From NCBI GenBank assembly GCA_910584815.1, contig CAJUBT010000008.1, positions 1 to 57,762 of the forward strand: a stretch of 57,762 nucleotides of DNA. Reading direction: 5' to 3'. Below are positions 1-57,762 of the stretch, piece after piece. Positions within the stretch are counted from its first letter, which is position 1. The number at the start of each line of letters is the position of its first letter. The translations under genes were made by a program, and so were the position numbers. Origin of the DNA: an uncultured Christensenella sp. Lineage in GTDB: Bacteria > Bacillota > Clostridia > Christensenellales > UBA1242. The notes under the pieces were generated by a model that saw nothing but the letters and a program-made list of their open reading frames with translations, was not told where the DNA came from and ran no database searches.

Positions 1-223
1 TAAAACATACCCCATAACAATTAAAAAATCTAAAAGAAAACCCAAATCCCATAAAACATATTAAAATTCCTGTTGACTTTCTTTTAAAGAATTAATAAAA
101 TATTAATGTTAACTTATTTAATGGAATTTTGTTTATAGTTGTTTCAATTTAATTTTTATTACTAAAAATTAGATTTACAAAATTTACACCTATATAAAAT
201 TTATCTTTCTTTATAACTTATAT

Positions 224-298
224 GCTAATGTGGCTCAGGGGTAGAGCACGTCCTTGGTAAGGACGGGGTCGCGGGTCCGATTCCCGCCATTAGCTCCA
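224..298 (+). tRNA. tRNA-Thr (anticodon GGT), CCA encoded
   Basis: Cloverleaf read by eye: acceptor GCTAATG/CATTAGC, D arm GCTC-AGGGGTA-GAGC, anticodon arm CGTCC-TTGGTAA-GGACG, variable GGGTC, T arm GCGGG-TCCGATT-CCCGC, discriminator T then CCA. Confidence 0.9.
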
Positions 299-312
299 AA
301 TTGAAAAAATAT

Positions 313-342
313 AAAAGCATTCTCTAATAGGAATGCTTTTTT
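313..342 (+). terminator. Rho-independent terminator after tRNA-Thr
   Basis: 10-bp stem AAAAGCATTC/GAATGCTTTT with 8-nt loop, running into a T tract. Confidence 0.6.
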
Positions 343-582
343 AATTTAATAATTTTCTAAAAAAATTGAATAAAAGCAAAATGTAAAATTAGAAGGAAGA
401 ATTATTATTAATTGTTTTGTAAAAAATTTGAAAAGTTATTTTAGTTTGTTTATTTTTTTAATTTTTAAATATTGGATGATTTTATTGTTTGTTTATCTTT
501 TAAAAAATAAATATAATAAGTATATAAATTGTAAAAAAGATAACATTCTTGGATATATGTTAAATTTTTGAGGAGTTAGTTA

Positions 583-1374
583 ATGAATAAGAGAAAAGAT
601 ATAATGGATGAATTTTATAGCAATCATAATGAAGATGTAAGACTTATTAAAAGTTATCACGGTCAACTTGAATATTTTACTACAATGACTTATATTCATA
701 AATTTCTAAAACCAAATATGAAGGTTTTAGAAATTGGGGCAGGAACAGGAAGATATTCAGTTGTGCTTGCAAAAGAATGTTTAGAAGTTACAGCAATAGA
801 ATATGTTGAAAAGAATGTAGAAGTTTTAAAACAAAACTCTAGAGGATTAAATAACTTATTTGCATTTCAAGGGGATGCTGTTAATTTGGAAAAGTTTTGT
901 GATAACACTTTTGATATGGTGCTAAGTTTAGGTCCATTATATCACCTTTATTCAAGAGAAGAGCAAGAAAGAGCTATTGATGAAGCAATTAGGGTTGCAA
1001 AAGGGAATGGAATTATTATGTTTGCCTATATTCCCGTATCATCGTTTATTTTTGGTAGTTATATGAATGGGAACCTGAAATATGGCTTAAGTCAAAACTT
1101 TGATGAAAATTTTAATGTTTTACATTTTCCAGAACAAAAATTTACAGGCTTTGATATTAACGAGTTTGAGTTGATGTTAAGGAATAAAAACATTGAGAAG
1201 TTGAATTCTTTAACAACAGATGGCATTTTAAGCATTGTTGAAAACACAAAAGATTTTAAAATGTCGAATGAAGATTTTGAACTTTTTAAAACTTATCATT
1301 TACATATTTGTGAAAAACCCGAAATGCAGGGAATGGCTAACCATATGTTATATATTTGCAAAAAAATTAAATAG
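583..1374 (+). CDS. Class I SAM-dependent methyltransferase
   Basis: 263-aa ORF. GAGGAG RBS 8 nt upstream. Motif I VLEIGAGTGRYS followed by an acidic motif II region. Confidence 0.8.
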   Translation: MNKRKDIMDEFYSNHNEDVRLIKSYHGQLEYFTTMTYIHKFLKPNMKVLEIGAGTGRYSVVLAKECLEVTAIEYVEKNVEVLKQNSRGLNNLFAFQGDAVNLEKFCDNTFDMVLSLGPLYHLYSREEQERAIDEAIRVAKGNGIIMFAYIPVSSFIFGSYMNGNLKYGLSQNFDENFNVLHFPEQKFTGFDINEFELMLRNKNIEKLNSLTTDGILSIVENTKDFKMSNEDFELFKTYHLHICEKPEMQGMANHMLYICKKIK

Positions 1375-1516
1375 TTTTATTTTCAAAAATATTATTTAAA
1401 TAAAAGGTTTTTATTATATAAAAAATAATAAAGAAAAAATAAAAAAACTTAACTTTAAAAATTTTTAAGTTAAGTTTTTTTAATTTGTATTTAATTAAAA
1501 TAAATTATTAAATTTA

Positions 1517-2113
1517 TTATTTCTTTGCCTTTTTTCTTTTAAGATTAGACCATAAAATAATTATTATTTCAATTGGAATGCCAAGAATAAAAATCATCCA
1601 CATTTTATAGGCAAGGAACTGAATAAAAACTGCAATTAAAATTGTCCACACCATTATGCTTTGTAGGTAAACGGAATATTCCTTTTTCCCCCAAAACATA
1701 TTTGCAATAACTGCAACAATTGCTGTTGTAGGCACAGCCCAAACAAAAATTTTCCAATAGGTTATATGTAAAATTATATCGGAGTAAACAAAAATTATGG
1801 TTGCAAGTAACCAAACAATAGAAATAGCAAGAAGAGTTGTAATTAAGTGGTTACCCATTTGGGATTTTGTGTATTGCTTTTCTTTTTCTCTCTTATCTTC
1901 AGTGCTGATAAGGTAGTCGAAGGACACATTAAATAAATCACAAATTTTAAGAAGAATATCTATGTCTGGTAAGGTGTCTCCGCGTTCCCAGCGAGAAACT
2001 GCTTTATCGGAATAATTAAGTTTTTCGGCAAGTTCTACTTGCGTTAATTTATTTGTTTTTCTTAATTCGCAAATGTTATTTGCAATTATCTTTTTTATAT
2101 CTTTTTCTTCCAT
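1517..2113 (-). CDS. XRE-family HTH regulator with C-terminal multi-pass membrane domain
   Basis: N-terminal HTH (LTQVELAEKLNYSDKAVSRWERG) followed by about 4 hydrophobic helices. There is no SD. TATAAT lies 6 nt upstream of the ATG, which suggests a leaderless mRNA. Confidence 0.75.
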   Translation of the reverse strand: MEEKDIKKIIANNICELRKTNKLTQVELAEKLNYSDKAVSRWERGDTLPDIDILLKICDLFNVSFDYLISTEDKREKEKQYTKSQMGNHLITTLLAISIVWLLATIIFVYSDIILHITYWKIFVWAVPTTAIVAVIANMFWGKKEYSVYLQSIMVWTILIAVFIQFLAYKMWMIFILGIPIEIIIILWSNLKRKKAKK

Positions 2114-2615
2114 ATTTGCATTATATCATTATAAATGTGTTAAAAACAAGTGTTTTTAATCTTTTTTTCTCAAAATCTACAAAGGTGAGAATTGCTATTT
2201 CTCCTAATCACCATCACAGTAGAGTTAAGTTTTAAAATCTCAAAACGGTAGATTGAATTTGTTAAAATTCTGTTGTATTATATAATATATAAATTTGTGG
2301 GGTTATGCACTAAATTGGCAGAAAATATAATAACTCAAACAAATTTGTATGAAGTTAAATTAAAAAATATTACTTTACATAATAAAAATTAAATTAACTT
2401 TTTAAATTGAAATTAAAGCACTAACAAAAAATTAAAATACAACTTAAAGTTTTAAAATTTTAGGATTAAGGTTTTGTTTAAAAATATAGATAAAAAGACA
2501 TTTTAAATTTTACCAAAATAAATTAATTTTAAATTATAAAGAGTTAGCAATTAAATTAGTTAGAAAAATTAAAAATAGTTTTTTAAAAAATTTAGAAAAA
2601 GGAGAGAACAAGAAA

Positions 2616-5600
2616 ATGAAAAATAAATTAAACATTTTAAAGTGTTTTATTCTTATTATTATTTCAGCATTTACTTTAAGTGGTTGTTCTCTTATGGATA
2701 TATTATTTCCAACCGATGAAGTTGAAAAATTTAGTTTTAGTGGTTATGTGTTTGCCGATAATGTTGCATTGCCACAAGCAAAGGTTTCTTGTGGAGTAAC
2801 TGAAACGGTTACTGATGAAAGAGGTTTTTATAGTTTTTCTGGTTTAACAAAAGTTGTTCAAGTTCAGGTTAGTAAGGAAGGTTACTTTTTTGATGATTCT
2901 TTAGTTTATGTTAAGAGTAACCGAAATGATGTTAACTTTGAAGGTAACGAATATTTTGATATAAGTGGCATTGTTAAAAATGGTGATGTTAATGTTGTTG
3001 GTGCAGAGGTTACTATAGTTAGCAATGCAGGAACATATAAATCGGTAACAAATAATTTAGGTAATTTCTATTTCTCTAATATAGCAGGCAAAGCAAGCGT
3101 TAGTGCTAAGTTTGAAGATGTTTCTTTTTTTACAAAAGAAATTGATAAAGAAAGCGAATTTGTAACAATAAATTCGGCTATAAATATTACAGGAAAAATT
3201 GTTTGTGATGAAGAGGCAACTGCACAAGATTTTAATTTGAAATTAAACGATGAAATAGTTAAAGATGCTATTAAAGTAAAAGAAGGTAAGCTATTTTTTA
3301 ATTTAAACAATGTTGTGCCAAATTCCGTTGTAAAACTTGAAAGTGAAAATTATTTTGTAGAAAATGACACAATTATTGTTACAGATGAAAATGAAATTAG
3401 TTTTAATTGTGAAAAATTTTATTCTGTTAGTGTTGAAGCAATAAGTGGTGAAACGAAACTGCAAAACGCCATTGTTACTAAAAATGGAGAAGTTGTTGCC
3501 GAAACTAAAGTTGATGGAAAATATGTTTTAAATAATTTACACGGTGAAAATGTTTTTGGTGCTACGTTAAATGGTTTTGTTTTTGAAAATAAAATAAGCA
3601 ATGCTAAAAATACAGAAATAAAATTAATTGGCAAATTTAATTTGCAAATTAATGTTGCCACAGATAATAACCAATTTGAAAATATTAAAATTTTTGTAAA
3701 TGAAAACTGTGTTGATGTTTTAAATTCTTCTTTAGTTTTTAATGAAGTTGAACTAAATAGCATTGTAACAGTTTTAACCGATGATTATTATATTTCAAAC
3801 TCAGTTATAGAAATAGAAAGCTTAGAACCTGTAACTATAAATTTATTTAAATTTTACTCTTTAAACTTACTTGCGACCTTTAATGGAAATGCTTTACCTC
3901 AAACGAATGTAACCATAAATGGTGAAGCCTATGAATTAAACACAAATGGTGAATTGGTTGTGGATAACTTGTATGGCGAAAATTTGTTAGAATTAAGTTT
4001 AAATGGTTATAAATTTGATAGCTACATAATTAACTTTAACACAAATATAATTAACGCTGTTGCTAAAAAGTTGTTTAACTTAAATGGCAAGGTGCTTAGT
4101 GGTAATTTGTTAATAGAAAATGCAAAAGTTGAAATTAATGGTTTAGAAACATTAACTAACGCTAATGGAGAATTTAGCTTTGAAAATTTGTTTGAAGATG
4201 GCAACATTTTTGTTACAAAACAAGGTTATAATGTAGCAGAAATTCACTTTGATATTGATGGTGAATATGTTGAAATTAATTTAACTTATAATGTTACTGG
4301 CAAAGTTATGTGTGGTGATAACTTAGTTAGCGGAGTGAAGGTTAGTTGTGGAGATATTACAAGCATAACAGAAGAAGATGGAACTTTTACTTTACAGAAT
4401 TTGCAGGGTGAAGCAGAAATTGTTTTTGAAAAAGAGTATTATAACATTCAATCAATAACAACCATTTTTGGCGAAGATGTTATTGCTAATGCAACTTTTT
4501 ATATAGTTGGTTTGGTAACAGATAGCACAGGTAACCCAATAGATAATTTGTTAATTATTTTAAGCGATGTTATAAACAACGAAACTCAAACAGTTTACAC
4601 AAATAATGGTAATTATGAATTTAACAATTTAACAAGCGAATATCTTTTAACCTATGAAGAAGTAGACTTTACTTTAAAACCAAATTATCATACAGTAACA
4701 GTTGGTGGGGAATATAATTTTTCAAATAGCGGCTATGGTTTTAGTGGTAGGGTTATGTGTGGAAACAATGCAGTTTCAAATGTTTTAATAACTGCTGGAG
4801 ACAAAACAACTTATACTGATGCACAAGGTTACTATACATTTGCTTTAATTACTAAAGAAACAACTTTAACTTTATATAAAAAAGGTTATACCTTTAACAA
4901 TAATAACCTTAACATTAGTGATGTATATGATGGCAGAGATGATGTTAACTTTACCTGTTCCTATAGCATTTTGGGCAAAATTATTAGTGGTAATACTCCA
5001 ATAGAAAATGCAAAAGTTAGCATTAATGGCAGAGAAACATTATCCGATAATAACGGAAATTATGAAATTGACAATTTAGAAGGCAATGGCAATATTGAAA
5101 TTTCAAAGCAAGGTTATACCTTTATTGGGGAAACTTTTGTTGATGGTTATAACACTTTCAATTTCAAAGCTTATTATGCTGCTGTTTATAAAGTAGTAAC
5201 AGGAACCATAAGTGTTAAGGGTGTGCAAGTTACTTTAAATGATAATGTTTATACAACAGATGAGAATGGAATTATAGAAATTGATAATGCTGAAATAGGT
5301 TTTATTATAACACTTTCAAAACAAGGCTATAACTTTACAAATGTAACATTAAATGGTTATGAAGAAAATCCAGTAGAAATTAATTGCTCTTATAATGTAA
5401 CTGGTGTGGTTTATAGTGGAACAGAAGTTGTTGAAAATTGTTTGGTTACAGTGGGAAATTTAAATGTTTTTACTAATGCTAGTGGGGAATTTTCTTTTAA
5501 TGGTTTAGTGGGGGAAAATATTATAACCTACTCCTTAGAAAATTTCCAATTTGAAGATAGTTTAGTTAAAGCCCCAATAAATTTAGAAGTTTATGCAAAG

Positions 5601-7346
5601 TATTCTGTAACAGGTGTTGTTAAAGTTGGAGAAACTTTTTTAAGCAATGTAACCGTAACAGCTGGCAAATTTACAACAACCACAAATGGTGCAGGAAGGT
5701 TTGAAATTTCTGGACTTACAACCAGAGTAACTATAGTTTTGGAAAAAGAAGGTTACGAATTTGAGGGTAATTTTGAAGTAAACTCTCCTTGCAATTTAGA
5801 ATTTTTTGCAACTTATAGCATATGTGGCTATGTTACAAGCGGTTCTACTGGTGTTGAAGGGGTATTAGTAACTTCTAGCCTTGGCGGGAAGGGAATAGAA
5901 ACGAATATAGATGGTTTTTATAAAATTACAGGTCAAACAGGTATTGTAACCTTAACTTTTGAAAAAGATGGTTATAAAACTCATACCTCACAAGAAATTA
6001 ATGGATACATAAACAACCTTAACATTAATTTAAGTTATAGTGTTGTTATAAATTTCTCTGGCGTGGAAGATTTTAGTGGTATATATATTAGTGTTAATGG
6101 AGTTAGAAAAGAATATTCCGCCAGAACTGTAACAATAAGCGATTTAACTGGAACAAACAATTTAAAATTTAGCAAAACTGGTTACTCTTTAACACCAAGC
6201 GAATACGGCGTTGAAGGCTATACAGTAATTAACATTACAATTGTGCGTTATTACGAAGCAAACTTTACAGTTAAAACTGATAATGATATAATGATAGATG
6301 ATGTTACTTTACAAGTTGGAACAAAGCAAGCCCAAAGCTTAGGCAATGGAAAGTATATCGCAAGTGAACTTAGTGGTAAAATTAATGTGTTTGTAGATTT
6401 ATCAGTTAAAGATAGTTCTGGTAATAGCATTTACTCAAAACGCATTGCAGGCCCAACAATCGATAGCGAAGGTAATTACAACATTATTGTTAATAATTCA
6501 GATTACGCATATTTTATGTTTGTGCGTGCTTATCAGCGTTTAAGAGAAAGTTATGCCTACAGAGTTAGTGTTAATGGTGTTGTTACCCCACAAACAAGTT
6601 TAGCAGGAAAACAAAAAGTGGGAATGACCTATAAAAAAGTTGGTGATGAAAGATTATACGAAAATTTAAACTTTGGTAATGGTGCCGCTGGAGTTGAGCC
6701 AAAAGTTAGTGTGTTAACTTATACAAACTTTAAAACTAAAAAAGTTAAATACGAAATGGTTAAAGGCGATAGCAACGTAAAAGATAACTTAACCGCAAAT
6801 TATAGTTGCAATTTTACAGAAACCGATTATCAAGGCTACCAAAGCAAATTTGGAATTTCGCCAGAGGGGTTCTTCCCATATAACATAACAAACGATACAA
6901 TAAAACTTGGCACAATGTCTAATTTAAGTTATAATAATAACCAGTATCAGTTTACAGTTCAGTTCGGAACAGGGAAAAGTTCCCCTGCTAACGATTTGGT
7001 TATTGCTAACTACAGAACATTAATGAACGAAATGGTAAAAGGTCAATCTATAAAACAATATAACTATATAAAACTAACTTTTGTTTTTGATGAATTAGGC
7101 AATATAAAAACTTTTAGCACTAACGAACAATATGTTGTTGTTGCTCCAATTGTTGGAGATATAGATACAAATGGAGAAATTGCCTACATATACACAACAA
7201 GTAACGATGAAAGTATAAATAAAATAGATATTTCAAGTAATAGTGCAATTCGCAACACAATTAACGAAACCTTGCCACAAGAAACAAAAAACACAATAGA
7301 AACTATTAACACTTACATTTTAAATAAAAGGAGAGAACTAGTATGA
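2616..7346 (+). CDS. Giant surface lipoprotein with many carboxypeptidase-regulatory-like (CarboxypepD_reg / Cna-B-like) beta-sandwich repeats
   Basis: 1576-aa ORF with GGAGAG RBS, signal peptide and lipobox LSGC. The motif G.V..G...V.GA.V......T...G.F.F.NL.G.....K.GY recurs about every 85-90 aa. The stop overlaps the next start (ATGA). Confidence 0.8.
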   Translation: MKNKLNILKCFILIIISAFTLSGCSLMDILFPTDEVEKFSFSGYVFADNVALPQAKVSCGVTETVTDERGFYSFSGLTKVVQVQVSKEGYFFDDSLVYVKSNRNDVNFEGNEYFDISGIVKNGDVNVVGAEVTIVSNAGTYKSVTNNLGNFYFSNIAGKASVSAKFEDVSFFTKEIDKESEFVTINSAINITGKIVCDEEATAQDFNLKLNDEIVKDAIKVKEGKLFFNLNNVVPNSVVKLESENYFVENDTIIVTDENEISFNCEKFYSVSVEAISGETKLQNAIVTKNGEVVAETKVDGKYVLNNLHGENVFGATLNGFVFENKISNAKNTEIKLIGKFNLQINVATDNNQFENIKIFVNENCVDVLNSSLVFNEVELNSIVTVLTDDYYISNSVIEIESLEPVTINLFKFYSLNLLATFNGNALPQTNVTINGEAYELNTNGELVVDNLYGENLLELSLNGYKFDSYIINFNTNIINAVAKKLFNLNGKVLSGNLLIENAKVEINGLETLTNANGEFSFENLFEDGNIFVTKQGYNVAEIHFDIDGEYVEINLTYNVTGKVMCGDNLVSGVKVSCGDITSITEEDGTFTLQNLQGEAEIVFEKEYYNIQSITTIFGEDVIANATFYIVGLVTDSTGNPIDNLLIILSDVINNETQTVYTNNGNYEFNNLTSEYLLTYEEVDFTLKPNYHTVTVGGEYNFSNSGYGFSGRVMCGNNAVSNVLITAGDKTTYTDAQGYYTFALITKETTLTLYKKGYTFNNNNLNISDVYDGRDDVNFTCSYSILGKIISGNTPIENAKVSINGRETLSDNNGNYEIDNLEGNGNIEISKQGYTFIGETFVDGYNTFNFKAYYAAVYKVVTGTISVKGVQVTLNDNVYTTDENGIIEIDNAEIGFIITLSKQGYNFTNVTLNGYEENPVEINCSYNVTGVVYSGTEVVENCLVTVGNLNVFTNASGEFSFNGLVGENIITYSLENFQFEDSLVKAPINLEVYAKYSVTGVVKVGETFLSNVTVTAGKFTTTTNGAGRFEISGLTTRVTIVLEKEGYEFEGNFEVNSPCNLEFFATYSICGYVTSGSTGVEGVLVTSSLGGKGIETNIDGFYKITGQTGIVTLTFEKDGYKTHTSQEINGYINNLNINLSYSVVINFSGVEDFSGIYISVNGVRKEYSARTVTISDLTGTNNLKFSKTGYSLTPSEYGVEGYTVINITIVRYYEANFTVKTDNDIMIDDVTLQVGTKQAQSLGNGKYIASELSGKINVFVDLSVKDSSGNSIYSKRIAGPTIDSEGNYNIIVNNSDYAYFMFVRAYQRLRESYAYRVSVNGVVTPQTSLAGKQKVGMTYKKVGDERLYENLNFGNGAAGVEPKVSVLTYTNFKTKKVKYEMVKGDSNVKDNLTANYSCNFTETDYQGYQSKFGISPEGFFPYNITNDTIKLGTMSNLSYNNNQYQFTVQFGTGKSSPANDLVIANYRTLMNEMVKGQSIKQYNYIKLTFVFDELGNIKTFSTNEQYVVVAPIVGDIDTNGEIAYIYTTSNDESINKIDISSNSAIRNTINETLPQETKNTIETINTYILNKRRELV

Positions 7347-10300
7347 AAAATTTTAAAACCTTCATTTGCATTGCAATTTGTTTAGTTGCTAGTTTTGCTG
7401 TTCTCCTCCTTTCCCCTTTTACCATAAACGCTTTTGCAGGTGTTGAAGATGCTGGTAAGAGTTATGCACAAAACACTCAAACAAGGTTTTTAACAATTAA
7501 CAATAACAAAACCGTTTTGTTTGATGACCATATAGAAAATTTATACACAATTAGTTCTTGTAACAATAGCACCAGTGGCGGTAATAGTGGCGATATTAGT
7601 TACGATAAAAATAATAAATCAATTAAGTTTACAACTTCTTCTAATGCAATAGATAAAAAGAACCCAAGAATAGAAACTGCCTTTAAACTTAATGGTAAAT
7701 ATAAAAGGGCAGTGGAAAAAGGCTTAATAACTGTTACTTTAAAGGTTAAGGTAGAAAATAAAAACGCTTCCACCGAAATTGGTTTTCAAGAAGGAACAAT
7801 TAACACAAACGGAGGAGATGGTTTTTCAGGCTGGAATTCTAAGAATGGAAGTTATGCTACCGTAAAAGATTTAGGTTCTTTGCAAAAAGAAGGAGATAAC
7901 TATGTTCTTAGTTTTGTTCCAACAACTACCGACATCTTATTAGTTTTTGCAAATAATAAAAGTGGTGGCGGAATTAACACAAACGAATTAACTATAACAA
8001 ATCCAACCATAGAATTAACTCGTAATGCTTCCCCAACTATAAATATTAGTGACCTTTTAGTTAATGGGAAAGTTTCCGATTCTAGTTGGACTGCTCAAGC
8101 AAAAACTTTAACCTTTAATGTATCTGATAATAATTTTGGAATAGATTATGTTACAATTAATGGCGAAAAAGTTGAATGTGATGAAAACAGCATAAACAAT
8201 GATACTTTAAAAACATATTCATATCTTGTAAATTCAATAGCAGAAACTAACTATACAATAACCGCTTACGATTATTTAGGTGGAACAACATCGGTTAGCA
8301 AAAAAGTTGGTTTTGTAGATTCTCAAGATGTTAGCGATGTTACTATTAATGCAGAAAATTCTTATCACGAAAAAAACATAACAATAGATATATCTTTTGA
8401 AGAAGACACCACTCATAGCCACGATAGTGTTTATTACACTTTAATAGATAATTCTACTGGGGAAGACCCAACTCCAAACCCAAATGATACAACTGGTAAA
8501 ACTAAAGAGGTTCCTCATCAAAATGGAAGATATACATTTAATTTTTCTTTTGAATTTGATGGAGAATATACTTTAACTATTTTAATTTGCGATGAAGCTG
8601 GTCATCAAAAAACATTTTCAAAAACCTTTACAATAGATAGTGTTAAGCGTAGAGTTAATGTTACAAGTCATAATGGTACATATAATATAACAGGCGTTTA
8701 TAGCGATGAGCAAGGATATTACACTTGGAACGGAGAAAGTATCACCTTAACTTACAACGCTAACGAAAACTTTAATTTTTACAAACTTCTTCGTAATGGT
8801 AGCGAAATGCAAACTAATGGCAGTGTTTATAATTACACTTGTAAAGATGCTGATATTAATATAGAAATTTTTAATAGATTTGTTGTTGATTTAAACGCAG
8901 TTGAAAGTTATGAATTTAGTGAAGATGGCACAAATTTAATTTATTCTTTAAATTCAAATTATTTGGTAAATGTTTTATCTAGGGAAGAATTGTCTAACAT
9001 TTTACAAGAAAATTTAGATGGTTTAACAGAAGAAGAAATACTACAAAAAGTTGATAGTTTAATAAATTCAAATTTAATTTTAACAATTAAAACAAATGGC
9101 TTTGTGGCAGATAGCATATATAACGTTGGCTCATATTTTGTTAGTTATAAAATAGACACACCAAATTTTACAGGTTCTAATAGTTTTAACATTTTAGTTA
9201 CTCCTAAAATTTTGCAAGTGGAATTTTTAGAAAATAATTTTACTTATAATGGTAAGGTTCAAAATGTTAATTTTGTTCAAATACCAAACCAAACTGTAAA
9301 TGTAAAATATTATTCAGTTTTGGAAGATGGCTCTGTTAGCAGCACGGAAACTTCACTTTTAAATGCTGGAACTTATAAAGCAGTTTTAACTTTAAATAAT
9401 GCTAACTATACGCTTTCTAATGGAGAAATAATTTTAACAATTAATAAAAAACAAGTTGAAGTTAAGGTAGAAAATACCACCTTCAAATATAATGCAAACA
9501 ATCAAAACATAATATATTCCCTAACAGAAGATATAGATTGTGTTGTTAATTATTTTAATAATGATGGCAATTTAGTTAACAATTTTAAAAATGCTGGAGA
9601 ATATTCCTATTCAGTTTTACCTTTAGATGAAGTTAATTATGAATTTATAAATAATTCTGGTAAATGCACAATTTTAAAAATTACAGCAAACATTCAAGTT
9701 AATAAAATTGTTTATGATTATACTGGTAATGCTTTAACATTAATTTATTCTGTTACAGATGAAAATGGTGAAGAAGTAATAGTTAACAATTTAACCATAA
9801 CCTATTTTGTTAATGGAGAAGTTGCAAATTTTATCGAACCAAATAATTACTCTTTTAGTTTTGATACAATAGATAGAGATAACTATATTTTAGGTGGCAC
9901 ACTAACAGGAACTGCAACAATTAAGAAAACTAAAATATTTGTTTTTGTTTCTAATACAGAATACGAATATACAGGCAGTGAAATAAAATTAAATTATTAT
10001 TTCTTGAACGAAGAGAATGAAAAGTTAGATGCCCTTAATAATATTTCTCTTGAATTTATAAAAAATGGGCAAGTTACAAACTTTATTGATTGTGGCGAAT
10101 ACGAATATAATTTTGTAACAAGCGATGTTAATTATGAAATTATTTTTAATAACAAAACATCCTTAACCATAGTTCCTGCAGTTTTAAATGTTCAAGTTTT
10201 AAATAATACCTATACCTATAATAGTTTAGGAAATTTATTAAACTATGTAATATTGTCAAATAATAATGTGAACTTTACAGATAATGAAAACATAATTTTA

Positions 10301-13300
10301 AGCATAACCAAAAATGGCGAAACAGCTTCATTATTAAATGTTGGCATTTACGAATATTCTTTTATATCTAATAACCAAAACATTATTTTAAATTCTGGCG
10401 ATATAACTGGAACAATAGAAATTACTTCAAAATTAGTTTATTTACAAAATGTTGTTGATAGTTATAGTTATACTGGTGAAGAATTAATTTTTAATTATAC
10501 ACTAAGTGAAAATATTGCTGTTAATGTTGAAATAGATACTTTAATTAACGCTGGTAGTTATAACTATATTGTAACAGCTTGCGATAGTAATTATGAAATA
10601 GTTAATGGAACAGGCTCTGTAGTTGTAACTCCAAAATCTATACAAGTTTTAAATATCTCAACCAACTATACATATACAGGTAACAATGTTGAAGTAACTT
10701 TTGATTTGGAAGAAGATATTGAAACTTATGTTACTTTTAAAAATGCTAACAATCAAAATGAAGAGCTTTTAAATAACATTGTTAATGCTGGCAATTATAA
10801 CATATTTATAACTCCTATTAACCAAAACTATGTGGTAGATTCTTCAAACATTATAATTACTATCAATGCAAAGCAAGTTGAAATTAATGTAACAAACACC
10901 ACTCAAACCTACAATAAAACAAATAAACAGATATCAGTAGAAGTAGAAAATAATGTGCCTTATGTTGTAACCTACTATAATGAAAAGGGTGAAGAAGTTA
11001 AAAACACAACCAATGCTGGCACTTATAACTTTGTTGTAAGTTTAACTAATTCAAACTATATTGCTAACTGCACAGGCACTTTGGTTGTAGAAAAATTAAA
11101 TGCATATTTAACAGTTGTTGCCGACCAATATAAAGTTTATGGTGATGTAAATGAAGAAAATTATGCTTATGCTTTAAACGGCGTTGTGGAAGGCGACGTT
11201 ATAGATGTTGTGTTAACTCGTAACGCAGGCGAAGCTGTTGGTTATTATCAAATTAATTTACAAAGTTATAATAACCCAAACTATAACCTAATTTATAGCC
11301 CAGTTAATTTTAAAATAATTGCAAAAAAACTTATTATTGTTGCAAATAATGTTACAAAAACTTACGAAAGTTTAGATGAAGAATTAACTTATAAAATAAC
11401 TTTTGGTGAACTTGTTAATAACGATGTATTATTAGGTAACCTTGAAAGAGAAGAGGGCGAAGATGTTGGCGTTTATAACATTAACATTGGAACCTTACAA
11501 ACACTAAACCCTAACTATCAAATTATTTTCAAAAAAGCAAATTTCACAATTATCCCTAGCGACCTTAAAATTAAAATAAATAATATAGAAACTACTTATG
11601 GAACCGAAGTTGCACTATCTTTCAGTGCAGAAAGAAGTTTTAACGAAACTATGGTAACTGGCGAAATTGCAAGGGAAGAAGGTTTTGATGCTGGCACCTA
11701 TTTAATTACAAAAGGTACTTTGCAAAGTAAAAATTATAATTTAATTATAACTAATGGAACTTATACAATAAATCCAAAGTCTGCTTTTGTAACTGCACAA
11801 AATTTAACAAAAACTTATGGTGAAGAAGATAACTTAAATTACACAGTAATAGGGCTTTTAAATAATGATGTTCTAAAAGGAGCATTAGGCAGAGAAACTG
11901 GCGAAGATGCTGGAACTTATTTAATAAATTTAGGAACTCTTCAAACTTTAAATCCTAATTATTTATTTAATTTGCAAGAAGCATATTATACCATAAATAA
12001 AGCCATTTTAACAGTTAATATTGCTAACCAAACTCAAGTTTATGGCGAAGAAGAAAAAGAACTTACTTATACAATTAATGGTTTAAAATTTAACGATGAA
12101 ATTAATTTTAAATTATTTAGAGAAAGTGGTTTAGATGTTGGAGAATATCAAATTGCTTGTGGCATTCCACAACTTAACAACTATTATGTTCTATTAAACA
12201 GCGGAAAATATACAATAACAAAAGCCAAAATAAGCCCTGTTTTAGTTGCTGAAACTTCAACATATAACGGCAAAGCACAAAATTTCACCAACACCAATTT
12301 CCCATACGAACTTGAATATACCTATAAATTAAATGGTATACAAGTTGACAGTGTTATAAATGCTGGAACTTATTTAGTTCAAGGATATTTTGCAGGTAAT
12401 AATAACTATGAACCAGCAAAAAGTAACGCAGTAACTTTTACAATTAACAAAGTTTCAGTTTGTTTTAATTTAGGTAATAATAACTTTGTTTACGATGGCG
12501 AAGTAAAATCTCCATATTTTTCTTTCGATTCTTCACTTGGGTTATCTTCAAATGCAATAACTTTTGAATTTGAAAATAATGCAATACCAAGAGAAGTTGG
12601 TTCTTATCCTTTCACTATTTTAGTAAATGATGATAACTACACAGGTTTTGCTAGCGGTGTTTTAAACATAACAAAACCTGTAACTATTGTAGGTGATGAT
12701 TCAATTATAGAATGTGAAGATGCAGTTTTTGATAGCACCATTTCAAACCTAAAACTTGTTAGTCACGTTTTTAATGGAAAATTTAATAATCAACAAGTTT
12801 TACAGGCTTGCACATTTGAAAACACTTCAGGTATAGATGAAAGCCACATCTTTACAGTAAGAATGCGTGCCAAAACAAGTGATAGCAATGTTTATGTTTA
12901 TAAAATAGATAAAAATAATGTTGCAAGCGAAGTTGTTGTTTCTGTTCAAGATGGGTATTATGTATTTAAGGTAGATGGGTTAGATTGTCAATACATAATA
13001 ACAAAAGATATTGAACCAATGTCCCTTATAACAATTGCTGTAATTATTGCTGTTTCAATTATAGTTTTAGTTGCAATAGTAATAGCCTTTAAAGTTAGGA
13101 AAAACCGCAAAAAGAAATTAGCACTAAAAATGGCAAATAACAATGCTACAATTAGCCTAGAAACAGTTACAACTGAAAACAATAACTTAAACGATAAAAA
13201 TAAAAAGAACAAAAAAGTGCGAGTAGATAATGTTATTTCAAGTGCGTTAAATAATGGAACTGTTAACACTAATGTTGAAAGCATTTTAGATGCTAATAAA

Positions 13301-13369
13301 AAAACAAGTGAAACCTGTTTAGATGAAAAAAATAAAAACGATGATTTAAACAATAATAACATTAAATAA
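7343..13369 (+). CDS. Giant surface protein with tandem Ig-like and MBG (YG..) repeats, C-terminal TM anchor and K/N-rich tail
   Basis: 2008-aa ORF with an N-terminal signal peptide. Has repeats of the type KTYGEED..L.Y...GL.N.D.L.G.L.RE.GEDAGTY.I..G.L....NY, a C-terminal hydrophobic helix (LITIAVIIAVSIIVLVAIVIAF) and then a basic tail. Confidence 0.8.
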   Translation: MKNFKTFICIAICLVASFAVLLLSPFTINAFAGVEDAGKSYAQNTQTRFLTINNNKTVLFDDHIENLYTISSCNNSTSGGNSGDISYDKNNKSIKFTTSSNAIDKKNPRIETAFKLNGKYKRAVEKGLITVTLKVKVENKNASTEIGFQEGTINTNGGDGFSGWNSKNGSYATVKDLGSLQKEGDNYVLSFVPTTTDILLVFANNKSGGGINTNELTITNPTIELTRNASPTINISDLLVNGKVSDSSWTAQAKTLTFNVSDNNFGIDYVTINGEKVECDENSINNDTLKTYSYLVNSIAETNYTITAYDYLGGTTSVSKKVGFVDSQDVSDVTINAENSYHEKNITIDISFEEDTTHSHDSVYYTLIDNSTGEDPTPNPNDTTGKTKEVPHQNGRYTFNFSFEFDGEYTLTILICDEAGHQKTFSKTFTIDSVKRRVNVTSHNGTYNITGVYSDEQGYYTWNGESITLTYNANENFNFYKLLRNGSEMQTNGSVYNYTCKDADINIEIFNRFVVDLNAVESYEFSEDGTNLIYSLNSNYLVNVLSREELSNILQENLDGLTEEEILQKVDSLINSNLILTIKTNGFVADSIYNVGSYFVSYKIDTPNFTGSNSFNILVTPKILQVEFLENNFTYNGKVQNVNFVQIPNQTVNVKYYSVLEDGSVSSTETSLLNAGTYKAVLTLNNANYTLSNGEIILTINKKQVEVKVENTTFKYNANNQNIIYSLTEDIDCVVNYFNNDGNLVNNFKNAGEYSYSVLPLDEVNYEFINNSGKCTILKITANIQVNKIVYDYTGNALTLIYSVTDENGEEVIVNNLTITYFVNGEVANFIEPNNYSFSFDTIDRDNYILGGTLTGTATIKKTKIFVFVSNTEYEYTGSEIKLNYYFLNEENEKLDALNNISLEFIKNGQVTNFIDCGEYEYNFVTSDVNYEIIFNNKTSLTIVPAVLNVQVLNNTYTYNSLGNLLNYVILSNNNVNFTDNENIILSITKNGETASLLNVGIYEYSFISNNQNIILNSGDITGTIEITSKLVYLQNVVDSYSYTGEELIFNYTLSENIAVNVEIDTLINAGSYNYIVTACDSNYEIVNGTGSVVVTPKSIQVLNISTNYTYTGNNVEVTFDLEEDIETYVTFKNANNQNEELLNNIVNAGNYNIFITPINQNYVVDSSNIIITINAKQVEINVTNTTQTYNKTNKQISVEVENNVPYVVTYYNEKGEEVKNTTNAGTYNFVVSLTNSNYIANCTGTLVVEKLNAYLTVVADQYKVYGDVNEENYAYALNGVVEGDVIDVVLTRNAGEAVGYYQINLQSYNNPNYNLIYSPVNFKIIAKKLIIVANNVTKTYESLDEELTYKITFGELVNNDVLLGNLEREEGEDVGVYNINIGTLQTLNPNYQIIFKKANFTIIPSDLKIKINNIETTYGTEVALSFSAERSFNETMVTGEIAREEGFDAGTYLITKGTLQSKNYNLIITNGTYTINPKSAFVTAQNLTKTYGEEDNLNYTVIGLLNNDVLKGALGRETGEDAGTYLINLGTLQTLNPNYLFNLQEAYYTINKAILTVNIANQTQVYGEEEKELTYTINGLKFNDEINFKLFRESGLDVGEYQIACGIPQLNNYYVLLNSGKYTITKAKISPVLVAETSTYNGKAQNFTNTNFPYELEYTYKLNGIQVDSVINAGTYLVQGYFAGNNNYEPAKSNAVTFTINKVSVCFNLGNNNFVYDGEVKSPYFSFDSSLGLSSNAITFEFENNAIPREVGSYPFTILVNDDNYTGFASGVLNITKPVTIVGDDSIIECEDAVFDSTISNLKLVSHVFNGKFNNQQVLQACTFENTSGIDESHIFTVRMRAKTSDSNVYVYKIDKNNVASEVVVSVQDGYYVFKVDGLDCQYIITKDIEPMSLITIAVIIAVSIIVLVAIVIAFKVRKNRKKKLALKMANNNATISLETVTTENNNLNDKNKKNKKVRVDNVISSALNNGTVNTNVESILDANKKTSETCLDEKNKNDDLNNNNIK

Positions 13370-13373
13370 AATT

Positions 13374-13406
13374 AAAAAAACACTAAAATATTTTTAGTGT
13401 TTTTTT
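13374..13406. terminator. Bidirectional terminator between convergent genes
   Basis: Stem AAAAACACTAAAA/TTTTAGTGTTTTT with 3-nt loop, flanked by an A run and a T run. Confidence 0.65.
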
Positions 13407-13438
13407 ATTAACTTAAATTGTTATTTTAGTTATAAATT

Positions 13439-14692
13439 TTATTCTGTTTTTGTTCTTGCAATAGTTGTGTTATCTTTCTTACGGTTTTGAAGTTGTTTTA
13501 TAGGGTGAGGTTTATCTTGATAGCGATAATCTTCTCCTCCTAGTTCCTTTAAACAATAATCCATTACTAAATGGCTTGGCACAGATTTTGGGTCATCGCA
13601 AGTAATTGCTTGTTGGTAGCAAAAGTATCTGTCTTTATCGGTTAATTTATTAACATCTTTGTAGTTGTCATCTTTAGCAGTTAAGGTTATAGAGTTTTCA
13701 ATAACATCTCTTATATAATCTTTGTGGCTGCCAATTTTAAGTAGCATAGGAAATTCTCCATCGCCAAAAACCTCGGTATAGTCTTTCTTTTCATATTTTT
13801 TAAGCAACCTAACAGCTTCTTTTAAATGGGCGCATTCCATTTCAAAATGGTCGTACCAGATGTCTTTTAATTCAAGGTTATCTTCATCTTCATAGGCACT
13901 ATAATATAGGTATGCTTCGGCATATTCGTGCATAACCCATTGTTCTAACCAAGTCATATTAGGGTCTTTTAAACTTTCATATTGTGTTACGTGGGCTTCT
14001 TCAATCATTGCAATTTCGCTATAAAGTTTTCTGCCAACATCATTTTTATACCATTGTGCAATGTTCATATAGTAATTCATTGTTTGTTGTTCTGCAGCTG
14101 TTATGGTACAGCCAACAAGTTTACTATAAAGGCTTGCTTTTTTTGCATTCATATGTGGCTTTAAGTCATCGGCAGGGTGGCGGTGTTCTGCTATTGTTGG
14201 TCTGCCTGGCATAATTTCTGTAAAGCCTCCAACAAGTTTTTTTGCATCAATTTTTTTGTCAACCATTAGCAAGTTGGCAAATCTATATAAATGGTCAAAA
14301 TCTTCAAGTAAAGCAAAGTCTAATGCTTTCTTGTTAACAGGGTCCTCTTCATATATAGCAAGAGATGCCGTTAAATCTACAGCAAGTTGTTCATAACCAA
14401 TGGTTGTTTCTAAAATGCTTTCATTTATCGGTTTTAAACAGGCAATGTGTTTTTGCTGCCATTGCTCTTGTCGTCTTATAATAGCCAAACTTTCAAGTAT
14501 TTCTTTTTCATTGCAGTGTCTGGCAAATTGGTGCATAAACCAAACAGATTCATATTCCGTGCCATTCATCAAAATCACTCTTGTTTTAGAATATGGTCCT
14601 GTTTTGTTTTTATTGTAAGCTTTAGGGTACATATCTTTTAAACTTTTAAAATAAGCGCTTAATTCTTTTGTTTCATAGGTTATTGGGTTCAT
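13439..14692 (-). CDS. Ferritin-like (putative di-iron carboxylate) domain protein, function unknown
   Basis: 417-aa ORF with GGAGG RBS. Several E..H motifs spaced as in helical di-iron proteins (IEEAHVTQYE, EMECAHLKEA, LEDFDHLYRF). Family assignment is from memory only. Confidence 0.4.
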   Translation of the reverse strand: MNPITYETKELSAYFKSLKDMYPKAYNKNKTGPYSKTRVILMNGTEYESVWFMHQFARHCNEKEILESLAIIRRQEQWQQKHIACLKPINESILETTIGYEQLAVDLTASLAIYEEDPVNKKALDFALLEDFDHLYRFANLLMVDKKIDAKKLVGGFTEIMPGRPTIAEHRHPADDLKPHMNAKKASLYSKLVGCTITAAEQQTMNYYMNIAQWYKNDVGRKLYSEIAMIEEAHVTQYESLKDPNMTWLEQWVMHEYAEAYLYYSAYEDEDNLELKDIWYDHFEMECAHLKEAVRLLKKYEKKDYTEVFGDGEFPMLLKIGSHKDYIRDVIENSITLTAKDDNYKDVNKLTDKDRYFCYQQAITCDDPKSVPSHLVMDYCLKELGGEDYRYQDKPHPIKQLQNRKKDNTTIARTKTE

Positions 14693-15175
14693 AAATTTTT
14701 ACCTCCGTAAAAACAATTATTAACTTGTTAGTTATTTAAATACAAGTTTTGTAATTAAAAATAAGTTAATAAAACATTTTTATATAAAAAATATTACATA
14801 CCCTATTTTTATAAACCTTAGCATTAATATTGGTTAAATACTTATTAAGGTTAAATATATTTAATAGTAAACATAATTAAAATATTAAATAGTGCTTTTT
14901 GTATTCTTATTTTTTTAATTTAAATTTTAATTAATAATTAAATTTTTTTTACTAATAAATAAGGTTAAATTATTTTACATTTATAAAATTAACTAACTAA
15001 AAAACAAAAGTTAGTGTTAAGTTTGATTTTTTAAAGTTGTGTTAATTCAAATTTAATACTACTTATAAATTAAAACAAAATATTACAAAATAAGCAAAAT
15101 TAAGTCTGAATAATTTGGTTTGTATTACACAAATTAACTTTGAGTTAAAACAAAAAAAGGGAGAAACAAAAAGAA

Positions 15176-16267
15176 ATGAAAAAACCAATTATGATATTCA
15201 GTTTTATTTTAACATTGGTGCTTATGTGTGGGCTAATATTTACAAACACTAGTTTTACAAACAAAAAAGTTTATGCAAAAGGCTTAGATAGCGGGCATAT
15301 AATTGTTGTGGGTAAGGGAGAAGTAGAGGCTCAACCAGATACTATAAGAGTAAGTTTCAGTTTAAAATGTAAAGCAGAAACAATGCAAGCAGGTCAAGCT
15401 AAAATGAGAGAGTCTATTAAAGCTGTAACAGAAAAAATAACACAATATAATAAAGACGCAGTTGTTTACACTAACTATTCTTCTTCATTCCCAGTTTTTG
15501 AAGGCGGGCTTTTAGGTTATGAATTTGATAGCTGCTTAATTGCAACATCTCCAAATGTTGAAGATGCAAATGGGCTTGTAGATGCTGTTGTAGAAGCAGG
15601 GGCAACAAGTGTGCATAGTGTAAACTATTTGTTGGAAAATAAAGATGAAGCTTACATTAAAGCTTTAAAACTAGCAAAACAAAATGCAGAAGATAAAGCT
15701 AATGCTATTTATGGTAACCTAACTTTAAAAGGCTTAAAGGAAGAAGCTGTTTATAATTATTGCGAAGGAAGACAAAACGAAAAAATAAAAATTTCTGCAA
15801 AAGTAACAGCTTTCTACGTTGTAAATTCACAAAACTTAGAAAACAATGAAACCGCATCTTTAAAAAATGCTTTTAGCGAGAAAAGTTCATCAACAACCTC
15901 CGCTCAAACAAAGCAAGAAAGTTTAGTTAAAAAAGAAAGTTCCTTAAACAATAAAAAACAAAACCTAACTGAAAGTAATGAAAATAAAGAAAGCTTAAAC
16001 ACAAGTGTTGAAACAAGCAGTAATAAAGAAATTAGAAATGAAGAAACTAATAAATTAACTGACACAATAAGTAGTGAAATAAATAAACAAACCTTGAGTG
16101 AAACAGCTAATAAAGAAGTTAACCAAAATAAGTTAACTAATTCAAAACAAACAAAAACTAATGCTAGCGAAAGTGCAAGCAAAAACACATCTAAAGAAAT
16201 TTCAAAAACAAACGAACCATTAAGTATTATAGATGCTAATGGAAATGTGGTTTTAGAAATAATTTAA
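15176..16267 (+). CDS. SIMPL (DUF541)-like secreted/membrane protein with long S/T/N/K-rich C-terminal tail
   Basis: 363-aa ORF with GGGAG RBS and an N-terminal TM/signal. Carries the GKGEVEAQPDTIRVSFSL start typical of SIMPL domains and a ~140-aa low-complexity tail. Confidence 0.6.
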   Translation: MKKPIMIFSFILTLVLMCGLIFTNTSFTNKKVYAKGLDSGHIIVVGKGEVEAQPDTIRVSFSLKCKAETMQAGQAKMRESIKAVTEKITQYNKDAVVYTNYSSSFPVFEGGLLGYEFDSCLIATSPNVEDANGLVDAVVEAGATSVHSVNYLLENKDEAYIKALKLAKQNAEDKANAIYGNLTLKGLKEEAVYNYCEGRQNEKIKISAKVTAFYVVNSQNLENNETASLKNAFSEKSSSTTSAQTKQESLVKKESSLNNKKQNLTESNENKESLNTSVETSSNKEIRNEETNKLTDTISSEINKQTLSETANKEVNQNKLTNSKQTKTNASESASKNTSKEISKTNEPLSIIDANGNVVLEII

Positions 16268-16271
16268 AAAT

Positions 16272-16304
16272 AAAAAACTGAGAATTAAAGTTCTCAGTTT
16301 TTTT
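16272..16304. terminator. Bidirectional terminator
   Basis: Stem AAAAAACTGAGAA/TTCTCAGTTTTTT with 6-nt loop. Confidence 0.65.
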
Positions 16305-16319
16305 ATTTATTCTAGTTGT

Positions 16320-16835
16320 TTAAAACTTCTCTGGATTTATTATAATCACTTTATTGTTTTTTTCTTTTGCATATTTAACTGTATTTCCAGTACCACTAGA
16401 TTTGCCATTATAGCAAGCAATTCAAATGTTAGAATTATTAACCATATATTTATTTCTATCGTTCATACAACCATTATAATATGTTCTTGTTAAAATAATT
16501 ACATCGTCACATTGAGATAGTAAATGCCAATATCTTCTTTGTTGAAAACTATTCCATTTAATTTCTTGATTTATACAAGGCACAATCGCAATAATTTTTA
16601 TTTCACTTTTTTTTCTAAGTTCAAGTAAAATTTCTGTGCCAATCATATCAAAGCCCTCTGCCATACCAGTTAAAAAAGTTGTTATTTTATTATCAATTAA
16701 TTTATTAAAAATTTTTGCAACTTCTTTTTTAAAGTTTTTACAACTTTGTTTGTCTTCATTATAACCCCAAGGCAAAAATTTTGGTCTGTGTCCAGTTATA
16801 GTTGCAGTTTCTTCTTTTTTTATGTGTATTTTCAA
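16320..16835 (-). pseudogene. SLOG/DUF1273 (YpsA-like) family gene interrupted by an in-frame TGA at 16422-16424
   Basis: TTG start with AAGGAG RBS; 137 codons, then TGA. The same frame stays open for 33 more codons (IACYNGKSSGTGNTVKYAKEKNNKVIIINPEKF) to TAA at 16320-16322, right next to the terminator. The combined 171 aa matches the expected family length. Confidence 0.6.
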
Positions 16836-16988
16836 TTTTATATTCTCCTTTAATAGTCTCAGTATTCATTATAGCATAATTTATGTTTATTAGTACTCAT
16901 TTTGGCAATTATTATGCATAATTTATGTTTCTGAATTTTTTAATAATTGAAAAATATACCTTATACTAAATTATAAGTTGGAGGGCAT

Positions 16989-17288
16989 ATGAATATTAAC
17001 GATATTTTAGCAAGAATAGGCTATGTAAGAAATACGGTAAATTTATCTGCTAGAGAATTAAGTTTACGAATGGGTATGAGCCCTCAATATGTTGCCCAAA
17101 TTGAACGCGGAAGAATAGTGTTAACAGTGGAAAAATTGTTGCAGATTTTAGAAATTTGTAATTTTCCATTAAAGCGATTTTTTAGTGATGATATTTTTAA
17201 TTATGAAACAGATAAAGAACTAGAGAATTTATTACAATCACTCCCTGTAGATAAAAAGAAGAATATAATTGAATTTATTAAAAAATAA
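16989..17288 (+). CDS. XRE-family HTH regulator
   Basis: 99-aa ORF with GGAGGG RBS and HTH LSARELSLRMGMSPQYVAQIERG. Confidence 0.75.
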   Translation: MNINDILARIGYVRNTVNLSARELSLRMGMSPQYVAQIERGRIVLTVEKLLQILEICNFPLKRFFSDDIFNYETDKELENLLQSLPVDKKKNIIEFIKK

Positions 17289-17517
17289 CTTTTAATAATT
17301 TCAGCTATTGTAAAGTAATGGTTAAATTTTATGGAACGAACTATAATAGTTTGTTTACGAAAGTTGCAAATTGTTTTAAATTTTAAAAATGTTATTATTG
17401 AAATAGATAAAAATAAAAGTCAAGATTTTTTTCTTGACTTTTATTATAGAAATTTTAGGTAATTTAGTATTTAAAAATTGAACAATAAATTGTTATATTT
17501 AATAGATATAATAAATT

Positions 17518-17967
17518 TTATTTATAATTTTTAATAATATTTAAAATTATTTCTTTTAGTTCCTCTAAATTAGAATAGTATTTAATTTTACAATCTGGGA
17601 AAGCTCCAAACACCATATTTGAAATTTTAGCATCTTTCTTTGCAACAAGTTCTGTTGCAACATTATTTTGTTTTGCAATGCCAAGTTCTATTCCAAGCCC
17701 TAAAGATTTGTTTGTAACATCGGCAAGAAATAATTTACTTGTTCTAATCATTTCAAGGTCATAATCTACCATAGCTTTATTAAGTTGTTGCAATGTTATG
17801 GTTGGGTTTTGCATTTCTATTTTATTTCTATAATTTTCAATGTCGGTTGGTTGAATAACTTTTAAGTTGGTTAAATTTTCTTTGATGATATCAACAATAA
17901 AAGGAAAAATGTCCGTGTCTTCTTTTTTAGTTGCAAAAAATGCACCGCCAATAAAAATATGTTCCAT
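17518..17967 (-). CDS. Nucleoside 2-deoxyribosyltransferase-like protein
   Basis: 149-aa ORF with AGGAG RBS. N-terminal IFIGGAF and the later D...I..S..FLADVT..SLGLGIELGIAK pattern resemble the Nuc_deoxyrib_tr fold. Assigned from memory. Confidence 0.5.
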   Translation of the reverse strand: MEHIFIGGAFFATKKEDTDIFPFIVDIIKENLTNLKVIQPTDIENYRNKIEMQNPTITLQQLNKAMVDYDLEMIRTSKLFLADVTNKSLGLGIELGIAKQNNVATELVAKKDAKISNMVFGAFPDCKIKYYSNLEELKEIILNIIKNYK

Positions 17968-18368
17968 TTTTCTAATCTCCTGTATTTTTTTATTTACAAA
18001 AAAGTAAAATTGTTTAAAAAATTTTTATTCATAAGTTACTATTAATATTTAATTTAAAATTGTTTTTATTTTTTTAAATGTAACAAAAACTAAAATTAAA
18101 ACATAAAAAATTTTGTGATTTTTACATAATATTTTAACATTTATTTATCTATTTACAAAAGCATTATTTAGTGTTTTTTTATTTTAAATAAATATACTTA
18201 ATTACTATAAAAATTTGAATAATCAAAATGGTTATATTCCTTTTGTTTTCTAACATTTACAAATTTTATGTGCTTTATATTTATATGGAAAATAATTACC
18301 AAAATTTACCTAGTTTTGTTTGACTTTTGGGGCTTTAAAAAACTACAATTAAATAAGGAGAATTAAAA

Positions 18369-19877
18369 ATGCAAAGAGCCAGTGGGGTTATGTTACACAT
18401 ATCTAGTTTGCCTAGTTTATATGGCTTTGGCAGTTTAGGGAAAGAAGCTTTTGATTTTGTAGATTTTTTATATGAAAGTGGCTTTAAATATTGGCAAATT
18501 TTACCCCTTAACCCAACTAATGAAAGTGGCTCTCCCTTTCAAAGTTATTCTGTTTTTGCTGGCAATATTAGCTTACTTGATTTAATACCTTTTTTAACAG
18601 AAGAAGAAAAGAAAAGTTTTTTAAAAGATAGCAAAAAATTTTGTGTGGAAAACAAAACTTCATCATCTTTTGCTTTTTGTAATCAAATAGATTTTGAAAT
18701 GGTTTATTGTACGAAAATAAAATACCTAAAAAATGTGTTTGAAAGAAATATTAATAAAACTAATTTAGAAACTTTTAAAAAACAACATTCATTCTGGCTA
18801 GAAGATTATTGCTTGTTTTGTGTTTTAAAAGATATTTATTCAACATCTTATTGGAAATTTCCAAAAGGGTTAAGCAATTATAACAAAGCAGAAATTTTAA
18901 AATTTAAAAAAGAACACAAAACAGAAATAGAGTTTTATTGTTTTATTCAATATTTATTTTTTACTCAATGGCAAGAACTAAAACAATATGCAAATAATAA
19001 AAACATTAAAATTTTTGGTGACCTAGCTTTTTATCCTGCTGGAGATAGTTGTGATGTTTGGGCGAATCGTGATGATTTTTGCTTTGATGAATATGATGCT
19101 CCAAAAGGCATTGCGGGTGTTCCGCCAGATTATTTTTCTAAAGATGGGCAAGTGTGGGGTAGCCCAGTATATAATGTAGAAAATATGAAAAATAATGGTT
19201 ATAAATTTTGGTTAAACCGTTTTAAACACGCAAAACTTTTTTTTGATGTTGTAAGGTTAGACCATTTTAGAGGGTTTGAAGCCTTTTGGGTTGTGAAGAA
19301 TTATAAAGCAACAAGTGCAAAAAACGGCAAGTGGGTTAAAGGTTTGGGGCTGGAATTTTTTGAAACTTTAAAAAACAAAAACATTCCAACTTTTGTTGCA
19401 GAAGACCTTGGAATTATAACCAAAGATGTTAAAAACTTAATAGATAAACTTGGCATTGCAGGAATGAAAGTTTTTCAGTTTGCTTTTGATGGCAATGCAA
19501 AAAATCCGTATTTTCCACATAACTATACAGAAAACTGTGTTGCATACCTTGGAACACACGATAACAACACTTTTATTGGCTTTTTAGAAAATGAAGTATC
19601 GCCAAAAACTTTGAAAGAAATTAAAAACTATTTAGGGCAGGCCGAAGATGCTAGCAATAAACAAGTTTTAGATATGGCATTTTCTGTTTTGTTAAACAGT
19701 CGTGCCGATATTGTTGTTTTAACAATGCAAGATATTTTGTGTTTAGATGGTAATTACCGAATGAATACGCCATCTACAATTAATAATAATTGGTGCTTTA
19801 GGTTAAATTATAATTACAATAGTAAGGAATTAAAACGCTTTTTACTAAACTTAAATATTAGTGCAAATCGTACTTAG
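18369..19877 (+). CDS. malQ: 4-alpha-glucanotransferase (amylomaltase, GH77)
   Basis: 502 aa with AAGGAG RBS. Motifs GVMLHISSLPS, VRLDHFRGF, VAEDLG, GTHDN. Confidence 0.9.
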   Translation: MQRASGVMLHISSLPSLYGFGSLGKEAFDFVDFLYESGFKYWQILPLNPTNESGSPFQSYSVFAGNISLLDLIPFLTEEEKKSFLKDSKKFCVENKTSSSFAFCNQIDFEMVYCTKIKYLKNVFERNINKTNLETFKKQHSFWLEDYCLFCVLKDIYSTSYWKFPKGLSNYNKAEILKFKKEHKTEIEFYCFIQYLFFTQWQELKQYANNKNIKIFGDLAFYPAGDSCDVWANRDDFCFDEYDAPKGIAGVPPDYFSKDGQVWGSPVYNVENMKNNGYKFWLNRFKHAKLFFDVVRLDHFRGFEAFWVVKNYKATSAKNGKWVKGLGLEFFETLKNKNIPTFVAEDLGIITKDVKNLIDKLGIAGMKVFQFAFDGNAKNPYFPHNYTENCVAYLGTHDNNTFIGFLENEVSPKTLKEIKNYLGQAEDASNKQVLDMAFSVLLNSRADIVVLTMQDILCLDGNYRMNTPSTINNNWCFRLNYNYNSKELKRFLLNLNISANRT

Positions 19878-19883
19878 TTTCTT

Positions 19884-19913
19884 TTGACAATTTTTAAGTT
19901 TTTTTAGTATAAT
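19884..19913 (+). promoter_or_regulatory. Candidate sigma-70 promoter upstream of glgB
   Basis: Consensus TTGACA (19884-19889), 18-nt spacer, consensus TATAAT (19908-19913). Lies about 320 nt upstream of the glgB ATG. AT-rich background raises the false-positive risk. Confidence 0.35.
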
Positions 19914-20232
19914 TAACATTAGTAAATATAGTTACAAAGATAGTGTTTTTGTAACTAATGCTAATTTGAGTTTTGTTTTTAAAATTTTTGTTAAAATTAT
20001 TTTATTTATTTTGTAAATTAAATTTTTATAATTTAAATTTTAGTTTAAACTTAATTTTTATAAATCAAAATAAAGTTACAACTAAACTTATAAAATCACT
20101 TCTAAGTAGGCACTGTTAAAACTACAGTAATGCTTTAAAAAGTTAAAAGTTGTTTTTTAAAAAAAGTAATGTAAAACAATTTGCTGGAAATAAAAAGATT
20201 ATATAAAAGTCCACTTAGGAGAAAATTAAAAA

Positions 20233-22143
20233 ATGACCATTAAAGAACAAATGTATTTGTTCAACCAAGGAACATATTATCACGCTTATAACCTGTTGGG
20301 GTGTCATCTTGTTAAAGCCCAAAACAAAACAGGTGCTTTTTTTCGTGTTTGGGCACCAAATGCAAAGAGTGTAAGTGTGGTGGGCGATTTTAATGGTTGG
20401 AACGCAACTTTAAACAAAATGAAGAAACTAGAAAAGAGTGGCATTTGGGAAGTTTATGTTGAAGAGGTCTCTATTTATCAAAAATATAAATATCAAATAA
20501 CCACAAAGAAGGGTGAAAAAATTTTAAAGGCAGACCCATATGCTTTCTATCAAGAGACAAATGGACACGATGCCTCTATGGTTTACGATATTTCTGGTTA
20601 CACTTGGCAAGATAAAAAATATTTAGAAAGTGTTAATAACAAAGATATATATTCAAGCCCTATGAATATTTATGAAGTTAATTTTCTTTCTTGGCGCAGA
20701 GGAGAAAACTATGAATATTATACCTACAACAAATTAACAGAAGAATTAATTCCTTATGTTAAAGAGATGGGTTACACCCACATAGAAATTATGCCCTTAA
20801 CAGAATTTCCTTTTGATGGCTCTTGGGGTTATCAAGTTACTGGTTATTTTGCAATAACTTCTCGGCTTGGAACTCCACAACAGTTTATGCACTTTGTGGA
20901 TGAATGCCATAAAAACAACATTGGCGTTATACTTGATTGGGTGCCTGCTCATTTCCCAAAAGATAGTTTTGGACTTATAGATTTTGATGGAGAAGCACTA
21001 TATGAAAATAAAGGATGGGATAGAAAAGAACATAAATCTTGGGGTACAAGGCGTTTTGATTATGGTAGAAATGAGGTCCAAAGCTTTTTAATTTCATCTG
21101 CAATGTTTTTGTTAAAGGAATATCATATAGATGGCATAAGAGTAGATGCAGTTGCCTCAATGCTATATTTAGATTACGATAAAAAACAAGGGGAGTGGTT
21201 GCCAAACTCTAGGGGCGGAAAAGAGAATTTAGAAGCAATAGCTTTTTTGCAAAAATTAAATTGTGCAGTGTTTAACGAATTCCCAAAAACACTTATGATT
21301 GCGGAAGAATCTACCGCTTGGCCACTGGTTTCAAAGCCAACAAATATTGGCGGTTTGGGCTTTAATTTTAAGTGGAATATGGGCTGGATGAATGATGTTT
21401 TAGAGTATGTTAAAATTGACCCTTGGTTTAGAAAGGGTGCACATAATAAATTAACTTTTTCTATGTTTTATGCTTTTTCCGAAAACTTTGTTTTGCCAAT
21501 TTCTCACGATGAAGTTGTGCACGGTAAAGGCTCTTTAATGGAAAAAATGTTTGGAGAATATAACGAAAGATTTGATGAATATCGTGCTTTTCTTGCGTAT
21601 ATGATTAGTCATCCTGGTAAAAAATTAACTTTTATGGGCATAGAATTAGGTCAATTTAAGGAATGGGATAATGGAACAGGGCTTGATTTTTGTTTGTTAG
21701 ATTTTGAAAAACATAGGCAATTAAAGGAATATGTTAAAGCTTTAAATAATTTCTATTTAAACAATAGCGAATTGTATGAAATAGATTTTTCTTGGGAAGG
21801 TTTTAAATGGATTATTCCAGATGATAATGTTCAAAACATTTTAGCTTATATTAGAAAAAACAAGAAGAACGAAGAATTAATTTGTATTATTAACTTTTCT
21901 CCAAGCATAAGAGAAAATTATAGAATTGGAGTGGAGAAGGGAAAATATAAAGAAGTGTTTAATGCTTCACTTAAACAATTTGGTGGTGGCGAAATACAAA
22001 CGAAAGATAAGATTTATAGCAGTGATAAAAAATCAATGCACGGCTATGATAGCAGTATAGAGTTGAGTTTAAGTAGTTACAGTGCAATATTTTTAAAAAA
22101 AGTAAATAATAAAAAAAGGGAAAATAAAAATAATGGAAAGTAA
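20233..22143 (+). CDS. glgB: 1,4-alpha-glucan branching enzyme (GH13_9)
   Basis: 636 aa with AGGAG RBS. Motifs DWVPAHFPKD, GIRVDAVASM, MIAEEST, SHDEVVHGK. Confidence 0.92.
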   Translation: MTIKEQMYLFNQGTYYHAYNLLGCHLVKAQNKTGAFFRVWAPNAKSVSVVGDFNGWNATLNKMKKLEKSGIWEVYVEEVSIYQKYKYQITTKKGEKILKADPYAFYQETNGHDASMVYDISGYTWQDKKYLESVNNKDIYSSPMNIYEVNFLSWRRGENYEYYTYNKLTEELIPYVKEMGYTHIEIMPLTEFPFDGSWGYQVTGYFAITSRLGTPQQFMHFVDECHKNNIGVILDWVPAHFPKDSFGLIDFDGEALYENKGWDRKEHKSWGTRRFDYGRNEVQSFLISSAMFLLKEYHIDGIRVDAVASMLYLDYDKKQGEWLPNSRGGKENLEAIAFLQKLNCAVFNEFPKTLMIAEESTAWPLVSKPTNIGGLGFNFKWNMGWMNDVLEYVKIDPWFRKGAHNKLTFSMFYAFSENFVLPISHDEVVHGKGSLMEKMFGEYNERFDEYRAFLAYMISHPGKKLTFMGIELGQFKEWDNGTGLDFCLLDFEKHRQLKEYVKALNNFYLNNSELYEIDFSWEGFKWIIPDDNVQNILAYIRKNKKNEELICIINFSPSIRENYRIGVEKGKYKEVFNASLKQFGGGEIQTKDKIYSSDKKSMHGYDSSIELSLSSYSAIFLKKVNNKKRENKNNGK

Positions 22144-24127
22144 AGAAAAATTATCTTCAACTAAAAAAACTGCAAACAAAGAAACTGTAAAAAAAGAGGT
22201 TAAAACAAACAAAACTTTAGCAACTTCAACCGCTAAAAAAACCTCTGCAAACAATAAAAAAAGTGCAACAGATTCAAATAAAAAATTGCTAAAAGAAACC
22301 ACAAAAACAGAAGCAAAATTAAATACAAAATCGAGTGCAAAAAAACAACCAACTTCTGCTGCAAAAAAGGTTTCAGCAAAATTGGCACCTTCTAAAAATG
22401 CTAAAAACAGTGCTAAAACAGTTGCCCAACAAAAAGCAAACAATGTTTCTAATCAATTAGATATGGCTAAAAAAGGGCTAAAGGAAGTTTCAAAACAAAG
22501 TAATAACACAAAAAAAGAAACAATAACTTTAGCAACTGAAAAGTCACTAAAGGAAGAACAATCAACTGTTGAAAATTCTAATCAAAAAAACATTGATATT
22601 TTAAATGATAATAATTTAAAAAATGTGGAAACAAATAATTCTCTACAAGCAAAAACCACACAAAATCAAACAGTGTTAAATGAAGAAAATAACAAAACTA
22701 AAGTGCTTTATGTGGTTTCTGAATGTCATCCATTTTGTGCAACTGGTGGGCTTGCTGATGTTGCAGAAGGGTTGCCTAAATTTATTAATAATAACAGCAA
22801 TATAGATATGCGTGTTGTGCTTCCTCTGTATAGCGATATTCCAAGTATGTATAGAGATAGTTTTAAATTTTTAGGCTATAAATATGTGCCAGTTGCTTGG
22901 AGAAATGTTTATTGCGGAGTGTTTACCTACACCTTAAATGGCGTAACTTATTATTTTTTAGATAATGAATATTATTTTAAACGTGGTGGCGGTATTTATA
23001 GTTATTACGATGATGGTGAACGCTTTGCTTTTACCTCTCGTGCTGTTTTGGAACTTATTTCGCTTATGAATTTTAATCCAAACATTATTCATTGTAACGA
23101 TTGGCAATCTGCACTTATTCCAATTTATTTAAAAACTGTTTATGCTAATAACCCAAACTTTAACAATATTAAAACAGTGTTTACCTTGCACAACACAGAA
23201 TATCAAGGTAAGTTTGACATTAAAATTATTAGTGACCTTTTTGGCATTGATGCAAGATATACAAGTTTACTAGAATATAATAAAGACCTTAACCTTGTTA
23301 AAGGTGCAATTTGTTGTTGTGATAAATTTACAACAGTTAGCCCAAGTTATTCTCAAGAGATTTTATCTCCAGAACATAGCAATGGTCTAGACCCTATTTT
23401 AAGGCAAAATGCCTATAAAATATGTGGAATTTTAAACGCTATAGATTGTGAATTTTATAACCCAAAAACCGATAATGTTTTATATAAAAATTACGATGTT
23501 AATTCCATTCAAGAGAAATGCGAAAATAAACTTGCCATTCAAAAAGAGTTAGGGCTAGAAGTTAATAAAGATGTTCCTATGATGTGTATTGTAACCCGTA
23601 TGGCAAAGCATAAAGGGTTAGACCTTATTAAAACTTGTATGGAGGGTATTGTTGCAAATAATTCTGTTCAATTTATTGCAGTGGGTGGTGGAGATAGAGA
23701 ATATGAAGATTATTTTAAATATTTGCAAAGCAAATACCCAACTAAAGTTAAAGCACTTCTAGGTTACAGTAACACCTGGGGAAGAAAAGCCTATGGTGCT
23801 AGTGATATTTTTATTATGCCATCTAAATCAGAACCTTGCGGGCTTTCTCAAATGGTTGCAAGTCGCTATGGAGCAATTCCTATTGTAAGAGAAACTGGTG
23901 GCTTAAAAGATAGTATGTGGGATTTTGGCTGTGAAGGTGGAGGAAATGCTTATACTTTCCATAACTATAATATACAAGATCTTGTTTATTCCATTACTCG
24001 TGCTTTGAACGATTATAAAAACAAAACCGATTGGCAAAACAAAATGAAAATTTGTATGTCAAGAGATTTTAGTTGGAAAGTTTCTGCCAATGGTTATATT
24101 TCTATTTATAATGAACTTTCAAAATAA
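22133..24127 (+). CDS. glgA: Glycogen synthase (GT5) with ~190-aa basic low-complexity N-terminal extension
   Basis: 664-aa ORF overlapping the glgB end by 11 nt. The catalytic part starts at KVLYVVSECHPFCATGGLADV and ends with PSKSEPCGLSQM. The nearest internal Met is still about 80 aa upstream of the core. Confidence 0.85.
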   Translation: MESKEKLSSTKKTANKETVKKEVKTNKTLATSTAKKTSANNKKSATDSNKKLLKETTKTEAKLNTKSSAKKQPTSAAKKVSAKLAPSKNAKNSAKTVAQQKANNVSNQLDMAKKGLKEVSKQSNNTKKETITLATEKSLKEEQSTVENSNQKNIDILNDNNLKNVETNNSLQAKTTQNQTVLNEENNKTKVLYVVSECHPFCATGGLADVAEGLPKFINNNSNIDMRVVLPLYSDIPSMYRDSFKFLGYKYVPVAWRNVYCGVFTYTLNGVTYYFLDNEYYFKRGGGIYSYYDDGERFAFTSRAVLELISLMNFNPNIIHCNDWQSALIPIYLKTVYANNPNFNNIKTVFTLHNTEYQGKFDIKIISDLFGIDARYTSLLEYNKDLNLVKGAICCCDKFTTVSPSYSQEILSPEHSNGLDPILRQNAYKICGILNAIDCEFYNPKTDNVLYKNYDVNSIQEKCENKLAIQKELGLEVNKDVPMMCIVTRMAKHKGLDLIKTCMEGIVANNSVQFIAVGGGDREYEDYFKYLQSKYPTKVKALLGYSNTWGRKAYGASDIFIMPSKSEPCGLSQMVASRYGAIPIVRETGGLKDSMWDFGCEGGGNAYTFHNYNIQDLVYSITRALNDYKNKTDWQNKMKICMSRDFSWKVSANGYISIYNELSK

Positions 24128-24468
24128 TTTATATAAATTACTTAAATAAAAAATCATATGTGTTAACGCAAAAGTTAATATTTGAATATTTATTTATATA
24201 ATCATTAAAGCATTTAAAATATGAATATAGAAATGGAATATTACAATTTTTAATTGTCAAATTTAATTTTTTAAATTAATATTATTTAACAAATTAATTT
24301 TGTTAATATTAAAGTAATAGTTCATTAATTAATTTTAAGAAAATAAGAAAATTAAAAAACTATATTTATATATTAGATAATTTGTGCATTACATTAAAAA
24401 AATCAAAAGTGTTAAACATAAACAAAAAAAGTAAAATTAAATATGTGGTAGGAGAATTTTTTAACCTT

Positions 24469-26883
24469 ATGAAGCAAATTACCGAAAAAGAAGCAATTTC
24501 TAAAATTAACGAACAATTAGAAAAATATTATAACATATCACTTAAAGATGCTACAGATAGGCAACTTTTTAAAGCTCTTGCTGGTGTTTGTATAGATGAG
24601 ATGTTTATTAAAAGGCAAAAGTTTAGCAAAAATTGCAAAAAGAAAGATGGCAAAGCAGTTAACTATATGTGTATGGAGTTTTTAATAGGCAAAACTTTAA
24701 GAACAAGTTTATTTAATTTAGGCTTTGAAAAATCCTTTGGTAAGGCACTAAAGGCTAATGGAAGAGATATACAAAATCTTTATGCTATAGAAGATGATGC
24801 TGGGCTTGGTAATGGTGGGCTTGGCAGGCTTGCTAGTTGTTTCTTAGATTCTCTTGCAACGCTAGATTATCCTGTAACTGGGCATTGCTTAAGGTACGAT
24901 TTTGGTTTGTTTAAACAAAAATTTGTTGATGGGCAGCAAACTGAACTTCCAGATGAATGGCTTGGAAGTGGTGAGGTTTGGCAAATTCCAAGGCAAGATA
25001 AAGCTTGCAGAATTAAGTTTGATGGTCAGATAAACGAATATATGGAAAATGGGCATATGAAAGTAGAATATCGTGATTGCACAGAAGTTGAAGCTTTCCC
25101 TTACGATGTTATGTTCAGTGGTTACGATTCTAAAAATGTTGCTGTTTTAAGGTTATGGTCGGCAAGAAGTTTTAATACTTTCGATACAAAAAAATTCTCT
25201 CAAGGTGAATATACTCAAGCAATGGCAGAAAAAAATGAACTTGAACTTTTAAGCAAAGTTCTATATCCTGCCGATGACCATATGCAAGGCAAAGCCTTAA
25301 GGCTTAGGCAACAATATTTTTTAGTTTCTGCAGCAATGCAAAGTATTGTTACAACCCATAAGCGAAGATATAAAAATTTAAAATTATTACCAAAATTTAT
25401 TGCCGTTCATTTAAACGACACTCATCCTGTTTTATGTGTGCCAGAGCTACTTAGAATCTTGATGGATGAAAACGAAATGTCGTGGGAAGATGCTTGGAAT
25501 ATAATAGATAAAACTATAAGCTACACTAATCACACAATTTTAAAAGAGGCATTAGAAGTTTGGGATGAAAATTTAGTAGCAAGAACATTACCACGAATTT
25601 ACAGTATATTAAAAGAAATAGATAGGCGTTTTAGAAGTGCCTGTTGCGAACTTGGCGTGTCATATTCTGCAGTTGAGGAAATGGCAGTTATTAGCAATCG
25701 TAAAGTTAGTATGGCAAATCTAGCTATAATTGCAAGCCATAAAGTTAATGGCGTTTCAAAACTTCATTCAAATATTTTAAAAGATAGAATATTCAAAAAT
25801 TTTAATGGAATGTATCCACAAAAATTTACAAATGTTACAAATGGGGTAACTCATCGCCGTTGGTTATGTGAAAGCAACCCAAAACTTAGCGAACTTATTG
25901 AAAGTTTAATTGGAGATAAGTTTATTAAAAATGCAAGTTGGCTAGAAAATTTAGAAAAGTTTGCTGATGATGACTCTGTAATTAAAAAAATAAAAAACAT
26001 TAAACTAAAAAATAAAGAGGAATTTGCAAAATTTCTTTATGAAAAACAGGGCATTAAAATAGACCCAACAACAAGGTTTGATGTTCAAGCAAAACGCATA
26101 CACGAATATAAAAGGCAATTACTAAATGTGTTACACATAATTTATTTATATTCAGTTTTAAAAGAAAATCCAGATGCCGATATTACCACTCAAACTTTTA
26201 TTTTTGCAGGCAAAGCCGCAAGTGGTTATAGAAGAGCAAAAGAAATTATTTATTTAATTAATCAATTAGCTTTAGAAATAGATAAAGATGAAAAAGTTAG
26301 CAAAAAACTAAAAATAGTTTTTGTTGAAAACTATTCAGTAACAGTTGCCGAAAAACTTATGCCAGCAACCGATGTTAGTGAACAAATTTCTCTAGCAGGT
26401 CAGGAAGCAAGTGGAACAGGAAATATGAAGGCAGTTTTAAATGGGGCGTTAATGCTTTGCACACCAGATGGCGCAAATATAGAAATTAGTGATGTTTGTG
26501 GTAAAGATAGTTCGTTTATGTTTGGTATGACAGCAGAAGATGTTGCAAACACTTGGAAGAATAATTATAACCCAAGAAACTATTACGATAATAATCCAAA
26601 AATTAAAACTGTTATAGATTTACTTTCTATTGGTTTTAATGGAACTTCTTTTAAAGGGCTTGCTGATTATTTGTTAAGCACTAATGGAGATTTTGACCCA
26701 TATATGTGTCTTGCCGATTTTGAAGCCTATTTAAAAGCTTGTGAAGATATGGATGTTTTATATAGAAAACCACTCAAATGGCATAAACAGGCACTAAAGA
26801 ATATATCTAAAATGGGTTACTTTTCTTCTGATAGATGCATAGAAGAATATGCTAAAAATATTTGGAACTTACAAAAAATTTAA
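24469..26883 (+). CDS. glgP: Glycogen/maltodextrin phosphorylase (GT35)
   Basis: Motif GNGGLGRLA and PLP site EASGTGNMK. I prefer the ATG at 24469 (AGGAG 14 nt upstream) to the upstream start at 24382 in the ORF track. Confidence 0.9.
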   Translation: MKQITEKEAISKINEQLEKYYNISLKDATDRQLFKALAGVCIDEMFIKRQKFSKNCKKKDGKAVNYMCMEFLIGKTLRTSLFNLGFEKSFGKALKANGRDIQNLYAIEDDAGLGNGGLGRLASCFLDSLATLDYPVTGHCLRYDFGLFKQKFVDGQQTELPDEWLGSGEVWQIPRQDKACRIKFDGQINEYMENGHMKVEYRDCTEVEAFPYDVMFSGYDSKNVAVLRLWSARSFNTFDTKKFSQGEYTQAMAEKNELELLSKVLYPADDHMQGKALRLRQQYFLVSAAMQSIVTTHKRRYKNLKLLPKFIAVHLNDTHPVLCVPELLRILMDENEMSWEDAWNIIDKTISYTNHTILKEALEVWDENLVARTLPRIYSILKEIDRRFRSACCELGVSYSAVEEMAVISNRKVSMANLAIIASHKVNGVSKLHSNILKDRIFKNFNGMYPQKFTNVTNGVTHRRWLCESNPKLSELIESLIGDKFIKNASWLENLEKFADDDSVIKKIKNIKLKNKEEFAKFLYEKQGIKIDPTTRFDVQAKRIHEYKRQLLNVLHIIYLYSVLKENPDADITTQTFIFAGKAASGYRRAKEIIYLINQLALEIDKDEKVSKKLKIVFVENYSVTVAEKLMPATDVSEQISLAGQEASGTGNMKAVLNGALMLCTPDGANIEISDVCGKDSSFMFGMTAEDVANTWKNNYNPRNYYDNNPKIKTVIDLLSIGFNGTSFKGLADYLLSTNGDFDPYMCLADFEAYLKACEDMDVLYRKPLKWHKQALKNISKMGYFSSDRCIEEYAKNIWNLQKI

Positions 26884-27229
26884 TTGTTTATTATTTTAGT
26901 ATTTTAAATTAACTTATAATATTATTAAACATTTTTAATTTGTTTTAGTTAAAGGGTTTTAACAAAAAGGTTTTAAAAACCAAAAAAGTTAATGCCCTTT
27001 TATGTTAAAATTAGATTAGAATTTTAAAAAGTTGTTTTTAGTTTTGAAATTTGCGTTTTAAAGTAAATTAAAATTAGCATAACTAAAACATAGTTTAGTA
27101 ACTGTTAAAATATAATAATCATAACCGCTTGTAACAATAATGCTATTTAGTTTAGTAAAAATATTTTGTTATGAATATAACTTATGATAAATTTAGTATT
27201 ATAAAATAAACTAAATTAAAAGGGGATGT

Positions 27230-29023
27230 ATGTTTATGAGTGAATATCAGTTTAACCCAATATATAACAAAGTTCCAACTGGGGCTAGTTTAGTTAATAA
27301 AAATGTAAAATATTCACTTAAAATAAATAAAAGCATTGGTTCTACTGCTGTGTTTTTTAATTATTGCTTTGATGGCTCAAACACCACAACTTTAGTAAAA
27401 ATGCAAAGTAATGAATTAGGGGATGAAATTGAATATTCAGTAACAATAACTTTTGAAAGTGTGGGGCTTTATTGGTATTGCTTTCAAGTTTTTCAAGGTG
27501 AACATAGCTATTTTTTGCAAAAAGATAACAACTTTAATGTTTCACCAACTGGCAATAATCCAAGCAGATTTCAACAACTTGTGTATGCAAATGAAAATAA
27601 GGTAGAAGCAAACTACAACAGTGGGGTTATGTATCATATTTTTGTGGATAGATTCTGTAAAAAAGGTGAAGTTAAACCTCATACTGATATGATTTTGCGT
27701 GATGACTGGGGTGGCGAAATAACAAAAAATTCTCAAAGCTTTAAGGTTATTAACAAAGAATGTTTTGGTGGAAATTTAAATGGAATTATAGGTAAGTTAG
27801 ATTACTTAAAAAGTTTAAATGTAACAACAATTTATTTGAGCCCAATTTTTGAAGCCAATAGTTACCATAAATACGACACTGCAGATTATTCAAAAATAGA
27901 TAGTATGTTCGGCACAGAAAAAGACTTTGTATCTTTAATATTAAAAGCTAAACTGAAAAACATTAATATAATTTTAGATGGTGTTTTTAACCATACGGGA
28001 GATGATAGCGTTTACTTTAATAAATATTCAACTTATAACAGTGTTGGTGCATATCAAAGTAAAAACTCACTTTATTACGATTGGTATAACTTTACCGATT
28101 ATCCAGAAAAATATGATAGTTGGTGGGGCATAGATTGTATGCCACAAATAAAAGACAATTCCCCTAATTTTACCAACTTTTTGTGTGGAAATTGTGGAAT
28201 TTTAAAAAAGTATATGAAACTTGGTTTGCTTGGGTTTAGGTTAGATGTTGTAGATGAAATAGAAAATAGTAAACTTAACCAAATATGTTCCAGCATTAGA
28301 GAAGTTAAAAAGAATGCTCTTATTTTAGGAGAAGTGTGGGAAGATGCATCAAATAAAATTGCTTATGGTTACAGAAGAAACTATTTTCTTGGTAAACAAC
28401 TAAATTCGGTTATGAACTATCCATTAAAAGATGCAATAATAAATTATATAGAAACCAAAAATTGTTCAAATTTAAGAAACACAATTTTTATGTTATTAGA
28501 CCATTACCCAAAAAATGTTTGCGATAACTTAATGAACATTTTAGGCACTCACGATAGTAGTAGAATTATGAGTGTTATAAATGCTTTTACCAATAATAAA
28601 CTAGAGGCAGAAAGTTTGCTTAAAATTGCAACGCTTTTACAATTTACTTGCTTTGGCGTGCCTTGCATTTTTTATGGCGATGAACAAGGCTTGCAAGGAG
28701 TTAATGCCCCTTATTGCAGAGTTTGTATGCCAACGAAAAATGCTAATATAAAACTAACTAATTGGTATAAATTTTTAGGTAAACTAAGAACGGAAAAGGT
28801 TTTTGAAACTGGTAAACTAAATGTTTTAGTGGCAGATAATGAGTTGTTTGGTTTTGAAAGGGTAGATAAAAAAATTAAATTTATTTTTTTAACAAACTGT
28901 GGTTTAGAGGAAAAACACTTTACCCTACAACACAAGTTTAAAAATTATGAAACTGGGAAAATGGAGAATAACATAGTTAGCATAAAACCTAAAAGTTATT
29001 TAATTTTAACAAATAAAATTTAA
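27230..29023 (+). CDS. GH13 alpha-amylase family enzyme (neopullulanase/cyclomaltodextrinase-like)
   Basis: 597 aa with GH13 conserved regions DGVFNHTG, GFRLDVVDE, GEVWED, LGTHDS. The alternative ATG at 27236 has better spacing to the GGGGA RBS. Confidence 0.85.
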   Translation: MFMSEYQFNPIYNKVPTGASLVNKNVKYSLKINKSIGSTAVFFNYCFDGSNTTTLVKMQSNELGDEIEYSVTITFESVGLYWYCFQVFQGEHSYFLQKDNNFNVSPTGNNPSRFQQLVYANENKVEANYNSGVMYHIFVDRFCKKGEVKPHTDMILRDDWGGEITKNSQSFKVINKECFGGNLNGIIGKLDYLKSLNVTTIYLSPIFEANSYHKYDTADYSKIDSMFGTEKDFVSLILKAKLKNINIILDGVFNHTGDDSVYFNKYSTYNSVGAYQSKNSLYYDWYNFTDYPEKYDSWWGIDCMPQIKDNSPNFTNFLCGNCGILKKYMKLGLLGFRLDVVDEIENSKLNQICSSIREVKKNALILGEVWEDASNKIAYGYRRNYFLGKQLNSVMNYPLKDAIINYIETKNCSNLRNTIFMLLDHYPKNVCDNLMNILGTHDSSRIMSVINAFTNNKLEAESLLKIATLLQFTCFGVPCIFYGDEQGLQGVNAPYCRVCMPTKNANIKLTNWYKFLGKLRTEKVFETGKLNVLVADNELFGFERVDKKIKFIFLTNCGLEEKHFTLQHKFKNYETGKMENNIVSIKPKSYLILTNKI

Positions 29024-29140
29024 ATTATATGTTTAAAATAATTTGTTTATAAAGGTTGTTTTTCTTAACTATTTTTTTATTTAATAAATAGTGTCATTAT
29101 TATTTTTATACCACTAAAATTTATAATAAAAAAAATACTA

Positions 29141-30310
29141 TTAACTTTTAATAGTATTTTTTTTGTTTTCTATTAATTCCTGCATCATTTGTTCCATTCT
29201 TTGCATACATTTTTTCTGATTAAAATCTTTTGCACTTTCATAATATTTCTTTTCGTATTCTTTTCTTAATGCTTCATTTTCTATAAAGTTATCAAGAACT
29301 CTTGCCAAATCTTTCTCATCTCGCTTTTTAAAAATGCAGGTTTCATCTATAGCAAAATTTCTTGTTGCACTAAGGTTACTATCGCTAACAATTGTGCATT
29401 TCCCGCAAGCAATTGCTTCTAAACACGCAATACCTTCAAGTTCAATGTCGGCAGGGTGAACATATATGTCGCTATAGTTTATAACTTTTATAATTTCATC
29501 TCTACTTAAAAACTCAAATTTAGGTTGTATAGGTAAATTTTTACTTAACTTTCTATATTTCTTTTCATTAGGCCCAAGCCCTGCCAAAATTAGTTGTATG
29601 TTATCTTTATATTTGCTTTTATATAAGGCTTTAATTAAAGTGTCTTGGCTTTTTTCTCTGCCAAATCTACCAATAGTTAACACAACAATTTTGTTTTTAT
29701 ATTCTTCAGGCTTTTCAATTTCCAATTTTTTAACTTGTTCATTAACTCCATTAGAAATAACATAAGCCCTTGGCGGAACACTATCCTCTTTTAAGTTATT
29801 TTCAAATGTTTGTTTAATAAATTCAGTAGGGTAGTGAACCCCATCTACATATTGATAAAAATGTTTGTATAAAAATCTATATAACTTATGGTTCACAAGT
29901 TTTAACTTATTCATTTTTATATGAGATGTAAAGTTTTCAGCCTGCATATGAAAGCCAGCAGTTATAGGAATGTTTAAATTCAATTCCCTTATAACTTTAA
30001 TTGTTGTTATGCCAAGCCCAAGTGGAACCATAATATGAACCAAGTCGGCATTTTGCACAGCTTGTTTAATAATATCTTTATCTGGTTTTGCAAGGGTAAC
30101 TCCAACTTTTTCAACATATTTATCTAACATCTTGCCAAAACTAATGTTTGGCACTACATAATAATCTTTTTCGTTTTTCTTATCTTGGTCGCCACATAAA
30201 ATTGTTACTTTATGGCCAGCACTTTTTAAATATCTAATTAAATTCATTGCAGCAACTGTAGTGCCATTATTTTCTTTTCCTAAAACATCACACACAATGG
30301 TTATGTTCAT
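29141..30310 (-). CDS. Glycosyltransferase family 4 (GT-B)
   Basis: 389 aa with AGGAG RBS. GT4-like N-terminus (NGTTVAAMNL) and C-terminal E.....E-type region (PADIELEGIACLEAIACG). Confidence 0.75.
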   Translation of the reverse strand: MNITIVCDVLGKENNGTTVAAMNLIRYLKSAGHKVTILCGDQDKKNEKDYYVVPNISFGKMLDKYVEKVGVTLAKPDKDIIKQAVQNADLVHIMVPLGLGITTIKVIRELNLNIPITAGFHMQAENFTSHIKMNKLKLVNHKLYRFLYKHFYQYVDGVHYPTEFIKQTFENNLKEDSVPPRAYVISNGVNEQVKKLEIEKPEEYKNKIVVLTIGRFGREKSQDTLIKALYKSKYKDNIQLILAGLGPNEKKYRKLSKNLPIQPKFEFLSRDEIIKVINYSDIYVHPADIELEGIACLEAIACGKCTIVSDSNLSATRNFAIDETCIFKKRDEKDLARVLDNFIENEALRKEYEKKYYESAKDFNQKKCMQRMEQMMQELIENKKNTIKS

Positions 30311-30625
30311 TCTTTTTTATCTCCTGTAATAATTTAGTTACAAAAATTTTTTGGTATTTTTATTATATTTATAAATATCTAAATTATTTTATGAATTTAA
30401 TTATAACACAATTATTAATATTTAACAAATTTATTAATACAACATAGTTTTAACATAATGCTTTTTTATAAAAAACTTTTAAATTAAAAAAAATATCTGC
30501 TAACTATTGTTAGCAGATATTTAATCATTCAATATATTTTTTTTAATAAACCAAATTATAATTTTAAACTATTATAATTTAATTAAAAACTTTTTTTGAT
30601 TTTGCAAATTAACTTATCTTTAGTT

Positions 30626-31720
30626 TTATTTATCTAAAACGGCATCAATTTCTGTTGTGCCAGCAGGCTGTAGGTTAGGGGCAACGCTTGCTTGTGCTGG
30701 GCTTGTAGCTTCTACAGCTTGACTTTCTGTTCCACCTTGAAAATTATCAAAGAAGATTTGTGCTTCTTCTTGTGAAACTAAACCTTGTTCAACTTTGTAT
30801 TGCATAAAACGAAGTTTAAGTTCATCTATATGTGTTTGCATTTCTTCGTTGTTAGCAGGGCTTGCTTCTGCTTCAGCAATTCGTTCATCAAGAGTTTTTG
30901 CAACTTTAAGGGCTTCTTCTGCTCTTGTTCTTTCAACAGCATCTTGTGCGGAAACAAAACCAAAATAGTTATCTTCGTGAGAAACATTTTCACAATCGCT
31001 AAGTGCATCAAGAGTGTCATCTGCAGATTGAGGATTAATTTTAGAGTAAACTAAGGTTGGTCTGTCAACTTGTTTGCTACGTTTAAAAATTTCAATAAAA
31101 TCGTATTTGCCAGAACTTTCAATATAGCCAACGGTTTTTGGCAAACCTTCAATAGCTGTATCGTGGTCTTGCTGTCTAACATATCTGCAGAAACCTAAAC
31201 TTTCAATTTGACCTTCGCACCTTTCAATTTGAGACATTTTACTTTCAAGATAAGGCACTGCAAAAGCCCTAACGCCAACGGTGTAGCCAGCTTCTTTAAA
31301 TTTTGTCATAGCATCATCAGCAATTCTGTTATTCTTTAAAGTTTGGTGAAGAATAATGTTGTATTTATTATCTTTAAAATAATTAATAACATCAGATGTA
31401 ATTTCTAAGCCAATTTGGTCTGTTGCTGCGGTGTAAAGGTCTGGGTATAGGGCTTTAATTTCATCTGCTTGTGGGTGAAAGCCTCTAAAAAAATCATTAT
31501 CAATTTGAATAAACTCTCTTCTAGTGGACATTCCAAAAGTATAGTTTATAAGTGCTGTTTTGCCAGCTCCAGATTGCCCACCAACAACAACTGCAAGTGG
31601 TTTTCTAGATGGAACTATATCTTTAGCTATTGCTCTTATAATTGTTTCCTTTATGCCTTGAAGTTGTTCTTCAGGAAGGCGATACATTTTCATAACTTCT
31701 TTTTCTGTAATGTTAGCCAT
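30626..31720 (-). CDS. Zeta-toxin family kinase (PezT-like) with ~110-aa C-terminal extension
   Basis: 364 aa with Walker A VVGGQSGAGKT. The start overlaps the upstream small ORF by 8 nt (ATGGCTAA). Visibly more G+C than its neighbours. Confidence 0.8.
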   Translation of the reverse strand: MANITEKEVMKMYRLPEEQLQGIKETIIRAIAKDIVPSRKPLAVVVGGQSGAGKTALINYTFGMSTRREFIQIDNDFFRGFHPQADEIKALYPDLYTAATDQIGLEITSDVINYFKDNKYNIILHQTLKNNRIADDAMTKFKEAGYTVGVRAFAVPYLESKMSQIERCEGQIESLGFCRYVRQQDHDTAIEGLPKTVGYIESSGKYDFIEIFKRSKQVDRPTLVYSKINPQSADDTLDALSDCENVSHEDNYFGFVSAQDAVERTRAEEALKVAKTLDERIAEAEASPANNEEMQTHIDELKLRFMQYKVEQGLVSQEEAQIFFDNFQGGTESQAVEATSPAQASVAPNLQPAGTTEIDAVLDK

Positions 31721-31922
31721 TCACTTCACCCCTTTTAAGCATTGGTCCATAAACATTAATAATTTTGTCTATAACCTTAAAATTAAATTTGTTCATTTCA
31801 TTTTCATCATCTAACAATTTCATTAATGCCTTATTTTCTTTGCTGTAACCATTTTTGCAATGTTTAGCTATCATAGCATTCATAATCTCTCTTGCAACTT
31901 CAATTTTTGTATTATCGTTCAA
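31713..31922 (-). CDS. Putative cognate antitoxin (epsilon/PezA-position small protein)
   Basis: 69 aa with TTG start 7 nt after AAGGGGGA. Called on position and overlap with the zeta toxin gene, not on recognisable sequence. Confidence 0.5.
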   Translation of the reverse strand: MNDNTKIEVAREIMNAMIAKHCKNGYSKENKALMKLLDDENEMNKFNFKVIDKIINVYGPMLKRGEVNG

Positions 31923-32153
31923 AATTTTTCCCCCTTACTAAAATTTATTTTTGTTAGTATACCACAATCATTTTTTAGTTGCAATTTTTATTTAATTAAA
32001 TTGTTTTGCTTATTTGCTAGTGTAACAACTGCAACACTTTCAAGCATAAATTATATACTATTTAAAGTTTAATATATATTTATGTTTTTGTAAATAGTAA
32101 TTTTTTATTTACTTACCATAATATATTACACACAAAAAATATTAATTTACAAT

Positions 32154-32702
32154 TTACAAAAATCTAGAAACTTTTGGCATTGTAAATTTTTTTGTGTCTA
32201 TATGTTCTATTTCAAGCAAATGCAATTTATTATGTAAGCCTCCACCATAGCCCGTTAAACTGCCATTACTTCCAACAACTCTATGGCAGGGTATAATTAT
32301 GCATATTGGGTTGCTGCCCACTGCACCTCCAACTGCCTGGCAAGACATTCTTTTTATGTTGTGTTTAATAGCAATGCTTTTTGCAAGGTCATTATAGGTT
32401 ATAACTTGTCCAAAAGGAATTTTTAACATTTCATTAATAACCTCTTGTCTAAATGGGGTAATGTTATTTATTTTAAATTTTGGTGTAAAATTAGGGTTGT
32501 TTCCACTAAAATAAATATCCAGCCATTTTTTTGTTATTTTAAAAATTTCTAAATTATCATTTAAATTCTCCTCATTGTTATTGAATTTAAAGGTGGGCTT
32601 GTTTTTATAAAAATCTTCAAAATATAATCCAGTTAAATTTTCTCCATCGCTATTTAAAATTATATTTCCTATTGGAGAAGAGTAAATGCATTTATATTCC
32701 AT
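32154..32702 (-). CDS. ogt: Methylated-DNA--protein-cysteine methyltransferase
   Basis: 182 aa with active-site IPCHRVV and GGG..K..LL tail. AAGGAA RBS. Confidence 0.88.
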   Translation of the reverse strand: MEYKCIYSSPIGNIILNSDGENLTGLYFEDFYKNKPTFKFNNNEENLNDNLEIFKITKKWLDIYFSGNNPNFTPKFKINNITPFRQEVINEMLKIPFGQVITYNDLAKSIAIKHNIKRMSCQAVGGAVGSNPICIIIPCHRVVGSNGSLTGYGGGLHNKLHLLEIEHIDTKKFTMPKVSRFL

Positions 32703-33007
32703 ATTTAAACATTCCTTTTGAATTCTGTTTTTTATATTTTAACATAAATTTAAAACCTATTAAAAGCATTAAAAATAGTTTTTAAATTTTGGGTTATTAT
32801 GTTAAAATAACACTATATTTGGCAAATAAATTTTGTATGATAAATTTAAAATTATAAACATAAAATAGTTGCCATTCTGCTATAAATATTTTTATAAGAT
32901 AATTACTAATTTAAAATTTTTAAACTTAATTTTAAAAATTAATTTTTAGATTTTAAATAAATTATAAAACTAGAAAAAACAAATAAATTAAGGGGGAGAA
33001 TTTACAA

Positions 33008-34564
33008 ATGAAAATTGCTCTTACTGGTGCAACTGGAAATATGGGCAGGGAAGCTTTGCTTGAATTAAGTAAATTACAGAATATAGACAAAATTAAAATT
33101 CTTGTTTCACCAACCAGTGCTAAAAAAGCCGAAATGGTTATAAATAGATGTGGGAAAAATAAAAACAAAATTGAAATTGTTTTTGGAAATATAACAAGCC
33201 TAACTAGCTGCAAGGAACTTGTTAAGGATGTTTCTTATTGCATCCATTTAGCTGCAGTTATTCCGCCAAGGGCAGATAAACACCCAGAACTTGCTGTAAG
33301 TTGTAACGAAAATGGAACTAAAAATTTAATTATAGCCATAGAAGAATGTAATCCTCAACCAAAATTTATTCACACTTCCACAGTTGCTTTATATGGTAAT
33401 AGAAACTATAAATGTGCTTTCGCAAACACTGGAGACCCCCTTCTTGTTAGCCCTTTAGATGTTTATTCGGTAACTAAATTGCGTGCTGAATTTGCTGTGC
33501 TTGAAAGTAACTTGCAAAATTGGGTTATTTTAAGACAATCCGCAATGCTACACACAAATATGTTAAAAGATAATATGAACGATGGGCTTATGTTCCATAC
33601 CTGTTTTAATTCTCCACTTGAATGGGTAACAGCACACGATAGTGGAGTGCTTATTGCCAATATTATAGATAAAGATAGCAAAGAAGATTTATCTAAATGC
33701 TTTTGGAAGAAGATATTTAACATAGGCGCAAATGGTAGAAATCAAATTACAGGCTACTGCACTTTAAACGATGGTTTTAAAATAATTGGTGGCACAACCA
33801 AAAACTTTTTTAAGCCTTATTATAATGCAACCCGTAATTTTCACGGTGTGTGGTTTTATGATGGAAGCGAACTTGACAATTTGTTTCACTATGTAAGCCA
33901 GGATGTTAAAGATTATTGGAAACAAACTTCTAAAAAATTTTGGTATTATAAATTTGGTAAAATTATTCCTAAAAAACTAATATCAAAATTCGCTATTCAA
34001 AAATTATTCAAAGATGATAATTCCCCAGCTTATTGGTATAGCCAAAACGACATCCCTAAACTTACAGCTTTTTTTGGTGGAAAAGAAAATTATGAAAATT
34101 TACCAAAAGATTGGAATAACTTTAATTTGCTTGCTGAGAATAAAACCCCAGAGGGTAAAACTATAGATTTTAGTAAATTAACCAATAAGAAAAATGCAAA
34201 TCTAATAGATTATGGTTTTGATTATTTTAAGCAGGATAGTGAAATAACAAAGCAAGATTTAGAAAATGTTGCAAAAATGCACGGTGGTAAACTTTTAACA
34301 AAAACTTTTAAAACTGGAGATGTTTATGCAACTGTTTCTTGGCAGGATCAAGATGGTAACGAGTTTTCAGCAAAGCCCTTTACTGTTTTAAGGGCAGGGC
34401 ATTGGCTAAACCCTTGTTACACATCATTCAGTTGGGAATTTGATAGATTAAGTAAAACCGATAAAATATATTCACAAATTTGGCACACCTCTCATAATAA
34501 AGATGAAAACTATGTCTATTTTTTAGATAATAACTTTAATGCACAAATAAGGATGGATAAATGA
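33008..34564 (+). CDS. NAD(P)-dependent epimerase/dehydratase-like SDR fused to a ~200-aa C-terminal domain of unknown function
   Basis: 518 aa with GGGGGAG RBS and Rossmann motif LTGATGNMG. ATGA overlap with the next gene. Confidence 0.7.
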   Translation: MKIALTGATGNMGREALLELSKLQNIDKIKILVSPTSAKKAEMVINRCGKNKNKIEIVFGNITSLTSCKELVKDVSYCIHLAAVIPPRADKHPELAVSCNENGTKNLIIAIEECNPQPKFIHTSTVALYGNRNYKCAFANTGDPLLVSPLDVYSVTKLRAEFAVLESNLQNWVILRQSAMLHTNMLKDNMNDGLMFHTCFNSPLEWVTAHDSGVLIANIIDKDSKEDLSKCFWKKIFNIGANGRNQITGYCTLNDGFKIIGGTTKNFFKPYYNATRNFHGVWFYDGSELDNLFHYVSQDVKDYWKQTSKKFWYYKFGKIIPKKLISKFAIQKLFKDDNSPAYWYSQNDIPKLTAFFGGKENYENLPKDWNNFNLLAENKTPEGKTIDFSKLTNKKNANLIDYGFDYFKQDSEITKQDLENVAKMHGGKLLTKTFKTGDVYATVSWQDQDGNEFSAKPFTVLRAGHWLNPCYTSFSWEFDRLSKTDKIYSQIWHTSHNKDENYVYFLDNNFNAQIRMDK

Positions 34565-35565
34565 GAACTTTAATATGTTATTTTTCTGGCACAGGTAACA
34601 CCAAAAAAGTGGTAGATAAATATGTTGAAGAATTTAAAAATAATGGTTGCAATGTAACTGTGCAAGCAGTGGAGAATGAATGTAATGAAGATTTTTCAAG
34701 TTACGATAGCATTGGCATTGCTTACCCAATTCACGCTTTTAATGCACCTTCTATAATAGTAAATTTCTGTAAAAAAATGCCAAAACAGGCAACAAAAAAA
34801 ATGTTATACATAATTAAAACATCGGGTGAACCACTAAAAATTAATAACATTTCTTCCACTAAAATTGTGCGTATTTTACGCAAAAAAAAATATGTGTTAA
34901 ATAATGAATATCATTATGTTATGCCATATAATATGATTTTTAGGCACTCAAACGCAATGGCCTATAAAATGTGGACAACAGCAAGTGCTTTAATTGCAAT
35001 AGATTGCAAGGAAATTATCATCGCTAAAAAAGTTACCTTACCACATTTCCCATTTCCAAGTTTAATTTCTAGAGTTATGCGTATTGAACATTGGGGTGGA
35101 AGGTTTAATGGTAAAAAGTATAAAGTAGATTCTAAGTGTGTTAAGTGTGGCAAGTGCGTTAGAAATTGCCCAACCCATAATATATCAATAGATAAAAATG
35201 GTAACTTTCATTTTGGCAATAAATGTTTAATGTGTATGCGTTGTTCGTTTAGTTGCCCTGTGGATGCTTTTCATATAGGATGGTTTAATAATTGGAAAGT
35301 TAATGGAAGTTATAATTTTAACGATAAAGATAACACTGAGCAAAAATCACACAAGAACTATTGTAAAAATTCCTATAAAAAATATTTTGATAGAAGCGAA
35401 AATAAAATAAGGAAGTATTCACAAATCAACATTCCAGTAAATGTTCTTAACGATAATTCCACAAAAACCGAGGAAATGAACAATTTAGTAAAAAACATAG
35501 ATGGAAGTGAAGCTTCAATTAATTTAAAAAACATAAATTTGCAACAAGAAAAAGAACAAAAATAA
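34561..35565 (+). CDS. EFR1-family ferredoxin (flavodoxin-like domain + 2x[4Fe-4S])
   Basis: 334 aa. N-terminal LICYFSGTGNTKKV and two clusters CVKCGKCVRNCP and CLMCMRCSFSCP. Confidence 0.75.
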   Translation: MRTLICYFSGTGNTKKVVDKYVEEFKNNGCNVTVQAVENECNEDFSSYDSIGIAYPIHAFNAPSIIVNFCKKMPKQATKKMLYIIKTSGEPLKINNISSTKIVRILRKKKYVLNNEYHYVMPYNMIFRHSNAMAYKMWTTASALIAIDCKEIIIAKKVTLPHFPFPSLISRVMRIEHWGGRFNGKKYKVDSKCVKCGKCVRNCPTHNISIDKNGNFHFGNKCLMCMRCSFSCPVDAFHIGWFNNWKVNGSYNFNDKDNTEQKSHKNYCKNSYKKYFDRSENKIRKYSQINIPVNVLNDNSTKTEEMNNLVKNIDGSEASINLKNINLQQEKEQK

Positions 35566-35952
35566 AAATTAAGTTTTTAATTTTATGGCTTAGTTAACAA
35601 TTAAATTTAAAAATTGTTAAATGTCCTATATCGCTTATTTTTTGCAAAGCTTAATTATAAATGTTGTTTGTTAATTTAATGTTAGTACATAAAAAATTTA
35701 AATTTAAAAAGTGTTTTATAAAATTAAATTTTATAAAAGTTTACCTTTGTGCAAAATTTTTAAAGATGTTATAACTATCTTTTTTAATAGTTAATTAAAT
35801 TATTTTAATTATAAAAATTTAGATACTTATTTTATTGTTTACTATATAAAAATTTTAAGGTAAAACAAAAAATAAAATTTATAAAAAAAATTAAAGCTTT
35901 TCTAATTTTTATTATGTGCTAAAAAGCTTAATTAATAAAAGGAAAAAAGAAA

Positions 35953-36657
35953 ATGAAAGTTGTTTTTTTTGATTTAGATGGCACCTTAGTTTGCCTAGAT
36001 AAACCAACTTTTACAAAAAGATATATCGATTGTTTATCAAATTATGTTACTAATCACGGCTATGAGAACAGGAAATTAGTTACAACCTTTTTTGATGGCA
36101 ATAATGAAATGAAAAAAAATAATGGACAAAAAACAAATGAAGAAATTTTTTGGAAAGTTTTTGAAAATGCCTATGGTAAAGAATTGCTTAAAGATAAACC
36201 ATTATTTGAAAATTTTTATAATAATAATTTTAACGAAATTAATAGTGGAGATATAAGCAATTCAGATGTTGTTAATCTTGTTAAACACTTAAAAAATAGT
36301 GGATATAAACTTGTTGTAGCATCTAACCCAGTTTTTCCATTAATTGCCCAAAAAAAGAGAATAGAATGGGCAGGGCTTAACCCAGAAGATTTTGATTTTA
36401 TAACCTCTTACGAAACAATGCACTATTCAAAACCTAGTTTGAATTATTACGAAGAAATTACAAAAATTCTTAACATAAAAAAAGAAGATTGTTTAATGGT
36501 AGGCAATGATGTTATAGAAGATATGGCAGCAAAAGAACTGGGAATGAAAGTTTTTTTAGTTACACCTTTTATAGAAAATAAAAATAATGAAGATATTTCA
36601 AAATACCCAAATGGAGATTTTAAAAAATTATTAGAATTTATAAATAATAATTTTTAG
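35953..36657 (+). CDS. HAD-superfamily hydrolase
   Basis: 234 aa with motif I FFDLDGTLV and motif IV GNDVIEDM. Confidence 0.8.
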   Translation: MKVVFFDLDGTLVCLDKPTFTKRYIDCLSNYVTNHGYENRKLVTTFFDGNNEMKKNNGQKTNEEIFWKVFENAYGKELLKDKPLFENFYNNNFNEINSGDISNSDVVNLVKHLKNSGYKLVVASNPVFPLIAQKKRIEWAGLNPEDFDFITSYETMHYSKPSLNYYEEITKILNIKKEDCLMVGNDVIEDMAAKELGMKVFLVTPFIENKNNEDISKYPNGDFKKLLEFINNNF

Positions 36658-36673
36658 TTGCAAAAAAGGCAAA

Positions 36674-37804
36674 ATGCAAATGATAAAGCAAGGTTTAAAA
36701 AATTACTTAATAAGTTTAAAATATTTTTTTGTAACATTGGGTACTATGTTTTTAGGGCTTATATTAGGTGGTTCTATTATTTTTAACAACACAATTTCTG
36801 CTGGTTCAAGTTTAATAGAAGGCATTAAAGGGTTAGTTGAAAATGTTAATTTAGATTTAAACCTTTTAAGTAATAATCTTATTAATTCTATTTTAGAACT
36901 TAATTGGAACGAACCTATTTCTGCATTGCAAACCATTTTTTCAACCGATTGGTTAAATTCAATGCTATGTGATATATTAGGTACAATTTTAGGGTCCGAT
37001 TTTAACACCTTTAATACTCAAATTATGTTGTTAGTAGAATCGTTCACAACCAGTTTAATTAATAGTATAATTGTGTTTTTTATATTATGGTTATTAAGTT
37101 ATATCTTAGGCTTATTTTTAACTAAATTTTTAATAAGAAGAACAATTGTTAAGCGTAGTATTTGGAAATTTATTTTAACCTATATAATTAACGCCATACT
37201 TTCTTTTGCCTTTGCTGTTTTAACCTTTTGGTTATATATGTTATGGAGTTATAGTATTATAATTAGCCTAATAGTGCTTTTATTTGTTTTTGCTATATTC
37301 TTGCTTTTAGAGGCTTATTTAATTTATGGCTATAAAAAGGTAAATTTTGTAACAGTAGTTAATTATAAAAATATAAGAAATTATATTTTAACAAGTGTTA
37401 TAATTCTTTTAATTTCTATTTGTATAACTTTTGTTTTGTTAGCAATAAATGCATTAGTTGCTTTCTTCATCGGCATTGTTTTAGTTCCAATTTCATTAAT
37501 AGTTATAAGTTTAAATGCCGAGTCTTATGTTCAAAGTTTAGTAAAAACTTTAGTTCAAAATATGAGTGCAGAAGAAAATTTGTATGATAATAATAACATC
37601 CAAATAACAAAAAATTTTAACAATAAAAGTTTTATAAAAAATGAAGGTGATAGTACTGACAATATTTCAGAAACCATTAACAAAAATGTTTCTAATAAAA
37701 CAAACTCTAAGTTAGTAAAACCTAAACCTCAAACAAAAATAAATGGCAAAACTAATGGCAAATTAAACCCACTAAATTTAAAAAATAAGGACCCTAAAAA
37801 TTAA
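36674..37804 (+). CDS. Multi-pass membrane protein, unknown function, N/K-rich tail
   Basis: 376-aa ORF with at least 5 hydrophobic segments. No recognisable motif. Confidence 0.6.
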   Translation: MQMIKQGLKNYLISLKYFFVTLGTMFLGLILGGSIIFNNTISAGSSLIEGIKGLVENVNLDLNLLSNNLINSILELNWNEPISALQTIFSTDWLNSMLCDILGTILGSDFNTFNTQIMLLVESFTTSLINSIIVFFILWLLSYILGLFLTKFLIRRTIVKRSIWKFILTYIINAILSFAFAVLTFWLYMLWSYSIIISLIVLLFVFAIFLLLEAYLIYGYKKVNFVTVVNYKNIRNYILTSVIILLISICITFVLLAINALVAFFIGIVLVPISLIVISLNAESYVQSLVKTLVQNMSAEENLYDNNNIQITKNFNNKSFIKNEGDSTDNISETINKNVSNKTNSKLVKPKPQTKINGKTNGKLNPLNLKNKDPKN

Positions 37805-38056
37805 AATTAGAAACATTATATGTAAATTAAAATTAAAAAAATAATAAAGGTTTTATAATATTTAATTAATAAAATTTATTAAGCAATAAGTTAATTTAAG
37901 TTTTCAAAAAATAATAAAAAATTATCAAAATAAAGTTACCATTTATATAGTGGCTTTATTTTTTTAATTGCCACTATTTTAAACTGTCAGAAATATTTTA
38001 TCACATTTTTTTTGTTATATTCATATATAATGCTAAAAGTTAAAGGGGTAGAAAAT

Positions 38057-38515
38057 ATGTTTAATTTTAATAATAGAAATAATAACAATCAAAATGGATA
38101 TAACTCACATAATACTGAGAATATAGATAATAACAATAAACCTTTAGAAAGTAATCAAAATTCTTTTAATGCTAACTCTAGTGGGTTAAGTTTTAACCAA
38201 CGCAACAGCACAAGTTTTAATAATCAAAATTTAAAACCATCAAACAACACAAATAATATTGTTAGTTTTGAGGCGCTACAAAAAGTTAGGCAAGATTTAA
38301 TAGGAGAGTTTGATGCTATTATAGAATATGATAATCATATCCACTCAAGTAATGTTAACATTGCAAAAGAAACTTGGGAAGATATACGAAACGAAGAACT
38401 TGTACATATTGGAGAATTACTTTCTTTAATGTTGTATTTGGCTCCATATCAAAAAGAACTTATTGAAATGGGTGCAAAGGAATTTGAAGAAAGATTAAAA
38501 AATATGCAAAGATAA
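38057..38515 (+). CDS. Encapsulated-ferritin (EncFtn)-like domain protein with N/S-rich N-terminal region
   Basis: Start chosen at the ATG after the AAAGGGG RBS. The C-terminal ~80 aa (GEFDAIIEYDNHI...IRNEELVHIGELLSLMLYLAP) match the E..A...YD...(x)n..EE..H pattern of EncFtn as I remember it. Confidence 0.5.
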   Translation: MFNFNNRNNNNQNGYNSHNTENIDNNNKPLESNQNSFNANSSGLSFNQRNSTSFNNQNLKPSNNTNNIVSFEALQKVRQDLIGEFDAIIEYDNHIHSSNVNIAKETWEDIRNEELVHIGELLSLMLYLAPYQKELIEMGAKEFEERLKNMQR

Positions 38516-38812
38516 TTTTTAAAAGATTTATTTTCTTAGCTATTAATATTCTAGTTTTTTTAAGCTTAAGATAATCAAAAAAAACAATTCTATTTTTAGA
38601 ATTGTTTTTTTTTGATAATGAATGATTGTCGTTTAAATTTATTAAAATTAAAAAGATAGTTTTGTAAAGCATTTATTTATATTTAAATTTATTTTTTGCT
38701 AACATATTTTTTAAAAAATATATTTATAAAATTTTTTTAATTGCAGGTTATAAATAGTTAACCGTATTATAATTTTTTTAATAATTTATGCATAGGTTAA
38801 ATGTTTAATTAG

Positions 38813-39496
38813 TTATCTTGTTGGCATTTTAAAATCTTTTAATGCTTTGTTTAAATAGTCATTCAAAGGTTTCATTGCTTTAAAAACGGCAATTGCTTTT
38901 GTGATCAATGCATTGTCATCGCAAATTTCGTTGTCGGGAAGTAAAAATTCAACATACCAAGATTTATATTTTAAATATTCTGCCTGTGAATGATTTTTAT
39001 CATAACCATTTGGAACATTTTTTAAGGAACTACCTTTAACAACAAAATATTTTTTAAATTCTTCATTATTAATAATTTCTTCCCATTCAGCTGGATTTTT
39101 TGTTATGTAATCTCGAACCATTTTAGTGGCATCTGAAAACATATCAGTAAATAACCCTCCGCCTAAAAAAGAATTACCATCAGGTTTTATCATAATGTAG
39201 TAACCAACAGGAATTGGCAGTTTACCCATAGATGAAATATGTGCCCTAAATGCAGGATTATATGGCGATTTATCATAACTAAACCTTGTATCTCGAACAA
39301 GTTTAAATGTAAGTTCCTTTGGAACATTATGTAAAATACTTTTGTCAAAGGTGCCAATGCCATAAATAAGTTCCTGTAACAATTCTTCAAATATTGCGGT
39401 CGCTTCCTGTCTTTCTTTTTTTGTGGCGGCAAACCATTCTCTATTATTGTTTTGACTTAAGTTGCTAAGATAATTTAACATAAATTTTGTGTTCAT
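38813..39496 (-). CDS. DUF2461 (TIGR02453) family protein
   Basis: 227 aa with AAGGAG RBS, motif RDTRFSYDKSPY and N-terminal NNREWF. Confidence 0.75.
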   Translation of the reverse strand: MNTKFMLNYLSNLSQNNNREWFAATKKERQEATAIFEELLQELIYGIGTFDKSILHNVPKELTFKLVRDTRFSYDKSPYNPAFRAHISSMGKLPIPVGYYIMIKPDGNSFLGGGLFTDMFSDATKMVRDYITKNPAEWEEIINNEEFKKYFVVKGSSLKNVPNGYDKNHSQAEYLKYKSWYVEFLLPDNEICDDNALITKAIAVFKAMKPLNDYLNKALKDFKMPTR

Positions 39497-39557
39497 TTTA
39501 AATTCTCCTTTATTAATTAATTATTTAATATTTTGTAATTATTTAAAAACTTTTTAC

Positions 39558-40106
39558 TTAAATTTTAATAAAGGCATTATAGCCTTTTTTTATAAATTCT
39601 GCTATTTCTTCATCGGCAATGTTAGCCCCTCCTGTTGCCATCATAGTTGCAACACCGTGTGTAAACACAATTAGCATTATATAAACTTCTTTAATTTTTT
39701 CTTGTGAAAGCGAAAGTTTTTCTGCAAGTTCTATGGTCGCTTGCTTATCGCCAATCCATTCATATATGTCGTTAAAACTGTTTAAACCATTTAGTTTTTG
39801 TAAAAACAATAATTTAAATAAATTTGTTTCATATTTAGCAAATGCAACATTGGCATTAGCCATACTTTCTAAAACATCGCCACTACCAATTCGAGAATAT
39901 ATAAATTTATTATAAAACTTCATTGCCTCTTCATAAATTGCTTGTTTTAGCGTTTCCATATTATAAAAATAACTATATATTGGTTGAACAGAGAAACCCA
40001 TTTTAGTTGCAACACTTCTGGCATTAACGGCTTCAAATCCAATATCTCTAACCATTTGTAATGCAACTTTTAAAATTTCTTCCTTATTCACAATTTGCTT
40101 TGGCAT
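39558..40106 (-). CDS. TetR-family transcriptional regulator
   Basis: N-terminal HTH (ALQMVRDIGFEAVNARSVATKMGFSVQPIYSYF). Start taken at MPKQ (AAGGAA RBS), not at the longer ORF start 40142. Confidence 0.8.
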   Translation of the reverse strand: MPKQIVNKEEILKVALQMVRDIGFEAVNARSVATKMGFSVQPIYSYFYNMETLKQAIYEEAMKFYNKFIYSRIGSGDVLESMANANVAFAKYETNLFKLLFLQKLNGLNSFNDIYEWIGDKQATIELAEKLSLSQEKIKEVYIMLIVFTHGVATMMATGGANIADEEIAEFIKKGYNAFIKI

Positions 40107-40518
40107 ATTTAATTCCTTATTATTACATATGTTATATAACAAGCGTTATTTTACAAACATTATTATAAAAAGTCAACATTTTCTTATATAAAAATAAAAT
40201 TAAACTTTTTATAATTAAAGTTTAATAGAGCTAGGCTTCATTTGTTTGACTATAGAATTTTAAACATTAAGTTTACTATAAAACCATTTTACTTTCATTT
40301 AAAAAGTTTAGGGTAGCAGTAAATTAGTATTTTTTAAATTTTAAAAATATAACAAAGATTGGCTAAAATTTAATTTCTTATTTTGTTTTTTATTTTTACT
40401 TTTTAAAAATCATAAATGGTTTAAAGTTTAATATTATTATAAAAAAAATTACATTAAAAATTAAGTTTATAAAAATAAAACGAACCAGTATTTTTAAACA
40501 GGTTCGCTTTATTTTTTA

Positions 40519-40595
40519 TGGTGCACCCTAAGGAGTTCGAATCCCTAACCTTTGGTTCCGTAGACCAACGCTCTATCCAGTTGAGCTAAGGGTGC
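40519..40595 (-). tRNA. tRNA-Arg (anticodon ACG), CCA encoded
   Basis: Reverse complement folds as acceptor GCACCCT/AGGGTGC and anticodon arm TTGGT-CTACGGA-ACCAA, with T loop TTCGAAC-like and 3' CCA. Followed (leftwards) by a GCGAACC/GGTTCG hairpin plus T run. Confidence 0.88.
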
Positions 40596-41154
40596 ATAAA
40601 TAATATTTTTATCAAACTATTGGTTATTGTAATAAAAATAATATAAGAACTTAAAGTAAAGATTTATGTTTTAGTAGTATTATTAATTAAAATTTTTTAA
40701 TGTAATAAAATTTTAAAGGAAATATATCTATAAATTATTATATAGCATAAATTAAGTTATTGCAAATTTTTATTTAGTATATTAATAATTTTAATTAAAT
40801 AACAAACCATAATATAGAAATTTGTTTATAGTTATAAGTTAGGTTAATAGGGAATAATAAAAATAATTGTCTTTAAATTTACAACTAAATTTGTTATAAT
40901 ATATTTATATATCTATTATATAAAACAAAAATTAATAATTCTATTTAAACTCAACCAGTTTATTTTATCATTAAAGTTTTAATAAATCAAGTATCTTTAT
41001 TTATTTTTCTTTGTTCTAAGTTAAAATTGTTATAGGTTGCACAAAAATATATAAAAAACAATAAAAAAATTAAGTTTGCACTTGAATTATTTTATAAAAG
41101 GTGTAGAATAAATACAATTACCAGAGTTTTTTAATAAAAAGGTGGTGTATAAAT

Positions 41155-42639
41155 ATGGTAGATTTAACAACCGCAGTTATTATGGCTGGTGGCAAAGGCA
41201 CAAGGCTTGCTAGTGTAACAGGTGTGTTGCCAAAACCAATGGCTAAAATTAGAAATTTAGAACAAACTGGGCATAGTTTAGATGCAGATGATACTATTCT
41301 AGCGCATCAAATAGATTTATTGTCGCAAGAAGGCATAACAAATTTTATTCTAGTAGTGGGCAATAAAAAAGGCTTCATTCAAGATGCCTTTACAGATGAG
41401 AAAATTAATGAATTATTACCTGATAGAAACATTTCTATTAGGTACTTTGAAGAGCAAGAGCAGAACCCTTTAGGTACAGGGGGCTCTTTTTGTTCTAAAG
41501 ACCTTCAACGAATGATTGGTCAAGATGACTTTTTATTAACTTACGCTGATGTACTGTTTGATATAAATATTCAAGATATGTTTAAGTTCCATAAGCAAGA
41601 AGGTGCAGATGCAACAATGTTAGTTGGTGCTTGTAAGGAACCAGATGATAGAGTTTTGTGTTGCCTAGGTGATGATGGTAGCGAAATTACAAGGCTTATA
41701 CCTAAACAAGGGAAAGGAGAAGCTCCAAGAGGATGTGCATTTCCTAACATTGCAAGGAATGGAATTACAATTTTTAATTCAAGTTTATTTGAAACTTTAC
41801 CACAAGAATGTACTTATATGGATATGGAAACCGACATTTTAACTCCTATGGTATATAATCCTAAATACAAAGTTTGTGCTTGGAAAACTCCTTGTTATGT
41901 AAAAGACATTGGAACAGTTGACAGATACTTTGAAGGAGTTTCAGATTTACAGGAGGGTATTCCTCAAGCTAAAAATCCTGCAAAAACAGAACAGTCTTGC
42001 GTTATATTTAGAGAACAAGATTTAATTAACGATGGAAAGTTAGACATTGATTCCGCAAGGGCAATAGAAGAACTTAACGAAAAGGGTGTTATTGTTGGTT
42101 TACAATGTGTTGAAAAAGTTTTGCCAAAAGAAACAACCATAGGGGAAATGGCAATTGACACCGCTCTTAATCGTCAAGGTAAAGGCGCTTTTGTTAACTT
42201 TAAATTTGGTGAAGAAGACATTGCTCCATTAGTTAAGGCTATGGAAGAATGGAATATTTCTCAGGAAAGAACTTATGTTATAGAAAATGCCATAGGTTAT
42301 GGATATTTAGTTTCCAATTTTTCAAAAGGGGACCAATCTTTTCAATTATCTCCAATTTCTGCTACTTATCAAATTTTACAAACAATAGAAAATCAAAAAA
42401 CTCAACAAGAATTAATGCAACACGATTCGCAAGTGTTTGGAGAACTACAAACTATGTTTGGCATTTCTCAGGAAGATACTACTATGAATACAGAGGAAGT
42501 TACAGATATGCCAGTTGACATTGCAGCTATAGAAAATATTGGAAGAGAACATACTTCATACGGTGAAACAAATGCTGCACAAGATGTTAGACTTATGCAG
42601 TCTGTTCTTCAAGGACCTGTTGAAGATATGAACAAATAA
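41155..42639 (+). CDS. Sugar-phosphate nucleotidyltransferase fused to a ~240-aa C-terminal domain (possibly degenerate HAD-like)
   Basis: 494 aa with AAGGTGG RBS and N-terminal MAGGKGTRL...LPKPM motif. The C-terminal half has no catalytic motif I can recognise. Confidence 0.65.
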   Translation: MVDLTTAVIMAGGKGTRLASVTGVLPKPMAKIRNLEQTGHSLDADDTILAHQIDLLSQEGITNFILVVGNKKGFIQDAFTDEKINELLPDRNISIRYFEEQEQNPLGTGGSFCSKDLQRMIGQDDFLLTYADVLFDINIQDMFKFHKQEGADATMLVGACKEPDDRVLCCLGDDGSEITRLIPKQGKGEAPRGCAFPNIARNGITIFNSSLFETLPQECTYMDMETDILTPMVYNPKYKVCAWKTPCYVKDIGTVDRYFEGVSDLQEGIPQAKNPAKTEQSCVIFREQDLINDGKLDIDSARAIEELNEKGVIVGLQCVEKVLPKETTIGEMAIDTALNRQGKGAFVNFKFGEEDIAPLVKAMEEWNISQERTYVIENAIGYGYLVSNFSKGDQSFQLSPISATYQILQTIENQKTQQELMQHDSQVFGELQTMFGISQEDTTMNTEEVTDMPVDIAAIENIGREHTSYGETNAAQDVRLMQSVLQGPVEDMNK

Positions 42640-42757
42640 TTTTTGTTAAAAATAAAAAAAAGACAAGGCAAAACCGTTTTAAATGTCTTGTTTTTTTATT
42701 TTCTAAATTGTATAATTTTATTATTATTGTTTTATTTTAAAGGGAGAATATATACAA

Positions 42758-43645
42758 ATGATTGATATGCACATTCACACAAAAAATTCAGATGGAATTT
42801 ACAATGTTGCAGAAATTTTAGAAATGGCAGAACAAAAGAAATTAGACTATATTTCGTTTACAGACCACGATAGAGTAAGTGCTTATGAAGAATTAAAAGG
42901 TATTGCAAAAAAAGCAATTTTTTCTGGCAAAATTATTCCTGGATGTGAACTTAGGTTTGTTTACGATAAAACACAATTTGAAGTTTTGTGTTATGGTTAT
43001 GATTATGATAAATTTAGTAAATCTTATTATGTTTCAGTAGATGCCTATATAAACATTAAAAAAGGTATTTTAAAAAATTGTCTTGAAAAGGGTAAACTTC
43101 TTGGGTTTGTATATAATAAAATAGAATTTCACCCAGAAACAAAACCTGAAAAAGATTTTTATATGGAAATTATAAAACACGAAGAAAATTTGCCAATTCT
43201 TCAAAAATATGACATTAAACATTCAGGTGAATTTTTTAGAAAACTTATTGCAAATAAACAAAGCCCAATGTTTTTTGATGCCACCGATTATTCTTTGAGT
43301 TTTGATGATGCTGTGGATTTTGTTCACGAATGTGGTGGAATTGCAGTTTTAGCACATCCATTTGGCGTTTATCAAATAGAAGACCCTAAAAAACTTTTAA
43401 GCGAACTCCTAGCAAAAAATAAATTAGATGGTTTAGAATGCTGTCACGCGGATATTACTACAGAACAAAGCGAGTATCTACTTGATTTATGTAAAAAACA
43501 TAATTTAGTATCTACAGGTGGAAGCGATTTTCACGGTTATCCTGGTCAATCTTTTGCAAAGTGGAACAAAGGCTCAAAAGATATTGAAACTAAATTAATA
43601 GACAAATTCTTAGAAAAAATAGATAAAAGCAAAATAATAGATTAA
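42758..43645 (+). CDS. PHP-domain phosphoesterase
   Basis: 295 aa with AGGGAG RBS. Motifs DMHIHTKNSDG, AHP and GGSDFHG. Confidence 0.8.
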   Translation: MIDMHIHTKNSDGIYNVAEILEMAEQKKLDYISFTDHDRVSAYEELKGIAKKAIFSGKIIPGCELRFVYDKTQFEVLCYGYDYDKFSKSYYVSVDAYINIKKGILKNCLEKGKLLGFVYNKIEFHPETKPEKDFYMEIIKHEENLPILQKYDIKHSGEFFRKLIANKQSPMFFDATDYSLSFDDAVDFVHECGGIAVLAHPFGVYQIEDPKKLLSELLAKNKLDGLECCHADITTEQSEYLLDLCKKHNLVSTGGSDFHGYPGQSFAKWNKGSKDIETKLIDKFLEKIDKSKIID

Positions 43646-43986
43646 CTTATGGTACTTTTTTCTAAAATAAATTTAGTAAAAATAAGTTTATTACATTGTA
43701 ATTAAAATTACATAGAATCATTTAACAGAAATTATTAAAATGCTTTGTGGAATAGAAACTAAAAAATACTAAGAACTTATAAATATAAATAGGTTAAGGT
43801 GTTAATTCTTTAAAAAATAATTATAATTTTTTGCTTCTTTTTAATTTTTAAATTAGTTAAGATTTATGTTAATTTGATTTTTAAACTATTTGTTTATTAT
43901 AACTCAAAACTGCAATCAGTAGAGTGTGCTTGTTTCAATATGTTAGTTACTTTTAAAAAAAATAAATAATAAAGGTTTTTAAATTT

Positions 43987-44433
43987 ATGGTTAAAATTAT
44001 CGTTTTAAGTGATTCTCACGGAAATAAAAAAAATTTAGAAAGTTTACTTGAAACCTCTAACTATAATTATGTTTATTATTTGGGCGATGGTTTAAGGGAT
44101 ATAGAAAACTTTTGTGAAACCAATATTAAAAAAGTTTGTGGCAATTGTGACCATTTTTCAAACGAAGCAGTTACAAGATATGAGAAACTGGAAGGTTTTA
44201 AAATTATGTTAACTCACGGTCACGATTTTAAAAGTAAGTTTACCAAAGCATTAATGTTAGAAAATGCAAAAAATAATGCTTGCGATATTGTATGTTCAGG
44301 GCATACTCATAAACAGGGTATGGAATATATTGATGGTATTTTATTTATAAATGGTGGTGCGTTTAAAAATAATCAATATGCTGTTTTAACTCTACAGCAA
44401 AATCAATCTCCGCAGGTAGAGTTCTTTAATTAA
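43987..44433 (+). CDS. YfcE/MJ0936-family metallophosphoesterase
   Basis: 148 aa with motifs VLSDSHGN, GD, LTHGH, SGHTH. Confidence 0.8.
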   Translation: MVKIIVLSDSHGNKKNLESLLETSNYNYVYYLGDGLRDIENFCETNIKKVCGNCDHFSNEAVTRYEKLEGFKIMLTHGHDFKSKFTKALMLENAKNNACDIVCSGHTHKQGMEYIDGILFINGGAFKNNQYAVLTLQQNQSPQVEFFN

Positions 44434-44440
44434 ATTATTT

Positions 44441-44475
44441 AAAACATATAGCAAAGCCTTGTTATATGTTTTTTT
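44441..44475 (+). terminator. Rho-independent terminator
   Basis: Stem AAAACATATA/TATATGTTTT with 12-nt loop, followed by a T run. Confidence 0.55.
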
Positions 44476-44943
44476 GTTATAGAAAGTTAAACCTTTTCTT
44501 TAAGTAGCTTTTAATGTATTTTATAGTTTTTATTTGTGCATTTAAATATAAATAAAATATTAAATATCTTTTAATTAAATTTGCTTTTTCTATTATGCTT
44601 TTAACCTTTTATTATGTCGTAAATAATTTTAATTAAAAACTACTTTTAAAATTTATTATAATAGAATTACTTTAAAAATGTTTTATTATTAAAAAAATAA
44701 AAATAGTGTTGTTAAACTTAGCAACATTATTTTTTATTATAAAAATTTTAATTTGTTAATTTTACTAATAAACTATTATTCCCATAATTATTAATAAGAA
44801 TAGTTCTTATAAAGTTTACGCATAATAAGAGCAACTCCAATAACATTAAATAATAAATACGAATTTTTCTTATTTATTAAAAATAAAAATTCTAAAATTT
44901 GATAATAATGCGAAACTATATAAAATTATAATAAGGAGAGATT

Positions 44944-45288
44944 ATGAGGCTAAAGGAAATTAGAAAGCAAAAAGGTTTAAAACAAAATAAAGTAGCTCAA
45001 GATTTACAAATTAATGTTGTAACCTATAATGGCTATGAAACTGGGAAAAGCGAACCTAACATTCAAATTATATTAAAACTAGCAGATTATTTTAATGTTA
45101 CAACAGATGAACTTTTAGGGGCTCAAAGCAAACTTCCAACCCTTAGCGAAAAAAGTGCCTTACTTGGAAGAGTAAACCAGTTAACTGAAAACGAATGCCA
45201 CAAATTAAACATTTATGCTGAAGCACTTATGTTTGCAAGAGTTGAACATAAAGACAAAATAAATAAAATTATTAGAGATGAAGAATAA
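44944..45288 (+). CDS. XRE-HTH protein, DGR-adjacent paralog 1
   Basis: 114 aa with AAGGAGAG RBS. N-terminal HTH_3-like region and conserved C-terminal LTENECHKLNIYAEAL. Confidence 0.8.
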   Translation: MRLKEIRKQKGLKQNKVAQDLQINVVTYNGYETGKSEPNIQIILKLADYFNVTTDELLGAQSKLPTLSEKSALLGRVNQLTENECHKLNIYAEALMFARVEHKDKINKIIRDEE

Positions 45289-45608
45289 TGAAACTAAAAG
45301 AAATAAGAAAAAAACTTAAAATAAATCAAGATGAACTTGCAAAGGTTTTAAACACAACGCAGCATACAATTTCTAATTACGAAAACAATAAAACTCAACC
45401 AAGCATAGAAGACATTGTAACTTTAGCAAAGTTTTTAAATGTAACAGCAGATGAGTTGCTTGGAATGAATGTAAATAACGAAAATTTAATTGAAAGAAAC
45501 TTGCTATTCAAAACAATTAATGGCTTAACCGAAAGTGAATGCCATAAGTTAAATATATATGCAGAGGCATTAATAACTGAAAGAGAAATATATAAAGATA
45601 AAATTTAA
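45288..45608 (+). CDS. XRE-HTH protein, DGR-adjacent paralog 2
   Basis: 106 aa. The start overlaps the previous stop (TAATG). Same two-part architecture (LTESECHKLNIYAEAL). Confidence 0.8.
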   Translation: MKLKEIRKKLKINQDELAKVLNTTQHTISNYENNKTQPSIEDIVTLAKFLNVTADELLGMNVNNENLIERNLLFKTINGLTESECHKLNIYAEALITEREIYKDKI

Positions 45609-45630
45609 AAGAAACTAAAGAAGAGATAAA

Positions 45631-45993
45631 ATGAATTTAAAAGAAATACGAAAAAGAAATAAAAAGAATCAGAAAGAAGTTGCAGATTTTTTAAATGTTA
45701 TGCAATCTACCTATAGCGGATATGAAGTTGGTAGGGTGGAAATGACGGGGGAAACAATTATAAAATTATCTAACTATTTTAACGTTACAACCGATGAACT
45801 TTTAGGGGTAAAGAGAGAAGAAAAAACATTAACTCAAAAAAATACCCTTATGAATAAAATTAACAATTTAACAGAAAATGAATGTTATAAATTAAATGTC
45901 TATGCAGATGCTTTAATTATAAACAGAGAAGAACATAAGCAAAAAATTAACAAACTATTAACGGAAGAAAATGAAAAATTAACAAATTTTTAA
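45631..45993 (+). CDS. XRE-HTH protein, DGR-adjacent paralog 3
   Basis: 120 aa with the same architecture (LTENECYKLNVYADAL). Confidence 0.8.
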   Translation: MNLKEIRKRNKKNQKEVADFLNVMQSTYSGYEVGRVEMTGETIIKLSNYFNVTTDELLGVKREEKTLTQKNTLMNKINNLTENECYKLNVYADALIINREEHKQKINKLLTEENEKLTNF

Positions 45994-46063
45994 GCAATTT
46001 TAAAAATTAAATTTTAACCTATAAAAAATTTATAAAATAAATAAACTTGATAAAACCTAAAAT

Positions 46064-46101
46064 AACCCAAAATTTCTAAACAATTTCTGGGTTGTTTTTT
46101 T
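46064..46101 (+). terminator. Terminator-like hairpin between HTH triplet and RT
   Basis: AACCCA...TGGGTT imperfect stem followed by T7 (46095-46101). Confidence 0.45.
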
Positions 46102-46167
46102 ATTTAATTAAACAAAATTTAAATATTAAATTGGAATATAATCAATAAAGTTGTATATTAAAAATAT

Positions 46168-47316
46168 ATGATAGAAAACCGTTTCAACGAAGTTTTTAGT
46201 TTTGAAAATTTATATAAAGCCCACCTAAAAGCAAGGCTTTCTAAAAGAGATAAAAAAAGCATTGTAAAATACGAAATGGAATTAATTAGTAATTTGTATG
46301 ACCTATATAAAAAAATTCAAAATGGAACTTATAATATAGGTGTTTATAGCAAATTTATTGTTTACGAACCCAAAAAAAGACAAATTCAAACTTTGAATTA
46401 TTACGACCGAATTGTTCAGCACGTTTTATGTGATAATTTACTTATGCCTTATTTTACAAAGCGTGCTGTTTTAGATAATTGTGTTTGCCAAGTTGGGAAA
46501 GGCACTCACTTTGCCCACGACCGATTAAAAGCAAATTTGCATAAATTAATTAAAAAAAATTCTAATGACATTTGGTGCTTAAAGTGCGACATAAAAAAAT
46601 ATTTTCCAAGTTTGCCCCATAAAAATTTAGTTGAAACTTTTTGCAAGCATATTAGAGATGTTAACTTAAAAAATATGGTGGCGCAGATTATTGATAGTTT
46701 TCATACCAGTGAGGTTTTTCTTAAAAAACATAACATTTCACCACTTGGTTTAACAAAAACAGAAAGGGGGATTCCTATTGGCAACCAAACCAGCCAAGTT
46801 TTTGGAATGTTTTACTTAAATAGTTTAGACCGTTTAGTTAAGGAAAAATTAAGGATAAAAGTTTACAGCAGATATATGGACGATTTTTTGTTGTTTAGTG
46901 AAAGTAAAGAAAAATTAACATATGCTTTTAAACATATTAAGGAACATATTAAAAATATAGGTTTACAATTAAATTCTAAAACTCAAATGTTTCCGTTAAA
47001 AAATGGATTTAATTATTTGGGTTTTAATTATTCAGTTACCAAAACTGGTAAAATTTTAAAAACAATAACAACAAAAACTCGTAGAAGAATGAAATGGAGA
47101 GTTAGATACCTTAAAAAACTATATGAAGCAAAGCTAATTAATTCTGAACGGGTTGAAAGGTCGTTAGTTGCTTTTCACGGCCATTTGTGCCACGCAAAAT
47201 GTTGGTACTTAGAAAACAAACTGAGAAATGGGCTAAAACCAATGTTGCCGAAAGAAGTTTTTGAACGAGCAATAAAAAGTAAGAAAAAGAAAACTAAAGC
47301 AGTTATGTTAAAATAA
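46168..47316 (+). CDS. DGR reverse transcriptase
   Basis: 382 aa. Has the DGR-diagnostic motif 4 IPIGNQTSQVFGMFYLN (SQ rather than SP) and catalytic YMDDF. Also FENLYKAH...KRDKK, YEPKKRQI and DRIVQHVL. There is no SD. A promoter-like TTGGAA-17-TATATT ends 8 nt before the ATG. Confidence 0.9.
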   Translation: MIENRFNEVFSFENLYKAHLKARLSKRDKKSIVKYEMELISNLYDLYKKIQNGTYNIGVYSKFIVYEPKKRQIQTLNYYDRIVQHVLCDNLLMPYFTKRAVLDNCVCQVGKGTHFAHDRLKANLHKLIKKNSNDIWCLKCDIKKYFPSLPHKNLVETFCKHIRDVNLKNMVAQIIDSFHTSEVFLKKHNISPLGLTKTERGIPIGNQTSQVFGMFYLNSLDRLVKEKLRIKVYSRYMDDFLLFSESKEKLTYAFKHIKEHIKNIGLQLNSKTQMFPLKNGFNYLGFNYSVTKTGKILKTITTKTRRRMKWRVRYLKKLYEAKLINSERVERSLVAFHGHLCHAKCWYLENKLRNGLKPMLPKEVFERAIKSKKKKTKAVMLK

Positions 47317-47393
47317 AATATTAAAAAAATATTAAGTAAGAGAAGAATAAAAAAGCCAAGCATAATTATAAAAAGGGAAATGAATAGGTGACA

Positions 47394-47473
47394 ATGTGCT
47401 GTTAAATTTTAAACTATTAAAATTTAATGCAAAATTAAAATTTTGCCTAAAACCTTTGGTTTTAGCAGCACAT
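47394..47473 (+). other. Structured RT-avd intergenic element
   Basis: A 13-bp closing helix ATGTGCTGTTAAA/TTTAGCAGCACAT has one U-G wobble that is valid only on the + strand. It encloses the hairpin GCAAAAT-TAAA-ATTTTGC. Confidence 0.35.
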
Positions 47474-47522
47474 AACTGCCAACAACTAACCACTAATTAC
47501 ATAAGATAAGGAGAATAAATAA

Positions 47523-47921
47523 ATGGATGAAAATAGGGTTGCAAGAACATTAATATCTCACGATAAAAGCAAAGATATGGCTGTGTTCACCCACGCCAAA
47601 AAATTAAGCGAATATATTTTTGTTATAACCGAAAAATCTCCTAAAAAATTAAGATGGAGTATTATAACAAGAATGCAAAACATATCGGTTGAAATTATAG
47701 AAAACCTATACCGTGCAAACTTAGAAAGGGGAGAACTTAGGGTAGAATATCAAAAGCGTGCCTATGTTAATGTGCAATTGCTAGACTATTATGCCTCTAC
47801 CGCAAAAACAATGCAAGCAATAAACAATCACCAAATGTTAGTGCTTGGCAAGAGCTTGCTAGATGTTAAAAAATTGTTACTAGGTTGGGTTAAAGCAACT
47901 AAAAATAACCTTTCAACCTAG
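47523..47921 (+). CDS. avd: Avd-like accessory variability determinant (four-helix-bundle, 23S rRNA IVS protein family)
   Basis: 132 aa with AAGGAGA RBS, basic and helical. The pattern F.HAKKLSEYIFVITEK.PKK.R.SI..RMQN.S.EI.EN..RAN is typical of Avd. Lies adjacent to the RT. Confidence 0.8.
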   Translation: MDENRVARTLISHDKSKDMAVFTHAKKLSEYIFVITEKSPKKLRWSIITRMQNISVEIIENLYRANLERGELRVEYQKRAYVNVQLLDYYASTAKTMQAINNHQMLVLGKSLLDVKKLLLGWVKATKNNLST

Positions 47922-48168
47922 TTGAGAACTTAATATATAATATATTATATATAATAACTATATAATAATATATCCTATTTATATAAACCTATTTATATAA
48001 ACCTGTTAGTAATTAAGTTTGTTGGTTTATTGTTAAACTTATTTTAAAATAAATTTTTAAATAAGTTTGCTGAGTTTTGTTGTAAAAATTTTATATATAT
48101 GTTTGCTTGTTTTTTTTTTAAGATAGTTAAATTAACTTATTGCTTTTTTTTTAAAAAATTTTAAATAT

Positions 48169-48201
48169 TGTGCTATAAACTTAAATAGCACAAATTTTTT
48201 A
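48169..48201 (+). terminator. Terminator after avd
   Basis: 9-bp stem TTGTGCTAT/ATAGCACAA with 8-nt loop, then ATTTTTT. Confidence 0.55.
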
Positions 48202-48251
48202 TGTGCCAAAAAAACAAAACAAACCTACAAAACAATGTTTTGTTAAAATTA

Positions 48252-48475
48252 CCTTAAAGCCTCACCGCACCGCCGAAACTTAAAAAAACAAAATTTTATT
48301 TTTTTAGGCTTTTTGCTTGCTAATGCCTCAAAACAAAATTTAAAATTTTTGCGTTGTGACAAGATGAGGCCACATTCACCCTCGCCATATTCTGTTGGCA
48401 ATTAGGTAGGATAGAAACCCCTTCACCACAAATCAATATCGGCTTAACTGTTATAAATAGTTAAGAACAGGAATT
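48252..48475 (-). ncRNA. Structured RNA island 1 (3' of TR-1 in the TR sense)
   Basis: GC-enriched block in an AT-rich spacer. Conserved core AGGTAGGATAGAAACCCCTTCACCACAAATCAATATCGGCTTAAC. Helices GCCTCA(48259)/TGAGGC(48365) and CTTAACT(48443)/AGTTAAG(48459). Confidence 0.5.
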
Positions 48476-48783
48476 TAACACTTTTAACATTGTTGTTGGT
48501 TTATAAAAAAAGTTTGCTCCTATATTTTATAGTTTTAAAACCATATGTAAAGTTTTTAAATCTGTAAACTTTTTTTGCCTTTTATAAACTTAAAACCATA
48601 AAAACTTAAAATATATTTTATTTAAAAATTTAAAAGTTTGTTTTTATAAACATACTTTTTTTAAAATATTCAAATTTTAAAATTTTTATAATGCTTTTAA
48701 ATTTAAAACTTTTAAAGACTTGTTAAAAAATAAAAAGCAAATTAGGAACCATATTTTTTTAAACCTTAACAAATAAAAAGGCG

Positions 48784-48904
48784 GTGAAGCGCGGGACGAA
48801 CGGCGTTAGAATTGTGAACGTTGTTATTACTCCAATCAGCGCCAGAAGGGTTGAGTATATACGCATTGTTAGCATTATTGTTGTTGCCAGACCGCAACCA
48901 CGAA
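48784..48904 (-). repeat. DGR template repeat TR-1 (intact, no cognate VR in window)
   Basis: 121 nt with the same 18-nt and 22-nt end blocks as the VR. 12 in-frame AAY codons and no stop. Differs from TR-2 at 17 internal positions. Confidence 0.75.
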
Positions 48905-49338
48905 AGAAAGAGAAAAAGGCCCCGACCTAATTACAAGGTTTTTACCCCTTAATATAAAACTATCATAAAACTTTAAATTATGTAAAACATAATAGTTTTA
49001 TTTTTTTTGATTATAAAATAAATTTTTAAAATTTGTTTTGAATTGTTCAGCTTTTTTAGTTTTTTATTGTTTTTTTAAAAAAATGCTTTTACAAAAAAAC
49101 TAATTAAAAACAAATGCAAAACAATTTAAAAAACTTAGCCTTAGCATTATATAAAACTTTTTTTAAATTTTTTTATTTATAAAAAACACAAAATTTAAAA
49201 TAAAAAAAGGTTTAATTAACAATTTAAAGCATTTTTTAAATGCACATAAAAGGTTTAGCAAAAAAAAATTAAAAGCCTTTAACCTTTATGCTTTTTTATT
49301 TTTAAATTTGCTTAAAGTTTTAAAAAAACTGAATAAAA

Positions 49339-49565
49339 AAAGCCCTACCGCACCACCACCTTAGTTACTAAAAAAAATTATTAATTTTTTTAGTAAGGGC
49401 TTTTGCTCACACCCCAAAACAAAATTAACTTTTGTGTTGGAGTAAGGTAAGGCAATATTCACCCACGCCACATTTATTTTTTGTTGGCAAGCAGGTAGGA
49501 CAAAAATCCCTTCACCACAAATCAACTTCGGCTTAACTGGTGTTAATAGTTAAGAACAGGAAAAA
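49339..49565 (-). ncRNA. Structured RNA island 2 (3' of TR-2 in the TR sense)
   Basis: Same core as island 1. Helix GCCCTACC(49342)/GGTAAGGC(49446) is C:A on the + strand but U:G on the - strand. Hairpins at 49414-49440 and 49532-49554. On the - strand the last helix is followed by U7. Confidence 0.55.
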
Positions 49566-49743
49566 CCCTTTTAATGCACCATTTAAAAATAAACTAGGTT
49601 TTTTTTAGGCTTTAAAACTTAAAAGTTTTGTTAAGTTTTTAACCGCTAGCACAAGCACTTAAACTTGTTTAAAAATTTTTGCAATAAAAAACTTAAAACA
49701 AAAAAAGTTAGTTGCCATAAAATAAACCTACACATTAAAAGGT

Positions 49744-49864
49744 GGTGAAGCGCGGGACGAACGGCGTTAGTATTGTTGACATTATTATTACCGTTACTAG
49801 CGCCAGAAGAATTGAGATTGTAAGCATTGTTAGCATTATTGTTGTTGCCAGACCGCAACCACGA
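49744..49864 (-). repeat. DGR template repeat TR-2 (cognate of VR 53016-53136)
   Basis: Its reverse complement aligns gap-free with the VR. 18 mismatches, 17 of them at TR adenines. 15 in-frame AAY codons. Confidence 0.9.
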
Positions 49865-50283
49865 AAGAAAGAGAAAAAAGACTCCAGCCCAAAATACAGA
49901 TTTCTGCCCCTTATTAAAACTTTATCACAAAACTTTAACCTTTAGCAAATGTTAAACCTTAAGTTTTAACTGTTTAATAAAAGCTTTTAAAAATAATCTT
50001 CGTTTAAATTTGCAAAAGTTTGGTTTTTTATACCTTAGCTTTTAAATTAAAAAACTGTGTTCAAAAAATGTAATTTAAAAAAGGGTTTAAGGTTTTAAAA
50101 AAACAAACCCCAACTTAAAACAAATAAAAACTATTTTTTTAAAACAACAACATAAGTTTGTAATTTTTTTAAAAACAACTTTTAAATTGTAAATTTTGGT
50201 TAAAACATTTTTTAAAAAATATAATAAAAAGTGTTTTTTATAACTTAAAAATTTTTTGGCATTTTTTAAGCTTTAAATAAAAA

Positions 50284-50552
50284 AAAGCCCTACCACAAAA
50301 AAGGCTTTAAAAAAAAATTTTAAGATTTTTTTGTAAATAACTTAAAACAAAAAAATAATTTTGCGTTAAGTTAAGGTAGGGCAACCTTCACCCTTCTTTT
50401 AATTTAAAAATTGTTTTTTAAAAAACCTTTTTTTTAAATTTTGCTTTTTATTAAAACAAACCAAATTAAAAGTGGCGGGTAGGATAAAAACCCCTTCACC
50501 ACAAAATCTAATCGGCTTAACAAACATTTTTTATGTTTTGTTAAGAGCAGGA
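50284..50552 (-). ncRNA. Structured RNA island 3 (divergent, with ~90-nt AT-rich insertion)
   Basis: Perfect helix GCCCTACC(50287)/GGTAGGGC(50375), extended 12-bp CTTAAC.../...GTTAAG hairpin (50516-50545), and conserved GGTAGGATAAAAACCCCTTCACCAC. Confidence 0.45.
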
Positions 50553-50831
50553 AAATAACTGCCTTTTAAAATTTTACTAAATTGTGGCTTGCGGCAAATT
50601 TTTTAAACTTGCTTTGTTTTTTAATTAATAAAATTAAAAATTAATTGTTTTAAATTCCATTTTAAAACTGGAGTTTTGTGGCAACTAACTTTTTTTGTTA
50701 AGCCCTTTTAATTGCTTTAAAATGCAAATTTGTTAAGGCTAAAACCTTAGTTAAAACAACACAACTTGTCAACTAAATTTTTTTTAAAAAAAACAAGCCT
50801 GTAAAAAAAGCAAACCTAAACTTTAAAAGGT

Positions 50832-50950
50832 GGTGAAGCGCGGGACGAACGGCGCTAAACGCACTGCAGCAAAACACCCTAAGAAAGTGCGCCAGAAGAA
50901 AAACAAAAAGCGTGGCGGGAAGCCTACTAGCAGCCAGACCGCAACCACGA
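50832..50950 (-). repeat. Degenerate TR/VR-like copy 3 (adenine-poor, indels, in-frame stops)
   Basis: 119 nt. Both end blocks are identical to TR-1, TR-2 and the VR. The central 79 nt have only 7 sense-strand adenines, several TAG codons and a length difference of -2. Confidence 0.7.
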
Positions 50951-51938
50951 AAGAGAAAAGGAGAGAAAAAAGCCCGAAACTTAATTTATGATTTTTACCC
51001 TTAACTTTAACTTACCACACCTTAAAAACCTTAAACAATTTAAAGGCAATAAAATGTTTAAGATATTTACAACTTAAATAAATTTAAACTTTTTTATTAA
51101 AAACTCAACTGTTTTAATTTTTTTAAAAAACAAATTTAAATGCTATTTTTAAAAAATAATTTTAAACCAAATTTTAAAAACAAAAAATTTTAACTTTAAT
51201 TTGCTTTAAAAACAAAAATTAAATTTTAATGCTAAAAAATAAAAGTTAAACTTAAACAAAGTTCCTTTAAGCAATTCTAGATATTTTTTAATTAAATGCT
51301 AAAAATTAAAATCTCCTATTTTTTGCTTTTTAATTTAATAAGTTATAAAGTTTATAAACCTATTTTTAATGCTTTTATAACAATTTAAAAATTTGCCTTT
51401 GTTTTGTTTAAAAACTAAATTTTGTTAAAGGTGCAAAAAACTTTTTTTGCAAACTTAGGCTATAATTTATTATTTTAAAATATTTATAAAATAAATAAAA
51501 TAAGCCCAAAAAGGCAAAAAATGTTGGTAAATATTAAAAAAACTATCTATTTTTGTTGTAATTTTGCTTTAATTTATTTATAATTAACAATGTAAAATAT
51601 CCAAAATTTGCCAATTTTAAACTTTGTTGCTTATAAAGGGTTTTTTTAAATTTTAAAACAATTAAAATTAAAACTTTTAATTTAAAAATTTAATTTTATT
51701 TTAAAAAGCAATTTAAAAGTTTTTAAACTTAGTTCTTTTTAAATTAATTTTAAAATTTTTTGTTAAAGTTTAATTCCTTACTTTTAGTTTAGTTTTAATT
51801 GCTTGTTTAAGAAAGTTGCTTTTGCTGCAACAAGTTTAACAGTTTTTAGTTTAGTGCTAACTAACTAAACCCATAAATTTTACAAATTTAATAAATGATA
51901 GGATAAATTTTTTATAAAAAACTAAGGAAGGATTTAAT

Positions 51939-54900
51939 ATGAAAAAGTTATTTTTGAGTATAAGCACTTTTTTTGTTTTTACGCTTTTAACATTAAGCGT
52001 TTTTTTTGTTGACTTTAAACCAGATATGGCTAAAGCCTTTAATTCCGAAAACACTACCACCGCAGTTAAGGTAGATGAAATTTGGAACGACACCGCAAAA
52101 AAATTTGATGATGATAACCTAACAAAACTTTTGCAGTTTGTTACAGGCAGCAACACTGTTAGAACAAACAACCTAAGCACCGTTAAAACACAGGCAACCA
52201 ACAAAAAAACAGCCAGTGCAATTAGGGGCACAGCAGTAACTGCCAGCACCGATGGTGCAGTTAAAACTGCAAGTAAAGATATTATTGTAACATTAGGCGG
52301 GTTAGACTGGACCCCTGTATATTTAAGTAACGATACCTCCTCAAACCCAATTTTAACCTTATGGCTAGCAAACTCTAGCCAACTTAATGGCAAAAAATAC
52401 TACACAAGTAACACAGCATCTTCTTCCTTTGGTTCAAGTGGCTCAGCAATGTGGAATAGTGGTTTTACCCCTTGGACAACAAGTGCAGATGGGAATACTT
52501 ACTATTATAACGATTCTGCAACTCCTGCTTCATCCTATCCAGACAATATGTATGGTATGAGTGCAATAAGAAGCACCGTTTTAAACAATGGAGGTTCTTA
52601 TTCAACTGCACATATGGGTAAAAGCACCGCTACTATGAGTAAAAAGAGCGATAGTGTTTTTAGCAAATTCACAGTAACCACTTCAAATTCCACTGCCATT
52701 GCAGACTATTTAACTGTGCCAACAAATGTTTCTTGGCAAAAAAGTGGGCAAAATTTATCAAAAACTTGGTTTAGTTACCAAGCACCAAGTGAAGATTTGC
52801 AAACTGGCGTAAACACCTCTACTGCAGGTTATTATACAACAACATCTTATGTTTCTAATGGGCAAACTGCAAGTATGAATTATACAAGTAGAAGCAATTA
52901 CACTCAATGGAGTAACGATCGTTTATGGCTTCCTTCAGTTACAGAGACGGGCTACGATGACACACATATAGGCATTTGGAGCACTACAACTGAACAAAGG
53001 TCGAACACGCAGTGGTCGTGGTTGCGGTCTGGCTACTACTATCCTGCTAGCAGTGCTTACCATCTCCTTTCTTCTGGCGCTAGGTACGGTTTTAATATTG
53101 TCAGCAGTACTTACGCCGTTCGTCCCGCGCTTCACCTTAATCTAAACTCGGCTGCGGCGAACACAATTAGTGCTATAGACATTAACACTTGCGTGGTTTC
53201 AAACTTAAGCAATAGTCAATGGAACCCAGTAAGCAACCCAATTCCAACCTTCACACTTAAAACCCCAGATGGTAAAACAACATTAACTAAAGATACCGAC
53301 TATACTGTAACTTCTTCTTCAACCAGTGCACCTGGCACTATAACTTTAACAATCAAGGGGAAGAGCAGTAAATATGAAGGCACAAAAACTGTAACCTATC
53401 AACTTGAAAAAAGAAGCATAACCCGTGCGTTGAGAGACAACACCTTGAGTGTTGCCAACCAAACTTGGACGGGTGAAAACCTCACGCCCGCGTTAAGCGG
53501 GCTGAAAGACTACGCCTATAATGCCGACACTGGTGGCAGCAAACTTAGCACAACAGGCGTAGCCTTAACCCAAAACACACACTACACCCTTAGTTACACA
53601 AACAACAAAAACATAGGCACTGCAACCATAACAATAACTGGGGCAGGCAACTACACTGGTTCAACAAGTGTTAACTTTAACATTGTTGCTGTGGATATGA
53701 GTTTAATTACGGTAGATGCCGTTGAAGATAGAATTTGGAACCCAGTAAGTAACCCAATTCCAGAAATTGTGGCAAGATACACAGGTGCAAACAAAACCTT
53801 AACCACCGCCGACTATACTGTTACAAGCTCTGCAAAAACCGATGGCACTGCTGTGCCTGGCGAGGTTACTTTAACCATAACAGGTAAAGGCAACTACACT
53901 GGCACAAAAACTGTTAAATATATGTTAAACCGCCGAGACATTGGCTTGGCATTAATGGGTAACACCCTTACTGTTGCCAACCAAACTTGGACAGGAGAAC
54001 GAATTGAACCTGTTTTAACAGGCTTAAAAGACTATGGTTACCAAACCTTAACAAGCCAAACTCCGCTAAGCCCAACAGGCGTTCCTTTAACCTACAACAC
54101 TCATTATGTGTTAAACTATACTAATAACATAGACCTTGGCACTGCAACTGTAACAATAACAGGCAATGGGGTTTACTACACTGGCACAACCTCAACTGCC
54201 TTTACCATTGTTGCGCGCAGCATTGCCGATGGCACATTAAGTTTAAACCAAACTAATTTAGACTATAATTTTGGTGAAGATTTACTTCCAAGCCTTGTTG
54301 CAACCTTAGAGGTTAACAACAAAACTTTAACCACAAGAGATTACGACCTTTCTTACTATTCTCCAACAGGCAGTGCTGTTACAAAAATAACCGATGCAGG
54401 CACCTACAAAGTTAGGGCAACAGGCAAAGGCAATTATACAAGTGCAAAGGAAATTAATTTTGTTGTAAGCAAACTTGCATTGCGTGAAGAATTTTTTACA
54501 ATTAGCCCAAGCAGTTACGAATATAAAAATTCTCAAATAATTCCTACCTATACTGCAAGCTACACCTACACTGCTGGCAAAACCTATAATTTTAGACCTA
54601 CCGATTTTTCTGTAACCTATGGTGAAAATGTTAACGCTTCAACAGGCGGAACAGTAACTTTTACAGGTGCAGGCAGTAATTTTGAAGGCACTGTAATTAA
54701 AAAATTTACAATCACAGCAAAAAGCATTAGTGCAGGCGACATTACAAAACCAACAATTCCAAGCCAAACCTACACAGGCAGTGCAATAACTCCAAGTTTT
54801 ACATTAACCGATGCAACTCTTGGGCGTGCCTTAGTTAAGGATGCCGACTACACTGTAACCTTTACAAACAATGTTAATGTTGGCGAAAGCAGTGCTGTTG

Positions 54901-57762
54901 TTAAAGTTACAGGCATAGGCAACTATGCTGGCGAAACTGCATTAAGTTTTGAAATTACTCCAAGAAGCATTACTCTTGTTAATATTGCCGAAATTCCAGA
55001 CCAATCTTTTACAGGGTTAGAAATTACACCTGTGCTTAACATAACCGATAATGGTGCAAGTTTAATTAAAGATACTCACTACACTGTAACCTTTGCAAAC
55101 AACATAACAGTTACAAACAGTTCCATTAAAGCAAGTGCAACTCTTGTTGGGGTTGGTAACTACGAAGGCACAACAGTTGTTTATTTTAACATTATTCCTG
55201 TTAACATTAGTGGGGCAATATTTAGCCTTGGCAGAACTTTAATTACTGGTTTTAACTACGAGGAAGATTTTTTAAGTGAAATTCAAGAAAATGCAACTTT
55301 AAAAATTAACACAACCGTTTTACAAAAAAATGTAGACTATAAAATTAGTGCCTTGAATGCCGACAAATCTGCCGAAATTGGCAACATTGTTAACATTGGC
55401 AAATACATTATTCGTGCAACTGGTTTAGGTAACTTTATTGGCACAAACGAAATTGAATTTGAAGTTACAAAAAGAGATATTTCTCAAGATGACATTGAAA
55501 TTGAATTAGACAGCAAAAACAACGATTTTACATATAATGGTGAAAGCCACGAAGCAACAATTAAAGTTTTTGGTAACTACACAATTAAAGGCGTGCAAAA
55601 ACGCAGCGAACTTGTTGAAAACCGCGATTATACAGTTAGTTACGATGAAAACACAAACGCTTCAACCTCTGCCCGTGTGTTAATAACTGGTATTGGCAAC
55701 TTTACAAGCGTTAAAACTAAAAACTTTACAATTAAAGCAAAAATGCTAGATGGGTTAGACATTGTTTTGGAAAATGATATTCCTAACCAAGATTATACTG
55801 GCACAACTCTTTCTCCAACCTTTGTAATTAAAGATAATACTCTTAACCTAGTTTTAGCACAAGGCACTCATTATAGTGCTACTTATACAAACAACACCAA
55901 TGCTGGAGAGGCAACTATAACGCTTACAGGTATTGGCAACTATGGCGGAACAAAGGTTTTACACTTTAACATTTTACCAAGAGATATTTCTCTTGCAACA
56001 ATTTTAGAAATTCCAGACCAAGTTTACACATCTTCTAACATAGAACCTGTTTTAACAGTAACCGATAATGGCAGAAATTTGGTTAGAGGGGTAGACTATT
56101 TAGCAACCTTTAAAAACAACATAAATGTTGGGCCTGCAGGCAGTGCTCAAATAACCATTAATGGTATTAATAACTATCAAGGCAAAAAGGATGCTGTGTT
56201 CACAATTCTCCCTGCCGACCTTGCCGATGCCAGATTGGAACTTTCTCCTGCAAGCAGTGTTTACACTGGCAAAAGTGCAGTTACTTCCATAAGGGTTATT
56301 ATGAACGAAAACAACGCTGTTGTGGCAGACAAGAACTACCAAATAACCTATTTAAAGGGCAGTCAGGTTTTAAGTGGCATAGAGGACCTTGTTGATGTTG
56401 GAACTTACACAATAAGAATTTCAGGTCAATCTAACTACGAAGGCACCATTCAAGAAAATTTTGTTATCACTCCTTGCAATATGCAAGATGTTTCTGTGTT
56501 GCTTTCAAGTTCAAGTTTTGTGTATAACCAAAGTTCACAAACCCCAGTTGTAACCTTAAGTTACAATGGTTTAACATTAACAAGTGGCACAGACTATATT
56601 TTAACCTATCGCCAAACAAATGAAAGTGGGGCTACAGTTACTCATCCAACAGATGTTGGCACATATGCAATTATTTTAGAAGGTAAAGGTAACTATCAAA
56701 AAACCAATTCAAGTTTAAGTTTTGAAATTACTCCTGCAAGTTTAAACAAAGGTGCAGTTGCAACATTCTCTTCTGACCCAGCAACCGCAAACATAACCTT
56801 TGATAACAGCACTCACAAAATAATTCTTTCTAGCCTTAAAATTAATAATGTAGAATTCTTCAGTGGTTTTGAGGGCGAATATGCAACCGTTTCTTACCTA
56901 AGAGAAAACGAAGAAACCACAAACTTTATCAATGCAGGAACAATAACAATTAAAATTTCTGCAGTAGAAGGTAACAGTAATGTAATTGGCGAAAAAACTT
57001 ATACCTACGAAATTAAGCGTAAAAATTTAGCAACTGCAGACAGCAATAAGCAACTTTTAATTACAGGTATAGAAAACAAAGTTTACAACAGAAATGCACA
57101 CACTCAAAATGTTGTTATCAACGATACCGTTGCAGATTATGCTTTAACAAGTAACGATTTTTCAGTAACCTATTCAACCAGCTGTATTAATGCCGAAGAA
57201 GACATTGTAATTTACATAAATTCAAATGCTTCTGGTAACTATAGCGGAACAATAACAAGAACCTTTAACATTGAAAAAGCAATTGTAAACAATTTTGTTC
57301 TTTTATCTACTGGTGCAGTTTATTCTGCAAGGCCACAAGTTATAGAAGTAGAAGTTAGGGCAGGCAACATTGAACTTACACCTAGTGAATATAAGTTAGA
57401 ATATAAAAGAAACAATATTGTAACAGAAGACATTACTAACATTGGCGATATTTCTGTTGGGCTTATAATTGTAAGCACAAACTTTAAAATTGAAACTCCA
57501 ATTGCAAGTCAGAATTACACAATTTCTAAAATTACAATAGATAGTGTTACTCTTACAAACAATAATGTTGGCTATAATGGTGAAACTTATGTTATAGATA
57601 TTTCTAGCGTTGTTGGTGAAGGCGGAGTTGTTTTAAAAACAACCGATTATATTGTTTCCTACACCGATAAAGATAACAACGCATTAACAAATAACGAAGT
57701 TGTTAAGGCAGGGGTATACACAGTAAAAGTAACAGGTGTAGGCAATGCACAAGGTAGCAAAA
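51939..57762 (+). CDS. DGR target: giant surface protein (partial, >1941 aa) with N-terminal variable ligand-binding domain and tandem Ig-like repeats
   Basis: ATG at 51939 with AAGGAAGG RBS and signal/TM MKKLFLSISTFFVFTLLTLSVFF. The frame is open to the window end, which is why it is missing from the ORF track. The VR encodes SWLRSG...AVRPALHL at aa 360-400. After that come repeats of type ..YTG..I.P......G..L..DTDYTVTY.NN.N.GTATV.ITG.GNY.GT....F.I. Confidence 0.85.
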   Translation, partial: MKKLFLSISTFFVFTLLTLSVFFVDFKPDMAKAFNSENTTTAVKVDEIWNDTAKKFDDDNLTKLLQFVTGSNTVRTNNLSTVKTQATNKKTASAIRGTAVTASTDGAVKTASKDIIVTLGGLDWTPVYLSNDTSSNPILTLWLANSSQLNGKKYYTSNTASSSFGSSGSAMWNSGFTPWTTSADGNTYYYNDSATPASSYPDNMYGMSAIRSTVLNNGGSYSTAHMGKSTATMSKKSDSVFSKFTVTTSNSTAIADYLTVPTNVSWQKSGQNLSKTWFSYQAPSEDLQTGVNTSTAGYYTTTSYVSNGQTASMNYTSRSNYTQWSNDRLWLPSVTETGYDDTHIGIWSTTTEQRSNTQWSWLRSGYYYPASSAYHLLSSGARYGFNIVSSTYAVRPALHLNLNSAAANTISAIDINTCVVSNLSNSQWNPVSNPIPTFTLKTPDGKTTLTKDTDYTVTSSSTSAPGTITLTIKGKSSKYEGTKTVTYQLEKRSITRALRDNTLSVANQTWTGENLTPALSGLKDYAYNADTGGSKLSTTGVALTQNTHYTLSYTNNKNIGTATITITGAGNYTGSTSVNFNIVAVDMSLITVDAVEDRIWNPVSNPIPEIVARYTGANKTLTTADYTVTSSAKTDGTAVPGEVTLTITGKGNYTGTKTVKYMLNRRDIGLALMGNTLTVANQTWTGERIEPVLTGLKDYGYQTLTSQTPLSPTGVPLTYNTHYVLNYTNNIDLGTATVTITGNGVYYTGTTSTAFTIVARSIADGTLSLNQTNLDYNFGEDLLPSLVATLEVNNKTLTTRDYDLSYYSPTGSAVTKITDAGTYKVRATGKGNYTSAKEINFVVSKLALREEFFTISPSSYEYKNSQIIPTYTASYTYTAGKTYNFRPTDFSVTYGENVNASTGGTVTFTGAGSNFEGTVIKKFTITAKSISAGDITKPTIPSQTYTGSAITPSFTLTDATLGRALVKDADYTVTFTNNVNVGESSAVVKVTGIGNYAGETALSFEITPRSITLVNIAEIPDQSFTGLEITPVLNITDNGASLIKDTHYTVTFANNITVTNSSIKASATLVGVGNYEGTTVVYFNIIPVNISGAIFSLGRTLITGFNYEEDFLSEIQENATLKINTTVLQKNVDYKISALNADKSAEIGNIVNIGKYIIRATGLGNFIGTNEIEFEVTKRDISQDDIEIELDSKNNDFTYNGESHEATIKVFGNYTIKGVQKRSELVENRDYTVSYDENTNASTSARVLITGIGNFTSVKTKNFTIKAKMLDGLDIVLENDIPNQDYTGTTLSPTFVIKDNTLNLVLAQGTHYSATYTNNTNAGEATITLTGIGNYGGTKVLHFNILPRDISLATILEIPDQVYTSSNIEPVLTVTDNGRNLVRGVDYLATFKNNINVGPAGSAQITINGINNYQGKKDAVFTILPADLADARLELSPASSVYTGKSAVTSIRVIMNENNAVVADKNYQITYLKGSQVLSGIEDLVDVGTYTIRISGQSNYEGTIQENFVITPCNMQDVSVLLSSSSFVYNQSSQTPVVTLSYNGLTLTSGTDYILTYRQTNESGATVTHPTDVGTYAIILEGKGNYQKTNSSLSFEITPASLNKGAVATFSSDPATANITFDNSTHKIILSSLKINNVEFFSGFEGEYATVSYLRENEETTNFINAGTITIKISAVEGNSNVIGEKTYTYEIKRKNLATADSNKQLLITGIENKVYNRNAHTQNVVINDTVADYALTSNDFSVTYSTSCINAEEDIVIYINSNASGNYSGTITRTFNIEKAIVNNFVLLSTGAVYSARPQVIEVEVRAGNIELTPSEYKLEYKRNNIVTEDITNIGDISVGLIIVSTNFKIETPIASQNYTISKITIDSVTLTNNNVGYNGETYVIDISSVVGEGGVVLKTTDYIVSYTDKDNNALTNNEVVKAGVYTVKVTGVGNAQGSK
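53016..53136 (+). repeat. DGR variable repeat (VR)
   Basis: In frame with the target CDS. Identical to the TRs at 18 nt on the 5' side and 22 nt on the 3' side. Internal differences from TR-2 are almost exclusively at template adenines. Confidence 0.9.
53166..54224 (+). repeat. Internal tandem duplication of a two-domain (~175-180 aa) unit in the target gene
   Basis: Units 53166-53705 and 53706-54224 share DNA-level blocks (e.g. GGAACCCAGTAAG.AACCCAATTCCA; GTTGCCAACCAAACTTGGAC) and colinear protein sequence. Confidence 0.6.

Follow-up and report, generated by a model that had tools for sequence, protein, structure and literature searches.

The usual description of diversity-generating retroelements (DGRs), also the one on which detection software relies, is of a single reverse transcriptase (RT) with one nearby template repeat (TR) in the same orientation. 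In the locus analyzed here, which belongs to a 57,762-nt stretch of DNA from an uncultured Christensenella sp. (the window), this canonical BPP-1-type architecture, with a single TR beside the RT and on its strand, was not found; instead, three modules are encoded opposite to the RT, at distances of 0.9-3 kb from avd. The target gene contains a variable region (VR). The features of the plus strand are as follows:

44944-45993, plus strand: three tandem XRE-type HTH genes (44944-45288, 45288-45608 and 45631-45993; Pfam HTH_3, E 1e-13 to 3e-17)
46059-46105, plus strand: terminator-like hairpin with a U tract in the gap between the third HTH gene and the RT (inverted repeat 46059-46075/46082-46098, then a T run; putative function)
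46168-47316, plus strand: DGR reverse transcriptase, 382 aa (Pfam RVT_1, E 2e-20)
47523-47921, plus strand: Avd accessory protein, 132 aa (Pfam bAvd, E 7.9e-10, 39.6 bits versus a cut-off of 40)
48168-48200, plus strand: intrinsic-terminator-like site (hairpin 48168-48193; terminator scan), predicted end of the RT-avd unit
51939-57762, plus strand: target gene, open to the window end (translation: signal peptide, N-terminal variable-ligand domain, Ig-like repeats)
53016-53136, plus strand: VR, codons 360-400 of the target gene (repeat match to the TRs)

The positions of the HTH, RT and avd ORFs agree with those given in an earlier note on this DNA, as do the terminator-like sites after the third HTH gene and after avd, the latter converging on the end of the first module. 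The DGR-type RT proposed there is also supported. The best PDB match of the RT (a protein with >3600 homologues) is bRT (8ub7_A, E=3.4e-35), followed by the best group II maturase (E=3.2e-9), and its motif IGNQTSQ aligns to IGSLTSQ of bRT (DGR-clade pattern: [I/L]GxxxSQ). The scores against the NCBIfam models of group II intron RTs (94, cut-off 300), retron RTs (47, cut-off 235) and Drt RTs are far under the cut-offs. The Rfam scan of the window returned two tRNAs only, with no intron domains or msr/msd and no match of any kind in 47800-52000. The identification of the Avd-like ORF holds as well, with borderline scores (for bAvd, see above; NCBIfam DivGenRetAVD, 1.6e-10, under the model cut-off); judging from position and length, which fit, it is an Avd protein. 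The conspecific copies carry a precomputed Pfam annotation as bAvd, and an ORF of 153-175 aa occupies the position after the RT in the five relatives with ORFs listed. By relatives we mean loci L003-L077 from GTDB genomes, which form a DGR clade of gut Clostridia/Christensenellales type.

Analysis of the surrounding gene content revealed glycogen-metabolism and surface-protein genes around the DGR and no phage genes, which bears out the suggestion of a cellular element: it is a DGR located on a gut-type bacterial chromosome. The HTH trio is kept in conspecific contigs, and HTH genes 5' of the RT are absent from the same five relatives; these genes are neighbors of the DGR by position.

An inverted block of repeats could in principle result from misassembly or from a scaffold piece placed in the wrong orientation, and many short-read conspecific contigs indeed break inside the TR1 module or close to it (L001, L083-L085). 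The block is however reproduced in four other conspecific assemblies, and therefore is not an artefact: three different NCBI MAGs (L081, L082 and L086) carry it at 99.8-99.95% identity and L087/L088 (ENA) at ~98% identity with two modules (TR1 and TR3 only). In all of them avd and the modules are joined in one continuous sequence, oriented as in the window, and the L081 contig extends across the three modules and on into the target gene. Inverted modules are also present in other species (L045, L063), and we regard this explanation as practically dismissed.

The target gene encodes a giant surface protein; several of its homologues carry DUF6273, and a full-length relative (P0185) has 3446 aa and a C-terminal TM helix. 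A confident AF2 model of residues 30-425 was obtained (pLDDT 86.8). With regard to a C-type-lectin (or Ig) ligand-binding fold of the VR domain, a Foldseek search of the PDB reported nothing at E<=0.001, with only weak matches (Lcl C-terminal domain, snake-venom lectins, langerin, EgtB; E 2.8-9), and a sequence profile search gave no match.

The VR ends in a GC-rich boundary, GCCGTTCGTCCCGCGCTTCACC, common to all three TRs, and the motifs at its ends, of 18 and 22 nt, each occur exactly four times in the window (chance expectation ~0). The three reverse-complement copies of 53016-53136 described in the earlier note are all real, except that the first is located at 48783-48903 and not at 48784-48904. 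The minus strand as the template sense is supported too, but the note treated the copies as equivalent AAY-rich templates, which applies to TR1 and TR2 and not to TR3. Only TR2 (49744-49864, 85% identical) matches the VR of the window, with 17 of 18 mismatches at template A. TR1 (73% identical) is a different, intact AAY-rich template, its AAY codon set complete and its frame open; since TR1 and TR2 have their ends in common with each other and with the VR, and differ at 17 interior positions, they could be alternative templates for one VR. TR3 (50832-50950, 119 nt) matches the VR cleanly only over the first 18 nt at the 5' end and the last 22 nt at the 3' end. Its interior contains 8 A (versus 31 and 34 in the other two copies), three indels and an in-frame TAG TAG, and retains 7/34 of the A positions of TR2 compared with 73/87 of the non-A positions. 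TR3 is therefore not an AAY-rich template, and probably a non-productive one. At the 3' end TR and VR are identical over 29 nt; in terms of the IMH versus IMH* comparison, the GC-rich boundary is present, and the two are identical through ...GCGCTTCACC and diverge only beyond it. Cases of TR and VR identical through the boundary were noted by Wu et al. (PMC5758913).

Comparison of strains indicates which template wrote the VR. Four VR sequences of the species were available (window, L081, L079 and L080). Between the window and L081, a 99.9% identical strain, there are 44 differences, of which 34 fall within 53037-53109 and 10 lie in ~17.7 kb outside the VR. At the diagnostic non-A positions the window VR is of TR2 type (8/8) and the L081 VR of TR1 type (8/8), the latter with 20/21 mismatches to TR1 at A. 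The VRs of L079 and L080 also correspond to TR1 (17/17 and 16/16 mismatches at A, respectively). All four VRs are different and depart from the cognate TR almost only at template A positions; the further, differing TR1-type VRs of L079 and L080 thus argue that the VR is being rewritten. TR1, TR2 and TR3 are each identical across the window, L081 and L082, so that the VR varies between genomes while the TRs are constant, the pattern by which DGR activity is recognized and which suggests an active element.

The N-terminal domain of the target exists in L079 and L080 as a diverged allele or paralogue, so TR1 could serve a target of its own at another site in the genome. Each TR would then have its own target, TR2 the window gene and TR1 an L079/L080-type paralogue, and L081 would be a chimeric assembly or a product of gene conversion between paralogues. 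Such a division is in line with the second version of the domain in two assemblies, which combines identical flanks with a TR1-type VR, with the short length of the L079 contig (1976 nt), which would fit an assembly bubble, and with known DGRs in which two TRs serve several targets (Stenotrophomonas SKA14, PMC6642488). The TR1-type VR inside a window-type gene is known from L081 only, a contig of a short-read MAG. However, the L081 VR departs from the window only in the TR-homologous segment 53037-53109, and window-type bases are kept in the 60 nt 5' of the VR and at the site just 3' of it, where the L079/L080 allele differs. Moreover, the alleles have only ~18-21 nt in common 5' of the variable interior, too short for a usual assembly join, the L081 VR is identical to neither the L079 nor the L080 VR, and the gene adjoins the same TR array in L081. 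We therefore consider separate targets unlikely. The preferred reading is that TR1 and TR2 each rewrote the same VR in near-identical strains, which, taken jointly with the explanation of the whole locus given below, appears likely from the sequence comparisons. This use of two templates on one VR, missed by the earlier note, is a more interesting feature than the inverted layout.

The minus strand between avd and the target gene contains three predicted RNA modules, in which the 5' and 3' strands denote the two sides of the duplex that brackets the TR:

48252-48964, minus strand: predicted DGR-RNA module 1 (TR1 and duplex elements), with -10-like element 48959-48964, 5' strand 48937-48950, 3' strand 48408-48421, tail 48780-48789, primer strand 48421-48429, an AT-rich insert, P2 hairpin 48439-48470 and terminal stem 48252-48271
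49335-49926, minus strand: predicted DGR-RNA module 2 (TR2 and duplex elements), with -10-like element 49921-49926, 5' strand 49899-49912, 3' strand 49497-49510, tail 49741-49750, primer strand 49510-49518, P2 49528-49559 and terminator 49335-49354
50279-51016, minus strand: predicted DGR-RNA module 3 (TR3, degenerate template), with 5' strand 50990-51002, 3' strand 50481-50494, primer strand 50494-50502, P2 50512-50550 and terminator 50279-50298

All three contain the bracketing duplex, the TR, the pairing of its tail with the downstream primer strand, and a terminator, elements that are also found in relatives. The tail CTTCACC(A/G)C is complementary to the primer strand GTGGTGAAG, and this duplex occurs in 28/28 modules examined, in four co-varying sequence versions. 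For the bracketing duplex, cognate pairs reach -18.1 kcal/mol versus -12.9 for non-cognate ones (38 modules), and the P2 hairpin exhibits compensatory changes. In the MFE fold of module 2 the tail meets the primer strand (z = -2.6). A profile built exclusively from relatives matches 49572-49443 on the minus strand (module 2, E=3.7e-6), and in the whole window it reports the three minus-strand modules and the VR end, and nothing else. The stem-loop after the TR is short (4-5 bp) and its role putative. The promoter calls of the modules are weak, as the promoter scan of this AT-rich DNA revealed no enrichment over shuffles. Nonetheless, each module appears to be a complete, self-contained and separately transcribed DGR RNA, presumably read from the minus strand. 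The tail-primer and bracketing duplexes correspond to the template-primer and stop duplexes, respectively, of the Bordetella RNP (10.1101/2023.10.23.563531).

The clear degeneration of TR3 could also mean that only one cassette functions and that the extra copies, including TR1, are decaying leftovers without a role. The number of modules varies by strain (L087 and L088 have TR1 and TR3 only), and the AT-rich inserts (147-275 nt) are not conserved between modules. We find this improbable, as TR1 has kept its codon set and open frame, every module retains a primer strand and a compensated bracketing duplex of its own, and TR1-type VRs are present in three assemblies with different A-site outcomes in each.

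Altogether, the locus is best explained, in our opinion with good probability, as an active chromosomal DGR whose RT-Avd acts in trans on three minus-strand RNAs, with TR1 and TR2 as alternatives for one VR. The plus-strand operon would provide RT and Avd, and the three tandem minus-strand units would each yield a self-contained DGR RNA, in which the 5' strand would pair with the 3' strand downstream of the TR and thereby bracket the template. Pairing of the TR tail with the primer strand would set up cis-primed cDNA synthesis, as in Bordetella; RT-Avd would insert nucleotides at random opposite adenines while copying the TR, and the VR (53016-53136) in the N-terminal domain of the giant membrane-anchored surface protein would be replaced by the resulting cDNA. 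The VR would have been written last from TR2 in the window and from TR1 in L081, and the interior of TR3 may have been overwritten by A-mutagenized cDNA or have decayed.

The earlier note regarded the layout as unusual. The order and the inversion are real, but they had been judged against BPP-1 only, and RT-avd-TR-target is the normal order in the RT clade, whose RTs are 48-58% identical to that of the window. As in the window, RT, avd and TR module(s) are followed there by a signal-peptide surface protein with the VR ~350-450 residues in, and the downstream RNA elements agree. Most relatives differ from the window species in having the modules on the RT strand and the downstream element 72-98 nt past the TR, whereas the window modules are ~1 kb each with large inserts in a far more AT-rich genome. 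Inversion recurs in L045 and L063, and TR and RT on different strands were already published in the 2018 survey of Wu et al. (PMC5758913).

The BPP-1 DGR (mtd-avd-TR-brt) resembles the window element in the RT (bRT is its closest solved relative), the presence of Avd, the adenine-specific mismatches, the GC-rich 3' boundary of TR and VR, the pairing of the TR tail with a downstream primer strand, the flanking duplex that brackets the template, and the stem-loop after the TR. It differs in being phage-borne. The window element, unlike BPP-1, has the order RT-avd-[TR modules]-target with the template RNAs in three separate opposite-strand units, a tail-to-primer distance of 235-363 nt because of the AT-rich inserts, no inverted repeat 3' of the VR, a VR that is not C-terminal (residues 360-400 of a >1900 aa protein), and two usable templates. 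In Neisseria, the array of silent pilS cassettes rewrites one segment of the expressed surface protein PilE by RecA-dependent gene conversion; this is a functional analogy only, as transfer in the window element would proceed via RNA and error-prone reverse transcription. DGRs with several TRs for a single RT are documented: in Stenotrophomonas sp. SKA14, two TRs serve six VRs in different ORFs (PMC6642488). In the window species, by contrast, two TRs that share their ends act on a single VR, near-identical strains show both in use, and the third member of the array is A-depleted. In the literature that we searched, we found neither TR arrays nor two TRs used alternately on the same VR.

Tandem TR arrays of 2 to ~11 copies are common in the RT clade (~20 of the 52 related loci with TR/VR ends detected), and relatives also show template choice: the VR of L033 corresponds to the fifth of six cassettes (16/16 mismatches at A), that of L065 to the third of four (13/13 at A), and that of L027 is a chimera of two. 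L017 and L027 contain A-mutagenized copies of neighboring TRs. We tentatively suggest, while holding it rather doubtful as a whole, that such arrays are a working cassette library from which RT-Avd chooses its template. Each cassette of the window species would use its own downstream element, and the tails of the upstream TRs in relatives, being identical, may all be able to pair with a single terminal element. A switch of template would change positions beyond the reach of adenine mutagenesis, partial or sequential events would produce chimeric VRs as in L027, and overwriting of array members would leave adenine-depleted "frozen" copies such as TR3. If this is true, the frozen copies could reinstall a fixed sequence or, by way of the stop codons in them, turn off the surface protein.

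Judging from this locus, a DGR can encode its template RNAs as separate trans-acting genes on the opposite strand, and one VR can be written from more than one template, which adds variation at scaffold positions to adenine mutagenesis. The A-mutagenized TR copies in arrays suggest that protection from homing does not always extend to the TRs. Engineers now build multiplexed, trans-supplied DGR RNAs in E. coli, and the promoter-TR-primer-terminator cassettes would be natural examples of them. Given the frequency of arrays among the related loci, multi-template DGRs may be common in gut Clostridia and under-reported.

The ORFs named in the earlier note are all present at the coordinates it proposed:

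44944-45993: three HTH_3 ORFs (Pfam)
46168-47316: RVT_1 reverse transcriptase (RT) ORF (Pfam)
47523-47921: bAvd-matching ORF, avd (Pfam)
51939 to the window end, plus strand: target ORF without a stop codon, >1941 codons (translation)

The closest solved structure for the RT is the Bordetella bRT (8ub7, E=3.4e-35), followed by a group II maturase (3e-9), and its IGNQTSQ segment aligns with IGSLTSQ of bRT, as expected of the DGR-type RT that had been proposed. Retron, group II and Drt identities were ruled out by scores far under the curated cut-offs. The product of the 47523-47921 ORF, described earlier as Avd-like, matches both Avd models (~1e-10, at or under the model cut-offs). No phage genes were found in the window, the remainder of which comprises glycogen-metabolism genes, methyltransferases, further large surface proteins and two tRNAs; the element is chromosomal, in agreement with the suggestion of a cellular DGR. 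The three tandem HTH paralogues have the C-terminal motif LTE.EC.KLN.YA.AL in common, and the third differs in length among conspecific contigs (120, 116, 93 or 88 aa). A correspondence of one HTH gene to each of the three modules was ruled out by the lineage with the 116-aa third HTH, which has three HTH genes (contigs L083, L084, L089) and two modules where its contigs reach the array (L087, L088). Elsewhere in the window, an adjacent pair of giant surface-protein genes (2616-13369, plus strand; 1576 and 2008 aa) contains CarboxypepD_reg and MBG repeats and no VR-like sequence, and a 364-aa Zeta-toxin-domain ORF (30626-31720, minus strand) lies amid housekeeping genes.

The VR (53016-53136, plus strand, 121 nt) has reverse-complement copies at 48783-48903 (TR1, 73% identity) and 49744-49864 (TR2, 85%), while a third at 50832-50950 (TR3) resembles it at its ends only. 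Its 18-nt 5' motif and its 22-nt 3' motif are each found at exactly four sites in the 57.8 kb and practically never in shuffled sequences; accordingly, the window holds no second VR for TR1 or TR3. The VR and inverted copies reported earlier are therefore all real, with copy 1 displaced by one base, but their description as AAY-rich templates fails for TR3, which is 119 nt long and carries three indels, an in-frame TAG TAG and 8 adenines, against 31 and 34 in the other two. TR2, translated from the minus strand, reads SWLRSGNNNNANNAYNLN..., and 17 of its 18 differences from the window VR fall at TR2 adenines, the adenine-specific pattern of a DGR TR/VR pair. TR1 is intact and encodes SWLRSGNNNNANNAYILNPSGADWSNNNVHNSNAVRPALH; 17 positions distinguish it from TR2, 8 of these being non-A in both. 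The 14 non-A mismatches between TR1 and the window VR show that this VR was not written from TR1. Altogether, the locus is a genuine and apparently active cellular DGR.

Conspecific contigs were recovered by the exact Avd sequence. One of them, L081 (GCA_948523695.1, 17.8 kb), corresponds to window positions 38633-56461 at 99.77% identity and spans the upstream genes, the three HTH genes, RT, avd and the three inverted modules, reaching into the target. L082 (GCA_949915885.1, 99.95%) extends through TR3, L086 (GCA_948942035.1, 99.9%) through TR1, and L087 and L088 (ENA, ~98%) contain two modules, with TR1 and TR3. Several Logan contigs end near or inside the TR1 module, an expected effect of repeats. 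The conspecific contigs that run into the array rule out an assembly artefact, and the inverted block stands as originally read.

Comparison of L081 with the window indicated that the same VR has been served by two templates. Among 44 differing aligned positions, 34 are concentrated in 53037-53109 and 10 are spread over the ~17.7 kb outside the VR. The L081 VR shows 21 differences from TR1, 20 of them at A, and 12 non-A differences from TR2; at 8 diagnostic positions L081 is TR1-like (8/8) and the window TR2-like (8/8). With the same gene, flanks and array, the diagnostic positions and the adenine pattern therefore indicate a TR1-derived VR in L081 and a TR2-derived one in the window. The main alternative is that TR1 serves a paralogue and not the window-type gene, an idea based on two further conspecific contigs, L079 and L080, in which a diverged version of the target N-terminal domain, identical in both, is patchy over 52423-53022 with flanks as in the window. 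Their VRs are both TR1-type and unlike each other, with 17/17 and 16/16 mismatches at A. However, L081 lacks the allele-specific bases beside its VR, and upstream of the variable interior the common sequence amounts to only ~18-21 nt, both of which speak against this alternative. The two domain versions are 37-98% identical per 60 nt, with flanks ~100% identical, and could be either alleles or paralogues. Apart from the adenine changes, each TR/VR pair shows a single T-to-G substitution, in both cases in the context AGT-A: at window position 53084 (VR position 69) in the TR2-derived VR and at VR position 75 in the TR1-derived VR of L081.

All three window modules align well beyond the TR. In relatives, a conserved element directly after the TR comprises a short hairpin, TTTCC(A/C)GTAT, a P2 hairpin with clear compensatory changes, a primer strand, an upstream-pairing strand and a terminal stem. 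The strand GAG(N)TGAAG complements the TR tail CTTCACTC, another pairs with sequence 20-45 nt upstream of the TR, and more hairpins and a long stem carrying a U tract complete the element. Pairing between tail and primer was found in 28/28 modules examined, in four versions altered on both strands (CTTCACTC/GAG.TGAAG, CTTCACCAC/GTGGTGAAG, TTTCACCTAA/TTAGGTGAA and CTCCAC/GTGGAG). A formal pair count within alignment A4, where most sequences carry one helix version and variant lineages are bulge-shifted, showed no two-sided changes in this helix, so the co-variation rests on the duplex table. The TR-bracketing duplex comprises 12-16 bp (-18.1 kcal/mol for cognate versus -12.9 for non-cognate strands, 38 modules), and contains many G-U pairs when read in the TR sense, where the opposite strand would give A-C. 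RNAalifold on a MAFFT alignment reported P2 and one small local hairpin only; the latter was rejected as being at odds with the better-supported long-range duplex. Both duplexes have counterparts in the Bordetella RNP: the tail-primer pairing corresponds to its template-primer duplex, between TR 117-129 and Sp 47-56, and the bracketing duplex to its stop duplex, in which sequence upstream of the TR pairs with sequence downstream of it. Handa et al. predicted both in 207/278 Avd-type DGRs (10.1101/2023.10.23.563531).

Every element is present in all three window modules in the minus-strand sense, and a profile built from relatives only finds the three modules on the minus strand and otherwise only the VR end; the template sense is the minus strand, as read earlier. 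Between the post-TR hairpin and P2, the window modules carry a non-conserved AT-rich insert of 147-275 nt, absent in relatives, so that 235-363 nt separate the tail from the primer strand (72-98 nt in relatives). The inserts are located at 48490-48780, 49560-49740 and 50550-50830. For module 2, the predicted fold (z = -2.6) brings the tail and primer strand together despite the insert, which folds into a separate hairpin domain. Ahead of each window module lies a weak sigma-70-like site (GATAGT, GATAAA, GGTAAG), a poorer match than the clear TGnTAYAAT that relatives carry ~10 nt before the AAGGG strand. From the template sense and the RNA structure, we infer that the modules are transcribed from the minus strand.

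Among >3600 RT homologues, 76 genome loci were fetched (gut Clostridia, Christensenellales, Borkfalkiaceae and Anaeroplasmataceae MAGs), ~33 of which have a detectable A-biased repeat pair, usually in the order RT, avd, TR, target with VR, on a single strand. Other species contain one inverted module between avd and target (L045) or three after the RT (L063). The layout had been described largely correctly, except that the copies are not equivalent and that it is a clade trait, not a one-off. Searches with a pattern for the TR/VR 3' end gave any match in 52 loci, in ~20 of which the VR is accompanied by two or more TR-like copies; the 12 matches in L025 probably include its VR as the last one. 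Full modules recur every ~345-420 nt in L006, L027, L065 and L022. In L017, L033 and L060 the repeat unit, of ~160-200 nt, contains only the 5' strand and the TR, and a single downstream element follows the last copy. Tandem TR-like cassettes lie between avd and target in these seven loci and in L016, L025 and L063, and many copies are adenine-poor. In L033 the VR matches the fifth of six cassettes (16/16 at A), in L065 the third of four (13/13), and in L060 the last one included in the comparison (12/13). The L027 VR (15600-15722) is chimeric, its 5' and 3' parts coming from different cassettes (ending at 12172 and 12860), which suggests template switching or successive partial homing. JGI metagenomes yielded zero matches to TR/VR-type sequences.

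TR3 retains 7/34 of the A positions of TR2 and 73/87 of the non-A positions, with its ends untouched, the pattern expected if its interior had been replaced by adenine-mutagenised cDNA and had then acquired indels. Clean examples of such putative cassette replacement are the L017 copy ending at 12833, in which 14 of the 16 differences from the adjacent TR (with its end at 12628) fall at A, and the L027 copy 12517, with 14/19 differences from copy 12172 at A. In the two-module lineage, TR3 (L087, around 4082-3960) differs from the window TR3 by two A-to-G changes and one G inserted in the GC-rich end.

The target has a signal peptide and a ~400-residue domain with the VR at its end (SWLRSG...AVRPALHLNL), followed by Ig-like repeats; the full-length relative P0185 (3446 aa) has a TM helix and a low-complexity tail at its C-terminus. 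Its homologues often match DUF6273. The AF2 model of the domain is confident, and Foldseek and sequence-profile searches of the PDB gave nothing significant, with weak C-type-lectin matches. No inverted repeat follows the VR. Rfam reported only the two tRNAs at the gathering threshold over the entire window and, at an E-value threshold over 47800-52000, nothing but a sub-threshold PreQ1-riboswitch-like match (51898-51931, plus strand; 19.3 bits, gathering score 39, E=1.5). It overlaps the target gene's ribosome-binding site, and its 16-nt tail UAUAAAAAACUAAGGA agrees with the family consensus; the 5' part is short and has ATACGA in place of ATAGGA in L079. Chance is the probable explanation of this match.

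According to Wu et al. (PMC5758913), who list 48 architectures, TR and RT can lie on different strands, and Yan et al. described one DGR in which two TRs serve six VRs located in different ORFs (PMC6642488). Tandem TR arrays, alternate TRs on one VR and A-mutagenised TR copies were not found in the literature searched, which covered few subscription journals, and this absence is no proof of novelty. The value of the locus lies in its trans-acting inverted DGR-RNA cassettes and in one VR served by two templates.

Follow-up and report, generated by a model that had tools for sequence, protein, structure and literature searches.

In the diversity-generating retroelement (DGR) of Bordetella phage BPP-1, the spacer (Sp) RNA comprises a duplex of Sp47-56 with TR117-129, a 2-nt linker, a duplex of Sp59-70 with avd, a stem-loop with adenosines, and a bRT-binding stem (10.1101/2023.10.23.563531); this Sp RNA is also treated in Handa et al., NAR 2018 (PMC6182149). 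In BPP-1 the Avd pentamer is bound by a stem-loop close behind the TR, the Sp:avd pairing is the cPRT Stop duplex, the unpaired adenosines make an A-minor motif, and the 2'-OH of a spacer nucleotide primes the cDNA, so that a branched RNA-cDNA molecule results. Sp-type elements of Bacillota DGRs were predicted earlier in Table S3 of the preprint 10.1101/2023.10.23.563531, and in Rfam the spacer between TR and brt is represented by motif RT-10 (Weinberg et al. 2017, PMC5737381). The use of a structured RNA beside an RT gene as the internal 2'-OH primer for cDNA synthesis on the same transcript is established in BPP-1 and in the msr/msd of retrons, to which the RNA described here would bear a corresponding likeness.

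In this paper we analyse a window of 57,762 nt from an uncultured Christensenella sp. (contig CAJUBT010000008.1), in which an initial annotation had pointed out three structured-RNA islands, one for each copy of the template repeat (TR). Each island probably acts in cis as the 3' domain of a DGR template RNA of its own and corresponds to the BPP-1 spacer, most likely forming the structured tail that this RNA requires for beginning and ending its reverse transcription. The kind of element is already known: the new RNA class first proposed gave way to a match with the BPP-1 anatomy and the Bacillota predictions of Table S3. The other early proposal, a functional equivalent of the BPP-1 spacer, is favoured by putative primer and stop strands that lie in the BPP-1 order and by a predicted stop duplex that covaries.

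The DGR locus contains three putative minus-strand RNA genes in tandem, convergent with an RT-avd operon. The reverse transcriptase gene (46168-47316, plus strand; Pfam RVT_1, E = 2.2e-20) and the gene for Avd, the accessory variability determinant (47523-47921, plus strand; Pfam bAvd, E = 7.9e-10, 39.6 bits for a curated cut-off of 40), are accompanied by the only variable region (VR) in the window (53016-53136, plus strand), which is inside a target gene that starts at 51939 and runs past the window end; the VR reading frame is without a stop codon. The VR is 85% identical to its cognate template TR2 (49744-49864, minus strand), and since 17 of the 18 mismatches fall at TR2 adenines the TR sense is the minus strand. 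TR1 (48783-48903, minus strand) is an alternative adenine-rich template (31 A), different from TR2 at 17 positions without A bias. TR3 (50832-50950, minus strand) is an adenine-depleted template copy (8 A, 119 nt) with a 2-nt deletion and stop codons in the VR frame, and 24 of its 36 mismatches with TR2 are at TR2 adenines (p = 3e-10). The ends of the VR are identical to those of all three TRs.

Islands 1 (48259-48473; family HMM E = 4.7e-20), 2 (49342-49562; E = 3.6e-17) and 3 (50287-50552; E = 8.7e-12) are minus-strand candidate Sp-type domains of the TR1, TR2 and TR3 RNAs; each lies 3' of its TR in the TR sense, with coordinates and sequences as annotated at the outset. The gap between TR end and island start, put at 175-305 nt in the annotation, measures about 309, 181 and 279 nt in modules 1, 2 and 3. 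The reported enrichment in G+C also holds (0.37, 0.38 and 0.26, compared with 0.15-0.24 in the flanking spacers), the low value of island 3 being due to dilution by an internal A+T-rich insertion of ~60 nt. As had been noticed, the three copies have a common core, 44 nt long at 86-89% identity; islands 1 and 2 have 87 nt in common at 86% identity. Single-stranded motifs that are invariant in the islands are UUCCCGUAU, GAAGGG and GGCGAAA. A second strain (98.5% identical) carries island 1 with one change, from U.G to U-A in helix B, and 11 changes in the A+T-rich DNA flanking it. A protein-database search for closer relatives returned only the same species, on contigs that end inside the array, and very short contigs.

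Transcribed in the TR sense, each module RNA would run from a promoter-like site through a leader, AAGGG(G/.)UAAAAAYC, the TR, an expanded P0 hairpin, hairpin C, a primer strand (GUGGUGAAG) and a stop strand (GGG(G/A)UUUYURUCCU) to a long branched stem of helices A and B, which in modules 2 and 3 would end in a U-run. In islands 1, 2 and 3, respectively, and always on the minus strand, hairpin C occupies 48441-48467, 49530-49556 and 50514-50547 (with an extended stem), the primer strand 48421-48429, 49510-49518 and 50494-50502, and the stop strand 48408-48421, 49497-49510 and 50481-50494. A stem-loop comes next, at 48377-48407 (ending in AA), 49460-49496 and 50389-50480, the last of which holds the ~60-nt insertion. 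Helix A pairs 48365-48371 with 48259-48264, 49446-49454 with 49342-49349 and 50375-50383 with 50287-50294, and hairpin B lies at 48324-48362, 49410-49445 and 50338-50374. The GG..AA columns of the stem-loop are at least 90% conserved in the family alignment, and the folds show AAAC behind the stem-loop in one relative, AAUG in window module 1 and AAUA in module 2.

The conserved core of each island would form two long-range duplexes, in which GUGGUGAAG is complementary to the TR 3' end (CUUCACCAC) and the next 12-14 nt are complementary to the leader; the stop strand begins about 1-3 nt after the primer strand. The primer strand is identical in all three window islands. Its predicted targets (minus strand) are the 3' ends of TR1 (CUUCACCGC, 48781-48789, 9 bp including one G.U), TR2 (CUUCACCAC, 49742-49750, 9 bp) and TR3 (50830-50838, 9 bp, with a 3' end identical to that of TR2). 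The minus-strand leaders of modules 1 (AAGGGGUAAAAACC, 48937-48950), 2 (AAGGGGCAGAAAUC, 49899-49912) and 3 (UAAGGGUAAAAAUC, 50990-51003) pair with the stop strands of their own islands, at -14.0 kcal/mol in module 1, an energy better than with 95% of foreign leaders, and at -18.1 kcal/mol in module 2. Between modules 1 and 2 the duplex differs by compensatory changes, ACC/GGU to AUC/GAU and UA/UA to CA/UG. A promoter scan places a promoter-like TTTACA-16-GATAGT (48986-48959) ahead of the module 1 leader.

These features align the islands with BPP-1 Sp. Both follow the TR on its own strand, on the 3' side, and are linked to RT and Avd; both have, in the same order, a template:primer duplex, an adjacent stop duplex, a stem-loop with adenosines and a 3' stem-loop; and in both a G stands immediately 5' of the TR segment that pairs. 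By analogy with BPP-1, pairing of the primer strand with the last 9 nt of the TR would put a spacer nucleotide beside the G of ...GCG|CUUCAC, the base to be templated first, where an RT-Avd complex could cis-prime cDNA synthesis. The adjacent stop strand would pair with the leader, loop out the TR and set the end of synthesis, and the hairpins and 3' stem may dock Avd and RT. This function is suggested by the architecture together with the covariation described below.

The two systems nevertheless differ in several respects. Detectable sequence similarity to BPP-1 Sp is lacking, as is an Rfam match. The window has two hairpins (P0 and C) between TR and primer strand in place of one, and the primer strand is 223-351 nt from the TR end rather than ~46 nt; its end nucleotide is G (GAAG), compared with A56 in BPP-1. 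The 3' domain of the window islands is a branched helix A/B/D that is also terminator-like, and the upstream partner of the stop strand is a non-coding leader behind a promoter-like site instead of the end of avd. The window contains three copies of the element, all encoded opposite to RT. The family domain is ~190-215 nt long, against 140 nt in BPP-1, and the description of the islands as much larger than the BPP-1 spacer was therefore overstated. The Bacillota elements of Table S3 share with the islands an AGGG... upstream / ...UCCU downstream duplex of ~11-16 bp, a stem-loop with (U/G)AAA after the duplex and a hairpin just past the TR. In the rows of Table S3 compared here, the distance from the TR to the start of the downstream strand is 23-98 nt (45-98 nt apart from one row), against a median of 77 nt in the relatives and ~230-360 nt in the window. 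Unlike retrons, the window islands are without flanking inverted repeats or a conserved branching G in a retron-type context, and the RT is of DGR type and comes with Avd and a TR/VR pair whose mismatches are adenine-specific.

The Table S3 predictions each came from a single sequence; they now gain support from covariation over 80 modules, aligned with MAFFT and scored by pair counts at 47 base pairs. Pairing was found in 91.1% of cells, compared with 78.4% in shuffles (0 of 500 as high) and 39-51% when the partner was slid, and in 32 of the 47 tested pairs both partners vary. Helices A, B and C, proposed in the initial annotation, are present in all three copies, and across the 80 modules every one of their pairs (8/8, 11/11 and 6/6) changes on both sides. 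That annotation had also read minus-strand RNA from helix A of copy 2, where a C:A on the plus strand is a U.G on the minus strand. The family bears this out with 507 G.U cells: 91.1% of cells are paired in the TR sense and 79.7% on the opposite strand.

A leader:island duplex, mostly 12-16 bp long, is predicted in 80 of 80 aligned modules with many different sequences, and 7 of its 14 columns covary. Islands pair better with their own leader than with foreign ones (-18.2 vs -12.9 kcal/mol; own better in 49 of 52 loci). The primer duplex is paired in 96% of cells family-wide; in partner swaps the own TR end was better in 44 of 52 loci, and the window TR end beat every foreign one. None of 8 primer-duplex pairs changes on both sides among the 80 modules, because the duplex is nearly invariant, although joint changes do occur between lineages (CACCAC/GUGGUG in the window and L021, UCACCUU/GAGGUGA in L036). 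Some modules have a mismatch in this duplex: L011/L025 and L042 a C.A, and L007, L021 and L036 an A in the first position of the TR. Duplex energy did not discriminate real from shuffled strands; only the position of the best site did. RNAalifold also gives a local hairpin, GGGG/UCCU, which is conserved without covariation and competes for part of the stop strand, of which it is possibly an alternative state.

The initial annotation called the end of the RNA terminator-like. Copies 2 and 3 do carry U7 and U8, respectively, behind helix A, and the family consensus likewise has a U-run there (the U-run and the stem-loop after the stop strand were judged from the alignment consensus and individual folds), so the islands might be only transcription-termination or processing signals of the TR transcripts, without a priming role. 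We consider this very unlikely. A terminator has no need of ~200 nt of conserved sequence, invariant single-stranded motifs and two long-range duplexes; helix A closes a branched loop of ~100 nt, where an intrinsic terminator has a G+C-rich hairpin with a short loop and a U-run immediately behind it, and a consensus terminator scan does not flag it as an intrinsic terminator; and copy 1 has only UUUAAGGUAAUUUU in place of the U-run.

The islands were also annotated as detached from their TRs. This is correct for the linear sequence of this genome and does not extend to 76 modules of relatives, in which the island comes directly after the TR, beginning about 20-40 nt past it, and, where the TR 3' motif can be located, the HMM match starts ~20-65 nt past it. 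A P0 hairpin is present in 74 of these 76 modules; its window version is enlarged, with hairpin C as a second one behind it. The window islands look detached because P0 carries an A+T-rich expansion of 170-300 nt while its base is kept. In module 1 (48479-48781, minus strand), at a position homologous to the 6-bp P0 hairpin of the relatives, strands 48764-48781 and 48479-48495 close an A+T-rich insert with a G+C of 0.16, and the segment is closed in the MFE fold. In modules 2 (49567-49742, minus strand) and 3 (50562-50830, minus strand) the insert is closed by CCUUUUAAUGUG with UGCAUUAAAAGG and by CCUUUUAAAGUUU with AAAAUUUUAAAAGG. Closure is predicted in all three window inserts, with modest fold z-scores (-1.4, -1.4 and, in module 3, -2.9), and would bring the island beside the TR despite the insert.

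If the insert instead separated two transcripts, or served as a flexible tether, the island would act in trans or at long range; Sp would find a TR by the duplexes alone, and a given island might work with each of the three TRs, whose islands have identical primer strands and of which TR2 and TR3 share the same 3' end. Within the inserts are U-runs and some hexamers that resemble promoter elements, and island-less TR-like copies are found beside island-bearing modules in relatives, in runs of 5-13 in L007, L015, L023, L031, L046 and L060 and in twos or threes in L012, L014, L064 and L066. Every island-less copy in L007 retains a stretch that is the complement of their common stop strand, and most of their 3' ends (UUCAACU) pair without a bulge with AGUUGAA of the island; the L007 array is without a long ORF, and in L023 a mechanical ORF of 227 aa (11850-12533) overlaps the array start. 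We nonetheless regard action in trans as unlikely. Every TR in the window comes with an island to itself, the leader:stop duplex shows module-specific compensatory changes, the closing helices of P0 are kept at the homologous position, and the promoter scan found promoter-like sites in the region no more often than in shuffles. A cis-acting domain at the end of each template RNA is the reading that we prefer.

Linkage of the islands to DGRs was examined with an HMM seeded from the three window islands and 80 loci picked solely by a related DGR reverse transcriptase. The HMM found 105 homologues in 66 of these 80 loci, in all 66 of which they adjoin a TR, and 0 matches in 1.35 Mb of unrelated DNA. 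Of the 14 loci without a match, 5 have ample flank on both sides; the other 9 have <1.2 kb downstream of RT or, in one case, little upstream. Exact-pattern scans of metagenome (GTGGTGAAGGGN{6,8}TCCTACC) and viral contigs (TGAAGGGN{7,10}GTCCTGCC) serve as a negative control alone: none of the 174 listed loci, the viral ones being among the matches listed, was confirmed by the family HMM, and they are therefore taken as chance matches.

Rfam assigned the islands to no family. At the gathering score, the window and four relatives matched tRNA alone, and E-value scans of the window islands (E <= 5-10) gave chance-level matches with nothing relevant. This agrees with an independent ncRNA of a new class, be it a regulatory sRNA or an antisense RNA from the plus strand, that lies beside the TRs by chance, and a decayed coding fragment, for instance of avd, could be there in the same way, given that 27 nt of islands 1 and 2 resemble avd codons 17-26 at 74-81% identity. 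Both are highly improbable. The site directly 3' of the TR is fixed across the 66 related island-bearing loci, the G.U pairs fix the strand as that of the TR, both the TR end and the leader find their complements in the island, and covarying helices are unexpected in a pseudogene. The relatives' islands (consensus GGCGAAAC) are without the resemblance to avd, which was for that reason judged to be chance. One relative's island is moreover collinear with an RT-gene-linked motif of Rfam, RT-14 (RF02921, Weinberg et al. 2017): L003 5762-5893 aligns over the whole model, in the order hairpin, CAG, AAGGG...UCCU, small hairpin, AAA and long hairpin, at 29.4 bits for a gathering score of 48.1. None of 9 other relatives matched RT-14 at E <= 1, the window islands gave no match, and none of three further relatives scanned at the gathering threshold reached it. 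The RT-14 model excludes the TR end and leader partners of the duplexes.

About 100 natural variants of a DGR spacer RNA thus give independent evolutionary support to the two-duplex architecture of primer and stop strands, for which cryo-EM has so far come from a single phage, and they reveal which parts tolerate change. That the first hairpin after the TR can absorb an insertion of 170-300 nt bears on the engineering of DGR RNAs. The annotation of DGRs in gut Clostridia would gain from a curated model, since Rfam has no family that covers these RNAs at threshold.

More unusual than the islands themselves are three self-contained TR-RNA genes for one VR, one of them with the adenine-depleted TR3. 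In the DGR surveys accessible to search we found no description of arrays of several TRs. Three TR-spacer genes per VR, each led by a promoter-like site, and many TRs per spacer in relatives suggest that DGRs can hold several templates, and finders that expect one TR per RT would miss such multi-template loci. As a tentative and rather doubtful extension, the locus may be a cassette system, in which several TR-spacer RNA genes compete for a single VR with common ends. The A-rich TR1 and TR2 would then write two diversifiable scaffolds and the A-poor TR3 a fixed or null allele, and spacer recognition, being carried by two programmable duplexes, may span hundreds of nt. If so, a single spacer could serve several island-less TRs in a row, 2-5 in L023 or 10 in L007. 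Adenine-poor TR copies like TR3 also occur in L020, L025, L004 and L063, and have the appearance of TR copies that were once themselves the target of mutagenic homing.

The RT gene (46168-47316, +; Pfam RVT_1) and the avd gene (47523-47921, +; Pfam bAvd) of a diversity-generating retroelement (DGR) lie in a bacterial genome segment of low G+C (~25-30%), and the target gene begins at 51939 (+) and continues past the window end without a stop codon. Between avd and the target gene are three template repeats, TR1 (48783-48903, -), TR2 (49744-49864, -) and TR3 (50832-50950, -), whereas only one variable region (VR; 53016-53136, +) is present in the 57.8-kb window. The 5' 18 nt and the 3' 23 nt are identical among the three TRs and the VR. 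Of the 18 mismatches between TR2 and the VR, 17 fall at TR2 adenines; the present VR was therefore donated by TR2, and the template RNA has the sense of the minus strand, running convergently towards the RT-avd operon. A hairpin with an adjoining T-run, resembling a terminator, lies downstream of avd (48168-48193, +) and points towards the end of module 1, so that termination of the operon and of the TR-RNA genes appears to be convergent.

Each TR has on its 3' side a candidate Sp-type domain, here called island 1 (48259-48473, -), island 2 (49342-49562, -) and island 3 (50287-50552, -), at distances of ~309, 181 and 279 nt from TR1, TR2 and TR3, respectively. The sequence bears out all that the initial annotation describes: the islands have a common core (44 nt at 86-89% identity) and are richer in G+C (0.37, 0.38 and 0.26) than the flanking spacers (0.15-0.24). 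Helices A and B and hairpin C were recovered in place, with helix A followed by U7 in copy 2 and U8 in copy 3, whereas a proper U-run is missing from copy 1. Within the avd coding sequence, 27 nt (47572-47598, +) resemble the plus strand of islands 1 and 2 (48361-48387 and 49444-49470) at 74-81% identity; the islands of relatives show no such resemblance, and the similarity is probably due to chance.

Related loci, 80 in all, were fetched from species-representative genomes with the RT protein (RT identity 43-58%). Every record except L059, which is filed under Alistipes finegoldii, is of gut Clostridia type, and nearly all of these are MAGs (Christensenella-like, 'Borkfalkiaceae' and Anaeroplasmataceae). 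Iterated from the three window copies as seed, an nhmmer profile gave 108 matches in 67 sources, that is, 66 of the 80 loci and the window, and no match in 1.35 Mb of unrelated DNA, which bears out the proposed linkage of the islands to DGR RT genes. Among the 14 loci that lack a match, flanking sequence is ample on either side in five; in the remaining nine, less than 1.2 kb follows RT or, in a single locus, little precedes it. Most relatives have the match downstream of avd and in the orientation of RT, and where the TR 3' motif GCGCTTCACTC can be located it starts ~20-65 nt, usually 21-42 nt, after it. Tandem arrays of whole modules are frequent, with a period of ~350-400 nt: six modules in L003, seven in L004 and four each in L023, L025 and L065.

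Covariation was assessed in an alignment of 80 modules, each spanning leader to terminator; the window contributed three of them and 52 loci the other 77. Pairs were counted in the RNAalifold structure with two long-range helices added. Overall, 91.1% of cells were paired, compared with 78.4% for shuffled partners (none of 500 shuffles was as high) and 39-51% for slid partners. Changes on both sides occurred in 32 of 47 pairs, including every pair of hairpin C (6/6), helix A (8/8) and helix B (11/11). Since G.U pairs are many (507 cells), the strand can be assigned: only 79.7% of cells pair on the opposite strand, in agreement with the earlier proposal of minus-strand RNA in the TR sense. On the covariation and strand evidence, the aligned sequences indicate that the islands are real, conserved, structured RNA in the TR sense. 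That they are an unrelated ncRNA or a decayed coding fragment is extremely improbable, as it is contradicted by their fixed position, strand and covariation. Contigs of a second strain (L255, from Logan SRR33518548, and L256) are 98.5% identical to window 40560-48892, with a single change in island 1 (48326 C>T, converting U.G to U-A in helix B), none in TR1 and 11 in the flanking A+T-rich DNA; these differences are consistent with constraint but not significant. The second-strain contig stops within TR1, where the repeated modules probably broke the assembly.

In the RNA sense the core reads GUGGUGAAG-GGG(G/A)UUUYURUCCUACC and is, instead of an internal helix, a pair of strands whose partners lie outside the island. 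The primer strand has its complement in the 3'-terminal 9 nt of the TR (CUUCACCAC, with a G.U in module 1). Its duplex columns (CUUCACUC with GAG.UGAAG) are 96% paired family-wide and almost invariant, and column-wise covariation is therefore uninformative; lineages that deviate change both sides (CACCAC/GUGGUG in the window and L021, UCACCUU/GAGGUGA in L036). Swapping partners between loci weakens the primer duplex in 44 of 52 loci, and the window's own TR end outdoes every foreign TR end. The stop strand begins 1-3 nt after the primer strand, and its partner is the leader, which precedes the TR by 25-45 nt, reads AGGGCGAAAG... in most relatives and is of the AAGGGGUAAAAACC type in the window. 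This leader:stop duplex is predicted in all 80 aligned modules, mostly at 12-16 bp and in dozens of different sequences, and covariation is seen at 7 of 14 columns even though the MAFFT alignment is somewhat out of register. Its energy is -18.2 kcal/mol with its own partner and -12.9 with a foreign one, the own partner being better in 49 of 52 loci, and the window copies themselves differ in a compensatory manner (ACC/GGU vs AUC/GAU; UA/UA vs CA/UG). A local hairpin, GGGG/UCCU, conserved without covariation, competes for part of the stop strand and may be an alternative state. It is very unlikely that the islands are mere terminators, which would leave the conserved core and the long-range duplexes unexplained.

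In the cryo-EM structure of the Bordetella phage BPP-1 DGR, nucleotides 47-56 of the spacer RNA (Sp) pair with TR117-129, the primer being A56 and the first template base TR G117; after two linker nucleotides, Sp59-70 pairs with RNA just upstream of the TR as the 'cPRT Stop' duplex, and is followed by a short stem-loop and adenosines making A-minor contacts, a single-stranded 'thumb ring' and a long RT-binding stem-loop, while an Avd-binding stem-loop lies directly after the TR (bioRxiv 10.1101/2023.10.23.563531). The island elements follow the same order: primer strand, stop strand, a stem-loop then GAAA or GAAU, and a long covarying 3' stem. P0, the first hairpin to follow the TR, is present in 74 of the relatives' 76 modules, with 36 different stems, and hairpin C comes next. 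Duplexes of an upstream AGGG... with a downstream ...UCCU strand are already listed in Table S3 of the same work for many Bacillota DGRs, along with a stem-loop plus (U/G)AAA and another that closely follows the TR; in the rows considered here, the downstream strand begins 23-98 nt past the TR (45-98 except in one row) (10.1101/2023.10.23.563531). Weinberg et al. described motifs RT-1 to RT-19 near RT genes, with RT-10 in the BPP-1 TR-brt spacer (PMC5737381). The window islands matched no Rfam family; the island of L003, a related locus (5762-5893, +), is collinear with RT-14 (RF02921) below threshold (29.4 vs 48.1 bits, E = 0.05), which suggests that a sister clade of DGRs has RT-14 as its spacer RNA. 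From the matching elements, their order and Table S3, the islands are most probably the spacer-type cis domain of this DGR lineage, an RNA of known kind. Equivalence to the BPP-1 spacer RNA, one of two readings in the initial annotation, is thus supported, and the other, a new RNA class, is not.

The islands of the window appear detached: the distance from the TR to the start of the stop strand has a median of 77 nt (range 71-117) in relatives and is ~230-360 nt in the window. The extra sequence is located inside P0, the base of which is kept, and MFE folds of all three window segments close P0 around an A+T-rich insert, by CCUUUUAAUGUG with UGCAUUAAAAGG in module 2 and CCUUUUAAAGUUU with AAAAUUUUAAAAGG in module 3. 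Because the fold z-scores are modest (-1.4, -1.4 and -2.9), we only infer that P0 closes in this way, with homology of position in support. The inserts of modules 2 and 3 share an exact 18-nt sequence, AAAAAAAGTTAGTTGCCA, in opposite orientations (49700-49717, +; 50679-50696, -) within a 42-nt inverted match of 81% identity, and a third copy with 2 mismatches occurs in module 3 (50767-50784, -).

In relatives, the preceding U-run is immediately followed by a TTGnnn-17-TATAAT promoter, with the AGGG leader ~7 nt further on, and the window modules have weaker promoter-like equivalents (TTTACA-16-GATAGT, TTGCTA...TGtGATAAA and TTGTTT...GGTAAGT); each module, to judge from these motifs, looks like a separate gene. 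In the proposed mechanism, folding of the TR RNA would close P0, the primer strand would pair with the TR 3' end, and pairing of the stop strand with the leader would loop out the TR. RT-Avd would then use the hairpins and the 3' stem as docking sites, cDNA would be primed at GAAG|G by a spacer nucleotide opposite the G of GCG|CUUCAC, and synthesis would end at the leader duplex.

TR3 is 119 nt long, 2 nt shorter than the others, has stop codons in the VR frame and contains only 8 adenines, compared with 31 in TR1 and 34 in TR2. It differs from TR2 at 36 positions, 24 of them TR2 adenines (p = 3e-10), and looks like a TR copy that either mutagenised cDNA or a VR has overwritten. Cassettes poor in adenine are also found in the arrays of four relatives (L020, L025, L004 and L063). 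The 17 differences between TR1 and TR2 are not A-biased, and TR1 encodes a different adenine-rich scaffold. With three TRs, one VR and identical ends, several templates may serve one VR. Island-less TR-like copies, with starts 150-370 nt apart, stand beside island-bearing modules in runs of 5-13 (L007, L015, L023, L031, L046 and L060), and 2-3 copies each are found in L012, L014, L064 and L066. These arrays make it an interesting, though unlikely, alternative that the spacer works in trans or over a long range. The L007 array (11690-13536) has ten island-less copies 150-190 nt apart, each of which has retained a complement to the stop strand of the shared island; in most of them the 3' end (UUCAACU) pairs with the primer strand of that island and forms no bulge. 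This array is not covered by any long ORF; the start of the L023 array is overlapped by one 227-aa mechanical ORF. The DGR surveys consulted contained no description of multi-TR arrays, and this multi-cassette organisation, if proven functional, would be of more interest than the island itself, which is of moderate interest.

The VR falls at approximately residues 360-400 of a protein of more than 1,940 residues (window 51939-57762, +), in an N-terminal DUF6273-like domain followed by long internal repeats, a position unlike the usual C-terminal placement. Directly upstream of RT are three tandem paralogous small genes (44944-45993, +); two of the three were scanned against Pfam and both matched HTH_3 (Cro/C1-type). 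The second strain (L255) has an equal arrangement, with HTH_3 in all three genes.

Follow-up and report, generated by a model that had tools for sequence, protein, structure and literature searches.

Diversity-generating retroelements (DGRs) are systems that deliberately mutate one gene. In the usual view, such a system samples no other variants than those allowed by the adenines of a single template, the variable region being fixed at all remaining bases. The chromosomal DGR considered here raises the question of what a second intact template does beside a single reverse transcriptase (RT), when its ends are those of the template matching the variable repeat (VR) of the target gene and many of its internal bases disagree with that repeat. 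A first-pass annotation of the window, i.e. the whole stretch of 57,762 nt analysed from an uncultured Christensenella sp. of the gut, had offered two possibilities for this second template (TR-1), namely that it serves a separate, paralogous VR or that one and the same VR is open to rewriting from both templates. As detailed below, comparison of assemblies from the same species answers in favour of the latter, and the best explanation of the locus, to which a probability of about 0.8 is given, is a DGR whose RT and accessory variability determinant (Avd) work with several alternative template cassettes, arranged in an array, for one VR.

Layout of the locus

The DGR occupies positions 46168-57762 of the window, which has a G+C content of 28% and is otherwise a usual stretch of bacterial chromosome with glycogen genes, giant surface proteins and tRNAs. 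The RT gene (46168-47316, plus strand) encodes a protein of 382 aa matching the Pfam domain RVT_1 (E=2.2e-20); its translation exhibits the DGR-type IGNQTSQ motif and YMDD, both kept across the RT alignment, and 3337 homologues were retrieved at E<=1e-30, those that carry a name being annotated as RNA-directed DNA polymerase, mostly from Clostridia MAGs. Further 3', a bAvd-like accessory variability determinant of 132 aa is encoded at 47523-47921 (plus strand; Pfam PF22296 bAvd, E=7.9e-10) with a score of 39.6 bits, slightly below the curated cut-off of 40; a bAvd gene is also found 3' of the RT gene in the related loci L032, L039 and L042, where it scores above this cut-off. The following ~4 kb 3' of the bAvd gene are devoid of any ORF of at least 80 aa. 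Immediately upstream of the RT gene lie three tandem paralogous XRE/HTH_3 regulator genes (44944-45993, plus strand), the number of which equals that of the template cassettes; HTH regulators are absent beside the related arrays of L032, L039 and L042.

The target, a surface-protein gene (51939-57762, plus strand), runs off the window, which contains its 5' 1941 codons. The encoded protein displays a signal-peptide-like N-terminus, a DUF6273-like variable domain ending in ...SWLRSG...AVRPALHLNL and then long MBG-like repeats; its homologues carry PF19789 (DUF6273), and the full-length orthologous target, found in assembly L027, has 3446 aa and a single VR. The VR lies at 53016-53136 (plus strand), i.e. 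codons 360-400 of the target gene. The AlphaFold model of the target has a pLDDT of 78.8, reaching about 90 over the VR, and a Foldseek comparison with the PDB gave weak matches to C-type lectins, all with E>2 (the Lcl C-terminal domain, langerin and snake-venom lectins). Regarding residues 1-430 (51939-53228), the top structural match is the IgA peptidase of Thomasclavelia ramosa (9qa6), again weak (E=0.013, TM 0.27).

Template copies and their common ends

An 18-nt 5' block (TCGTGGTTGCGGTCTGGC) and a GC-rich 22-nt 3' block (GCCGTTCGTCCCGCGCTTCACC) are each present in the window in four copies with 0 mismatches, as compared with a mean of 0.00-0.01 matches in dinucleotide shuffles. The four carriers are TR-1, TR-2 and a third copy, C3, on the minus strand, and the VR on the plus strand; no further copy of either block and no other VR was found within the window. 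The one RT of the region is accompanied by several TR copies, TR-1, TR-2 and the degenerate C3 being comprised inside 2.2 kb.

TR-1 is located at 48783-48903 (minus strand), one base off the 48784-48904 originally assigned to it. The remainder of its initial description stood, since it is a real, intact template of 121 nt with the end blocks of TR-2, 12 in-frame AAY codons, a total of 31 adenines and no stop (translation SWLRSGNNNNANNAYILNPSGADWSNNNVHNSNAVRPALH), and it differs from TR-2 (49744-49864, minus strand) at exactly 17 positions. Seven codons differ in meaning between the two templates and six more differences are synonymous, which, together with cassette flanks only about 80% identical, indicates that the cassette duplication is old. 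In terms of protein scaffold, TR-1 specifies Pro at codon 19 (Pro378), a fixed Trp at codon 24 (Trp383) and a fixed Ser at codon 32 (Ser391), and TR-2 specifies Ser at codon 19 (Ser378), a fully variable AAC at codon 24 (residue 383) and a fixed Gly at codon 25 (Gly384). Because codons 19 and 24 have no reachable residue in common, the two repertoires, of about 10^17.8 proteins for TR-1 and 10^20 for TR-2, are disjoint.

The third copy, of which the first-pass annotation made no mention when reporting TR-1, is of a different nature. C3 (50832-50950, minus strand, 119 nt) is a degenerate, adenine-depleted template copy with intact end blocks, the composition of which (A=8, C=35, G=33, T=44) corresponds to 57% G+C in a genome of 28% G+C, and it contains several stops and a 2-nt length difference. 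As to whether it arose as an adenine-mutagenized copy of TR-1 or TR-2, a gapped alignment with these templates shows 71% of the non-adenine positions kept, against 62% +/- 5% in shuffles. Between assemblies, C3 is nearly invariant (two A/G differences and one 1-nt insertion) and, without VR-like variation, it is not being diversified and is not an active recipient. Most likely, C3 is a dead template, or fossil, acting neither as a working template nor as a recipient.

Architecture of the cassettes

The three template copies belong to tandem units of ~1 kb, located between avd and the target gene and spaced by 961 and 1088 nt from start to start. These cassettes are read on the minus strand, where the adenines match the variable positions. 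Each of them comprises a TGnTAnnnT/-35-like site ~60 nt upstream, a pyrimidine-rich leader of ~50 nt and the template, followed by a short conserved stretch, an AT-rich linker and a conserved domain of ~190 nt. In cassette 1, the leader and promoter-like site cover 48904-48986 (minus strand), with TTTACA, 16 nt and GATAGT at 48986-48959. From the promoter scan and the cassette alignment, TGnTAnnnT is conserved across the three cassettes, and these sites may function as promoters; over the region, the count of promoter-like sites is not above shuffle expectation.

On the 3' side, the cassette alignment and RNAalifold delineate in each cassette a conserved structured domain with a terminator-like stem, at 48235-48485 in cassette 1, 49325-49572 in cassette 2 and 50275-50560 in cassette 3, all on the minus strand. 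The consensus of this domain has 57 pairs, 10 of which show compensatory changes; such changes are seen in the long closing stem (GCCUCAUC/GGUGAGGC vs. GCCUUACC/GGUAGGGC), after which cassettes 2 and 3 show a T run and cassette 1 a weaker one (GGCTTTAAGG), and the domain contains an invariant CUUAAC/GUUAAG hairpin. The cassettes have no Rfam match at gathering or E-value thresholds, and no sequence conservation of the 3' structured domain was found outside this species, the related loci L032, L039, L042 and L033 included. Judged on sequence and predicted structure, the cassettes look like three independent small RNA genes, opposite in direction to the RT, Avd and target genes, each of which would be transcribed separately. 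A pairing of the CUUCACC at the 3' end of the TR with a GGUGAAG of the 3' domain was also considered and was not retained, as its duplex energies do not surpass those of shuffles (fractions at least as good of 0.16, 0.04 and 0.27).

Templates at the origin of the VR

The VR of the window shows 18 mismatches with TR-2, 17 of which fall at template adenines, as opposed to 33 with TR-1, 14 of which are at non-adenines. This VR was therefore written from TR-2 and not from TR-1, and the initial view that TR-1 lacks a cognate VR in the window was right. The picture changes with L001 (GCA_948523695.1, 17.8 kb), a contig spanning window positions 38633-56461 and carrying TR-1, TR-2 and C3 identical to the window copies. 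Over these 17.8 kb, L001 and the window differ at 44 positions, 34 of them in the 121-nt VR and 10 outside, with no difference in the cassette array and none in the remaining target gene. The L001 VR has 21 mismatches with TR-1, 20 of which are at adenines, and 12 non-adenine conflicts with TR-2; besides, it equals TR-1 at all the diagnostic non-adenine positions (GCG, CCT, G.T TGG, GTT CAC and TCT), which is the very haplotype that the first-pass annotation had proposed to look for, here found across assemblies. Both templates have written the VR within one strain lineage holding both cassettes and, since the window and L001 combine identical cassettes with opposite VR types, at least one switch took place after both cassettes existed.

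Two more assemblies, obtained through the protein search, point in the same direction. The VR of L027 (GCA_948542185.1) departs from TR-1 at 16 positions and that of L028 (GCA_948752055.1) at 17, in both cases exclusively at adenines (16/16 and 17/17), and their adenine-substitution patterns differ, so that they represent separate mutagenic events. Four assemblies provide four VR haplotypes, one of TR-2 type in the window and three of TR-1 type, and TR-1 thus wrote the same VR on at least three separate occasions. The idea that either template overwrites the same VR is supported by the TR-1-type VRs of L001, L027 and L028, and TR-1 probably functions as an alternative template for it.

The sole non-adenine change from template to VR in the window is a T to G at 53084 (VR position 69), and the sole one in L001 is a T to G at L001:14457 (VR position 75). 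Both convert AGT to AGG directly 5' of an adenine pair and may represent a context-dependent RT error.

Distribution of the templates among strains

The RT protein is encoded on 12 other contigs. TR-1 is present in every assembly whose contig reaches the array, at full length in L001, L002 and L004-L007 and as parts of 90 and 110 nt in L008 and L029, and its sequence is the same throughout bar one A-to-T change in L004. The latter affects a template adenine at window position 48852 (codon 18, AAC to TAC) and may reflect a rare case of mutagenesis acting on the template. TR-2 was seen only in the window, L001 and L002, with an identical sequence. In a lineage of 98% identity (L005-L007, aligned to window positions 45491-51612), the TR-2 cassette is missing and the order is TR-1, upstream flank of cassette 2 and C3, the join falling in a stretch of ~55 nt common to the 5' ends of TR-1 and TR-2; this absence reflects either a recombination deletion across this stretch or an assembly collapse there, L005 and L006 being low-coverage assemblies (about 3.5-3.8x according to the record names). 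Given this lineage without the TR-2 cassette, TR-2 may have joined the array recently instead of having long accompanied TR-1. Altogether, the templates remain constant between assemblies while the VR changes.

Template arrays in related DGRs

Relatives were sought in metagenome contigs by RT-homologue alignment and then checked for extra template-like copies. Template arrays were confined to the closest relatives, the RTs of which are 51-54% identical (L032, L039, L042 and L033). These uncharacterized metagenomic loci resemble the present system in having, in this order, an RT, a bAvd, several templates with common ends and a target of DUF6273 type, whose VR lies in the middle of the gene and ends in AVRPALH. 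The layout of the window recurs in L039 (Ga0209064_1000013), with RT and Avd genes on one strand, four inverted template-like copies on the opposite one and the target gene next; the copy nearest the target, which it adjoins, is truncated and in that respect degenerate, as is C3. L032 (Ga0137308_100001) differs in having, after RT and bAvd, three co-oriented templates with common ends, 200-280 nt apart, followed by the target, and L042 (OFGE01000024.1) in having templates on both sides of the target, one upstream and two inverted downstream. In L033, two tandem template copies precede the contig end, and L037 and L041 possess one template each.

The VRs of two of these relatives are mosaics of two or three templates. 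In L032, the VR (12292-12416) joins the 5' part of template c2 to the 3' part of c3 with 0 non-adenine mismatches. In L042, the VR (12552-12676) is a tB-tA-tC mosaic, also with 0 non-adenine mismatches, where the best single template requires 8. An unseen mosaic template, or gene conversion among the templates, could however generate the same patterns.

More distant viral DGRs were scanned as well; of the 73 in which a TR/VR pair could be detected, none has an extra template-like copy, and only 1/73 has more than one TR, in that case two TRs with two VRs. Set against the several arrays in close relatives, the 0/73 implies that arrays are rare overall and recurrent in this RT clade; the initial statement that one RT rarely serves several TRs consequently holds in general but not inside this clade. 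In a scan of genome contigs for the 3' block, the present species was not among the matches, and the sole related match came from a sister species (L023, 75% identity), which has one VR with a different scaffold, and a scan of metagenome contigs for both end blocks returned 0 matches. The nearest RT relative, L031 (65% identical), is organised differently and yielded no TR at the settings used. Many palindromic repeats of ~58 nt (GTCATGCTGAACGCAGTGAAGCATC...) lie between its target, RT and Avd genes (L031:9388-11417) and resemble miniature mobile elements.

Probable template switching and alternative explanations

In the favoured explanation, each cassette would be its own small non-coding RNA gene, made of promoter-like site, leader, 121-nt template, linker, 3' domain and terminator-like stem, and adenine-mutagenized cDNA from TR-1 or TR-2 would home into the same single VR. 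Either template can do so because the 18-nt 5' and 22-nt 3' blocks are common to both and to the VR. Homing would also transfer the non-adenine bases of the template and hence change which residues are fixed. Successive homing from different templates would swap 3'-anchored segments of different length and produce mosaics, a later and shorter event from another template replacing the VR on its 3' side alone. Homing is known to be anchored at the 3' end, and an identity of at least 8 bp between cDNA and VR suffices for 5' integration (PMC3240598), which would explain the internal crossover points. Switching may be ongoing and adaptive. Against this explanation, only four VR haplotypes are available and the use of TR-2 is seen only in the window; besides, no feature marking the VR as recipient as opposed to the templates was found, the 3' block being identical and no hairpin being present downstream of the VR.

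A one-off turnover would be an alternative history, in which TR-1 is ancestral, TR-2 a newer duplicate, and the two VR types the outcome of a single replacement, TR-1 being maybe silent in the strain of the window. The strain distribution, with TR-1 in every array-reaching assembly and TR-2 only in the window, L001 and L002, agrees with it, as do TR-1-type VRs in 3/4 assemblies, including one of a divergent lineage. Yet L001 and the window exhibit opposite VR types with both cassettes identical and only 10 differences outside the VR, TR-1 keeps all of its 12 AAY codons together with intact cassette elements, and the mosaic VRs of L032 and L042 suggest that several templates are used repeatedly, so that a one-off event appears rather unlikely. 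That TR-1 mainly serves a paralogous VR at another genomic site or in a later part of the target gene, as first envisaged, is no longer needed and is very unlikely: apart from the lack of another end-block copy in the window and the single VR of the full-length orthologue, no second close target paralogue of the same species emerged from the protein search, in which the same-species matches were restricted to the P0001/P0055 cluster (83% identical to the query) and the other matches were at most 39% identical, and TR-1 wrote the present VR in three assemblies. The proposal drew its plausibility from the remote targets known in other DGRs (PMC5758913).

It is least probable of all that the VR types were exchanged between strains by homologous recombination, with one template used per strain. 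Gut strains do recombine and the identical end blocks are possible anchors; the exchanged tract would nevertheless need the exact limits of the 121-nt repeat, without flanking differences in the target gene, the differences between VR and template fall at adenines with very few exceptions, the hallmark of RT-mediated homing, and both recipient strains hold the matching template. Beyond template switching as such, the array could also be conceived as a regulated combinatorial cassette library, where the choice of RNA would set the scaffold, partial homing would build mosaics and C3 would be an 'off' template, the whole forming two tiers, with shuffling of cassettes added to hypermutation. The three XRE-type regulators upstream of the RT gene could then control the choice of cassette, and C3, with its perfect homing ends, stops and frameshift, would reversibly knock out the surface protein; this extension is speculative and, on balance, unlikely.

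Comparison with known systems

In the prototype DGR of the Bordetella phage BPP-1, avd and brt flank a single template that has their orientation. The array described here, with three inverted and seemingly self-contained cassettes instead of one template, departs from this arrangement, and its VR is situated at about codon 360 in a gene some 3400 codons long rather than at the C-terminus. The likeness to BPP-1 lies in an RT with an Avd, adenine-specific mutagenesis, copying of TR to VR, homing anchored at the GC-rich 3' end and 5' integration by short identity (Guo et al., 2011; PMC3240598). The IMH and IMH* of BPP-1 differ from one another, whereas the VR, TR-1, TR-2 and C3 have one and the same 22-nt 3' block here, and the similarity stops abruptly right after CTTCACC. 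BPP-1 also features a hairpin/cruciform that is GC-rich, has a GRNA loop and is positioned 4-34 bp downstream of the VR (PMC3240598). No such hairpin was found downstream of the present VR, where the DNA fold of 53105-53215 has an energy of -10.1 kcal/mol (z = 0.19 vs. shuffles), and no conserved inverted repeat was found in the VR flanks among the window, L027, L028 and L023.

DGRs with more than one template near one RT are reported in surveys and are, to that extent, similar. Such surveys however either pair each TR with its own VRs or regard a VR matched by two TRs as a case of overlapping predictions that needs cleaning, whereas here one and the same VR is of TR-2 type in the window and of TR-1 type in L001, L027 and L028. 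In the literature searched, which included few subscription journals, neither alternative templates rewriting one VR nor mosaic VRs are described. What appears to be new, as supported by the comparisons above, is template-cassette switching, with mosaics in relatives, on top of adenine mutagenesis.

Silent donors with conserved ends, copied entirely or partly into one expressed site to yield mosaics, are otherwise characteristic of pilS/pilE in Neisseria, vls in Borrelia and the chicken immunoglobulin pseudo-V genes. These gene-conversion cassette systems rely on DNA recombination, with no RNA intermediate, reverse transcriptase or adenine mutagenesis, and the resemblance to the present array is thus an analogy of function and not membership. 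The array would amount to cassette gene conversion as carried out by a retroelement, with hypermutation on top. By virtue of common homing ends, it would lift the one-template limit on DGRs, toggling fixed Trp, Pro, Gly and Ser residues as well as variable codons, and the mosaic VRs of relatives suggest that templates are also combined. This is of relevance for annotation, since a second template is merged or dropped by the DGR pipelines now in use, and for directed evolution by means of DGRs, in which several templates could deliberately be aimed at one target.

Other genes of the window

Away from the DGR, two neighbouring giant genes at 2616-13369 (plus strand) encode proteins of 1576 and 2008 aa with CarboxypepD_reg-like and MBG (YGX-type) repeats, which are probably surface adhesins. 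The GxGNYxG repeats of the DGR target resemble the MBG (YGX-type) repeats of these two proteins. A gene of the zeta-toxin family is located at 30626-31720 (minus strand; PF06414, E=2.5e-30).

Follow-up and report, generated by a model that had tools for sequence, protein, structure and literature searches.

The closest described system to the one examined here is the diversity-generating retroelement (DGR) of Bordetella phage BPP-1, in which nucleotide A56 of the spacer (Sp) pairs with U118 of the template repeat (TR) and primes cDNA synthesis, with TR G117 as the first templated base (PMC6182149; 10.1101/2023.10.23.563531). Four base pairs beside the active site are required for this reaction, an A56G/U118C double substitution still permits priming in vitro, and G is needed at both Sp53 and Sp57 (PMC6182149; 10.1101/2023.10.23.563531). 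By cryo-EM, the TR:Sp duplex places the priming nucleotide in the active site of the reverse transcriptase (RT), and a second duplex between Sp59–70 and avd369–379, called the cPRT Stop, adjoins it and is followed by a stem-loop and two adenosines (10.1101/2023.10.23.563531). For 207 DGRs spread over many phyla, the same report predicts putative Stop duplexes of this type together with Avd-binding stem-loops; the locus examined here and its relatives fit this description, although an Avd-binding stem-loop is not clear in the window. As read here, that survey does not report conservation of the template:primer duplex (10.1101/2023.10.23.563531). Several TRs per RT have been recorded in genome surveys (Yan et al. 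2019, PMC6642488). Priming in cis is a known mechanism, already published for BPP-1, and no new mechanism is put forward here. Added here, for a single clade of DGRs from gut Bacillota, is comparative evidence, including covariation, in favor of the priming duplex itself, along with exact predictions for this locus.

The stretch of DNA analyzed (57,762 nucleotides; hereafter called the window) is AT-rich, with about 27% G+C, and its DGR occupies 46.1–57.8 kb. The element consists of an RT, an Avd, three minus-strand TR RNA modules, and one variable region (VR). The hallmarks of DGR-type RTs are an IGxxxSQ motif and a YMDD box, and the translation of the RT gene (46168–47316, plus strand; 382 amino acids; Pfam RVT_1, E 2.2e-20) contains IGNQTSQ and YMDD (YSRYMDDF). 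An Avd-like accessory protein of 132 amino acids is encoded at 47523–47921 on the plus strand (Pfam bAvd, E 7.9e-10); its bAvd match of 39.6 bits is just under the Pfam cut-off of 40, and PF22296 is annotated on a protein identical to the product of this ORF. The target ORF begins at 51939 on the plus strand, runs past the end of the window, and encodes a large surface protein of >1,940 amino acids with Ig-like repeats. Its VR (53016–53136, plus strand) corresponds to residues ~360–400 and resides inside a DUF6273 match. A DGR-type RT, an adjoining Avd, and a TR/VR pair with adenine-specific differences are therefore found together at this locus.

The VR is 121 nt long and corresponds to the reverse complement of the module cores at 48783–48903 and 49744–49864. 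These cores are TR1 (48783–48903, minus strand; 121 nt, 26% A), which has an open frame and is an intact alternative template, and TR2 (49744–49864, minus strand; 121 nt, 28% A), from which the present VR was derived. A third copy, TR3 (50832–50950, minus strand), is 2 nt shorter at 119 nt, has only 7% A, and is interrupted by four in-frame stops; it is a degenerate template within an intact RNA scaffold. Exact ends of 18 and 22 nt are common to the VR and all three TRs, and the TR/VR homology spans TCGTGG to CTTCACC and no further. Read on the minus strand, the TR cores are A-rich and carry AAY codons. Between the VR and TR2 there are 18 differences, 17 of which fall at TR adenines, and at all 8 informative non-A sites that distinguish TR1 from TR2 the VR agrees with TR2 and not with TR1. 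Taken together, the A-rich cores, the adenine-specific changes in the VR, and the match to TR2 indicate that the template sense is the minus strand, that TR2 was the last donor, and that the element has been active.

Each module also contains an island, and the initial annotation of this DNA had proposed that the core of each island is complementary to the boundary of its own TR. The island core 9-mer CTTCACCAC was indeed found on the plus strand where it had been placed, at 48421–48429, 49510–49518, and 50494–50502. The boundary 9-mer GTGGTGAAG likewise occurs at 49742–49750 and 50830–50838, as annotated for TR2 and TR3, whereas the TR1 variant GCGGTGAAG had to be reassigned to 48781–48789 rather than 48782–48790. 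Across both strands of the 57.8 kb, five copies of the 9-mers were found versus 0.08 expected, with no others. In each minus-strand module RNA, a primer strand, GUGGUGAAG, located 235–365 nt downstream is the pairing partner of the TR 3′ end, CUUCACC(A/G)C. The TR-end (template) strands are CUUCACCGC in module 1 and CUUCACCAC in modules 2 and 3, on the minus strand of the boundary intervals given above, and the primer strands occupy the minus strand of the three core intervals. Because the TR/VR homology ends at CUUCACC, the duplex is made up of 7 TR nucleotides and 2 flanking nucleotides, in agreement with the earlier description. Thermodynamic folding of entire modules, starting upstream of the TR and ending with the U run, gave the 9-bp duplex in all three, with pair probabilities of 0.79–0.98. 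Only the terminal pair of module 2 falls outside this range, with a probability of 0.54, and it is unformed in the MFE structure of that module.

We consider this 9-bp match to be the template:primer duplex of a DGR template RNA, which would prime RT-Avd as in BPP-1, and we give this reading a probability of about 85%. Each island would then be the Sp part of a minus-strand DGR template RNA. The predicted order of elements in this RNA is a 5′ strand beginning AAGGGG, the TR, CUUCACC(A/G)C, an AT-rich expansion, a hairpin (hairpin 2), GUGGUGAAG, one or two G residues, a strand complementary to the 5′ strand, a stem-loop followed by GAA, and a terminator-like helix. In such an RNA, the 9-bp duplex and the duplex adjacent to it would close off the TR in a loop. 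Priming would fall to the last G of GAAG (plus-strand positions 48421, 49510, and 50494), presented to the active site of RT-Avd and presumably acting through its 2′-OH, and the first templated base would be the TR G residue just 5′ of CUUCACC (48790, 49751, and 50839). The suggestion that the pairing positions the priming site is supported, but the cDNA would not begin at the very end of the homology, as had been expected; by analogy with TR G117 of BPP-1, it would begin 7 nt inside. Synthesis would proceed 5′-ward through the TR with adenine mutagenesis, the adjacent duplex would set the end of polymerization, and the cDNA would replace the VR.

A perfect match of this kind could instead operate in DNA, either by recombination between inverted 9-mers or as a target element resembling the IMH hairpin, or it could be a chance match that was later duplicated. 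Inverted repeats can act in DNA, and the three modules are paralogues that count as a single observation within the window, a caution that the initial annotation had voiced and with which we agree; independent evidence comes from relatives. However, when mononucleotide shuffles were scored for a perfect complement, anywhere in the downstream region, to a 9-mer lying no more than ±5 nt from the TR boundary, 0.1–0.6% of trials per module produced one. Furthermore, the VR is without a nearby GTGGTGAAG partner. Related loci, described below, supply the remaining evidence against this explanation.

The region next to the primer duplex is also structured. A Stop-like duplex of 12–13 bp is present in the MFE structures of 3/3 modules, wherein AAGGGG(U/C)A(A/G)AAA(C/U)C upstream of the TR pairs with the strand directly 3′ of GAAG, and the TR forms a large loop closed by two abutting helices. 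In the MFE fold of module 1, the 5′ strand AAGGGGUAAAAACC (48937–48950) pairs with 48408–48420, which holds the junction G(G) and the Stop-like 3′ strand GGGUUUCUAUCCU. The equivalent MFE 5′ strands are AAGGGGCAGAAAUC (49899–49912) in module 2 and AAGGGUAAAAAUC (50990–51002) in module 3, and the corresponding junctions and Stop 3′ strands are at 49497–49509 and 50481–50493, respectively (all minus strand). When the spacer was folded alone with RNAalifold, a local GGGG/UCCU hairpin was proposed; we rejected this structure since it lacks covariation and is in competition with the long-range duplex, for which the support is better.

Aligning the minus strands of the three modules revealed conserved blocks between AT-rich stretches of variable length. 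Hairpin 2 (CUUAAC...GUUAAG), which together with a UUCCUG element spans 48439–48473 in module 1 (minus strand), carries a compensatory change in module 3 and covaries strongly across 45 sequences (one pair, for example, is UA in 26 and CG in 14). Stem-loop 3 (ACC...GGU), followed by GAA, lies at 48375–48407 in module 1 (minus strand) and includes a second GGUGAA copy of the island. We asked whether this copy might serve as the primer strand instead and rejected the idea, because it consists of the closing strand of stem-loop 3 plus GAA and reads GGCGAAA in relatives; a closing strand followed by adenosines explains why every island has a second copy. Across the family, the closing pairs of this stem-loop change from GCC/GGC to ACC/GGU, and GAAA follows in relatives. 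Another part of the island that resembles the avd 5′ region (repeat D17) was set aside, as its 20–22 matches over a 27-mer are estimated to be at chance level.

Each module ends with a long-range, terminator-like helix of the form GCCYYAYC...GGURRGGC and a U run, and compensatory changes in this helix are evident among the three modules. In module 1, it is formed in the MFE structure by GCCUCAUC...GGUGAGGC and has a short U tail (48251–48370). Module 2 carries stem-loop 3 with GAA and the helix GCCUUACC...GGUAGGGC with U7 (49334–49493), and module 3 carries an enlarged stem-loop 3 with GAA and the helix GCCCUACC...GGUAGGGC with a U run (50279–50477), all on the minus strand. The terminator-like helix of relatives has a U8 tail. 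A scan for promoter and terminator consensus sequences gave 18 sites versus 20.5 expected and was uninformative in such AT-rich DNA.

The terminator-like helix also offers a different partner for the TR flank. In modules 1 and 2, a perfect 7-nt complement of the flank lies just 5′ of the 3′ arm of the helix, so that CACC(A/G)CC might pair either with the primer strand or with GG(U/C)GGUG beside the terminator and switch the RNA between on and off states. The A-to-G change of TR1 is matched by a U-to-C change in this second complement, and the alternative pairing is used in a partial fold of module 2. Nevertheless, its pair probability is ~0 in whole-module folds, the second complement is missing in module 3 and did not turn up in the one relative inspected (locus L008), and two paralogues amount to one co-change at most. 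We regard such a switch as very improbable and retain the assignment of the TR flank to the primer duplex.

Relatives of the locus were sought through its RT, which has ~1277 homologues of 43–58% identity from gut Clostridia/Christensenellales MAGs. In this search, the identical RT was found only on two short contigs, both of which end before or inside TR1, and the next-closest relative (65% identical) is on a 1.3 kb contig. The sequencing runs SRR33518548 and SRR27010431 contain the identical RT. BLAST of the islands against related loci gave nothing useful, and searching metagenome contigs with a degenerate island pattern returned chance matches only, in high-GC contigs. Related islands were instead recovered with a simple motif and, after that, with a covariance model. 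The motif GAG-N(1–2)-UGAAGGGR...GUCCUGCC is present in 48 of the first 91 RT loci, often in several copies per locus and in some cases on the strand opposite the RT. A covariance model trained on 39 relatives, with the window left out, detected the three islands and no other site in the window (E 4.6e-12 for the module 2 island, then 8.3e-11 and 1.6e-6; the next match has E 0.21). The same model found ~100 sites in ~62/80 RT-related genome loci and 0 in 11 viral contigs with more distant RTs. Rfam yielded no match at gathering thresholds for the whole window and none at E ≤ 1 for 48100–51100.

Pairing between the TR end and the primer strand is retained in these relatives. All 44 of the 44 distinct strand pairs form a duplex of 7–10 bp, and nearly all of these begin at the same C:G pair and in the same register. 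A typical relative has the TR end CUUCA-CUC-N and the spacer N-GAG-(1–2 nt bulge)-UGAAG, whereas the window duplex is without interruption and, at about −15 kcal/mol, is more stable than any other in the family. Covariation is seen at the distal pairs: CAC/GUG is found in the window and in locus L021, CUC/GAG in most loci, CUAA/UUAG in L035, CUU/GAG in L036, and CUCC/GGAG in L069, L072, L073, and L076. This comparison among relatives, which the initial annotation had suggested as a check, thus bears out its proposal that the island pairs with the TR 3′ end, as do the whole-module folds. The proximal CUUCA/UGAAG portion is invariant and provides no covariation signal, because the TR end is also coding sequence in the VR. 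Loss of pairing without compensation, named at the outset as a finding that would count against the duplex, was observed in some relatives: uncompensated mismatches occur in L043 (A·A), L011 and L025 (A·C), L042 (at pair 2), and L026 (at pair 5), and L036 has lost the two proximal pairs. Locus L043, with CAC/GAG and its A·A mismatch, looks like an intermediate.

We dropped column-wise pair counting on MAFFT alignments of the concatenated strands, since bulges and one-base register shifts misalign the partners, and instead permuted the partners among loci and compared duplex energies. Cognate primer duplexes have −8.5 kcal/mol versus −7.4 kcal/mol for non-cognate combinations, and for the distal part alone the values are −3.5 and −2.8 kcal/mol; in each case 0/2000 permutations reach the observed value. 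The covariation signal is confined to the distal 3–5 pairs, and the energy advantage is modest. A larger difference is seen for the Stop duplex, which covaries strongly, at −17.7 kcal/mol cognate versus −12.3 kcal/mol non-cognate (0/2000 permutations).

The Stop-like duplex is also informative with regard to strand. Each such duplex includes about three G·U pairs and is consequently much more stable when formed by the TR-sense strand (−17.6) than by the antisense strand (−10.4), the former being better in 59/60 modules. These G·U pairs are strong evidence for an RNA of the TR-sense strand. The G·U pair created by the TR1 variant, which had been offered as a strand clue, is correctly described; however, it is weak on its own, because across the family the primer duplex does not discriminate between strands. 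The idea that the 9-mer match acts in DNA, or arose by chance and was duplicated, does not account for pairing that persists across dozens of loci, complete with covariation, bulges, and G·U pairs, nor for an adjacent duplex that works on one strand only. The permutation, 44-pair, and strand results largely refute this explanation, and we judge it to be extremely unlikely.

Favoring the template:primer assignment, the RNA features known from BPP-1 are found here: a template:primer duplex, an adjoining Stop duplex, a stem-loop with adenosines, and a G/G junction. Read directly, the BPP-1 sequence runs from AGGGCAGGCUG (avd369–379) to UAGGUGGUCA (Sp47–56), G57 C58, CGGUUCUGUCCU (Sp59–70), GCUUCGGC, and GAA. 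The order in the family is AAGGGC..., GAG-N-UGAAG, GG, GCUUNCGUCCU, GCC...GGC, and GAA(A), with the window counterparts GUGGUGAAG for GAG-N-UGAAG, G(G/A)UUU(C/U)U(A/G)UCCU for GCUUNCGUCCU, and ACC...GGU for GCC...GGC. The element order is thereby shared, comprising the upstream strand, the TR, the primer strand, the G-opposite-G junction, the Stop strand, the stem-loop, and GAA. By eye, the short motifs AGGGC, GUCCU, and GAA are in common, the Stop strand ending in GUCCU or AUCCU, and the module 1 primer strand corresponds to Sp47–56 with A56. In both systems, RT and Avd adjoin the RNA and the VR carries adenine-specific changes. The gap between primer and Stop strands is 2 nt in BPP-1 and in relatives and 0–2 nt in the window MFE folds. 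When the covariance model was applied to BPP-1 (L217, 2783–2825, minus strand), it selected the correct place and strand, but the match (5.1 bits, E 2.6) is not significant, and the relationship therefore rests on architecture and short motifs rather than on an alignment score.

Several differences from BPP-1 are apparent. The predicted priming nucleotide is a G paired with C, whereas that of BPP-1 is an A paired with U, and the window duplex has 9 uninterrupted Watson-Crick or G·U pairs, compared with 7 canonical and 3 non-standard pairs in BPP-1. The 5′ strand is outside avd in the window but inside avd (369–379) in BPP-1. Also unlike BPP-1, the stretch between the TR and the primer strand contains a conserved hairpin 2 and, uniquely in this window, an AT-rich expansion of 150–280 nt, the RNA is antisense to RT and avd, and three modules are present for one VR.

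The conserved junction bears on a further explanation, namely that the duplex only aids RNA folding or RT-Avd assembly and that priming occurs elsewhere or by another route, such as from the 3′-OH of a cleaved RNA or from a separate primer. For BPP-1, nicked-RNA priming at the same site has been published as an alternative (PMC5703328), and the duplex mismatches noted above are tolerated by several relatives. However, both published BPP-1 models agree that priming takes place where this same Sp strand has its 3′ end. Moreover, GAAG followed by G, facing gcG followed by CUUC, is found in all window modules and in nearly all relatives. G residues are thus kept at −3 and +1 of the predicted priming nucleotide, as they are in BPP-1 (GUCA followed by G), and would presumably be functionally equivalent to those of BPP-1, and the adjacent duplex remains closely spaced. 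A role restricted to folding or assembly consequently seems quite unlikely.

Comparative evidence, extending beyond the one solved structure, shows that the self-priming architecture of the BPP-1 RNA has been kept across a large clade of low-GC gut bacterial DGRs, with the G/G junction and the close spacing to the neighboring duplex among its conserved features. If the duplex does prime cDNA synthesis, a sequence rule for predicting cDNA start and stop sites would follow, in which GAAG followed by G faces G followed by CUUCA beside AAGGGC/GUCCU. The limits of a minimal template RNA would also be defined for reconstitution or engineering, as would the exact nucleotides to mutate at this locus.

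Compared with the surveyed multi-TR DGRs, each TR here is a complete module with its own primer strand, Stop strands, and terminator-like helix, and the three TRs share identical ends with a single VR, one of them being A-depleted and stop-interrupted. In relatives, the upstream strand is a conserved (A)AGGGC... located ~7 nt past a TATAAT-like box, and in multi-module loci this strand comes after the preceding module's terminator, an arrangement suggestive of a separate transcription unit for every module. These observations could be extended to a multi-template DGR, in which three TR RNAs, all self-contained and each equipped with a 5′ strand, a priming duplex, a Stop duplex, a terminator-like helix, and probably a promoter of its own, would compete for one RT-Avd and one VR. 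We hold this extension to be doubtful. If it were true, the cell could switch between the template repertoires of TR1 and TR2, and module 3 might be either a relic of a retrohoming event that targeted a TR copy or a decoy serving to titrate RT-Avd. Both the 9-bp duplex with its lack of interruption and the 150–280 nt expansion might then be adaptations of the multi-template variant. Counting against the template:primer reading, the window shows no clear Avd-binding stem-loop directly downstream of the TR, where one would be expected: in relatives, the TR end is followed immediately by a 6–7 bp hairpin, and the window has at this position only a 4-bp hairpin and then a long, irregular AT-rich hairpin. 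The distance from primer strand to TR end, which like the lack of a bulge sets the window apart and also counts against this reading, is mostly 72–100 nt in relatives versus 235–365 nt in the window, and this difference is due to the AT-rich expansions, which are absent from relatives.

We observed arrays of template cassettes in four of the related DGR loci found through RT homologues (L015, L023, L004, and L003). In L015, positions 9647–11153 are occupied by about seven cassettes, and their repeat period of ~203 nt is not divisible by 3. These cassettes are a mixture of A-rich and A-poor forms; the 5′ strand is present in every one, as is the CUUCACUC end, but the whole array has just one spacer RNA, located 3′ of the final cassette. 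The L023 array (~10000–13900) holds roughly 15 to 20 cassettes and 4 spacer copies. By comparison, the entire module is repeated in L004 (9753–12243, with 6 spacer copies) and in L003 (5800–7600, with 6 copies). The use of one priming spacer by several templates would imply that a template is chosen via alternative pairing.

The modules of the window are set apart from those of its relatives by AT-rich expansions of about 150–280 nt, which the relatives lack. On the minus strand these separate the conserved core of the spacer from the end of the TR, at 48474–48780 in module 1, 49563–49741 in module 2, and 50554–50829 in module 3, and are predicted by folding to form long irregular hairpins. 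The distance from the TR end to the primer strand is thus 237–365 nt in the window versus mostly 72–100 nt in relatives.

The template repeat of module 3 (TR3; 50832–50950, minus strand) is degenerate. It contains only 8 adenines (7%, versus 26–28% in TR1 and TR2) and four in-frame stop codons, is 2 nt shorter than TR1 and TR2, and cannot serve as a useful donor. Nevertheless, the 5′ strand, priming duplex, Stop strand, and terminator-like helix of module 3 are all intact, and its scaffold elements are the best folding among the three modules. TR3 may be a relic left by retrohoming into a copy of the TR, or it may act as a decoy.

On the minus strand, module 1 (GGCGGUG, ~48267–48273) and module 2 (GGUGGUG, ~49350–49356) each contain another sequence complementary to the TR flank, in both instances just upstream of the terminator-like helix's 3′ arm; module 3 lacks it. 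The A-to-G change that distinguishes the TR1 flank is mirrored in this second site. Whole-module folds gave its pairing a negligible probability.

In L003, L025, L026, L029, L045, and other relatives, a TATAAT-like box is found ~7 nt upstream of a conserved AGGGC before each TR module, often with the preceding module's U-rich terminator upstream as well. Together, these sequence features suggest a start of the template RNA at the 5′ strand of the Stop duplex or shortly upstream of it. In the stretch that separates avd from module 1 of the window, a 9-bp hairpin (48168–48193) is flanked by T runs on each strand and resembles a bidirectional terminator, at which both the module 1 RNA and the transcript of RT and avd would end.

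Two island segments (48361–48387 and 49444–49470), each comprising stem-loop 3, GAA, and the 5′ arm of the terminator-like helix, share 74–81% identity with the + strand of avd at codons 17–25 (47572–47598). By this likeness, part of the module RNA would be complementary, in antisense, to the mRNA of avd; we estimate that a match of this level is expected by chance for a search of such size.

The target ORF (51939–57762, + strand, running past the window end) encodes more than 1,940 aa. Most DGR targets carry the VR at the C terminus, whereas the VR of the window (53016–53136) corresponds to residues ~360–400, close to the N terminus, and is covered by a DUF6273 match. Ig-like repeats (repeat families D3, D6, D9, and D10) make up the remainder of the protein. 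Directly upstream of the RT gene are three tandem paralogous HTH_3 (helix-turn-helix) genes (44944–45993, + strand; repeat families D2 and D7), whose products are 114, 106, and 120 aa long.

Follow-up and report, generated by a model that had tools for sequence, protein, structure and literature searches.

Evidence for template choice and adenine mutagenesis in a chromosomal DGR of an uncultured gut Bacillota species

Results and Discussion

Gene content of the locus

The window (the whole stretch of DNA analyzed here, 57,762 nucleotides) contains a reverse transcriptase (RT) gene, an avd gene, three template cassettes of approximately 1 kb and the 5' part of a very large target gene (Table 1). 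RT, avd and target are encoded on the plus strand, while all three cassettes, and with them the TR sense strand, are on the minus strand. The prototypical order, with the TR on the strand of RT and avd, is therefore not the one found in the window; TR orientation is alike in the related locus L058, and in most relatives the TRs are on the plus strand. DGR components located on different strands have been accepted in published surveys.

The best PDB sequence match of the RT is the Bordetella phage bRT (8ub7_A, E=3.4e-35), in an alignment that pairs GIPIGNQTSQVF with GIPIGSLTSQLF of bRT; an IGxxxSQ motif and YMDD are present. Group II, Drt and retron models of NCBIfam, a collection without a DGR RT model, all scored under their cut-offs. 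The same RT protein, without a single difference, was found in 12 contigs from other assemblies. Both profile scores of Avd are below the curated cut-offs (bAvd, E=8e-10, 39.6 bits, cut-off 40; DivGenRetAVD, E=1.6e-10, 41 bits, cut-off 80) and a PDB sequence search with Avd returned no match; among 80 related loci, 78 have an Avd homolog immediately 3' of the RT. No ORF of at least 90 aa was found in 47922-51856, which contains the TRs. With a bRT-type RT, Avd, a non-coding A-rich TR and a VR within an ORF all present, we identify the locus from its sequence as a DGR. The three HTH paralogs upstream are syntenic across all sister assemblies and gave one weak match only in 80 related loci (33% identity, not adjoining the RT); they are reported as context only.

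Table 1. Features of the locus, with positions in the window
Feature	Position	Strand	Evidence or remark
Three tandem XRE-type HTH paralogs	44944-45993	+	Pfam HTH_3; immediately upstream of RT
DGR reverse transcriptase, 382 aa	46168-47316	+	Pfam RVT_1, E=2e-20
Avd accessory protein, 132 aa	47523-47921	+	Pfam bAvd; NCBIfam DivGenRetAVD
Template cassette 1: leader, TR-1, AT-rich spacer, structured 3' RNA domain, U-run	48245-48975	-	Three-unit alignment, sequence, 3' domain alignment with relatives
Predicted primer-strand motif GUGGUGAAGGG, cassette 1	48419-48429	-	Pairs with TR-1 3' end CUUCACCGC, one G-U pair
TR-1, 121 nt, 31 A, 12 AAY codons	48783-48903	-	Donor of L001, L114 and L115 VRs; not of window VR
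Template cassette 2	49335-49936	-	Sequence, three-unit alignment, 3' domain alignment with relatives
Predicted primer-strand motif, cassette 2	49508-49518	-	9/9 base pairs with CUUCACCAC at TR-2 3' end
TR-2, 121 nt, 34 A, 15 AAY codons	49744-49864	-	Donor of window VR
Template cassette 3	50275-51022	-	Sequence, three-unit alignment
Predicted primer-strand motif, cassette 3	50492-50502	-	Sequence match
TR-3, 119 nt, 8 A, net 2 nt shorter	50832-50950	-	In-frame TAG TAG and other stops
Target gene, 5' part, runs off window	51939-57761	+	ORF >1,940 aa
DUF6273 (PF19789) match	52845-53141	+	25.4 bits, cut-off 23.5, E=1.5e-5
Variable repeat (VR), aa 360-399 of target	53016-53136	+	TR-2 alignment, strain comparison

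A full-length homolog of the target (P0097, 3446 aa) consists of a signal peptide, a DUF6273 tip, a long beta-repeat stalk, one C-terminal transmembrane helix and an N/Q-rich tail. The DUF6273 match was found by scanning residues 201-420 (profile positions 70-171 of 172) and went undetected in a scan of 854 aa at E<=0.01; many target homologs are annotated with PF19789. An AF2 model of the region has a pLDDT of 84, with 95-97 over the VR strands, and Foldseek matched DUF6273 phage proteins in BFVD with a probability of ~1 and gave only weak C-type-lectin matches in the PDB (E=4-8). The VR forms the C-terminal end of DUF6273 and not that of the ~3,450-aa protein. We predict the target to be a membrane-anchored surface protein with its VR in a DUF6273 domain near the N-terminus, at the membrane-distal tip. 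A search for a BPP-1-type hairpin after the VR gave no significant structure (z=-0.31), and no IMH/IMH* distinction of the BPP-1 type was seen, the GC-rich 3' blocks of VR and TR being identical over 22 nt and diverging only after CTTCACC. Because these features were defined for BPP-1 and are not universal, their absence limits the similarity to BPP-1 and not DGR membership.

Template cassettes and their structured RNA

The window and sister assemblies L001 and L002 do not differ in TR-1, TR-2 or TR-3, and TR-3 is also conserved in L007. Cassette 3 retains the motifs of the other two, with larger insertions and weaker conservation upstream of its TR. TR-3 itself is an adenine-depleted, frameshifted template, apparently spent, which was most likely overwritten by mutagenized cDNA in the past and then drifted. 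A promoter scan of the cassettes was uninformative, the DNA being AT-rich.

Each of the three cassettes has a conserved structured RNA, a strand of which, GUGGUGAAG, can pair with the 3' end of the TR, CUUCACCAC. RNAalifold, run on 26 relatives, independently predicts this helix, which covaries in three versions: most relatives have CACUC/GAG(N)UG, the window and L036 share CACCAC/GUGGUG, and L050 has CACCUAA/UUAGGUG. The remainder of the 3' domain, to which the window cassettes align, contains 37 predicted pairs, 26 of them with compensatory changes, and the MFE z-score of cassette 2 is -3.97 (49335-49790). The single-sequence MFE structure of cassette 2 joins the TR 3' flank to a terminal GGUGGUG and not to the primer-strand motif, so that pairing with this motif is a candidate for the active state. 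Experimental precedent for a helix between the last TR bases and a downstream strand is provided by the TR117-129:Sp47-56 duplex of the Bordetella phage BPP-1 DGR. Rfam covariance models gave no match in 47900-51960, neither at the gathering score nor with E<=1 as threshold; this conserved RNA domain of ~190 nt, absent from Rfam, could be described as a family.

Adenine-specific differences between TR-2 and the VR

The VR and the reverse complement of the TR-2 segment, 121 nt each, align without gaps between an identical 18-nt 5' block (TCGTGGTTGCGGTCTGGC) and an identical 22-nt 3' block (GCCGTTCGTCCCGCGCTTCACC), and the homology ends sharply on either flank. The pair was returned by an independent repeat search as the longest inverted repeat of the window. 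Seventeen of the 18 mismatches are at adenines of the TR sense strand (composition A34 T33 C32 G22), which has a hypergeometric probability of 1.6e-10 for at least 17 of 18 changes on the 34 A positions. The sole change elsewhere is T to G at index 68, window position 53084, converting AGT to AGG. Mutated adenines are replaced in the VR by T (9), C (4) and G (4), and the 34 template adenines are placed exclusively in codon positions 1 and 2 (17 each, none in position 3). The translations are SWLRSGNNNNANNAYNLNSSGASNGNNNVNNTNAVRPALH for TR-2 and SWLRSGYYYPASSAYHLLSSGARYGFNIVSSTYAVRPALH for the VR. A first-pass annotation of this DNA had described the gap-free alignment with its two identical blocks, the 17 of 18 mismatches with a single exception at 53084, and both peptides, with the 15 AAY codons of TR-2, all of which we reproduced. 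The proposed 15^15 (~4e17) variants are arithmetically correct for the AAY codons alone, to which TAC, AGT and ACT add slightly. The repertoire is larger than 15^15 and includes positions that are not adenine in TR-2, because sister strains carry TR-1-derived VRs. The annotation had also taken the footprint as evidence of activity; its adenine specificity and highly non-random nature stand, but alone it proves past homing only.

Template use in sister strains

Sister assembly L001 is 99.94% identical to the window outside the VR. Over about 17.7-17.8 kb the two differ at 10 positions outside the VR and at ~31 inside it (53037-53109), while the TR cassettes are identical; within the target gene there are no SNPs in the 1 kb upstream and 3.3 kb downstream of the VR. 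VRs of L001, L114 and L115 have mismatches to TR-1 at adenines in 20/21, 17/17 and 16/16 cases (P=4.5e-14, 1.2e-12 and 8e-12) and keep every TR-1-specific non-A base, while each has 10-12 non-A mismatches to TR-2. The reverse is seen for the window VR, which has 33 mismatches to TR-1, 14 of them non-A, and is consistent with TR-2 at all 17 positions separating TR-1 from TR-2, one of these, an adenine in TR-2, being itself mutated. These patterns indicate that the window VR was last written from TR-2 and the same VR in sister strains from TR-1. Since the sister VRs derive from TR-1 and not TR-2, one VR is rewritten from alternative templates.

Four VR alleles, the only ones recovered, represent the species-level group and are all mutually different, and 27 of 28 polymorphic sites among the three TR-1-derived VRs are TR-1 adenines. 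This comparison across strains, which had been proposed together with the activity claim, supports recent activity of the DGR, as judged from differences between assemblies. The assemblies are MAG consensus sequences, and each VR may therefore be the majority variant of a mixed population.

Alternative explanations

One alternative is a canonical one-template DGR, in which TR-2 is the sole working template and TR-1 and TR-3 are dead leftovers of a tandem duplication. TR-3 is plainly degenerate, with its few adenines, frameshift and stops, and the surveys considered here mostly describe one TR. However, TR-1 retains its AAY codons in a complete cassette, and in three independent VRs, one of them that of L001, which has the same cassettes as the window, all TR-1-specific non-A bases are present and nearly all departures from TR-1 are at adenines. 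These VRs contradict the assignment of TR-1 as a dead duplicate and make a one-template DGR highly improbable. We also consider it unlikely that the footprint is a fossil, written long ago by a DGR that is now non-functional in the window genome. A single genome indeed records only a past event, but many assemblies share identical, intact RT and Avd ORFs, the cassettes are conserved, and strains only 0.06% apart elsewhere have wholly different VRs.

TR-1- and TR-2-type alleles could instead have been swapped between strains by homologous recombination, or have arisen by RT-independent gene conversion from a cassette followed by mutation, without in situ retrohoming from alternative templates. 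The identical 18- and 22-nt flanks common to cassettes and VR could support recombination, and only four alleles were sampled. Yet the flanks of the VR are free of SNPs between the window and L001, so that an imported tract would need to end exactly at the VR, and in every allele the departures from the template are almost confined to adenines, a pattern that simple gene conversion does not generate; this explanation is very unlikely. Hardly credible is an assembly artefact, in which mixed reads were merged into a consensus VR or the tandem cassettes were joined wrongly. Contigs of many assemblies do break in the cassette region, and L114 terminates in Illumina adapter sequence. Against this, the full RT-to-target region was assembled identically in the window and L001, L002 agrees to its contig end just past TR-3, and a mixed consensus would blur an A-only pattern and not generate one, while four assemblies gave four clean near-A-only footprints.

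Proposed mechanism

We put at about 0.85 the probability that an uncultured low-GC gut Bacillota species carries here a chromosomal DGR with recent activity, in which template choice and adenine mutagenesis together diversify the tip of a surface protein. Template RNAs would be transcribed from the three autonomous minus-strand cassettes as leader, TR and structured 3' domain, and the plus-strand-encoded RT and Avd would act on them in trans. The pairing of the 3'-domain strand with the last TR bases may represent a template:primer duplex like Bordetella TR:Sp, in which case cDNA synthesis would be cis-primed. Adenine-mutagenized cDNA would then replace the VR, altering the last strands of the DUF6273 domain. 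With the window VR from TR-2 and sister VRs from TR-1, the element joins adenine mutagenesis to a choice between divergent templates.

TR-like copies form arrays, with 3 to 12 or more members each, in at least 18 of 81 related loci. In these relatives exactly one array member per VR fits with A-only mismatches, and its position in the array varies. Assemblies also break at TR arrays. In the literature searched we found no account of template switching at strain level, of tandem TR arrays that supply a single VR with alternative donors, or of A-mutagenized copies inside arrays. One tentative possibility is that this clade uses as its template a self-renewing library of 2 to 12+ tandem TR cassettes. 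Any of these could be selected for the one VR, and some would occasionally be overwritten by mutagenized cDNA. Non-adenine positions could then evolve, adenine-poor "spent" copies would be left behind, and frameshifted cassettes with stops, like TR-3, might act as reversible OFF templates for the surface protein. Free donor choice in such a library could perhaps come from the common 3' sequence pairing with the primer strand.

Relation to known systems

The BPP-1 DGR provides the closest solved relative of the RT (E=3e-35). Features common to both elements are the IGxxxSQ and YMDD motifs, Avd, adenine-specific TR-to-VR transfer and pairing of the last TR bases with a downstream strand. The BPP-1 element is phage-borne and has one TR, while the window element is cellular and has three template cassettes on the strand opposite avd and RT, each with its own 3' RNA domain 180-310 nt past the TR. 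The window element also differs in the distance of its VR from the C-terminus, in having no hairpin 3' of the VR and in its DUF6273 target in place of Mtd.

Legionella LdtA and Treponema TvpA are cellular DGRs diversifying surface proteins. Neisseria pilE/pilS and Borrelia vlsE are systems of silent-cassette antigenic variation, in which an expressed locus is rewritten from unexpressed divergent cassettes. The two antigenic-variation systems share with the window element a single expressed surface-protein locus and a nearby cassette library. They use RecA-type gene conversion, whereas transfer in the window element would proceed via RNA and an error-prone RT and has an A-specific footprint, and we do not consider it a member of this group. 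Bacteroides pilus-tip DGRs are also cellular and act on surface proteins (10.1101/2024.11.15.621889). Like LdtA, TvpA and the pilus-tip systems, the window element is chromosomal, varies an exposed ligand-binding tip and has a repertoire of comparable magnitude (10^17 or more). Descriptions of those systems give one TR, which sometimes serves several VRs, in contrast to several TRs for one VR here. DGRs with at least two TRs near one RT, for example in Stenotrophomonas sp., are listed in the portion of the survey literature considered here, where the extra TRs are counted or removed in curation, or individual TRs have VRs of their own. Variable proteins of gut phages also have their VR in a DUF6273 domain; these are tail or receptor-binding proteins, and their VR is close to the C-terminus (PMC10743442, PMC11792537), while in the window the domain forms the N-terminal tip of a giant, membrane-anchored protein of a bacterium.

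Tools which assume one TR per RT, or which drop overlapping TR matches, will mis-annotate this abundant gut clade. Autonomous cassettes, consisting of a TR with its own primer domain and acted on in trans, would be a natural example of the multiplexed design sought by DGR engineering. The findings join retroelement hypermutation with cassette-based antigenic variation, ideas that are usually kept separate, and suggest that templates may evolve via homing within the array. DGR diversity is usually thought to be confined to the adenines of one invariant template, a limit which several divergent templates per VR would remove. TR-1, for example, has fixed Trp and Pro codons at the positions of AAC and TCT in TR-2, and Trp is unreachable by adenine mutagenesis of that AAC.

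Adenine-specific transfer into the VR from two templates

The variable repeat (VR) in the target gene (53016-53136, plus strand) aligns without gaps to the reverse complement of the second template repeat (TR-2, 49744-49864), 121 nt each. The alignment of the first-pass annotation proved exact, including the identical 18-nt 5' and 22-nt 3' blocks, the single non-adenine mismatch (T to G at 53084) and the 15 AAY codons in the TR-2 reading frame. The TR-2 sense strand is composed of 34 A, 33 T, 32 C and 22 G, and 17 of the 18 internal mismatches fall on its adenines (hypergeometric P=1.6e-10 for at least 17 of 18). This adenine-specific pattern supports the earlier interpretation as a footprint of mutagenic homing. 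Of the mutated adenines, nine were replaced by T and four each by C and G, and all 34 TR-2 adenines occupy codon positions 1 and 2. Similarity between the repeats stops abruptly at either side, and an independent repeat search ranked the pair first by length among the inverted repeats of the window. Taken alone, this footprint is that of an ordinary, well-formed diversity-generating retroelement (DGR); it is the surroundings that set the locus apart.

The first-pass annotation had also proposed comparing the VR across related strains, and this was done with four alleles, all from MAG consensus sequences. Most contigs of the other assemblies break within the cassette region, while L001 (GCA_948523695.1, a sister strain) spans the whole locus. 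When proteins were searched again with the region around the VR, the sole match was once more the close relative P0001, the deposited protein of sister strain L114 (GCA_948752055.1), and the fourth allele came from the P0001 cluster. The L114 contig (CAQADF010000210.1) ends at L114:1934-1976 in an Illumina adapter (GATCGGAAGAGCGTCGTGTAGGGAAAGAGTGT...), so that the C-terminus of P0001 is translated adapter; this does not affect the VR.

Over 17.8 kb, L001 and the window show 10 differences outside the VR and about 31 within 53037-53109, and all three templates are identical between them. Hypervariation is confined to the VR. The L001 VR holds all TR-1-specific non-adenine bases and departs from TR-1 at 21 positions, of which 20 are template adenines (P=4.5e-14); judged by these diagnostic bases, it is derived from TR-1 and not from TR-2. 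The same specificity is seen in L114 (17/17 mismatches to TR-1 at adenines) and in a third sister strain, L115 (GCA_948542185.1; 16/16), and TR-1 adenines account for 27 of the 28 polymorphic sites among these three VRs. The donor of adenine-specific transfer was thus TR-2 in the window and TR-1 in the sister strains, which indicates that one VR has been rewritten from different templates in otherwise near-identical strains. Import of the VR allele by recombination is unlikely in L001, since no SNPs relative to the window flank its VR. Both non-adenine changes among the four alleles (53084 in the window and L001:14457) are T to G in AG[T]AA, immediately 5' of mutated adenines.

Features of the DGR locus in the window
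Feature	Position	Strand	Evidence or remarks
RT	46168-47316	+	Pfam RVT_1
Avd-like gene	47523-47921	+	Pfam bAvd E=8e-10 and NCBIfam DivGenRetAVD E=1.6e-10, both scores under the curated cut-offs (one narrowly)
TR-1	48783-48903	minus	31 A, 12 AAY codons; 33 mismatches to window VR, 14 not at A
TR-2	49744-49864	minus	34 A, 15 AAY codons; 18 mismatches, 17 at A; donor of window VR
TR-3	50832-50950	minus	8 A, no AAY codons; not plausible as window VR donor
Conserved structured RNA (about 170-190 nt)	48245-48478, 49338-49567, 50275-50556	minus	alignments A3 and A4 of the RNA domain with relatives
Second pairing	48776-48788 with 48262-48275; 49737-49749 with 49345-49360	minus	A/G difference compensated by U/C
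Target ORF	starts 51939, runs beyond window end	+	ORF call

Protein components and genomic setting

The best solved-structure match of the reverse transcriptase (RT) is bRT of the Bordetella phage DGR (8ub7_A, E=3.4e-35), with GIPIGNQTSQVF of the RT aligned to GIPIGSLTSQLF of bRT; YMDD is also present. A search of genome contigs with the RT found 80 loci in gut MAGs at 43-58% identity (best match 58%), labeled Christensenella, Borkfalkiaceae, Clostridia or Anaeroplasmataceae; the species of the window itself was not among these matches. A homolog of the accessory protein Avd directly follows the RT in 78 of the 80 related loci, and many other assemblies encode exact copies of both the RT and Avd. 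The window has no phage genes and viral RT relatives reach no more than 39% identity, which led to rejection of a prophage origin; the neighboring genes are chromosomal, among them a glycogen operon and further genes of housekeeping function. Scans with the pattern CGTTCGTCCCGCGCTTCACC gave 18 matches in metagenome contigs, each of them fortuitous, in a high-GC contig lacking any TR- or VR-like repeat, and one chance match in viral contigs (GC 57%).

Three tandem paralogs of XRE-type HTH proteins (44944-45993) lie directly upstream of the RT and are conserved in the sister strains. They gave one weak match among the 80 related DGR loci (33% identity, not beside the RT) and may be local regulators. 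Elsewhere in the window, two giant surface proteins are predicted at 2616-7346 (1576 aa, CarboxypepD_reg repeats) and 7343-13369 (2008 aa, MBG repeats), and no TR-like repeat was found for either. A gene of the zeta-toxin family lies at 30626-31720 (minus strand; Pfam Zeta_toxin, E=2.5e-30).

The VR encodes residues 360-399 of the target protein, and these residues form the C-terminal end of a DUF6273 match (25.4 bits vs. a cut-off of 23.5). A confident AlphaFold2 model of residues 30-480 has a pLDDT of 84, rising to 95-97 over the VR strands. Foldseek comparison of this model with the PDB gave nothing significant (the top match was a Thomasclavelia IgA peptidase, E=0.096, with C-type-lectin matches at E=4-8, all left out of the evidence), and comparison with BFVD retrieved DUF6273 proteins of gut phages at a probability of about 1. 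In a full-length target homolog, P0097 (3446 aa), a signal peptide, a single transmembrane helix near residue 3270 and an N/Q-rich tail are recognizable. The target stalk at 53283-56119 consists of many divergent repeats of ~80 aa (motif G.GNYTG...F.I), resembling the MBG repeats of the neighboring giant protein and unrecognized by Pfam at E<=1.

The cassettes and their predicted RNA

The 4-kb interval between avd and the target gene (47922-51938) consists of three tandem ~1-kb units with their sense strand on the minus strand, and the only ORF of at least 90 aa within it is on the minus strand at 51857-52393, overlapping the start of the target gene. A conserved element containing GUGGUGAAGGG is found about 180-310 nt after each TR. 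This motif is complementary to the TR 3' end CUUCACCAC, with one G-U pair in cassette 1, and the predicted helix in the window cassettes places GUGGUGAAG opposite CUUCACCAC. In the relatives, the TR ends in CUUCAC-UC and is followed 65-85 nt on by GAG(N)UGAAGGG; RNAalifold predicted this long-range helix unaided from 26 relatives. The helix covaries between three versions: most relatives have CACUC/GAG(N)UG, the window and the related locus L036 have CACCAC/GUGGUG, and L050 has CACCUAA/UUAGGUG. The remaining domain (about 170 nt), to which window cassettes 1 and 2 align, ends in a closing helix and a U-run, and 26 of its 37 predicted pairs show compensatory changes. Rfam 15 returned nothing for the cassette RNA at gathering score or at E<=1.

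In the Bordetella element, a template:primer duplex, TR117-129:Sp47-56, was resolved by cryo-EM, with Sp A56 serving as the primer for cDNA synthesis. Stem-loops conserved downstream of the TR have been reported in many DGRs. The helix of the window cassettes corresponds to this duplex, and the structured RNA after the TR is a candidate new RNA family, which would be the equivalent of the DGR Sp region. Each cassette would be transcribed on the minus strand from its own promoter, its RNA would be bound in trans by RT-Avd, and cDNA synthesis would be cis-primed at the duplex, beginning just 5' of CUUCACC. TR-1 and TR-2 are preceded at ~55-60 nt by a conserved AAAGTTTT(A/G)TGATA motif that is poorly conserved ahead of TR-3; a promoter and terminator scan was uninformative on cassette promoters, with sites no more numerous than in shuffled sequence. 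No hairpin follows the VR, and the 22-nt 3' blocks of VR and TR are identical.

CACC(A/G)CC in the TR 3' flank can also pair with a terminal GG(U/C)GGUG immediately before the closing helix, and comparison of cassettes 1 and 2 shows covariation in this second pairing. It is the pairing taken in the MFE fold of cassette 2 and may represent a resting conformation. Because it excludes the primer-strand pairing with the TR 3' end, it may be a conformational switch; both readings are leads only.

Template arrays and mutagenized template copies

TR-3 is 119 nt long, a net 2 nt below TR-1 and TR-2; read in the target frame, it is interrupted by TAG TAG and other stops. It was rejected as a clean adenine-mutagenized copy of TR-1 or TR-2, with about 13 changes at adenines and about 7 elsewhere (first half, hand alignment); a 3-nt deletion and a 1-nt insertion come on top of these changes, and its origin is not reconstructable. 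The few between-strain SNPs within the TRs are all at template adenines: an A to T change at 48852 (TR-1, strain L004) and A/G differences at 50881 and 50889 (TR-3, L007), the latter two hitting 2 of the 8 TR-3 adenines (chance about 0.004). They hint at rare self-mutagenesis of the templates. A sub-lineage about 98% identical (L005, L006 and L007; three independent assemblies) has TR-1 and TR-3 only, the TR-2 unit (window 48977-49722) being absent.

Counting only TR-like copies outside long ORFs, at least 18 of the 81 related loci have three or more, with periods of 185-420 nt. Between avd and the target gene, arrays with anywhere from 6 to at least 12 tandem copies occupy L038:11660-15772, L022:11636-13536, L030:11646-13040, L046:11632-12780, L018:5625-7422 and L019:11677-14050, the largest being those of L022 (11 copies) and L038 (12 by a strict pattern, 14-17 by a looser search). 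Where a locus includes the VR as well, a single copy of its array, and no other, differs from that VR (nearly) only at adenines. This copy has no fixed place in the array: it is copy five of six in L046, copy three of four in L080, copy one of three in L081 and copy seven of eleven in L022. Adenine-poor members also occur. The L030 copy at 12722-12839 differs from its neighbor at 12517-12634 by 13 changes, all at adenines of the latter (P=2.7e-10), and 11 of 12 mismatches are at A in a non-coding L022 pair (13424-13535 vs. 12933-13044). Such differences between array copies imply that TR copies themselves can be recipients of mutagenized cDNA, and homing into a template copy would be the most economical account of TR-3.

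Comparison with known systems

The element has the defining features of a DGR. Compared to the prototype, it has more templates, located on a different strand, and its cassettes are predicted to be autonomous, each with its own primer domain; the VR position in the protein differs and the BPP-1-type hairpin is absent. Published treatments of extra TRs either assign them to TR-VR sets of their own or regard them as cases for removal during curation (PMC6642488; PMC11661182), and two large DGR surveys leave them undiscussed. We found no description of TR arrays for one VR, strain-level template switching or intra-array mutagenic copies in the open-access and bioRxiv literature searched. Functionally, the arrangement is like silent-cassette antigenic variation (pilE/pilS, vlsE), except that the window element uses an RNA and RT route instead.
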